Assembly (NCBI RefSeq): GCF_963853765.1
Contig: NC_088855.1
Location: 32,612,001-32,676,000 of the forward strand
Origin: Magallana gigas
Taxonomy: Eukaryota
DNA: 64,000 bases
Reading direction: 5' to 3'
Shown here in pieces: positions 1 through 64,000 of the stretch. A program made the translations under genes and the position numbers. Numbering within the stretch: position 1 is the stretch's first letter; every line of letters starts with the position of its first letter. The notes beneath the pieces were generated by a model. That model made no database searches. It was given only the letters and a program-made list of their open reading frames with translations, and had not been told where the DNA came from.

Positions 1-14800: not shown

Positions 14801-17534
14801 ATCATTTTTATGTCAAAATCATTCGGAGTGTGTAAAGATTATACCAAGATAAAATAATATCCTTGAACATGTCAAAAAGACAATTAATTTTTCCTTTTCA
14901 GAATAAAAGAAAGTAAAGTTTGATTGACATTTTGAATTGGAAAATTGAATTTTGATGATCAATATCATTTAAAAACAGCCTTGAAATCAATTTTGGATAA
15001 TACAGTTGAAATCTTATTATGTTTATTGTCATCTTTAATTTGCTTCTTTTGAATCTTCAGTACCCCTTAGAAATTAGAAAATAAGGAGGTTATTACATGT
15101 ATTCATTTGAACAATATAATTTTTTCAAATTGATTAATGGAATACCGGTAGTCTGATTCAGATGATGATATGTTGCTAACAAACGGATTAATTTTAGAAA
15201 AATGAAATAGGAATGCCAGTTTTATATATGTTATGTGTTTCTAGAACATGAGATGAGTTATATCTCCAAAAATCCTTGTATTTTAATGGTTGTCCCACAG
15301 CTTAAGGTTTTCCAGCTGTTTGTCCCTCTGTAATTAATATTTCACTTTTTTCATAGAAAAAGGTTGGCTGGATTCAAGGTTAAGAGTGAATGCATGCCCT
15401 TTTCATATACACTCTATATGAAATAAAGATAGACATAGAACATAAGATAATTAATGGTCAGGATATTAGAATCATGTAATGAACAGTTGCATTTTTGAAT
15501 AATAGCAATATAGTCTAGCTGCTGTTGAAATACGGTAGTAAAAATCTGCTTGTCCATGAAAAATTTCTAAGCACTATACAAATTAATTGTAATGAATGCC
15601 AAAGTCAATTTTATTTTCAACAACAGTACCTAGTGAATTTAGCATAAAAACTTTTATATTGCTTATACATTATACATATAAATAAAGTTTTGATATGTTG
15701 ATATTAAGCAGATGAGATACTACTGCAAAATTTGGTCAAACAATCTCTAGAGGAAATATGTGGCTTATAATACAAATTTTTTCTTGGATAAAAAGACACC
15801 ATTAAGATTTTCTTTCCCCTGCAAAAAAGCTCCCTCGATCTTTAGAAAAGTTTGATCTTCCAACTGACTGTGAAATTGGATAATCCATTCACAACGGTGA
15901 TCCATAAGTCACAGGTCCAAAAGATGTTGAAGTTTAGTGATATCCAACACTTATCCTCCATTAATCTACCCTGAAAAACTTGGATTACCATGGAAGAAGG
16001 CTATGCAGAGATGTTAAGCCATTGATACTTCTTCATTACCGTACAGAGCGACTCTGACTGCAGGCTTGGCTTTGATGGAAGTTACTGTTTGGAGTCTCCC
16101 CAGCAGGAAAGGGATTGGAGAATATATCAGTTACTCACCCTCTCAGGCAGAGTTTTAAAGGCAGGGATAAGATGTATTGCGGAAGAGACATAAACTGATA
16201 TTTAAGGGATTAAGCTTAATTGATTAGGTCATAACGGGGCCATGATAGATATCTTTTCTGTGAAAAAGGAGGAGACAAAAAATTAATGTTTATGTTAAAA
16301 TAATGTAAATAGATTATTGATAAATCTGATTCAGAGACTTGCTGATAAATGTGCATGTAGTGAATTGGAATTTGTCTTTTGTATTTTTAAAAGTCTCTGG
16401 GTTTGAATGGGTTGAAAATGCACTGAAAGTCAGCGCTCTCTCTTAGTATTGAATACCATAATCATTTAGGGGACATGAGTGAAGAAATAGGCTTAATTCT
16501 AGATACTGGAAAGAACAGAGATACAAATTAGCCAGTATCAATTAAAGCAAAACAGCAATATTTAATAAAACATGTATATGATAAGTTATGGTAAATTTTA
16601 TATGGATAATGAAAAAATAAAAAAAAAAGAAATTTCTAGAAAACAAAGTCTCAACAATAGACTGTTTTTGCGCAGCAGACAAGGTGCAACCCATCTGTGT
16701 TACTTTTGACAGTTCTGCAGTAGGTAATACTTGCTGATGATGAATACCATATCTACCTGTTTATGCTAGCCTTGATAATATTTATAATTGGCCAGAGATC
16801 ATGAAAGAAGATTTCACAGTGTGAAAAATGATGTTTTGAAATATCCATCAGCAAAGAATATGTTGTAGTTGTTTTGAATTTACTCATACTGCCATAGACA
16901 ATGGGGGCAGAGGAAACCTAAAATATAAAGTTTATGTCTTGATGTGTAATTTGTTTGAGTTTTTGAGTAAACCACAAGGTATTATTTGGGAGCGATTACA
17001 TAAATTTCAAAGCACTTTAACGACCAGCAGGTCGAGACAAAATAAGTTTGCTTCAGAAAGATTACACAAAAGCATATGATCATTACTAACCATATTTTCA
17101 CTCAAACTTTAGAATTTATTAGAATAAAACTGTAGGCTTTTAAAAAATACCTTGCCTTGAGATCTTTATTACATGTGATTCAGAAAGCCTTTTTCTGCTA
17201 CTTAAGTCACATTTTTGTGGTTTATGAGCAGCATCCTCAGACTATTTGAGCTAAACTTGTAGACATGAAAAGGTGATCTTGAGCATATCACTACTGAATT
17301 TGTTTGAAGTTCATGACATCTTTATCTTTGGGCTTTCCTCAAATGCACAGTGGGAAAGAAAACCCTCCTTAGGTTTGTGGTTTGAATCCTCTATGCATTG
17401 AGGTTTCCAAGATAAAAAACTGATTATAGATGATTGCATCTTTCTTAATTATTGCAAGAAAAATTTATGTGTCAGTAATTGTCTGTGAGGTGAATGAAGA
17501 GTAAAGATGTTATGATATTTGTCCTCCATTGTAG

Positions 17535-20500
17535 ATTACCAACTTGTCTTTCCCATTATCGTTGACCATAATGGCAGCTTCCTCTCACACTGGAACAGTA
17601 CTCACAGCTCTCAACATCACAGATCAACCAAACAACTTCATCTCAACATCACAGGCTTCAACCAAACATTCCGTCTCCATCTTCATACCTCATCAAGTAT
17701 ACTGGCTCCAGGCTTTAAAGTGTACTATCGTCATGGTAACAGTAACCATAGTAACGAGACTGAAGAGCACTCTAGTGGCTGTGAATTCAAAGGAAGACTG
17801 CTGTCTCACTCCACCGAGGTAGCATTATCCTTGTGTGGAGGTGTGGTAAGTTTCCATGCAAGGTACTGATTTAATTCAAGCATTTTTAATTTAATTTTTT
17901 TAAACTGTGTACAAATGATTCTTTCTCTATGGCAAATATTGGGTAAAGTTGCAACATTGGTCAAGTGGAATAATGAATTACCCAAGTTTCTATGCAGGTT
18001 AACAATTACCTTTACTTAATGGAATAGAGAAAGTCTAAATTGTTACTTACCAAATGAATGTTGTTTAAATTAAGATTGATCTCTAAATTCAATAAAGGCA
18101 GTCAGACATTTTATTGCTTTAACTATTATGAATTAATTGCTAATTGTGCTAGTTTCAATTTCTCTGATTCTTTTACAAGTCATCAGGTCAAAGGTTATGG
18201 TTAGGGATGTAGCTTCTCTTTTGAAATACATATTGCATAAAGTTTGTAGCATTTGAGAAATATGATTTCTAGCATACTTGTGAAACTAAAACAAACAATG
18301 CTCTGATCTATAAGAGGTTCATAAATGCAATTTTGATTTTGATTTTTCTTTGGATGAGACTGCTTAAGAACAGTACATTTGATCAGTATCGTTACATGTA
18401 TAGCTTTTGACCATGACAATAGTCCAAAGTATTTCTGTTGAATCCGCATGGAGGTTTGAAGAATTAAATTGATCTTGGGTATTGTGGATTAATTGATTTT
18501 TCATTTGTTTCCATTGACCATGCCATATTTATCAAAAATTTTCTTCCTTGGTACCAGTTTTTCTTATAAGGCTTTTCCCTCACTAAGTACCTGCTCATGG
18601 CCTTTCCTACAAGTCTTAAACTTTAAAATCAAAGATATCTGTTAATCATGATAATAATGATTTACTTTCACCACAAAAATAAATTTAAATCCAAATATTT
18701 CCCATAACTTTATGCCAAGAAACATTTAAGAGCATTTTATCTCTGTGAGATAAATTTTCGAGAGCACTACCGTATTTAATTTGTCATCAGTAAAAAGTAC
18801 AGAAAAAAAATTAAAGGGGCCAAAAAATGCTAAGAACCCAAGACATTCCTTCTTGATGACAATCATCGTTAAAACCAAATTTTGTGGGATTTATGATCTT
18901 TGTCAAATTACTCGTAAACAGCCAAACAAAGGTCAACAACTTAGTCAGTGGAAGGTTGTCACTTTTTAAGCGATAGTTGGTGGGTAGATAAACATGCTCC
19001 TTACAGCTGCAAACTGTTTTAGTGCACCCTAAACACCCCAAACTTACTGGGACCTGAAGTATGTTAGATATTTCAATAGATAAAGGGTGATTAGCGTACC
19101 CCTTTGAACTTGATCTGAGATGGCCCCATTGAGATAACCTGCATTTGGAAAATTGGCACTGTTGAGTATCCTAATGGTTCTACAAGTGTAATTTCTAAAT
19201 TTCAGTGAAAACTCATAAATCAGACACACTGTACATTAGCTGTTAAGATTCCATGTGTTATTTGAAAAGAGACGTACACATGTCAATGAAAATAGGGAGC
19301 ATTTTTATGCTGTTAAACTAAATTAAAAAATGGAATAGGCTGACTTCTGTAATTCTAGCTATAAAGAGGCCAAAAATAACAGATATTAATCATATGAAAA
19401 TCTTGTTATAAAATACTTTGTCCAATTTTGCTTGCAGACAGGAATTTTGAGAACAGCAGATGATGATTATGTGATTGAGCCTCACTCTGAGACAATGCCA
19501 CTACAGAAGGGAGCCACAGAATCTCAGCAAGCCCACATCATGTACAAACGCTCCACCATAGCACAAAATACTCCTCATTTCTATGATAGCCAAACATGTG
19601 AGCATTTACACAAAATAGTGATTATTGTAATATTCCTTCCAGTGTATTTATAAACACATTGGGGCTGTTTGGCAAATGACAAGATTACATTTTCTTTACT
19701 TTCTCTCCCTCCTTCACTATTGTGCTCTCCGTCTGGATGCGTCCGAGAGAGAGAGAGAGAGAGGAGAGGGAGGGGGGGGGGGGTGATTTGAATGAGGAAC
19801 AATAAAATGAATTTTCTTTTTTCATGTTTCAACAGATTATCCACATCATGAAAATACCAACAGATATTTTAATCCCACAAGGAGGAAACGTCACTCCGCA
19901 AAGCGAATTTCCCGAGGTGTGCGGGAGAAATCGGTGGAGATATTAGTCGTTGTAGATAAATATGTATATTGGAAACATGGAAGACAAAACATCACAACAT
20001 ACATACTCAGCATATTCAATATTGTAAGTCAGATATTAGTATTTTCTGAGTTTCTAATAAAAAACAGATAAATTTAATGGGAAAGAAATGTACTCTCATT
20101 CCAAGAGATTCTCTTTGTTTTGCAGGTATCTCAGTTGTTTCAGGACAATTCTTTAAGTTATAAAGTTAACATTATATTAGTGGGACTCATTGTACTGGAC
20201 AATGAAGAGGTAAGATTTATCAACTGGGTCATTCATGTTTTATAAAATCTCTCTGAAAATTTGCCAAAATAAAGAAAAAAGAAGAATTTCAAAATTGATA
20301 TTGGGCATAATCGATTTTGTCGTATGTGATTTTCATACATGTGGGTGGAAGATCATTGGATCATATGATTTGCCATATGATTCACATGTGATGCCTTTTT
20401 TCATGATTCCCTAATGAATCCAATCATATGATTCACATATGATACATATACACATATGTTGATCATATAGGCAAAGTTGCTTTGTTATTCTCTTTTAAGC

Positions 20501-23500
20501 ATACACTCTTGTTTGTTGTAGCCAGGACTTCACATTACTCATCATGCAGATAAGACATTGAATAGTTTCTGCCAGTGGCAGGCTGTAATAGGGGGCCGTC
20601 GTCATAGGCAACATGATCATGCAATTCTACTGACCGGCCTTGACATTTGTGCTCACAGAGACTCACCATGTGATACTCTTGGTAAGGGAAAAGAATGTAT
20701 ATTAAATTGAATATTTTCAATAAATTAATATTTATGTAGAGAAAATTCTCATGTTTCAAAGAAACATAACCTTTTATTGGGAGTCAGTCAAAAGTTTGTA
20801 TCGAAGATTCAAAAGGAAGTACCATACATGTGTTTGTTTAAAATTATTTGAAGTGCCATTTTTTCATTTCAAAATTTAAAAAAAACAATTTTGCCGTAGG
20901 TTTTGCTCCGATCAAAGGTATGTGCAACAGACTACGGAGCTGTATTGTGACGCAGGACACAGGGCTCTCTACTGCATTCACCATTGCGCACGAGATTGGG
21001 CACAAGTAAGTGGAACTAGAGTAAAGGACTTTCACTCAAAGTTCTTCATTGATCCAACCACAGGCACTTGTTTCTGTGTTGAAGTGTACTCTAATAGTAA
21101 TTCATGTAGTTACACCCTTGCGTTAATATTATACAATGGGGTAATTACTTTAGCATGTGAGCCGGTACCCATCAATCCATTGCAAGAAGACATGTCTGTT
21201 AAACTCGAGCAAGAAAAAATGCTTTTTTTTTCATAAGTTCATCATAGATATTATAATGGTTTAGATATACTATTGATCATATATTAAAAAATATACATGT
21301 ATTAAAGCTTAGAACAAAATTTCTTTAGGGCAAAAACATTTTATGAAACTGAATTTGTAGCCAGAAATAGGTTCAATTTAATAACTTCTTATTTGCACAT
21401 AGTTTCGGAATGTTCCATGACGGTACAGACAACAACTGCCACCAGAGTTCAGGGACCATCATGTCCCCCACCCTCAGCTCCAAGACAGGGACTTTTACCT
21501 GGTCCAGGTGTAGCAATGAATACCTGGCCCGATTCTTCAAGTAAGCTAATCATAAATAGTACACCCTCTTCGTGTATGAGCTAAATGATAAAGATTCAAT
21601 TGTTAATGCCAATAATACATGTAGTACATCATAACATATCATTTTTAAAGATTAATAAATTAAAATAGCTTTATTACTGATTTTCATACTTTGGAATCGG
21701 TATCATTTGTGGTGGCTCAATTTCCACTGATTTCATGGGTATACTCACCAACGAATTAAGATCCCCAAGGATTGGTGAAACAAAATCTTGTACAAGTGAA
21801 TCCTTGAAATTATGTCACAGTGAGCCTCTTAAAAATTGATAATCCATGAAAACTGGCCCCCATTAAAAATTAAAATGATTCCATAGTATATTGCAAATGT
21901 ATACGCAAAGAAAAAGCCTTGCAAACATATCTTTTAAAAACGACAGCACTCTACAGTCGGACTGCCTGGCTGACGAACCAGTCCGAGTGTCCTCCCTTAG
22001 ATTCCCTGACAAGCTTCCTGGCCAGATCTTTGATGCGGACACTCAGTGTAAATGGCAGTTTGGACAGCATGCCAGACTCTGTATCTTTGAATTTGGAAAG
22101 GTATTCAATGGAGTTTGGAATTGATAAGAATGACATTATATACAGAACTGAGTAAAGTACATAAAATTGTTGAATTAGTGCATGTACATGTATTAGACCA
22201 TGGGATATATGAAATTGTTTTTTCTTTTTCAGAGAGAAGTCTGCCAGAAGCTGTGGTGTTACAAAGGAGGACAGATGTGTGAGACCAAGTTCTTGCCGGC
22301 AGCAGACGGCACGTCATGTGGTCATGGTATGGTAGGTAGGCATAACTTCCTCTGTAAACACATGTATATGTAATTTTGAAATGGTTAGATAAAAATTTAA
22401 TTCATAACACAGCCACTTCTGCTTAATTCTGACTACTATGATACATTATGCAAAAACACTTATAAAAGTGTCCTGTTGACTGCCTAGAATCTGCAATGAA
22501 TACTTATTTTGGTATTACATTGCTGTAGTATTGTCTTATTAAAATGTTAAAATGGTGTTAGATGTTGATTATTTTGACATTACAGTGGTGTAAGCAGGGT
22601 AAGTGCGAGTCCTATGGCAGACGGGGTCCGGTACCTGTGGATGGGGGTTGGTCTGAGTGGAGCCAGTGGTCCTCCTGCTCCCAGAGCTGTGGGGGTGGGG
22701 TCAAGCACCGCTCCAGGCGGTGTGATAGCCCAAGGTAACTGTCACAGAGCATAGAAAATTTTGGAGGGGAAAAAACCCAGGTTAAATGAAGTTATGTAAA
22801 TAGAAGTTTTTCACTGGTAGGAAGTAAAAAAATAAGTTGATGTGTATTTTACAAGTAGCTGAGGAAGAAAATATTACTGTATATAGGCTTATTTTCCCCC
22901 TTCTTCACTTGAATTCTATGGCTTAAATTCACCAGACACTGTTGTGTTCAAAGAGAAATAATGTGAGACATTGGAATTTGCCTTGTCTTAAATTTGCTTG
23001 CTGAAATTGAGGGTGAAAGGGGCGAAAATAAAATGGGGGCAAATATTTCCCTCTAAACAGTTTGTATACTAATAAAGTTATCTTCTGATTTTACAACTTC
23101 AGGCACACAAAGATCATTTTGTTTTGAATGATGTTGTATTATTATTTACAGACCACAGTATGGTGGTAAGGTTTGTCCGGATGACAAAGAAGCCCATAAG
23201 ATGTGTAACTTGCAGGTAAATAACAATTACTACATGTATATCAAGTCACTTTATAGTAAAACTGTTTTAAGTACTTTAGTGGAAAAGAGTTATCTTTTAT
23301 AGGAGTGCCACAGGAGGATAGGGGAGCCGAGAGAGGAGCAGTGCCGTGCCTACAACAGGATACCGTTCAGGGGCAGGATGTACAGGTGGACCGCCTACAC
23401 ACAAATTCATGACGGTTGGTAAAAGTATCCCACAAGTATTTTGCATTACTATTGTACAACCAATATCTGGTAATAAAAAAAATGATAATACCTTAGATGA

Positions 23501-26500
23501 TTCATCATTTACCCTGGTATACTTAATTTTGCAGTGAAAGAACAGTGCAAGCTATACTGCCAAGCAGATGGCTATAACTTTTTCTATGCATTGTCTGATG
23601 AAGTGAAGGACGGGACTCCATGTAATGATCACTCCAGTGATATCTGTGTGCATGGAAAATGTCAGGTAAAGATTTCATCATGGATATTGAACAAATATAT
23701 TTCCTAAAACTGTTGAAGAAGAATTTTCATTTACACAAATCTTTTTTGTTAAGCGTGTGGGTTGCGACTACATTGTGGGATCCGCTGCCTCTAAAGACCA
23801 GTGTGGGGTGTGTATGGGAGACAACTCCACCTGTAATGTGTTTGAGGGCCATTTCAAGGAACAACCCAGGAGAAATAGTAAGAAATATTTGATTAGATTT
23901 CTTATTCTTAAGATAGTGCAAAATATGACTATCTCAAGATTTGAACCTTTGTCCAGTTTTATAATTTGTCATTATCAAAATTTAGCTCCTTCCTCTAGAC
24001 ATTTAATTGTCGTTGTCATGGTTAGTAGGGACCAGATTGACCTTCTGCAGTGAGTGTACTCTAGCTGATTTATTATAATTTTTTGGACATTGGTTGTATC
24101 AACAAATTCTTTATTATTAGAACAAATACAAATAAGAAGATACTAATTGTTATTAATTGATACATATAGGTAATACTATAAGTGTAAAATGCATCTTTTC
24201 TTGGTCATTTAATGTCCTGTATTCTAAATAGATTAATGTTTGACATAACCAATGATAACAACTAACTCTTGTATAAAAGAAGCAAGAATTTTAATGGTGG
24301 TAATTTTATAAGGAAGGGAATAGAGATCAAGAGCATCTCTATTTTTCTGAATTGAACCACAGGCAGTTTCATTCCTTTGATTTCTTCTCCTTTCTAGCCT
24401 ATTTCCCAGTGGTGGTGATCCCAGGTGGTGCCAGTGGACTGGTTTTCTCTGAGGCAGCCATCACCCCCAACTACCTGGCCATCAGAAATATATATGGTAA
24501 ATACTACCTCAACGGAAATTGGCAGATGATGTCGGAGGGGGTGTATGAGATCGCAGGAACAAAGTTTGTCTATGAACGTAACTATCGGGAACCAGAAAGG
24601 CTAACGGCTGAAGGTCCAACTACACAGGACATTGTTCTAGAAGTAAGCATTATAACTCATTACTTTATAAAGGACTGCTCCTGTCCTGTATATATTGGAC
24701 AATGAAAGCAGACACATCTAACTCTAAAAACCCATGTGTGGTAATGGAAAATTTGAGTTAAAATTCCATGCATTAGGTGTTTCAAAATAAAAAATTTTCT
24801 GTGTGTTTTCAGATTCTGGTGCAAGGTGTGAACCCAGGGGTATCCTACAGGTATACTCTGCCCAAAGCATCCACCTACCCGGTCATCCACAATTACACAT
24901 GGACTGCGAAGCTCTCTGATTGTGACCAGCCATGTGCAGGAGGCAAGTAGGGTTTAAATGATTGACATTGACAGAACTCATCACTGTAGTCGAATGAAAT
25001 ATCATTTACCTTCTTAATTGACACAATCCTCATAATTACACTGAATTAGAGGTTAAGTATGTGGTACGTTTTCCTTGCAGGCAAAAGGATATCTTCCGCG
25101 CATTGTTACCGTGGTGATGGAGAGGAAGTGTCACCTAGATACTGTGATTCGAGATCGCGACCTCAGACAGGTGTGTCAACGTGCAACATCCATCACTGTG
25201 CTCCCAGGTGAGGATTTTAGTCGGACTTATCCACTCATGTTAATTAGTTTCCGAGATAGATATTCAAGCAATTATCAACATTTTACAGTGAACATGGCGT
25301 TATGAACTGAAAAATTCTCTGCTAGCATATTCACCATGTATTAGGGAATTAGGTTAGTAAGTGCAAAAATAGCACATCTTTTTGTGCACACCAGTAAATT
25401 GACGATGTTTTGTATGTAAGAAACTGTAGTTCTATGGCCTGTCAACCCAATTTTCCTGTGAAGCTACAGCTCTGCAGCTGTAGTATATAGAGTGAAGGTG
25501 CAGTGAATATGCTAACATTTCCTTCTGTATAACCAGTACATCTGATCATGAACTCTCCTGTAGATGGTACACAGAGCCCTGGAAGAGGTGCTCTCGACCC
25601 TGTGGGGCAGGAATACAGAAGAGGAAAGTCTACTGCATGCAGAAAGTCAGCCAATCAGAGGACAGAAGAGTCAGCAGACGGCGATGTGACAAACGGCTCA
25701 AACCAAAGAAGAGGATTCCCTGTAACACCCAGGAGTGTCCCCCGGCATGGTTTGGGGGAAAGTGGTCACAGGTACACAACTTTGTCAATCAGAGCATAAT
25801 GATTATATAAATTACTCTGTTTCCTCTTACATATTCTGACGGTTGCATTGAATAAAATTCTTGATACAGGTACTTATAACTACTGTATACAGGAAATATT
25901 GCCCCCGTTTTATTTTTGCCCTTTTCGACTTCATTGTCAGTGGGCGAATTTAAGACAGGGCAAATTCTAATGTCTCATATTATATCTATTTAAATATAAC
26001 TATGTCTGGGCAAATACAATACAGGGCAAAACTGTTTGCAAGCATAGAAGGGTGAAAATTACACGGGGCTAAAATAACCCCGTATACAGTACCTCATTGC
26101 TGGAAAACCTCAGTTGATTATACTTCATTGTTTCTCCATTACATCATGATGGAGTGGGAACAAAGTGTAATCAACCGTGAGTTTCCAACGATGCCAGTGC
26201 TTGAACTGAACATACTCTAAACATCTGCAAGGAACCAGTATTTACGCAAATTTTCAGTGTTCTAAAACATGTGGCAAAGGAGTTAGGACTAGGGAGGTAT
26301 CCTGCCGCAGTAGGACACTGAAAGGCTGGGTGATCCTGTCAGACAGCTTCTGTCAACACAAACCTCTCCTGGCCAAGACTAGAGGGTGTCGAGTGAAGAA
26401 ATGCCCCCCTGTTATAGAGCATCAGTGGATTCTATCCTCCTGGTCACAGGTAACCAATCAAAATTTACAACACATCATACCAGATGTGTGTGGTAATGAC

Positions 26501-27606
26501 ACATGTAAAATATTGAAAATTGGAATGAAAGTTTATTGGCTGTATTTGTTGTTAAGTGCTCAGTAAGCTGTGGTATGGGAACAAGAGACCGTCTTCTCAG
26601 ATGTGGAGAGAGGAGAGATGGACAGAGTTGGAAAATGATGAACCCCAACCAATGTAGGAATCTCATCAAGCCAAACAGTTCCCTGACCGAGGTCTGTACG
26701 ACAGCAGAGTGTCCTAGACAACCCAGCTCTTACTGGAATGTTTCACCCTGGTCACAGGTACATGTAAATCTCATCATATACTACACAGTCTTGCAAGTGT
26801 GTACATCAACATTTTGTGTGAAATAGAAGAGTATAAAATCAATGTGTGCATATACCCATTGCGCTGACTCTTATTTTTCTTACAACCACAATGTATTCAA
26901 AACTCCATCAACTCGGATGCTTTTATCCAAATTTTTAAAAAATGAAACAAAAGTATGATGCAAACATAAGTACATGTAGTTAACAACCTTTTCCAGTGTA
27001 CTTTGTTTTCATTTAATATTAATCATTTTACATGATTATTTTGCATACAATGTATTAGTGTTTGTATAGTGATATTGAAACATTGGCTGGAAACAACTGT
27101 CATTCACCAGAGCTTTACATCACATTAAATGTTTATATTTCCTCTGAATGTGAGTTCTTTTCCTTTCAGTGCTCAGTGACCTGTCACCTGGGTGAACAGA
27201 CTCGATTGGTCCATTGCTTGGATAAGGTCACACAGGAGTTGTCCTCTGATTGTAATGATACAGAGAAACCTGACTCTATTAAACTCTGTCTAAGCAAGCC
27301 TTGTCCGAAACTAGGTCTGTATGTATGAAGATCTCCCTATAATGTCTAAATAGGATTTTATTTGTCTGAGTTACACTGGTTTTTCAAACAAGATTGATCA
27401 CGAACTTTGTTTTTTACATTGCAAAATATTATAATATACATGTAAAACTTTCCAATATTATAAAGTTAACATTCCGATTTTTTACAATTTCAGATCCAAA
27501 TTGTACAGACAAGTTTAAATGGTGCTACCTAGTTCCAAAGCACAACATATGCAATCATCACTTCTATGGGAAAAAATGTTGCAAGTCCTGCAACAGCAAG
27601 AGATAA
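17535..27606 (+). CDS. ADAMTS16/18-like secreted zinc metalloprotease (prodomain, M12B catalytic, disintegrin-like, TSR1, Cys-rich, spacer, 5 further TSRs, PLAC); 5' signal-peptide exon not located
   Basis: In-phase exons: 17535-17845, 19438-19597, 19836-20023 (furin site RRKR), 20126-20209, 20522-20681, 20900-21005 + 21403-21540 (zinc motif HEIGHNFGMFHD split by an intron), 21947-22100, 22233-22331, 22586-22734 ([17 protein letters not shown]), 23152-23215, 23303-23414, 23535-23665, 23754-23877, 24398-24642, 24813-24942, 25081-25207, 25564-25771, 26258-26449, 26557-26757, 27170-27314, 27494-27606 (PLAC: [30 protein letters not shown], stop). Six TSRs plus PLAC matches the ADAMTS16/18 architecture; exact orthology not determined. 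Confidence 0.93.
19745..19783. repeat. (GA)n microsatellite grading into a poly-G run
   Basis: gagagagagagagagagaggagagggagggggggggggg in an ADAMTS intron. Confidence 0.85.
21689..21886. mobile_element. TA-flanked MITE remnant
   Basis: ta|ctttggaatc ... gattccatag|ta imperfect terminal inverted repeats in an ADAMTS intron. Confidence 0.6.
22877..23060. mobile_element. MITE related to the copy at 25883-26089
   Basis: ta|ctgtatatagg start; the end ggggcgaaaataaaatgggggcaaatatttccctctaaacag is the reverse complement of the start of 25883-26089. Confidence 0.65.
25883..26089. mobile_element. TA-flanked MITE (Tc1/mariner-type ends)
   Basis: ta|ctgtatacagg ... ccccgtatacag|ta; TIRs plus TA target duplication, no ORF. 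Confidence 0.8.
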
Positions 27607-29826
27607 ATAATGCACCTATTGAAACATGTACTATACATGTATATACAACGAAAACGAGCAGCCATAACAGATCTGTGATAGGGTACTGTTAGTTTTAGTG
27701 TCCAGACAAACTAAGGTATTGATTTACTTGCGGAAAACCAAAAACCGTGTCAATCGGTATTGAATTGACCTGGTTACATTTTGATGACGTTTCTTGTGCC
27801 AGTCTTCATTCGTTTCAATGGTCTAAGCAGTTCATTGCTTCCAAAGAAAGTTGAATTGAACTATGATTTTGGTGTTTAGAATGATATGATGGAATGAATG
27901 CATTCTTGGATGGTTCTTCTGACTCATGGAGATGATTCTCTCAAGACAGAGTACAACTCTGGCTATATACTGAGCTCTGTGCCTAGAGGTCTAAAATGCC
28001 CTCAACAAACTTTACAAAAACATGTACTGAGAATACAAAATCATTTGATTCAGGACTCATCTAGCTCTGCTGGAGTGCCATACATGTATGTATATATATA
28101 TGTATATTTTTAATAGTTTTGGTGCCATCCTCCATTTACATTGTACTGATTTTTATCAAACATACATATTGTTTTTTAACTGAAGTTGTGGTAGAGAAAA
28201 GTTCACATTGTATTGTGGTTTTTTTTCTTCTGCAATTTTTTCATATGCATCAATGCACAAACATGTCTATTAACAAACTTTTATTGCACATCAAAAGCTT
28301 TATGCAAGATGTATTTTTTCTATGTTTATATTGCCTAACTAAATGCATTGTGGAATATTTTACTGTACATTCTTGGCAGGTCTTATATGCAACCAATACT
28401 TTTAATTCAGGGATTTTTAACATCTTTTTATTACATTATACCTGATGACAAATACTCCCTGTGTAATCATAGACAATCTCATTTTGTAAATCTTTTTTTT
28501 TTTTTAAAGTAATATCTTTGCATGTTCAACCAACTTCATTACCAGTACAAATGTACTTGTTATGTGGGTCTGAAAAATATGTGCAATAACAAATCTTCAA
28601 TACAGTATGATAATATTTTCTAAAATTCATTTACTCAAGTTTCCTTCTCTTACTTTCACCCCAATAAAATACCTGTATTTTAATAGGGAGTGGCATTGTT
28701 GTCAAATTGTGTACCTACATGTACATGCAATTTGGATATTAATCTTTGATCTACCTGTGGAATATATACCGGGTACCATATTTCTGTGTATATGTGAAAT
28801 TGTTGAGAAAATATGAATTGTAATGATATCTGTATATAATTCAGTAGGGAATCAAGAAATACATGTCCCATAAATTGTTGGTATGCAGAGGTTGTGTCCC
28901 CTTTTATAGATTCAAATGGTATCCCTTTTATGTCCAATGTACATCTTAAATAATATAATACAAATATTATTCATCATCTTTTACATCAAAGGATACATGT
29001 ATTTCAGTGTGTGAAATGCTCTTGTGCATGCCCATAACATTTTTCATATCAATGGACAATTTACAGCTTTTGAATGGGCCTACTTAACAAGTTTCTCTAT
29101 TGTATAGTTACACTCATCATATACAACAGTGGCTAGAAATGGTGTACAAGAGCATTTAAAATGTCTTTAATTACGGTAGCTATTCAACATTGGATTTTTT
29201 TTTTAATTAAACAAATGTTTGCCGTATATATACATTTTAAAAATAAAATTCATATCGTTATACCCACTGGGTTTCAACTAGAATAAATAACATTTCCCAG
29301 AGAGCAAATTAAGAACCTCATGTTTCTAATTTTGATGTCTGTGTCATTATGCCAAACAAAGAGATGTTTTGTTTTAATATTACATGTAATTGTAAATGTT
29401 TTTTTTGTTGTAAAAATTTATTGAATATTGTTTATACTAGTATATGCTTTGTAATAGTTTATTAAAATCAGTTGAATTTATTGTTAATCATGCAACATTA
29501 ATTTGATACATGTACATACTGTTTGAAATACATTTATTTGTAAATAATAACTGATTTGGATGTATGTGTTTGCTTATGCACATTCTGTATAACTTTCATA
29601 CTTTTGTATAAACAATGAAAGAATCAATCAAGCCTTCCTTGTGTCATTTTGCATTTATAAAAAAATCAAGGAAAAAACAACCCACATTTGCAGCCATATT
29701 CTTTTATAATGTATAACGTACAGCATGACATACAGCATCAAACTAAATTTACGTCTACAAACAGACTCAGAGCTAACAGAGTACTTTATTGCACCAAAAG
29801 TTTCCCCGATATTCCCAGAATTCCAT

Positions 29827-35518
<5,692 letters not shown>

Positions 35519-35676
35519 GATGTGACTGGATTTACAAATCCAATATGCAACATGTGCAACGTTAAATCCAGGTTTGTTCAATGCTTATAAAAACCACAAT
35601 AAAGTACTTTGCAAGAAAACTCTTTAGAGACTTTAATTTTCCGGAAATAATATTTCTGTCACGATTCAAAGATAAA
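35519..35676. promoter_or_regulatory. Putative ancestral bidirectional promoter of KLHDC4 and SRRD
   Basis: 158 bp between the KLHDC4 ATG (minus, 35518) and the left TSD copy of the SRRD ATG (35677, context gataaaATG); contains an ETS-like palindrome TTCCGGAA near 35639-35646. Promoter role is inferred. Confidence 0.55.
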
Positions 35677-35794
35677 ATGTATGGCACCAAAGTCAAGCTA
35701 CTCAGCAATAAGCTACTCAGCAATAACGAAATTTGTTTACATTTATCGACTATATAATCTGAATTTTCCGATCCCGATTGAAAAAAGTAATCAT

Positions 35795-37920
35795 AAACAG
35801 GGCGCCTAGCGCCCAAACTAGGACTTGTGACACCCAGAGGACACCGGATTCTTGGGGGCACGGGTGTCCCCCCGGGATTCCCGTCCCAAAAAGGGGCGAT
35901 ATTAACACCGATTTCTGGCGCCAGGGCGCTGAGTAGACCCTATCATTCTGTTTAATAGAGAGTCTAAACAGAGCGCCTAGCGCCCAAACTAGGACTTGTG
36001 ACACCCAGGTGACACCGGATGCTTGGGGGCACGGGTGTCCCCCGGGATTCCCGTCCCAAAAAGGGGCGATATTAACACCGATTTCTGGCGCCTGGGCGCT
36101 GAGTAGACCCTATCATTCTGTTTAATAGAGAGTCTAAACAGAGCGCCAAGCGCCCAAATTATGACTTGTGACACCCAGAGGACACCGGATTCTTGGGGGC
36201 ACGGGTGTTCCCCCGGGATTCCCGTCCCAAAATGGGGCGATTTTAACACCGATTCCTGGCGCCAGGGCGCTGAGTAGACCCTATCATTCTGTTTAATAGA
36301 GAGTCTAAACAGAGCGCCTAGCGCCCAAACTAGGACTTGTGACACCCAGAGGACACCAGATTCTTGGGGGCACGGGTGTCCCCCCGGGATTCCCGTCCCA
36401 AAAAAGGGGCGATATTAACACCGATTTCTGGCGCCAGGGCGCTGAGTAGACCCTATCATTCTGTTTAATAGAGAGTCTAAACAGAGCGCCTAGCGCCCAA
36501 ACTAGGATTTGTGACACCCAGAGGACACCGGATTCTTGGGGGCACGGGTGTCCCCCCGGGATTCCCGTCCCAAAAAGGGGCGATATTAACACCGATTTCT
36601 GGCGCCAGGGCGCTGAGTAGACCCTATCATTCTGTTTAATATAGAGTCTAAACAGAGCGCCTAGCGCCCAAACTAGGACTTGTGACACCCAGAGGACACC
36701 GGATTCTTGGGGGCACGGGTGTCCCCCCGGGATTCCCGTCCCAAAAAGGGGCGATATTAACACCGATTTCTGGCGCCAGGGCGCTGAGTAGACCCTATCA
36801 TTCTGTTTAATAGAGAGTCTAAACAGAGCGCCTAGCGCCCAAACTAGGACTTGTGACACCCAGAGGACACCGGATTCTTGGGGGCACGGGGGTCCCCCCG
36901 GGATTCCTGTCTCAGAAAAGGGCGATATTAACACCGATTTCTGGCGCCAGGGCGCTGAGTAGACCCTATCATACTGTTAAATAGGGAGTCTAAACAGAGC
37001 GCCTAGCGCCCAAACTAGGACTTGTGACACCCAGAGGACACCGGATTCTTGGGGGCACGGGGGTCCCCTCGGGATTCCCGTCCCAAAACGGGCAATATTA
37101 ACACCGATCTCTGGCGCCAGGGCGCTGAGTAGACCCTATCATTCTGTTTAATAGAGAGTCTAAACAGAGCGCCTAGCGCCCAAACTAGGACTTGTGACAC
37201 CCAGAGGACACCGGATTCTTGGGGGCACGGGTGTCCCCCGGGATTCCCGTCCCAAAAAGGGGCGATATTAACACCGATTTCTGGCGCCAGGGCGCTGAGT
37301 AGACCCTATCATTCTGTTTAATAGAGAGTCTAAACAGAGCGCCTAGCGCCCAAACTAGGACTTGTGACACCCAGAGGACACCGGATTCTTGGGGGCACGG
37401 GTGTCCCCCGGGATTCCCGTCCCAAAAAGGGGCGATATTAACACCGATTTCTGGCGCCAGGGCGCTGAGTAGACCCTATCATTCTGTTTAATAGAGAGTC
37501 TAAACAGAGCGCCTAGCGCCCAAACTAGGACATGTGACACCCAGAGGACACCGGATTCTTGGGGGCACGGGGGTCCCCCCGGGATCCCCGGTCCCAAAAC
37601 GGGCAATATTAACACCGATTTCTGGCGCCAGGGCGCTGAGTAGACCCTATCATACTGTTAAATAGGGAGTCTAAACTGAGCGCCTAGCGCCCAAACTAGG
37701 ACTTGTGACACCCAGAGGACACCGGATTCTTGGGGCATGGTTGTCCCCCTAAGATCCCCGGCCCTAAAAGTGTCAATATAATCAGCGATTTCTGGTGCCA
37801 GAAACAAGAAATCAAAGAAACAAGAAAACAAAACTGAGTTGACCTTATCATATTGTCAAATAGAGGGTGTAAACAGAGCGCCTAGCACCCAAAGCAGTTC
37901 GTATATCACTCAGATGACAC
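35795..37920. repeat. Left arm tandem array, about 12 units of 170-172 bp plus a degenerate inner unit
   Basis: aaacagagcgcctagcgcccaaactagg recurs at 35795, 35966, 36136, 36307 ... about 37673; units carry scattered variants. Confidence 0.95.
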
Positions 37921-40058
37921 CGGATGTACAGGGGCTTCTAGTCCCCAGGAGATTTCAGGGCACCTGTCGCTCAACCCTATTAAGCAGTTTAGGAAGTTTT
38001 TGCTCATAACGTAGTTTTGAAACAGATGCACGTCATTCACAAAATATTAATTATCTACTAATTCTTTCTTCTCAGGCGTAAAGTCTTTCGTGTTTGTAAA
38101 TGGGGACCAAATAAAACTCCCTGTATAACTCTCAGTCTATGTAACGTCTGATTTCTTGACGAGATATTTAAAAAAATAAGAAAAAGTTAAACATATTTTA
38201 GTAAAAGTGGTGGTATTTTTTAACTGTCCAATTAAATCATTACCAAAAAAAGGGATTCAACTAAAAAGGAAATTATTTTGCTTTACAAAACGTATTTAGT
38301 ATGTAGTTATTTTTGTAACAAAGGTGTTCGATGTGTTCTGTAGTGTTTTAAAATTCTGAAATTTATCTTGTTGACTTTTTTCAAACTATAACCTGTAAAG
38401 GAATATAATCTTTTATGCACGTATGATGATATACGGATGTGTTTATGCTGATATCGATGTACACATCTTTGTCAATAAGTCTGTGAGTGAATATTGTCAT
38501 ATAATGCAAAAACTTGACATTTTTCATTTCAAATATATGTTCATTAGAGGAATAACTGGTTTGTGGCAATTTTTTGACGCTTGTGTCAAAGAAGATGGGT
38601 ATATAAGGCGTGTAAACTGCCTATATTGGGATAAATAAGATACTTTTAAAGGTATATGTGGCGTATTTTTTCATGCTCAGAAATATTTGATTGATTGATT
38701 TATTTCAATATGTTATATAAAGATACATCTTCACAATAAATTACGCAGTTTATATCAATCAGGTTAAAAAGATATAGAAATTAACAAAAGAATTTTTTTT
38801 ACTATTTTCGCGTCCACAATACATGTAAATACAGCATTTGAATAAACCACGTGATACCACGCTCTGTCTATCACAACAACAATGGCGACGACGAGAAATA
38901 TAGGTATACCCGTAATACCGTTAAGTTTGACAGATTTGGCCAAGAAAAAACAAAGAGACAGACTAACAAGGATATGAACAAAGGGAAGATTGTCATCGGA
39001 GACCATGTAGATTGATGGAATAGGAATTAAATCCGAAATAACATAAGTTTTTATCATGTTGTAGGGGTTTTGCTAGTCAGGTTCGTACGTGCTCCATCTG
39101 TTCCATGTCTTTACTTTATAAGTTATGAACCAGTCCACAAGTGGATTTTCGTTTAGAGAAATTTTTGAATAAAGAATAAATAAACACTCTCAGTACATGC
39201 ATCCCTCAGGAGAGGGGGTACTGTATTCACTCATTTTACCGTGTCGTTGATGCTAAAATAGTGTTTCATCTTTATTAAACACAATTAGCAATTTATATCG
39301 TTCTACATTAATGAATTACGGAATAATAATGCTTCGGGTATCATCTGATATAAGAATTATCTAATTTAAGACATAAAAAACGTGATTCTAATTTGTAAAC
39401 AAACTGTTCTTCCATCGTGTTTTCAATACTAGGTTTTCCCGCACTCATGCGCAGTGGCGTTACAAATGGCCGATCACATTAATATTCACCAGACGTGTAG
39501 CAAAGTTTAGAGACAAACAACTTAAGAAAGAACATGTTTTACGGGCCTAGAGTTTGTGAAACGTCTAATTATAAGAAACATGATGTATATTTTTACTAAA
39601 ACTCATGTCAAAAATTTTACTCCAAATACGCCACATATAACTTTAAATTAAAATATGATAAAATATCATAAATTTTGTATAAATTATTGAAAACAATATG
39701 TATTTACCACAACATCGATTTATTACCTTTAAATGTGTTAAATATTTAGAATAGGTTGATTTAAACTGGCGTATGCGTGTCAAAACCTCCAAAAAGTGTC
39801 ATTTTTAGAACTTCAATGCCTTTTCTTTTATAGAGTGGATCTAGGCTACATATTTTTGTCATATAGTCGATATAAGGTTTAAAGGAAATCAAACCGATTT
39901 CAATCAATCAACAAAAACGTGGAGAGATGACCCACTTTACTTTAAAAATGTCATTTTATATCCCGACAATTGAACGATTTAAAGACATACCACAAGTCCG
40001 TAAATTCGTGGTTGAAATTGCATTTAGCATTTAACAATGAAGTTTGTTGTGATTGAAA

Positions 40059-40131
40059 TGGCTCAGTGGTTAGAGCACCAGACATTAGGTAACATTATAG
40101 AGCTAAGGTTTTTAGGTTGTGGGTTCGATAC
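40059..40131 (+). other. tRNA-derived pol III head (SINE-like or pseudo-tRNA), not a functional tRNA
   Basis: A-box-like TGGCTCAGTGGTTAGAGC and B-box-like GGGTTCGATAC; no acceptor-stem pairing. Confidence 0.45.
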
Positions 40132-40574
40132 ATGTACATGTACCAACAAAACTTTAGAATTTTTTTTATCGTTTGTTAAAATATTCAAAACTGAATATAG
40201 TTAGAGATTGTGCCTTTGTAAACTTGTAATATAACATCATCTACTATATTTGGTTGGAAAAAAAAATAATTTGAATTTTTTTTTACGACAAAACCAAATA
40301 GGCATTTGCGCAATCTTGTTCCCCCCATCTTCTTTGTTTCTTGTTTTTAAATTATCCAGCATTTTTTAACTTTGTACTAAGAACACATAATATGTCAGGG
40401 ACAATCCAGGATTTGTTAAAAGGGGCATAAGAAAAGCTTTGACACAAGTTCAAAATTGACCCGATAATTATTTTTCAACGTTAAATATTGAGACAAAAGG
40501 TGTTGAATAAAGACCCTAGTCCGTTGAAAACAGACCTGCAGCGTGGAATTTTGATTCTTGAAACCGGTGTTGTA

Positions 40575-40700
40575 GAGCAGTTTCTCCCCATAGTAGCCCC
40601 CCCCCCCTGGAAAACCTGCTATATCATGGAAAACCTGCTATATACCGTAGTAGCCTTTTCTCCTGGGGGGGGGGGGGGTACTATAAAGTAGTTGTCCCCA
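40575..40700. mobile_element. Small palindromic MITE-like remnant
   Basis: tagtagcccccccccc ... ggggggggggggtacta inverted homopolymer-tipped arms around a duplicated ggaaaacctgctata. Confidence 0.4.
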
Positions 40701-41634
40701 TAGGAGGGTTTCGCCTTCACTTTTTGGTTCAATTTTTATAAAAATTGTTAATGGAAACCCAGTAAAGATTAAAATCAATGTATAACACCCCCAGGATGCA
40801 TATACCTGTATTCATCAGTACATAATGATTTTCGTTTTGTCGATTTATTGGGTTTTTAGACGGGGTGACGTGACCCCGTCTATTGGTTTACTGTCAGCCG
40901 AAGTCTCAAACCGGAAGGCACGCGTAGAACACATGAATTGAGTCTACGCGTACGAAAATAGTGCAAAAAGTTTTTACGCATTTCAGTAAATATGTATTAT
41001 AAAACATGCATTAAATCTTTTTAAGTCCTCTGTGTATAAACAAAATTCTATTTAGAATATAAACAAATAGTTTTATTGATCAAATATTCTTGCTCGGGTT
41101 CAAATGTGGAATGAGTTACGTAACTGAATGCACAGCGCCGTTGACGATTCAGTTGGTGTACGAGCTCATTGATCAATAGAAGAGGTTGATGGTGGAATCA
41201 AAATTAAAGTTCCCAAACGCAATGTGCCATTTTTGAAAAGTTGTGAATTTTATTTTGACAATCTTTCACCTTAATACTACCAAACTTCATGCGCAAGCCG
41301 AAGTTAAAATCGGGATGGGTTAAACATAGATGTTTCACAAATTAAATAGGTGTTTCATTGGTTTCCAGTTTACTTGCGGTATGACTGCTGTTCGTCTCTA
41401 AAGGAATTTTGTACAAAGAAAATAAAAACAAGTCTGAATTTGCCTTCTCGTTCGCTGGCTCCTTAGATGATTAAACTGAATTTAAATTTTAAACAATGCA
41501 TTGTAAGCAAAATCTATAATAGATTATACATTTTGGAAGACTTATACATCATATAATATATACAATCTTATCGACTGAAGAACCAAGTTAAATGTTAATG
41601 TTCATGTTTTCCTGCTTAGTTGGAATCAGGCTTG

Positions 41635-41780
41635 GGGTGAATTACATTGTAAAATAATGCATTACATTACCATTACTTCATAAATTAGGGCATTAAATTA
41701 CCATTACCATTACTTAATATTCTTGAAGTAATGCATTACATTACCATTACATGAGTAAAGTAATGCATTACCATTACTTT
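41635..41780. repeat. CATTAC-motif simple repeat tract
   Basis: Repeated gtaatgcattacattaccattac / cattac motifs. Confidence 0.7.
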
Positions 41781-42702
41781 GTGAAAAGTCAATAAGTTGT
41801 AAAAAAGTAAAACTAAATAAAGAGTTTTTGTAAATATTTCATAAATAAAACATGCTTAAAATATTTACAGTTTCATGTTCACTATCAGGTTCAAATTTAA
41901 TGACTTATACAAGATTGCTGTTGCACTTGTAGTTCTCAAAGTAATGTTGGTCCCGTAACATTTACACGCTAATGGCGGAGTTGACAATCTCTGTTATGTA
42001 TGTCTCTGATTTTCGGAGTATGATTTTTAATGATTAAAATTTTCTACTTTGATATAGTTGTTTGATTTTCCCGGTTAGTAGTAATTTTTAAAAAATTTCC
42101 TTGGGGTCTTATTTTACATAATATATTACATTGTGTCAATTTTCTACAATTATGAAGGCCGGGATTGAGCAAAATTTAGACAAAGTATCAGACAATTGCA
42201 AAAAACCCGAATTAACATATATTGTAACAACTAATTCAAACTCATAAATTTTGGAAGCTTATTCGAGGAAATACAGGACAATTACAAATTTAAACTTTCA
42301 AGACCCCGTCTTTAAGTACTCTCAGTACTTTGATTTTATAGGATATGCTGAAACTTGAACAACTCATCATGGAACACATAGAACTTAATTTAGGTAATTA
42401 TGTCATTGTGTCGATACTGAAATAAAGCCCTACAGCTTGAACAGGATCGAATGATAGAATATTGTCAGTTATTCATTTATAGAACTAGCAATTGTTGTCA
42501 ATTGTCTAACTGACCCATCTACATTTTTCTCTAATCTATAAACCTACCTACTGCATTTTTTGCATAAAATGTCACCAATGCACACGTTCTTTTTGTAAAG
42601 AATTAATTGCATCTACTTTGCAGCACTTCTCCCACAATTGTACAATTTCCTATAGATGCCCTTTCTGGAAAGGCAAACGCAAAATTTTTGCAGGGCATGA
42701 TT

Positions 42703-44200
42703 TTTTAGCTCACCGAGACGAAGTCAAGGGGAGCTTATGCTTTACCCTCGGCGTCGGTGTCGGCGTCCGGACCTGGTTAAAGTTTTTGTTGCAGGTCCTG
42801 TATCTAAGCTATTACTTGTCCTATCTTCGCCAAACTTGCATAGATGATGCATCTGGACCTACTTATGGACTTGAAAGACTTGGATGCTGAATCTGAGTTC
42901 TAAATTTCAGATGCTGGAGGAGGTTAAGGTTGTTGGACCAGGTTAAAGTTTTTGTTGCAGGTGCCCTTTGATACCAATATCTAAGTTACTGCTGGTCTGT
43001 ACTTCACCAAACTTGCATGGATGGTGTGTCTTATAATACTGATGCACCAGACAGGCTTGAGTGCTGAATCTGAGCTATAGGTTTCGGATGCTGGAGGAGG
43101 TTAAGGTTTTTGGAGCAGGTTAAAGTTTTTGTTGCAGGTGCCCCTTGATAGCAAAATCTAAGTTATTACAGGTCCTAACTTCACTAAACTTGTATGGATG
43201 GTGTGTCTTATAATACTGATGCACCAGGCAGGCTTGAGTGCTGAATCTGAGCTATAGTTTTCAGATGCTTGAGGAGGTGTAGGTTTTTAGAGCTGGTTAA
43301 AGTATTTTTAGCAGGTGCCCTCTAATGATTATATCTTAGTTACTCCTGGTCCTAACTTCATCAAACTGGCGTGGATGGTTCGTCTTATGATACTGATGCT
43401 CCTGACAGGCTTGAATGCTGAATCTGAGCTATAGGTTTCGGATGCTGGAGGAAGTTAAGGTTTTAAGACCTGGTTAAAGTTTTTGAAACAGGTGCCCTCT
43501 GATGATTATATCTAAGTTATTACTTGTCCTAACTTCACCAGACTTCCATGAATGGTGCGTCTTATGATACTGATGCACCCGACAGGCTTGAATGCTGAGT
43601 CTGAGCCATAGGTTTCGGATGCTGGATAAGGTTAAGTTTTTTGGAACAGGTCACATGTTTAATAGATGACAGTACTATTTCAAACTTGCATAGTTGATTA
43701 AACTGTAATATGAATGAATTGCAGAGGTAGTTTCAGATGCAGAGCTTGATCTCGATTATCAAGGATGCTAAAAAATATATCTTAGTTATTACAGGTCCTA
43801 ACTTCACCAAACTTGGATGGATGGTGTGTCTTATGATACAGATGCACCTGACAGGCATGGATGCTGAATCTGAGCCATAGGTTGCGGATGCTGGAGGAGG
43901 TTAAGGTTTTAATTGGTAGTGCCCTCTGATGATGATCTCTTACTTATTTCTGGTCCGAACATCACCAAATGTGCATGGATGATGCGTCTTATGATACTGA
44001 TGCACCTGACAGGCTTGAATGCTGAATCTGAGCCATAGATTTCGGATGCTGGATGAGGTTTAGTTTTTTTGAACAGGTCACATGTTTTATAGATGATAGC
44101 TTGCATAGTTGATTTAACTATATAATAAATGAAACGAGATTGCTTCAGATGCAAAGCCTGATCTCAATTATCAAAGATGCTAAAGAAATATCCTACCTCA
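42703..44200 (+). mobile_element. Helentron-derived non-autonomous element (HINE-like) with internal 177 bp tandem array
   Basis: Starts ttttagctcaccgagacgaagtcaaggggagctta (subterminal inverted repeat), then cggcgtcggtgtcggcgtc microsatellite, then units marked by ggttaaagtttttgttgcagg at 42775, 42941, 43118, 43295, 43472 and further degenerate units. No 3' terminal hairpin found. Class assigned from known HINE/DINE-1 architecture. Confidence 0.7.
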
Positions 44201-44249
44201 CTCAAACCTGCTAAATAGATAGATTTGTTTGTTGATAAATGATATAACA

Positions 44250-45750
44250 TGATTCCTATAATATAGTATATTATATGAAACAATATTTTTTTAATATGAT
44301 ACAATATAGTATCATATGTTATATTATAAAAAGTTATATGATACGATGTGATATTGTATCAATTTTTTTGATATTTTATTATATGATATTGTATCATGAT
44401 ATTGTTATGTCTAGTATTGTATATTATGATGCAATATTGTATAATATTATATTGTATTATTAATTTGTTATTTTATCACATGATACTATTACATAAGATA
44501 TTACAAAATATAATATTGTATCCTATGATACAATATTGTATATTCTATAATATTGTATCATACGATATTGTATAATATGATATTGGTTTCTGTAATGTAG
44601 AATTATATCACATGAAATTGTATTGTATGATTTTGTAATATTATATTATATCGTATCATACGATATTGTTTAATATGATATCGGTTTATAAATAGGATAT
44701 ATTATCATATCACATGAAATTGTATTATATCATATTGTAATATATATTATTGTATCATATGATACAACAGGTATAATATAATATTGTATTGTATAATATT
44801 TTACTTATCACATAATATTGTATCATTTGATATGTTACAATGTTGTATCAAATTATATTGCATCATATGATACAATATCGTATTATGTATCAAAAATGAT
44901 ACAGTATCATACAATATCATACTATATTATACAATATAGTATCATATGGTTCAATGTTTTTATGTATTATGTAATATGATATTGTAATATAATACTATAT
45001 TGTATTATATATTATGTTATCACATGTTTATCTCAATATACGGTGGATATCACTCATGGGATGTTGATATTCCACTGTGTGTTCTTACGCCACGTGACGT
45101 CATAGTTAATCATTACGTAGGTTTAGACGGTTGATTGACGTAGAATGAAAAAGTAAATAATTACTTTAATTGAGGGGCGTTGAGATATAAATTTGAAACA
45201 TTTAATGTTGTTTCAGTTATTTGTCATGAATTCATAAAAGAATGTTCGAAAATGAATGTCTGTTTGTTAAACTTCAAGGAACTTTTTTTCCATGCGTAAC
45301 GTTGTTGACGTGTTGTAAATAATGCGTTGTCCGGCTCACAATCACAATTTTTACAGAAAAAGTTGGGATTAACAAAATACTTGGTAAAACATGTGATAAA
45401 AAGAATCTCTCATGATTTGCGATGGTATATGATTTTTATCCAACTCGTTGTGTGTTTTCTATCACACACAACTCGTTGGATAAAAATCATATACCATCGC
45501 AAATCATGAGAGATCCTATATATATTGTATTATTTGATCAAATACAATAATGTATAACACAATACAATATCATATCATACGTTACAATATCATATCTTAT
45601 CATTGTTTATTTCGGTATTTTATTGTATTATATGATATATATTGTAAATATGATAGGATGCAATATTTAATTTTATATTATTGTATTGATTAACATATGA
45701 ACGTTTGATTATCATACAATTTTTTAACACATGATATATGATATTGTGTC
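44250..45750. repeat. AT-rich low-complexity tract (tattgtatcatatgatacaata-type) interrupted by an insertion at about 45030-45516
   Basis: Repeated tattgta / tatgata / atcatat motifs on both sides of a higher-complexity segment ending in a long hairpin. Confidence 0.7.
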
Positions 45751-47738
45751 AAAACAGAATCCATGAATATCCAAGATCGTAAAGTATGATTTTCATTTAA
45801 TATGATGAAGGTGGTCTCATAGAAGGGTGATGTCTCAACTCTTTGCTTTGTAATCTGTGATTACCTATGTTTTTACGTGGCACTTGTTTCAGGTAACACA
45901 GAGTTAATGATTCTTGTATTCAAACAAAGCGTGCTTAAACTAAGGTATAGTTACGGTTGAGTGCTTTCTTTTTCGCTATGTTTAGTGATTTTTAATTTTT
46001 TTAAACATATATCTTTAGATGGTCAACAAAATAACCCTCAGATCTTCCAAAGATTTTAAAATATGATTTATCTACTAGCTATAAATAATAATTTAGAAAA
46101 ATTCATGCATGCATCCTTTTAAATTTGAGTATTTCCCTATATTATATAGAGTTCTTCCTCCAAAGGAGATCAAAACAGTCTAAAAATGGCCACGACCATC
46201 GAACCCTCTTAATAAAAACAATTCTTCTATTGGTTTATATGGTTACATGAACTAAATGTACGATTCTGTCAAGGAATATCCCCTTTCTTATAATTGACCA
46301 AGTGTGTAAATACAAAATTTACAATACTTCATTATTTTTATTTTTATTTTATATTAACACGTACCCAGTGAATGGAAACTCTCAGAATTATTGTACATTT
46401 TTCTGATGTGTGTAAATACAAAATTAACTGTTGTATTTGATATTGTGAATTGTGTTCTTACACCCAATAAACTGTATATTTAAAAATTGTCATTATGATA
46501 TTCATCTGAGTAAATTTACAGCAAAATAAACGGATTTCGTATACATTAGTTTTGAAACAAGCTGCATGTACACTTTCATGCACACTCATTCCTTTACAAT
46601 GCTACATGTATAGTACATGTAACTATCAATATTCATCTTATAAATCGGTATTTTTTGGTAGTTTAAAGTACTATATAAAACGTTTACATGTTACATGTAT
46701 ATACTATAAACATGTATGATGAACAAGATTGAAAAAATACCCGGTTTTTTCTATAAATAAAAATTAAAAATTATGCATTAAAGAATATAAACATGAAGCA
46801 ACTTAATTGTAGTACAGTTTGACGATCATGCAATTTTTCTTCAATTTAATTTATTAAATAAGTTTTTCTCAAGCAAACAGATGATTACATGCGTAAGGGT
46901 AGGTATTATGTGCAGTCCCTTCTTGTAGAGTTTTCAGAGTTTGAAAAATTTCGTCAATGAAATTGTTATATTAAGTGCTTCAGAATGTCAGACATCCCTT
47001 TGACATAACCACGAAAAAGTGTCTGAGAGTTTTAATTATATGTTTATTTATTTTTATTACGTAAAACAAGTTCCAGTTCAAAGACAGTTCAAACCTTTGT
47101 AATTGGGGTCAATTCTCAACAAGATTTTCAATGGACGCAGGTCATCAGAGATAAGAAAGAAATTCAAGCTGTTAAAATTAAATCCCGGGTATAATATTCT
47201 TGTCTTTTGGATTGAAAAATTTTGATATCCACTGTGCAAGTAAATTCTAAAAAAAATTACACTACTTAACACGCTAAAATAAATCGTATCATTTAAATCA
47301 ATTTACAGTATTAACAATAGAATTAAACCATTTTACTTATTTATTTGGGAAAAATTAATTTAATTAAAATAAAACCTTTCGATTAATTTGTTATTTTGAT
47401 TCATTAATATTTGTCTTGAAAATGAATAAGTGCATTAAAATTTAACCATCTAAAAAATAACAAAATATATATTAAAGGTCTCCAAAATGATCACGAAACA
47501 TTCAATTAAAAATGCAATGCATCACCGTCAGAAGCAGGAAAACCCCGATCTAAAAATAGAATCGGTAGGACAACAAAATAGTCCGTTAAAATGAAAAACA
47601 CAAATCTATGCAATCAAATAACAAAATTCACAAAATATCATTAATTCTATATATCAAAATATCTTTCATTAAATATAAAACGAAATAATTATGAACCTAT
47701 CGTAACAAATCAGAAGGACTATATTAATCTCACGCCTA

Positions 47739-50700
47739 GTTTAGACTCCCTATTTAGCAGTATGATAGGGTCTACTCAGCGCCCTGGCGCCAGAAATCGG
47801 TGTTAATATTGCCCGTTTTGGGACCGGGGATCCCGGGGGGACACCCGTGCCCCCAAGAATCCGGTGTCACCTGGGTGTCACAAGTCCTAGTTTGGGCGCT
47901 AGGCGCTCAGTTTAGACTCCCTATTTAGCAGTATGATAGGGTCTACTCAGCGCCCTGGCGCCAGAAATCGGTGTTAATATTGCCCGTTTTGGGACCGGGG
48001 ATCCCGGGGGGACACCCGTGCCCCCAAGAATCCGGTGTCACCTGGGTGTCACAAGTCCTAGTTTGGGCGCTAGGCGCTCAGTTTAGACTCCCTATTTAGC
48101 AGTATGATAGGGTCTACTCAGCGCCCTGGCGCCAGAAATCGGTGTTAATATTGCCCGTTTTGGGACCGGGGATCCCGGGGGGACACCCGTGCCCCCAAGA
48201 ATCCGGTGTCACCTGGGTGTCACAAGTCCTAGTTTGGGCGCTAGGCGCTCAGTTTAGACTCCCTATTTAGCAGTATGATAGGGTCTACTCAGCGCCCTGG
48301 CGCCAGAAATCGGTGTTAATATTGCCCGTTTTGGGACCGGGGATCCCGGGGGGACACCCGTGCCCCCAAGAATCCGGTGTCACCTGGGTGTCACAAGTCC
48401 TAGTTTGGGCGCTAGGCGCTCAGTTTAGACTCCCTATTTAGCAGTATGATAGGGTCTACTCAGCGCCCTGGCGCCAGAAATCGGTGTTAATATTGCCCGT
48501 TTTGGGACCGGGGATCCCGGGGGGACACCCGTGCCCCCAAGAATCCGGTGTCACCTGGGTGTCACAAGTCCTAGTTTGGGCGCTAGGCGCTCAGTTTAGA
48601 CTCCCTATTTAGCAGTATGATAGGGTCTACTCAGCGCCCTGGCGCCAGAAATCGGTGTTAATATTGCCCGTTTTGGGACCGGGGATCCCGGGGGGACACC
48701 CGTGCCCCCAAGAATCCGGTGTCACCTGGGTGTCACAAGTCCTAGTTTGGGCGCTAGGCGCTCAGTTTAGACTCCCTATTTAGCAGTATGATAGGGTCTA
48801 CTCAGCGCCCTGGCGCCAGAAATCGGTGTTAATATTGCCCGTTTTGGGACCGGGGATCCCGGGGGGACACCCGTGCCCCCAAGAATCCGGTGTCACCTGG
48901 GTGTCACAAGTCCTAGTTTGGGCGCTAGGCGCTCAGTTTAGACTCCCTATTTAGCAGTATGATAGGGTCTACTCAGCGCCCTGGCGCCAGAAATCGGTGT
49001 TAATATTGCCCGTTTTGGGACCGGGGATCCCGGGGGGACACCCGTGCCCCCAAGAATCCGGTGTCACCTGGGTGTCACAAGTCCTAGTTTGGGCGCTAGG
49101 CGCTCAGTTTAGACTCCCTATTTAGCAGTATGATAGGGTCTACTCAGCGCCCTGGCGCCAGAAATCGGTGTTAATATTGCCCGTTTTGGGACCGGGGATC
49201 CCGGGGGGACACCCGTGCCCCCAAGAATCCGGTGTCACCTGGGTGTCACAAGTCCTAGTTTGGGCGCTAGGCGCTCAGTTTAGACTCCCTATTTAGCAGT
49301 ATGATAGGGTCTACTCAGCGCCCTGGCGCCAGAAATCGGTGTTAATATTGCCCGTTTTGGGACCGGGGATCCCGGGGGGACACCCGTGCCCCCAAGAATC
49401 CGGTGTCACCTGGGTGTCACAAGTCCTAGTTTGGGCGCTAGGCGCTCAGTTTAGACTCCCTATTTAGCAGTATGATAGGGTCTACTCAGCGCCCTGGCGC
49501 CAGAAATCGGTGTTAATATTGCCCGTTTTGGGACCGGGGATCCCGGGGGGACACCCGTGCCCCCAAGAATCCGGTGTCACCTGGGTGTCACAAGTCCTAG
49601 TTTGGGCGCTAGGCGCTCAGTTTAGACTCCCTATTTAGCAGTATGATAGGGTCTACTCAGCGCCCTGGCGCCAGAAATCGGTGTTAATATTGCCCGTTTT
49701 GGGACCGGGGATCCCGGGGGGACACCCGTGCCCCCAAGAATCCGGTGTCACCTGGGTGTCACAAGTCCTAGTTTGGGCGCTAGGCGCTCAGTTTAGACTC
49801 CCTATTTAGCAGTATGATAGGGTCTACTCAGCGCCCTGGCGCCAGAAATCGGTGTTAATATTGCCCGTTTTGGGACCGGGGATCCCGGGGGGACACCCGT
49901 GCCCCCAAGAATCCGGTGTCACCTGGGTGTCACAAGTCCTAGTTTGGGCGCTAGGCGCTCAGTTTAGACTCCCTATTTAGCAGTATGATAGGGTCTACTC
50001 AGCGCCCTGGCGCCAGAAATCGGTGTTAATATTGCCCGTTTTGGGACCGGGGATCCCGGGGGGACACCCGTGCCCCCAAGAATCCGGTGTCACCTGGGTG
50101 TCACAAGTCCTAGTTTGGGCGCTAGGCGCTCAGTTTAGACTCCCTATTTAGCAGTATGATAGGGTCTACTCAGCGCCCTGGCGCCAGAAATCGGTGTTAA
50201 TATTGCCCGTTTTGGGACCGGGGATCCCGGGGGGACACCCGTGCCCCCAAGAATCCGGTGTCACCTGGGTGTCACAAGTCCTAGTTTGGGCGCTAGGCGC
50301 TCAGTTTAGACTCCCTATTTAGCAGTATGATAGGGTCTACTCAGCGCCCTGGCGCCAGAAATCGGTGTTAATATTGCCCGTTTTGGGACCGGGGATCCCG
50401 GGGGGACACCCGTGCCCCCAAGAATCCGGTGTCACCTGGGTGTCACAAGTCCTAGTTTGGGCGCTAGGCGCTCAGTTTAGACTCCCTATTTAGCAGTATG
50501 ATAGGGTCTACTCAGCGCCCTGGCGCCAGAAATCGGTGTTAATATTGCCCGTTTTGGGACCGGGGATCCCGGGGGGACACCCGTGCCCCCAAGAATCCGG
50601 TGTCACCTGGGTGTCACAAGTCCTAGTTTGGGCGCTAGGCGCTCAGTTTAGACTCCCTATTTAGCAGTATGATAGGGTCTACTCAGCGCCCTGGCGCCAG

Positions 50701-51668
50701 AAATCGGTGTTAATATTGCCCGTTTTGGGACCGGGGATCCCGGGGGGACACCCGTGCCCCCAAGAATCCGGTGTCACCTGGGTGTCACAAGTCCTAGTTT
50801 GGGCGCTAGGCGCTCAGTTTAGACTCCCTATTTAGCAGTATGATAGGGTCTACTCAGCGCCCTGGCGCCAGAAATCGGTGTTAATATTGCCCGTTTTGGG
50901 ACCGGGGATCCCGGGGGGACACCCGTGCCCCCAAGAATCCGGTGTCACCTGGGTGTCACAAGTCCTAGTTTGGGCGCTAGGCGCTCAGTTTAGACTCCCT
51001 ATTTAGCAGTATGATAGGGTCTACTCAGCGCCCTGGCGCCAGAAATCGGTGTTAATATTGCCCGTTTTGGGACCGGGGATCCCGGGGGGACACCCGTGCC
51101 CCCAAGAATCCGGTGTCACCTGGGTGTCACAAGTCCTAGTTTGGGCGCTAGGCGCTCAGTTTAGACTCCCTATTTAGCAGTATGATAGGGTCTACTCAGC
51201 GCCCTGGCGCCAGAAATCGGTGTTAATATTGCCCGTTTTGGGACCGGGGATCCCGGGGGGACACCCGTGCCCCCAAGAATCCGGTGTCACCTGGGTGTCA
51301 CAAGTCCTAGTTTGGGCGCTAGGCGCTCAGTTTAGACTCCCTATTTAGCAGTATGATAGGGTCTACTCAGCGCCCTGGCGCCAGAAATCGGTGTTAATAT
51401 TGCCCGTTTTGGGACCGGGGATCCCGGGGGGACACCCGTGCCCCCAAGAATCCGGTGTCACCTGGGTGTCACAAGTCCTAGTTTGGGCGCTAGGCGCTCA
51501 GTTTAGACTCCCTATTTAGCAGTATGATAGGGTCTACTCAGCGCCCTGGCGCCAGAAATCGGTGTTAATATTGCCCGTTTTGGGACCGGGGATCCCGGGG
51601 GGACACCCGTGCCCCCAAGAATCCGGTGTCACCTGGGTGTCACAAGTCCTAGTTTGGGCGCTAGGCGC
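47739..51668. repeat. Right arm tandem array, 23 x 171 bp, inverted relative to the left arm
   Basis: gtttagactccctatttagcag at 47739, 47910, 48081 ... 51501 (exact 171 bp period); units look identical by eye. Confidence 0.97.
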
Positions 51669-51784
51669 CCTGTATATGATTACTTTTTTCAATCGGGATC
51701 GGAAAATTTAGATTATATAGTCGATAAATGTAAACAAATTTCGTTATTGCTGGGTAGCTTATTGCTGAGTAGCTTGACTTTGGT

Positions 51785-54700
51785 ATGAATGGCTTCCAAG
51801 TTGTTTCACGAAAGAAGAAAGGGAAAAGAAAGAGTACTGGAGCACCGGATATTTTGGTGAACACAACATTGGTCTCAGATAATATTTCTGAAACAAATTT
51901 ACGAAGAAAAGTAAACCTCGCTAGGTAACTCGAATTTCCTTTATTTATATTTCGAATTTGCTCTGCACTGAGTTAATCGTGTTAATATATTTGACACACA
52001 GTATTATCTTTTATTCTTTAGATAAAAATTGTCAGAAATATATGTGTAAGTAATTGTGCTGATTGTACACGTTCAAGTACATTTATGTACATTGTATTTT
52101 ATTATGTTCTTCTTTCAATTTTCAGAGACTCAATAACTTGCACAGACTTTTATACTGATTTTAAAGGTATATCATTTCTGACCATAGCATACAATATATA
52201 GGTTATTCTTGATATTTTCAATAAAAAAATTATTTTGTATACAAACAAGGTATGAAAAATTAATAATTCACAAATGTGATGAACAATCACTTGTTTCTAA
52301 TTATAAAGCTTAAACACTAGCTGTTCTAAGATATTTATGCAGTGCATTTTCTTATTTTATTCAATATTCATAATTACCTCAGGGTTCAAATGATGTTCAT
52401 GCAATGTTCATTCAAAAATATGAAAATTCCCAAGATTTCTATTTTAAAACGCCCCGTCTAGCATATGTCAGGTTTAAATAAAGGCTGAAAATAAAAACAT
52501 GAAAAAGTCTACAGGGATTTTGCATCGCAAATGGCATGAAAGTATTCCGAATGATAATGTTGAAAAATTGCACGAGATGTACTGAGTACTTTTGAATGGA
52601 GAAAAGATGTTAATAACATTTCCCATCTGATGAATCTCCATGAGAAAGTTAACTCTTTTCGTTCCTGTGAATTAACAGATGATGTGTCACCGAAGAAATC
52701 TTGGAATTTCCCCCTTTCATTAATTTCAATTGTACTTAAAATTGACACTATTGAAAGGAATGTTTGTTTTCCTATGATATCGTAAAATGTGACGAAAATA
52801 TATAATTATCTTGGGACAGACTATAGTATTATCATGAATGTGATACTAATTTTATTGAGGGGTAGACATGTATGCTAAATGCTTTACGTCATGTAACCAA
52901 AACTATTGCACAACCCGCAAACTTCATTAAAGTGCTACCTATGATGGGTATAGTCCACTAATGCATTTTCCATAGGCGGTAATGTTAACGTTATGGTTCA
53001 TAGCTCCGGCCCTAATTTTCGTTCAGCAACGAGGGACCTCTTGAATGAAAGCTCATCAAATTGTCTCTTTCCGGTTAAAATTTCGTGGTTTGAAGTCAGA
53101 TTCGTTTTCCGGCAAAATGCGTCTGTATTGAAAAACTCTGAAAATGAAAGTAAAAGTAGGGAATTTCTCAGTTTTGGAAAGGGTGTACATCAAACAATTT
53201 CAATTCTTTTCTTCAAATGATAATTCAATTTTGACACTTGTTTTAAAAATTGCAAATCCTCTTTTCTGACATGTGTCAAGCATTCTGATTTGAAATGTCC
53301 CAATAAATGTATATACACTCTGCAAGTATAGGGACTATTTTGCTTAAAGGCACTTCTTTGTTGTCCTACCGATTCTAAAAATAGTTAGAGGGATATACCC
53401 TGATGTATCAAAGAATTTAGAACACTAAAACTTGATCTTCATTGAATGTAATTGTACACTTTTTTTTTTATTTATATGCAGTATATTCGAATACATGCAT
53501 TCCAAACAAGCTTGCTAACCACTTTCCAGTTCTTTCAGTACTTTGATTCTCTTAAGGCAATGCATTTTATTTGGATGAAGGGGTCTCATACAATGCCCAG
53601 AGTGAAACATAATTTTTTGAAAAATAAATTTTTATTTAAAAATCAGTTTCAATTACTCAGAATATGTAATTTTGCTTATATAATTATCATTGCAGCAAAA
53701 TTAAAAGAGTGTTTGAATAAAGTTCCTTGTATTCATCATGAGGAGACAACTGAGAGTCAGCCAAAGGATCAAATACAATATGTAGTATGTATATTCTGTT
53801 GGAAAGTATGTGTATTTACAAGTTCAAATTAATGATTCATTTAAGGCAATACAATGTATATGCTAACTATGCTGAAAGTGTTATGTTAAAGAATGTTAAA
53901 TACTTAATCCTTATCAATATAGGTATAAACATGTGTGAAGCAATTATATAAGTATCAAATTGAAGATTTTTTTTTTTATCTTGAAACTAGGTTCCAGATG
54001 AAATAGTCTCTTACGGACTTGGAAATTTTGCAGAGTGCTTGATTGCTAGGTATCAGCTAGCACTGCTTGTTGCATTGAGAGATGACTTACAGGTACGTAC
54101 ATGTAGCTCATAAACAACAAAGTCAGTCATAGGTTAATAAATTATTATATGATACAAATAAACAATTTTTTTCACTGCTCAAACATTAAATGACAGTATT
54201 GTTTTTACATTTCAATTTCTGAAACTTTGGTAATTTAAAAAAGCTTTGATCATTGTAGGTTCCACCAAACAATGTACTGCTCTATGATCCTAAGTTCCTT
54301 TCTGTAGAAAAAGATGTATTGACAAGTTTTGGATTTCAAGTTTTGAAAGAAAATGAGGTAAGGGACTCATTAGCCATAAACTTTAATGGAGAGGTCTATT
54401 TTAGAGATACATTAAGTGTTAATGGGCATAATTCAGTGCCCAGCTTTGATAAATATTTAAGGTCCATGTAATGTAAAACAATAATAGGTCAATCTGAAGA
54501 ATGTACTTTATGTAAGAGGAAGGAGTATTGGTAAAATTTTATGATAATTGTAAATATGATCGTGTTATATATTCATATTGATAAATGTATACAATTCAAG
54601 CCTTAAATTTCCAATTTCATGGTACAGGACATGCACATGTTGTAAATTGTTGGGCATGTCAAGAGTGTAATTTCCTTGGACTAACTTGCTCCCTTAACAG

Positions 54701-55993
54701 GAAGCCAAGAGATGCTGCGAGAGGCCAACACTGTTCTACATGCCTCACTGTGGGAAAAGCCTGTACAACAACCTGCTGTTTGCCAACTGGAGTCCTGATA
54801 GACTGTGTCATGTTGTCATCATAGGAAACAGCTTCACAAACATGGTCCAGAAGTCAGTTTTTAAACAATCTACAAATATAAGGAAATTTCTATGTACAGT
54901 TGAACTTTGATTAATCTCGAACCCTGCGATATCTCAGCTACAATGGATATGTCGAAGTGATGATTTGTAAGTCCCAACCACTTAATTTTGAAGAAATTTA
55001 CCCTCAATATCTTGAATACACAGCTTTCTCAAAGTTTTTTAAACAGCCCTATCTAGTTCGAGATAACAAAGTTTCACTGTACATGTACTTCAGTCTCAAA
55101 TGATATTGACCCTTCTAAACTGTTTCTGATCATATGAACTACTTATAATTCTTTAATTTTGGGGGGTTTTGAGGGAGGGTATTTTAATTACAAATTTGAC
55201 GTCGTTGCAACAATTGTATTGCCTTTATTTCAGATTCATATTTTAGAGATAAATGATATGAAAATCTTTTCTTTCAGTTTGCCTAGTAGTACATTAAAAA
55301 GGTGTGCACCTTTGGTAATGAATGTAAGTTAATTGTATTTACTATGATAGAACCATTTTAACAAGAGCATGGACTTTGGGTAGTTGTGTCAAACAGCAAT
55401 GTGACGTAGGCCTGTCTATTTCATTGCTGGCCACTCAGCCATGGCACTTTGAAATCAACAAGATTTGTCTGGCTTTTAAGCTAAGACTACACAATCGGTG
55501 CATATTTCGCTTGAAACCGTGTCATTTTTAACGAAAGTCCAAGGTCTTGTTAAAATGGATCTAATTGCTTTACAAAGGACACTAGTATTGAATGTCAAGT
55601 GTAGTATTTATTAAAAGTTTAAAAACCTGATAAATAAATGTGTACGTGAGCTTGATGAAATAATATTATTCTATTTTTCCAAGAATATTGAATGTCAAGT
55701 CTGTTTTGTATGTGTCTGTAGTTATTTAAAGACTGATTATGCAAATTAAATGAGCTTGATGCACCATCCCAACTAAAAACAAATTTATTAGTTTGATTTG
55801 TTGATTTCAGATTCAGCCATTCACAGAGGAGGTGGTTTTTCCTGGGAACTTCCAGTATCAGGACGTTTTTAATGACACAGTTATCCATGTGTTTCCGAAA
55901 GACAACCTTTCAAAAACAGCAGTGGAATTTTGGGAAGATTGTTCCACACCTACGTATGATGAAGATGATTTGGAATTTATACCCAAATCTTAA
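51785..55993 (+). CDS. SRRD: SRR1-like protein, full-length copy (283 aa, 8 exons)
   Basis: In-phase GT-AG exons 51785-51924 (MNGFQVVSRKKKGKRK...), 52126-52166, 53696-53784, 53991-54092 (EIVSYGLGNFAECLIARYQLALL), 54259-54357 (VLLYDPKF...ENE), 54701-54852 ([23 protein letters not shown]...VIIGNSF), 55278-55323, 55811-55993 (VFNDTVIHVFP...stop). These match the recognisable SRR1-domain motifs. Confidence 0.92.
54897..55079. mobile_element. TA-flanked MITE (CAGTYGAACT ends); copies at 59616-59807 and 62970-63150
   Basis: ta|cagttgaactttgattaatctcgaac ... gttcgagataacaaagtttcactg|ta, present in all three SRRD copies. Confidence 0.8.
55350..55561. mobile_element. MITE with about 28 bp TIRs, specific to SRRD copy 1
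   Basis: ta|gaaccattttaacaagagcatggacttt ... aaagtccaaggtcttgttaaaatggatc|ta; the empty site tatgatagttg is seen in copies 2 and 3. Confidence 0.8.
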
Positions 55994-56256
55994 AAATAAA
56001 CATGTAGACACACAAACTCAATAAAACTACATGTAAAATTATGGGTTTCTTTTTCCCAACAGAGATTAAAAATCTGGACATCATTTGCCAAAAAAAAAAA
56101 AATGAAAATGATTACATGCAACCAAATTAATTTTTTTTAACTTAATGTTTAATTCAACTTAATGGTACCAATAGAATAAGAAAAATAGTTGACTTAATTG
56201 TGAAAGAGTTAGTTTTATCAAAAATGTGTGTGTTAAAGATTTTAGATTTAGACTTT

Positions 56257-56784
56257 AGGCCACACCGAAAAAAACCTTACGAAGTTTTACAATGTAATCC
56301 CTCTGTCTTTAAATTAATTCAAATATTGTCAACCCAAAACGTAAAAGATTTGTGCAATTTAGGTAAATATATCATGAATGCTTTTGTTATCGGAAAACTC
56401 CATGTATATAAAACTTGCCTATTTTCCCATTTTGACCCATTTATATGTATATAAACGCATATTTATTGCTATGTATATGCATGTATTTTAAACAATAAAA
56501 TACAATCTAATTTCTTGTTTGTCACACATCTGATGTAAAAAGAACTAATAGGTGAGCGATTAGATAATCTAATTATTACTTTTTGTAGACAAAACTTTTA
56601 GTCATGAATACTTCTAAGCGGTGGATTATATGTTTTCTACTCTTTCTGATTTGTAAATTAAAACAATTAAAAATACAAAAAATAGAGCAGAATAGAACAG
56701 AATTTTCTAGGTGCAGAAAATTTGAAATATTATTTGGATAAAGTGTGTTGGTCTGACAAACACAAAAATAAATTGGTGTGGCCT
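56257..56784. mobile_element. Kolobok-like TIR element (AGGCCACACC ends) containing a LINE 3' fragment; second copy at 60764-61216
   Basis: ttt|aggccacacc ... ggtgtggcct|taa. Inside, NPSVFKLIQILSTQNVKDLCNLGKYIMNAF resembles the C-terminal tail of non-LTR retrotransposon ORF2 and is followed by AATAAA near 56494. Confidence 0.5.
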
Positions 56785-57624
56785 TAAATATTCACTGAAT
56801 TAGATCTTTTAATATTGATCCGATATTAAACTGATTCAATTTTGGTCCAGTAAAAATCGTTGTTATTTTGACGTAAGTTAACGTTTAACCAAGATGGTGT
56901 CAATTGAAAGATCTTAGTTACATGTGTTGTCGTCTTAACATAATTAAAATTAAAAACATTCCCTGGACTTACTGCAATAATTTTTTCCATTCAAATTTTG
57001 TGTTAATTTTACTGCGCCATGTTATCTTCCCACTAGTGATATATGGAACCATGTGACGATGTATTTATAAAAACGGAACGGAAAAAAACTTTTAATTGAT
57101 TAAAGACATGTACCATTTTTTTAAATTACCGTTATTATTATGTATAAGTGTTAACAATTGAGCAAAAACGATAATTAATAAAGATGAACAATGAATTCAA
57201 CAAATTAATTTCCAACGACACAGCCAACTCAAGATGATTAAAACCAATTTTTTTAATGCTATTTTTAACAATTTTCTGACCTCAAGCCTTAGAGAAGTCG
57301 ATTTAGATGATAATTTGGGTGCTCTGCTTCAGAGAAAAAATACCGACTAATCGTCGAAAAAATACGGTACTTACAATGTATATCATTTTACAATCCTTAG
57401 ATACCAGTATTTGGACGTTCTTCTCATTATTTTTGATATTGATTAAATTTTTATTACCGATGGATTCAAAGGAATTCATAAGAGTCAATATCGAGGTTGA
57501 TATTGTAATTTTTATTGATATTGTTTAATTTGTTTTAATGCAGTTATAGAGATCGCTATTGATTAGGGTACCGACATTTTGTGTACAATATTACCTATAC
57601 ATAATTAGTCTGTCTCGAAATTTA

Positions 57625-57860
57625 TTAGTGTCGATATCGATGTCGATATCGTCATTTTATATACGATATCGTCGATTTCGATAATATAATTGATTTTGCA
57701 ACTTCATCAGTGTGTGTCGATATCGATGTCGATATCATCAAGTTGTGTGCGATATCATCGATATCGACATCATAATCGTCATCATAATTGGTCTAGCATT
57801 TTTCAAAATTCGATATCGATGTCGATATTGTCATTTTGTTTTTGATATCGTCGATATCAA
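57625..57860. repeat. GATATCGATGTCGATATC palindromic low-complexity repeat; second copy at about 61885-62118
   Basis: gtcgatatcgatgtcgatatc recurs several times per copy, at the end of each duplicated unit. Confidence 0.75.
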
Positions 57861-58869
57861 CAACAAAGTTGGTCTTGGACATGTATGAAGAATTTAGACT
57901 ACTAAAACTCAATCTTCTTTTAATGTAATTGTACACTTTATTTTCCTTTACAAAAAATTATTTCTTAATATGAAATTTATATGCAGTATATGCAATTACA
58001 TGCATTCCAAACAAGCTTGCTAACCACTTTCCAGTTCTATCAGTACTTTGATTCTCTTAAGGCAATGCATTATATTTTGATGAAAGGGTCTCATACAATG
58101 CCAAGAGGGAAACATAATTTTTTGAAATATTAATGCCTATTTAAAAAAATCAGTTTTAATGGAGTGTTTGAATAAAGTTACTTGTATTCATCATGAGGAG
58201 ACAACAGAGAGTCAACCAAAGAATCAAATACAATATGTGGTAAGTATATACTGATAACTGTTTGAACAGATAGGTATTACAAGTTCAAATTTATGATTCA
58301 TTTGAGGCAAGTGTTATTTTAAAGAATGTTTAATACTTAATCCCAATCAATATAGGTATAAACATGCGTGAAGCAATTAAGTTGCAAATTCAAGGTATTT
58401 GATTTTATCTTGAAATAGGTTCCAGATGAAATAGTCTCTTACGGTCTTGGAAATTTTGCAGAGTGCTTGGTCGCTAGGTATCAGCTAGCACTGCTTGTTG
58501 CAGTGAGAGATGACTTACAGGTACGTACATGTAATTTATTAACAACGAAGTCAGTCTGAGGTTTTTAATTACTGGACGATTCAAATAAATAATTTTTTTT
58601 CACTGCTCAAACATAAAATGACGGTATTGTTTTACATTTCAATTTTTGAAACTTTGGTAATAAAAAGCTTTGTATTGTAGGTTCCACCAAACAGTCTACT
58701 GCTCTATGATCCTAAGTTCCTTTCTGTAGAAAAAGATGTATTGACAAGTTTTGGATTTCAAGTTTTGAAAGAAAATGAGGTAGGGGACTCGTAAACCTAA
58801 TGTCAATGTTTAGAATACATTGACTCATGAGAGTTAGACAAGGATAGAATGTAATCTAATTAGGATTAG

Positions 58870-58970
58870 AACTTCCATCTGTTCCCCGTATTTGTTACGT
58901 CGCATGGACGTAGACCTGGTAAGCGTGAAAGTCCATGTGACATATCAAAACTGGGGAGCGGATGGAAGTT
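58870..58970. mobile_element. Hairpin/MITE-like insertion in SRRD copy 2 intron
   Basis: aacttccatctgttcccc...gtcgcatggac versus gtccatgtgac...ggggagcggatggaagtt, imperfect arms of about 40 bp; absent from copy 1. Confidence 0.55.
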
Positions 58971-59149
58971 TTCATTTTAAAAAGATGGGGATAGAATCGA
59001 GAGGCCTATTTTAGAGATACACTTAGTGTTAATGGGAACAATTCAGTGCCCAGCTTTGATAAAGATTTAAGGTCCATGTGATGTTAAACAATAGTATGTC
59101 AATCAGAAGAATGTACGTTATGTAAGAGGAAGGAGCACATGTACCAGAA

Positions 59150-59290
59150 CATGCGCGGATCCAGGAGGGGGGGGGGGTTCCAACAGTCATTTGAGTTTTC
59201 CGGAAGCGAGGTGGGGGTGGGAGTCCAAAGCATATTTTTGGTCATTTTATTTGTAAATTAAAATAAATCTGAATTTTGGATCCGTGCATG
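59150..59290. mobile_element. MITE with CATGCGCGGATCCA TIRs; second copy at 62469-62620
   Basis: catgcgcggatcca ... tggatccgtgcatg; shared by copies 2 and 3, absent from copy 1. No clear TSD. Confidence 0.75.
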
Positions 59291-62200
59291 CAGTGTAATT
59301 TTATAATACTTGTAAAATATAATGGTGTTATATATTCATTTTGATATACAATTCAAGCCTTAAATTTCCAGTTTCATGGTACAGGACATTCACATGTTGT
59401 AAACTGTTGGATATGTCAAGGGACTAACTTGCTCCCTTAACAGGAAGCCAAGAGATGCTGCGAGAGGCCGACACTGTTCTACATGCCTCACTGTGGGAAA
59501 AGCCTGTACAACAACCTGCTGTTTGCTAACTGGAGTCCTGATAGACTGTGTCACGTTGTCATCATAGGAAAGTCAGTTTATAAACATACTACAAATATAA
59601 GGAAATTTCTACATACAGTCGAACTTTGATTGATCTCGAACCCTGATATCTCAAATACAATTGATATGTCGAAGTGATTTGTAAGTCCTTACCACTTAAT
59701 TTTGAAGTATTTTACCCTCAATATCTTGAATACACAGCTTTTTTGAAGTTTTTTTAACAGCCCTGTCTAAACAGCCCTGTCTAGTTCGAGATAACAAAGT
59801 TTTACTGTACTTCAGTCTCAAATGATATTGACCCTTCTAAACTGTTTCTGATCATATGAACTACTTATAATAATTTTATTTCTTTTAGGTTGGGTTGGTT
59901 TGGGGTGGGGGGTATTTTAATAACAAATGTATTGCCTTTATTTCAGATTCATATTTTAGAGGTAAATGATATGAAAATCTTTTCTTTCAGTTTGCCCAGT
60001 AGTACATTTAAAAGGTGTGCACCTTTGGTAATGAATGTAAGTTATTTGTATTAACTATGATAGTTGTTTTGCGAAGGACACTAGTATTGAATGTCAATTG
60101 TGATGTCTATTAAATTTTTAAAAGTTAAAAACTTAAAAAATAAATGCGTACGTGAGCTTGATGCACCAATATTATTCTATTTTTCCAAGAATATTGAATG
60201 TCAAGTCTGTTTTGTATGTATCTGTAGATATTTGAAACCTGATTATGCAAATTAAATGAGCTTGATGCACCATCACAACTAAAAACAAATTTTATTAGTT
60301 TGATTTGTTTATTTCAGATTCAGACATTCACAAAGGAGGTGGTTTTTCCTGGGAACTTCCAGTATCAGGTTGTTTTTAATGACACAGTTATCCATGATTT
60401 TCCGAAAGACAAACTTTCGAAAAAAGCAGTGGAATTCTGGGAAGATTGTTCCTCACCTACTTATGATGAAGATGATTTGGAAATTATACCTAAATCTGAA
60501 AAATAAACATGTAGACACACAAACTCAATAAAACTACATGTAAAATTTTGGGTTTCTTTTTTCCCAATAGAGATTAAAAATCTGGACATCATTTGCCAAA
60601 AAAAAAAATAAAAATGATTCCCTGCAACCAAATTAATTTTTTTTTAACTTAATGTTTAATTCAACTTGATGGTACCGATAGAATAAGAAAAATAGTTGAC
60701 TTAATTTTGAATGAGTTGGTTTTATCAAAAATGTGTGTGTTAAAGATTTTAGATTTAGACTTTAGGCCACACAAAAAAAACCTTACGAAGTTTTACTATA
60801 TTCATCCCATAGTCTTAAATTAAATCAACTATAGTCAACACAAATTTATGTAAAAGATTTGTGCAATTTAGGTAAACATATTAAGAATGCTTTTGTTATC
60901 AGAAAACTCCATGCATATAAAACTAGCCTATTTTCCCATTTTTGACCCATTTATATGCATATAAACGAGCGATTAAATAATCTGATTATTATTTTTTGTA
61001 GACAAAACTTTCAGTCAGCGCATGAATACTTTTAAGGGGTGGAATATATGTTTTCTACTTTTTCTGATTTGTAAATTAAAATAATTCAAAATACAAAAAT
61101 AGAGAAGAATAGAACAGAATTTTCCAGATGCAGAAAATTTGAACTATTATTTGTATAGTTTTGCTTAAATATGAGTGTGTGGGTCTGACAAGCAATAAAA
61201 TAAATTGGCGTGGCCTTAAATATTCACTTAATTAGGTCTCTTAATATTGATCCGATATTAAACTGATTCAATATCTTCCCACTAGTGATTTATGGAACCA
61301 TGTGACGATGTGTTTATAAAAACGGAACGGAAAAAAACTTTTAATTGATTAAAGACATATACCCTTTTTTACATGATCGTTATTATTATGTATGAGTGTT
61401 AACAATTGAGTGAAAACGATAATTAATAGAGATGAACAATGAATTCAACAAGTTAATTTCCAACGACACAGCCAACTCAAGATGATTAAAACCAAGTTTT
61501 TTAATGCTATTTTTAACAATTTTCTGACCTCAAGCCTTAGAGAAGTCGATTTAGATGCTAATTTGGGTGCTCTGCTTCAGAGAAAAAATACCGAATAATC
61601 GTCGGAAAAATACGGTACTAACAATGTATATCATTTTACAATCCTTAGATACCAATATCTGGACGTTCTTCTCATTATTTTTGATATTGATTGAATTTTT
61701 ATTACCGATGGATTCAAAGGAATTCATAAAAGCCAATATCGAGGTTGATATTGTAATTTTTATTGATATTGTTTGATTTGTTTTAATGCAGTTATAGAGA
61801 TCGTTATTGATTAGGGTACAGACATTTTGTGTACATTTTGTGTACATTATCACCTATACTTAATTAGTCCATCTCGAAATTTATTAGTGTCGATATCGAT
61901 GTCGATATCGTCATTTTATGTACGATATCGTCGTTTCGATAATATAATTGATTTTGCAACTTCATCAGTGTGTGTCGATATCGATGTCGATATCATCAAG
62001 TTGTGTGCGATATCATCGATATCGACATCATAATCGTCATCATAATTGGTCTAGCATTTTTCAAAATTCGATATCGATGTCGATATTGTCATTTTGTTGT
62101 TGATATCGTCGATATCAACAACAAAGTTGGTCTTGGACATGTATGAAGAATTTAGACTACTAAAACTCAATCTTCTTTTAATGTAATTGTTCCCTTTTTT

Positions 62201-62773
62201 TCTCTTTTACAAAAGATTATTTCTTAATATGAAATTTATATGCAGATTCATGCATTTACATGCATTCCAAACAAGCTTGCTAACCACTTTCCAGTTCTTT
62301 CAGTACTTTGATTCTCTTAAGGCAGCTCATTTTATTTTTATGAGGGGTCTAATACATTACCTATAGTGATATATTATTTAAAGATTTAAGGTCCATATGA
62401 TGTTAAACAATAGTATGTCAATCAGAAGAATGTACATTATGTAAGAGGAAGGAGCACATGTACCAGAACATGTGCGGATCCAGGAGGGGGGGGGGGGAGT
62501 CCAACGGTCATTTGAGTTTTCCGGAAGGGAGGTGGGGGGGGGGGGGCGGGAGTCCAAAGCATATTTTTGGTCATATTATAATGTAAATTTAAATAAATCT
62601 GAATTTTGGATCCGCGCATGCAGTGTAATTTTATAATACTTGTAAAATATAATGGTGTTACATATTCATTTTGATATACAATTCAAGCCTTAAATTTCCA
62701 GTTTCATGGTACAGGACATTCACATGTTGTAAACTGTTGGGTATGTCAAGGGACTAACTTGCTCCCTTAACAG

Positions 62774-63824
62774 GAAGCCAAGAGATGCTGCGAGAGGCCA
62801 ACACTGTTCTACATGCCTCACTGTGGGAAAAGCCTGTACAACAACCTGTTGTTTGCTAACTGGAGTCCAGATAGACTGTGTCACGTTGTCATCATAGGAA
62901 ACAACTTCACAAACATGGTTCAGAAGTCAGTTTGTAAACATACTACAAATATAAGGAAATTTCTACATACAGTCGAACTTTGATTAATCTCGAACCCTGA
63001 TATCTCAAATACAGTGGATATGTCAAAGTGATTTGTAAGTCCTAACCACTTAATTTTGAAATAATTTACCCTCAATATCTTGAATACACAGCTTTTTTGA
63101 AGTTTTTTTTTTAACAACCCTGTCTAGTTCGAGATAACAACGTTTCACTGTACTTGAGTATCAAATGATATTGACCCTTCTAAACTGTTTCTGATCATAT
63201 GAACTACTTATAATTCTTTAATTTCTTTTGGGTTGGGTGAGGGGGGGGGTATTTTAATTACAAATGTATTGCCTTTATTTCACATTCATATTAGAGATAA
63301 ATGATATGAAAATCTTTTCTTTCAGTTTGCCTAGTAGTACATGTACATTAAAAAGTGTGCACCTTTGGTAATGAATGTAAGTTATTTGTATTCACTATGA
63401 TAGTTGTTTTGCAAAAGACCCTAGTATTGAATGTCAAGTGCGATGTTTATTAAATTTTAAAGTTTAAAAAACTTAATAAATAAATGCGTACGTGAGCTTG
63501 ATGCACCAATATTATTCTATTTTTCCAAGAATATTGAATGTCAAGTCTGTTTTTTATGTATCTGTAGATATTTGAAACCTGATTATGCAAATTAATTGGG
63601 CTTGATGCACCATTCCAAATAAAAACAAATTTATTAGTTTGATTTGTTTATTTCAGATTCAGACATTCACAGAGGAGGTGGTTTTTCCTGGGAACTTCCA
63701 GTATCAGGATGTTATCCATGTGTTTCCGAAAGACAACTTTTCGAAAATAGCAGTCGAATTCTGGGAAGATTGTTCCACACCTACTTATGATGAAGATGAT
63801 TTGGAATGTATACCCATATCATAA
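62774..63824 (+). pseudogene. SRRD: SRRD partial duplicate 3 (exons 6-8 only, frameshifted)
   Basis: Exon 6 at 62774-62925 intact; exon 7 at 63326-63376 is 51 nt (+6, -1), giving a frameshift and TAA; exon 8 at 63657-63824 has a 15 nt deletion; exons 3-5 removed by a deletion near 62330-62385. Confidence 0.88.
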
Positions 63825-64000
63825 AAATAAACATGTAGACACACAAACTCAATGAAACTACCGGTACATGTAAAATTTTGGGTTTCTTTTTTCCCAATAG
63901 AGATTAAAAATTTGGACATCATTAGGCCAAAAAAAAAAAAAAATGATTACATGCAACCAAATTAATTTTTTTTTAACTTAATGTTTAATTCAAATTGATG

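What the first reader, a model, noticed from the sequence alone, without database searches (positions are those of the whole stretch)
35677..51793. 16 kb foldback-type transposon whose inverted arms are kilobase arrays of a GC-rich 171 bp satellite
Seen: 124 bp termini starting ACCAAAGTCAAGCTACTCAGC are inverted copies with 3 mismatches. Each runs directly into a 171 bp tandem array (about 2.1 kb left, 3.9 kb right, opposite orientation). The whole is bounded by a 9 bp direct repeat with 1 mismatch. Known: long modular inverted repeats with internal tandem arrays and 9 bp TSDs describe Drosophila FB / MULE-related foldback elements. Inference: this is a non-autonomous foldback family that carries and disperses a satellite. 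I do not recognise the family, but novelty cannot be confirmed without a database search.
Basis: partly seen in the sequence, partly recalled or inferred. Interest (0 to 1): 0.85.

Follow-up and report, generated by a model that had tools for sequence, protein, structure and literature searches.

The report
Oyster foldback transposon on start codon
In the Pacific oyster reference genome, a 16 kb non-coding DNA transposon with satellite-filled mirror-image arms has landed exactly on the start codon of the SRR1 gene; this type of element and the satellite family are already known, but this insertion is absent from every other oyster sequence I could retrieve.

Summary
The structure is real. The window is Magallana gigas chromosome 3 (GCA_963853765.1). 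The element spans 35686-51784, with inverted termini (3 mismatches in 152 bp), opposed 171-bp arrays (11 intact units left, 23 right) and a 9-bp target duplication. Ten of ten other oyster genomic contigs lack the element and carry the 9-mer once, which shows a true, polymorphic insertion. First, the duplicated 9-mer contains the SRR1 start codon, so the element separates SRR1 from the 158-bp promoter region it shares with KLHDC4. Second, the unit is a variant (about 81% by eye) of the published oyster satellite CgiSat28, which Repbase already matches to MuDR and which was enriched in CenH3 chromatin. The 9.8-kb interior has no detectable transposase and is a patchwork of nested repeats. Best reading: a non-autonomous Mutator-type foldback, like Tetris or Rehavkus, moved in trans. 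I could not retrieve a second copy or an autonomous partner, so family status and satellite dispersal remain inferred. Verdict: new member of a known kind, of moderate interest.

The parts
35677..35685 (+). Left TSD copy (ATGTATGGC); holds the original position of the SRR1 start codon
35686..35801 (+). Left outer terminal module (116 bp, AT-rich) with two 15-bp direct repeats at 35695-35726
35802..37679 (+). Left array: 11 intact 170-172 bp units, 0-15 substitutions apart among units 1-10; CgiSat28-family variant
37680..37960 (+). Degenerate inner units of the left arm (about 73% to the unit); no counterpart on the right arm
37961..47737 (.). Non-coding interior, 9.8 kb, 31% GC, patchwork of nested repeats; no Pfam hit below E 0.01 in 106 stop-free pieces
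38650..39642 (.). Nested 1-kb element with about 20-bp inverted ends between TTAA copies (Kolobok-like; the name is from my own knowledge)
42706..44240 (+). Nested Helentron-like repeat with 177-bp central repeats matching the CgiSat37 primer site five times; 3' end not identified, boundaries approximate
   Evidence: PMC8268682, PMC7492417
45017..45523 (.). Nested element ending in a 60-bp-arm hairpin (45396-45523) inside an AT-rich simple repeat; Crypton-like from memory only; Rfam miRNA hits are below gathering score and reflect the hairpin
47738..51668 (-). Right array: 22 letter-identical 171-bp units plus a near-complete innermost unit; 97% to left unit 11, 90-93% to left units 1-10
51669..51784 (-). 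Right outer terminal module (116 bp)
51785..51793 (+). Right TSD copy (ATGAATGGC) = first three codons of SRR1
51785..55993 (+). Host gene SRR1-like (SRRD), 8 coding exons, no stop inside the matched exons; annotated as 283 aa from the TSD ATG
35519..35676 (.). 158-bp head-to-head region between the KLHDC4 start (35518, minus strand) and the insertion; includes an inferred SRR1 5'UTR intron 35572-35671

Best explanation
A non-autonomous cut-and-paste DNA transposon of foldback build, most likely Mutator (MuDR/MULE) superfamily. A transposase encoded elsewhere in the genome bound the 116-bp outer modules, cut the target with a 9-bp stagger and inserted the 16-kb unit at the SRR1 start codon (insertion and 9-bp duplication shown; enzyme inferred). 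The 171-bp units are subterminal repeats, probably extra transposase binding sites, that expand and contract by slippage or unequal exchange; the right arm is a recent expansion of one hybrid unit (pattern shown, mechanism inferred). The interior is old repeat-rich cargo carried passively (inferred). On this haplotype SRR1 keeps its coding exons but is cut off from its promoter, so it is probably a null or weak allele unless the right arm supplies a promoter (inferred, untested).
For: TIR and TSD geometry. Empty site with a single 9-mer in 10/10 genomic contigs and in related oysters; C. virginica keeps the two genes 139 bp apart. Flanks differ from empty alleles by 0.4-1.2%, within the 0.8% seen among them, so the insertion sits on an ordinary haplotype. 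A 32-mer of CgiSat28 matches 33 units with 2-3 mismatches, 0 expected; CgiSat28 is listed as DNA/MuDR with 487-548 monomers on all 10 chromosomes (PMC8268682). MULE TSDs are 8-11 bp and TIRs long (PMC6446971). Subterminal repeats raise Muta1 transposase binding and excision (PMC5499845); Muta1 derivatives have heterogeneous interiors and favour genic sites (PMC5225508). A 9-mer of the terminal 15-bp repeats recurs, inverted, once per unit (0.4% of shuffles for the terminal repeats, 5.9% for the whole outer module; post hoc).
Against: No transposase here and no autonomous partner or second copy retrieved, though none of these tools searches the oyster genome. The MuDR label is a Repbase similarity for the satellite, reported in a table without the family name. 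Both TSD copies differ from the empty allele at the same position (G in 10/10; T left, A right), which a clean duplication does not explain. AcademH also makes 9-10 bp TSDs (PMC10045372).
Confidence: 0.75

Rival explanations
1. Composite (two-element) transposition: two separate arms or half-elements of the same family flanked a piece of host DNA elsewhere and moved it together, so the 16-kb unit is a one-off and not a family.
For: The arms differ (outer units 92% alike while the termini are 98% alike; the right arm lacks the degenerate inner units). The interior looks like ordinary repeat-littered oyster DNA.
Against: Asymmetric arms and variable middles are normal for foldbacks (Tetris, PMC4079207; Muta1 derivatives). 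The right unit can be derived from left-type units by one recombination. The chemistry would be the same as in the best explanation.
Confidence: 0.12
2. Same structure, but mobilised by another superfamily with 9-bp TSDs (AcademH, or Merlin), not by a MULE transposase.
For: AcademH makes 9-10 bp TSDs (PMC10045372). No transposase was seen to decide the matter.
Against: Repbase match of the homologous satellite is DNA/MuDR. Most foldbacks with tandem-repeat TIRs and 9-bp TSDs are Mutator-related. Merlin is given as 8 bp.
Confidence: 0.09
3. Assembly artefact: the inverted structure, or the long identical right array, was produced by the assembler.
For: 22 letter-identical units are unusual beside a left array with 3% mean divergence. 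No independent contig with a filled junction was found.
Against: 48x HiFi hifiasm assembly, QV 59.7, no gap in the window (PMC11267148). An assembler would not create a 9-bp duplication at the exact ends. Both arrays (2-4 kb) should be shorter than typical HiFi reads. The copy number of the right array is more open to doubt than the element itself.
Confidence: 0.04

Closest known systems
CgiSat28 / Cl282-Cl455-Cl460 satellite group of Magallana (Crassostrea) gigas (PMC8268682, PMC7348941)
   Same: Same species; GC-rich (56%) monomer; 133 of 164 aligned columns identical by eye; 32-mer matches 33 units; Repbase class DNA/MuDR; the three published clusters are themselves about 80% alike.
   Different: Unit is 171 bp, not 182 bp (one 11-bp gap); the published reverse primer does not match. 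The passages I read describe the repeat as a satellite and do not describe inverted arms, termini or TSDs.
Tetris of Drosophila virilis (PMC4079207)
   Same: Non-autonomous foldback; outer flanking domain, tandem 220-bp units, variable non-coding middle; 8-10 bp TSD; long arrays more homogeneous than short ones; motif shared between outer domain and unit.
   Different: AT-rich units, outer domain up to 866 bp, complete copies have TIRs up to 1.7 kb; no sequence comparison was made.
Rehavkus elements of Tribolium (bioRxiv 10.1101/2024.12.02.626372; PMC6446971)
   Same: MuDR-related, 9-bp TSD, satellites in inverted termini (up to 50 monomers; termini over 11 kb in a Rehavkus-like element).
   Different: Known from arthropods and annelids; defined by a transposase with a PHD finger, which is not present here.
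Muta1 of Aedes aegypti and its derivatives (PMC5225508, PMC5499845)
   Same: Foldback-type MULE; 8-9 bp TSD; asymmetric subterminal repeat numbers; heterogeneous interiors; genic insertion bias.
   Different: TIR 145 bp with 12-bp repeats, against kilobase arms with 171-bp units here.

Membership tests
Foldback-type element (structural class) | Long modular TIRs: outer domain plus internal tandem repeats, inverted at both ends | tested here: met
Foldback-type element (structural class) | Variable, usually non-coding middle | tested here: met
   No ORF above about 100 aa outside repeats and no Pfam hit; variability between copies not testable
Foldback-type element (structural class) | True insertion with TSD (empty site exists) | tested here: met
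   10/10 empty alleles
Mutator / MuDR / MULE superfamily | 8-11 bp TSD | tested here: met
   9 bp, 1 mismatch between copies; range from PMC6446971
Mutator / MuDR / MULE superfamily | Long TIRs (over 100 bp) | tested here: met
   152 bp at 98%, then kilobase arrays
Mutator / MuDR / MULE superfamily | MULE DDE transposase in this copy | tested here: not met
   No hit in 106 stop-free interior pieces of 33 aa or more (pieces within the Helentron-like array, about 42750-44100, were left out); so at most a non-autonomous derivative
Mutator / MuDR / MULE superfamily | Autonomous partner with the same termini encoding a MULE transposase | not testable with these tools
   No nucleotide search of the oyster genome, Repbase or Dfam; indirect look-ups negative
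Mutator / MuDR / MULE superfamily | Sequence similarity to a curated MuDR family | tested here: inconclusive
   Indirect: the homologous CgiSat28 is listed as Repbase DNA/MuDR; family name not given
CgiSat28 satellite group | Monomer homology at the level seen inside the group (about 80%) | tested here: met
CgiSat28 satellite group | CenH3 enrichment of this particular variant | not testable with these tools
Rehavkus | Transposase with PHD finger | tested here: not met
   No coding sequence; works like Rehavkus, membership not claimed
AcademH | 9-10 bp TSD | tested here: met
AcademH | Transposase plus helicase, and family-type termini | tested here: inconclusive
   No coding sequence here; defining paper not held
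P / Galileo foldbacks | 7-8 bp TSD (own knowledge) | tested here: not met
   Lengths 7 and 8 give 6 mismatches each

The most novel reading that the evidence does not exclude
An active oyster foldback family moves 15-20 kb units whose arms are arrays of a CenH3-associated satellite, so it seeds candidate centromeric repeats at new sites in a species that lacks a dedicated centromeric satellite; and here it replaced a gene's promoter exactly at the start codon, with SRR1 now read from the right arm.
Probability: 0.1. Interest if true: 0.65.

Novelty: new member of a known kind. Interest (0 to 1): 0.38.

Why it matters
For oyster repeat biology it gives a structural home to a satellite so far catalogued only as a monomer: CgiSat28-type units are the subterminal repeats of a foldback transposon, a second route of satellite spread beside the well-described Helentrons. 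The right arm (22 identical units) is a snapshot of array growth inside a mobile element. For users of the reference genome, the SRR1 locus in xbMagGiga1.1 is an unusual insertion allele, not the common state, and its promoter annotation will mislead. It is also a natural, testable promoter-separation allele in a head-to-head gene pair. None of this is a new kind of system.

Tried and rejected
Exact-pattern scans for the terminus and the unit in metagenome, viral and bacterial genome collections: no hits. Spurious ORFs across the terminus, the arrays and the interior used as handles to pull other copies from protein-indexed contigs: all negative; the tool reads alternative starts as M, so these are valid look-ups, but they need an exact called gene and say little about copy number. 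Pfam scan of interior pieces: nothing below E 0.01. Rfam: only sub-threshold miRNA matches to one hairpin. No tRNA. The outer terminus has no unusual fold (z -0.6). The interior matches nothing else in the window or in the 34 loci. The bacterial promoter scan is not meaningful for an oyster. Human alpha satellite, suggested by the 171-bp period, is rejected: the window is oyster and the unit matches CgiSat28. Other TSD lengths rejected.

Full report
Observation. The element runs from 35686 to 51784 (16,099 bp). Its ends are inverted copies with mismatches at positions 32, 76 and 111 and none further until 153. After about 116 bp each end runs into a 171-bp array: 35794-37801 (11.8 copies, 95% matches) and 47738-51668 (23 copies, 100%), in opposite orientation. 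Arrays are 55-57% GC in a 32% background. Of duplication lengths 2-13 only 9 fits, with one mismatch; chance about 2e-4.

Host and neighbourhood. An SRR1 exon searched by reference hit a Magallana gigas protein at 98%, whose locus in GCA_963853765.1 is identical to window 48159-64000. The window is therefore chromosome 3 (OY970747.1) from base 32,612,001, in a 48x HiFi hifiasm assembly with QV 59.7 (PMC11267148). The left neighbour is a kelch-domain gene, KLHDC4, starting at 35518 on the minus strand. The right neighbour is SRR1-like; its first codon is the first three bases of the right TSD copy, the database gene call starts at exactly that base, and a database SRR1 protein maps over eight exons without a stop.

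Empty site. The short ORF over KLHDC4 exon 1 pulled ten genomic contigs from other sequencing runs, 94-99% identical to the window including introns, so taken as conspecific. All ten join window 35676 directly to the SRR1 coding start with one copy of the 9-mer. Transcript contigs of related oysters show the same, and C. virginica has the two genes 139 bp apart. This shows a true insertion with a 9-bp duplication and that it is polymorphic. The look-up ranks long contigs first, which favours empty alleles, so it gives no frequency; no filled junction was found on record. The flanks differ from empty alleles by 0.4-1.2% (mean 0.7%), against 0.8% among them, so the insertion is young on the scale of oyster polymorphism. 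One oddity: the empty allele has G at position 4 of the 9-mer, the left copy T and the right copy A. Two changes at one position are far above background; error-prone gap filling or a private SNP plus one later change are possible, and I leave it unexplained.

The satellite is known. The C. gigas satellitome lists CgiSat28 (182 bp, 44% AT, Repbase DNA/MuDR, about 500 monomers over all ten chromosomes; PMC8268682). By eye it is collinear with the right-arm unit: 133 of 164 columns identical plus one 11-bp gap that accounts for 182 versus 171. A 32-mer from it matches 33 units with 2-3 mismatches, none expected. A full machine alignment was left out because the consensus has no reference here. 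CgiSat28 resembles cluster Cl460, one of three clusters about 80% alike that were enriched in CenH3 ChIP and gave centromeric signal on 1-2 chromosome pairs plus dispersed signal (PMC7348941). Whether the 171-bp variant is one of those clusters could not be checked.

Arms. Left units 1-10 differ by 0-15 substitutions (mean 3%), unit 11 is distinct, and two degenerate units follow. The right arm has 22 letter-identical units, 97% like left unit 11 and 90-93% like the others; its 5' part carries a doublet otherwise seen only in left unit 2 and its 3' part the variants of left unit 11. The simplest reading is collapse to one hybrid unit and recent re-expansion, with loss of the degenerate inner units; whether this happened here or in the donor is unknown, and an assembler effect on the count is not excluded. 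The 9-mer CTACTCAGC from the two 15-bp repeats at the tip recurs, inverted, once in each unit (0.4% of shuffles for the tip repeats, 5.9% for the whole outer module). This post hoc match is a candidate transposase binding site, as proposed for Tetris and shown for Muta1 subterminal repeats.

Interior. The 9.8 kb between the arms has no long ORF and 106 stop-free pieces gave no Pfam hit below E 0.01. It holds a 1-kb element between TTAA copies, a Helentron-like repeat with CgiSat37 units, a hairpin-ended element in an AT-rich tract and smaller repeats. The nested 177-bp repeats are about 80% alike, far more diverged than the flanks, which suggests that much of the interior arrived as cargo; this is inference, since such units can already be diverged when a Helentron inserts.

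Mechanism. Shown: insertion as an inverted-repeat-bounded unit with a 9-bp duplication, no transposase detected inside, asymmetric arrays. Inferred: mobilisation in trans by a MULE transposase (confidence 0.75), from TSD length, long TIRs, the Repbase label of the satellite and the foldback precedent. Rivals are a one-off composite of two arms (0.12), another 9-bp-TSD superfamily such as AcademH (0.09) and misassembly (0.04).

Effect on SRR1 (inferred). Transcripts of a related oyster splice from the equivalent of 35571 to 35672, five bases before the start codon, so SRR1 is transcribed from the region shared with KLHDC4. On the filled haplotype that transcript would read a 26-codon ORF from the left TSD into the terminus, 16 kb short of the coding exons. 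The allele is probably null or weak unless the right arm drives transcription; outward-reading Mutator termini are known to do this in maize (own knowledge). KLHDC4 keeps its 158 bp of upstream sequence. Nothing here measures expression.

Comparison and verdict. It works like Tetris and the Tribolium Rehavkus elements, whose inverted termini carry satellites of up to 50 monomers or over 11 kb. It meets the structural tests for a foldback and the TSD and TIR tests for MULEs; the transposase test fails in this copy and the partner could not be sought, so it is filed as a probable non-autonomous MULE-type foldback and not as a Rehavkus. The family may already be in Repbase. What I did not find described is the arm structure around CgiSat28-type repeats and this insertion on the SRR1 start codon of the reference genome. 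New member of a known kind; interest 0.38.

Noticed in passing
window 53403-64000 and L007 to 26950: The 3' exons of SRR1 are repeated in tandem with a period of about 4.5 kb, at least five times beyond the intact copy; the database models them as a separate 354-aa protein (XP_065933928.1). The last copy seen has a stop.
   Followed up: partly
window 52947-53400: A 454-bp insertion in SRR1 intron 2 with short inverted ends (GGG...CCC) and a 5-bp duplication; absent from contig L024, so a second polymorphic small transposon.
   Followed up: partly
window 35677-35685 and 51785-51793: Both TSD copies differ from the empty allele at the same position (G to T left, G to A right); the right change turns SRR1 residue 2 from Asp to Asn. 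Unexplained.
   Followed up: partly
window 35519-35676; L034 7861-8001; L008 1938-2099: KLHDC4 and SRR1 are head-to-head 140-160 bp apart in several oysters, with overlapping 5' transcript ends and a 100-bp intron in the SRR1 5'UTR; a CCGGAA (ETS-type) word lies at about 35642.
   Followed up: partly
each 171-bp unit, e.g. window 35931-35940: Each unit holds a 9/10 match to the 10-bp terminal motif of mosquito Muta1. This is one independent match, noticed after the fact, and may be chance.
   Followed up: partly
window about 17500-27400: Exons of an ADAMTS metalloprotease gene on the plus strand, tail-to-tail with KLHDC4; same order in C. virginica.
   Followed up: no
window 40037-40160: A tRNA-like stretch with A-box and B-box resemblance by eye, perhaps a SINE remnant; not called by ARAGORN or Rfam.
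   Followed up: partly
window 40590-40684 and 41600-41800: Two small nested repeats in the interior: an inverted pair with poly-C/poly-G tracts, and a cluster of short palindromic repeats.
   Followed up: no
window 22932-23061 and 25882-26009: A 130-bp inverted pair (80%) inside the ADAMTS gene.
   Followed up: no
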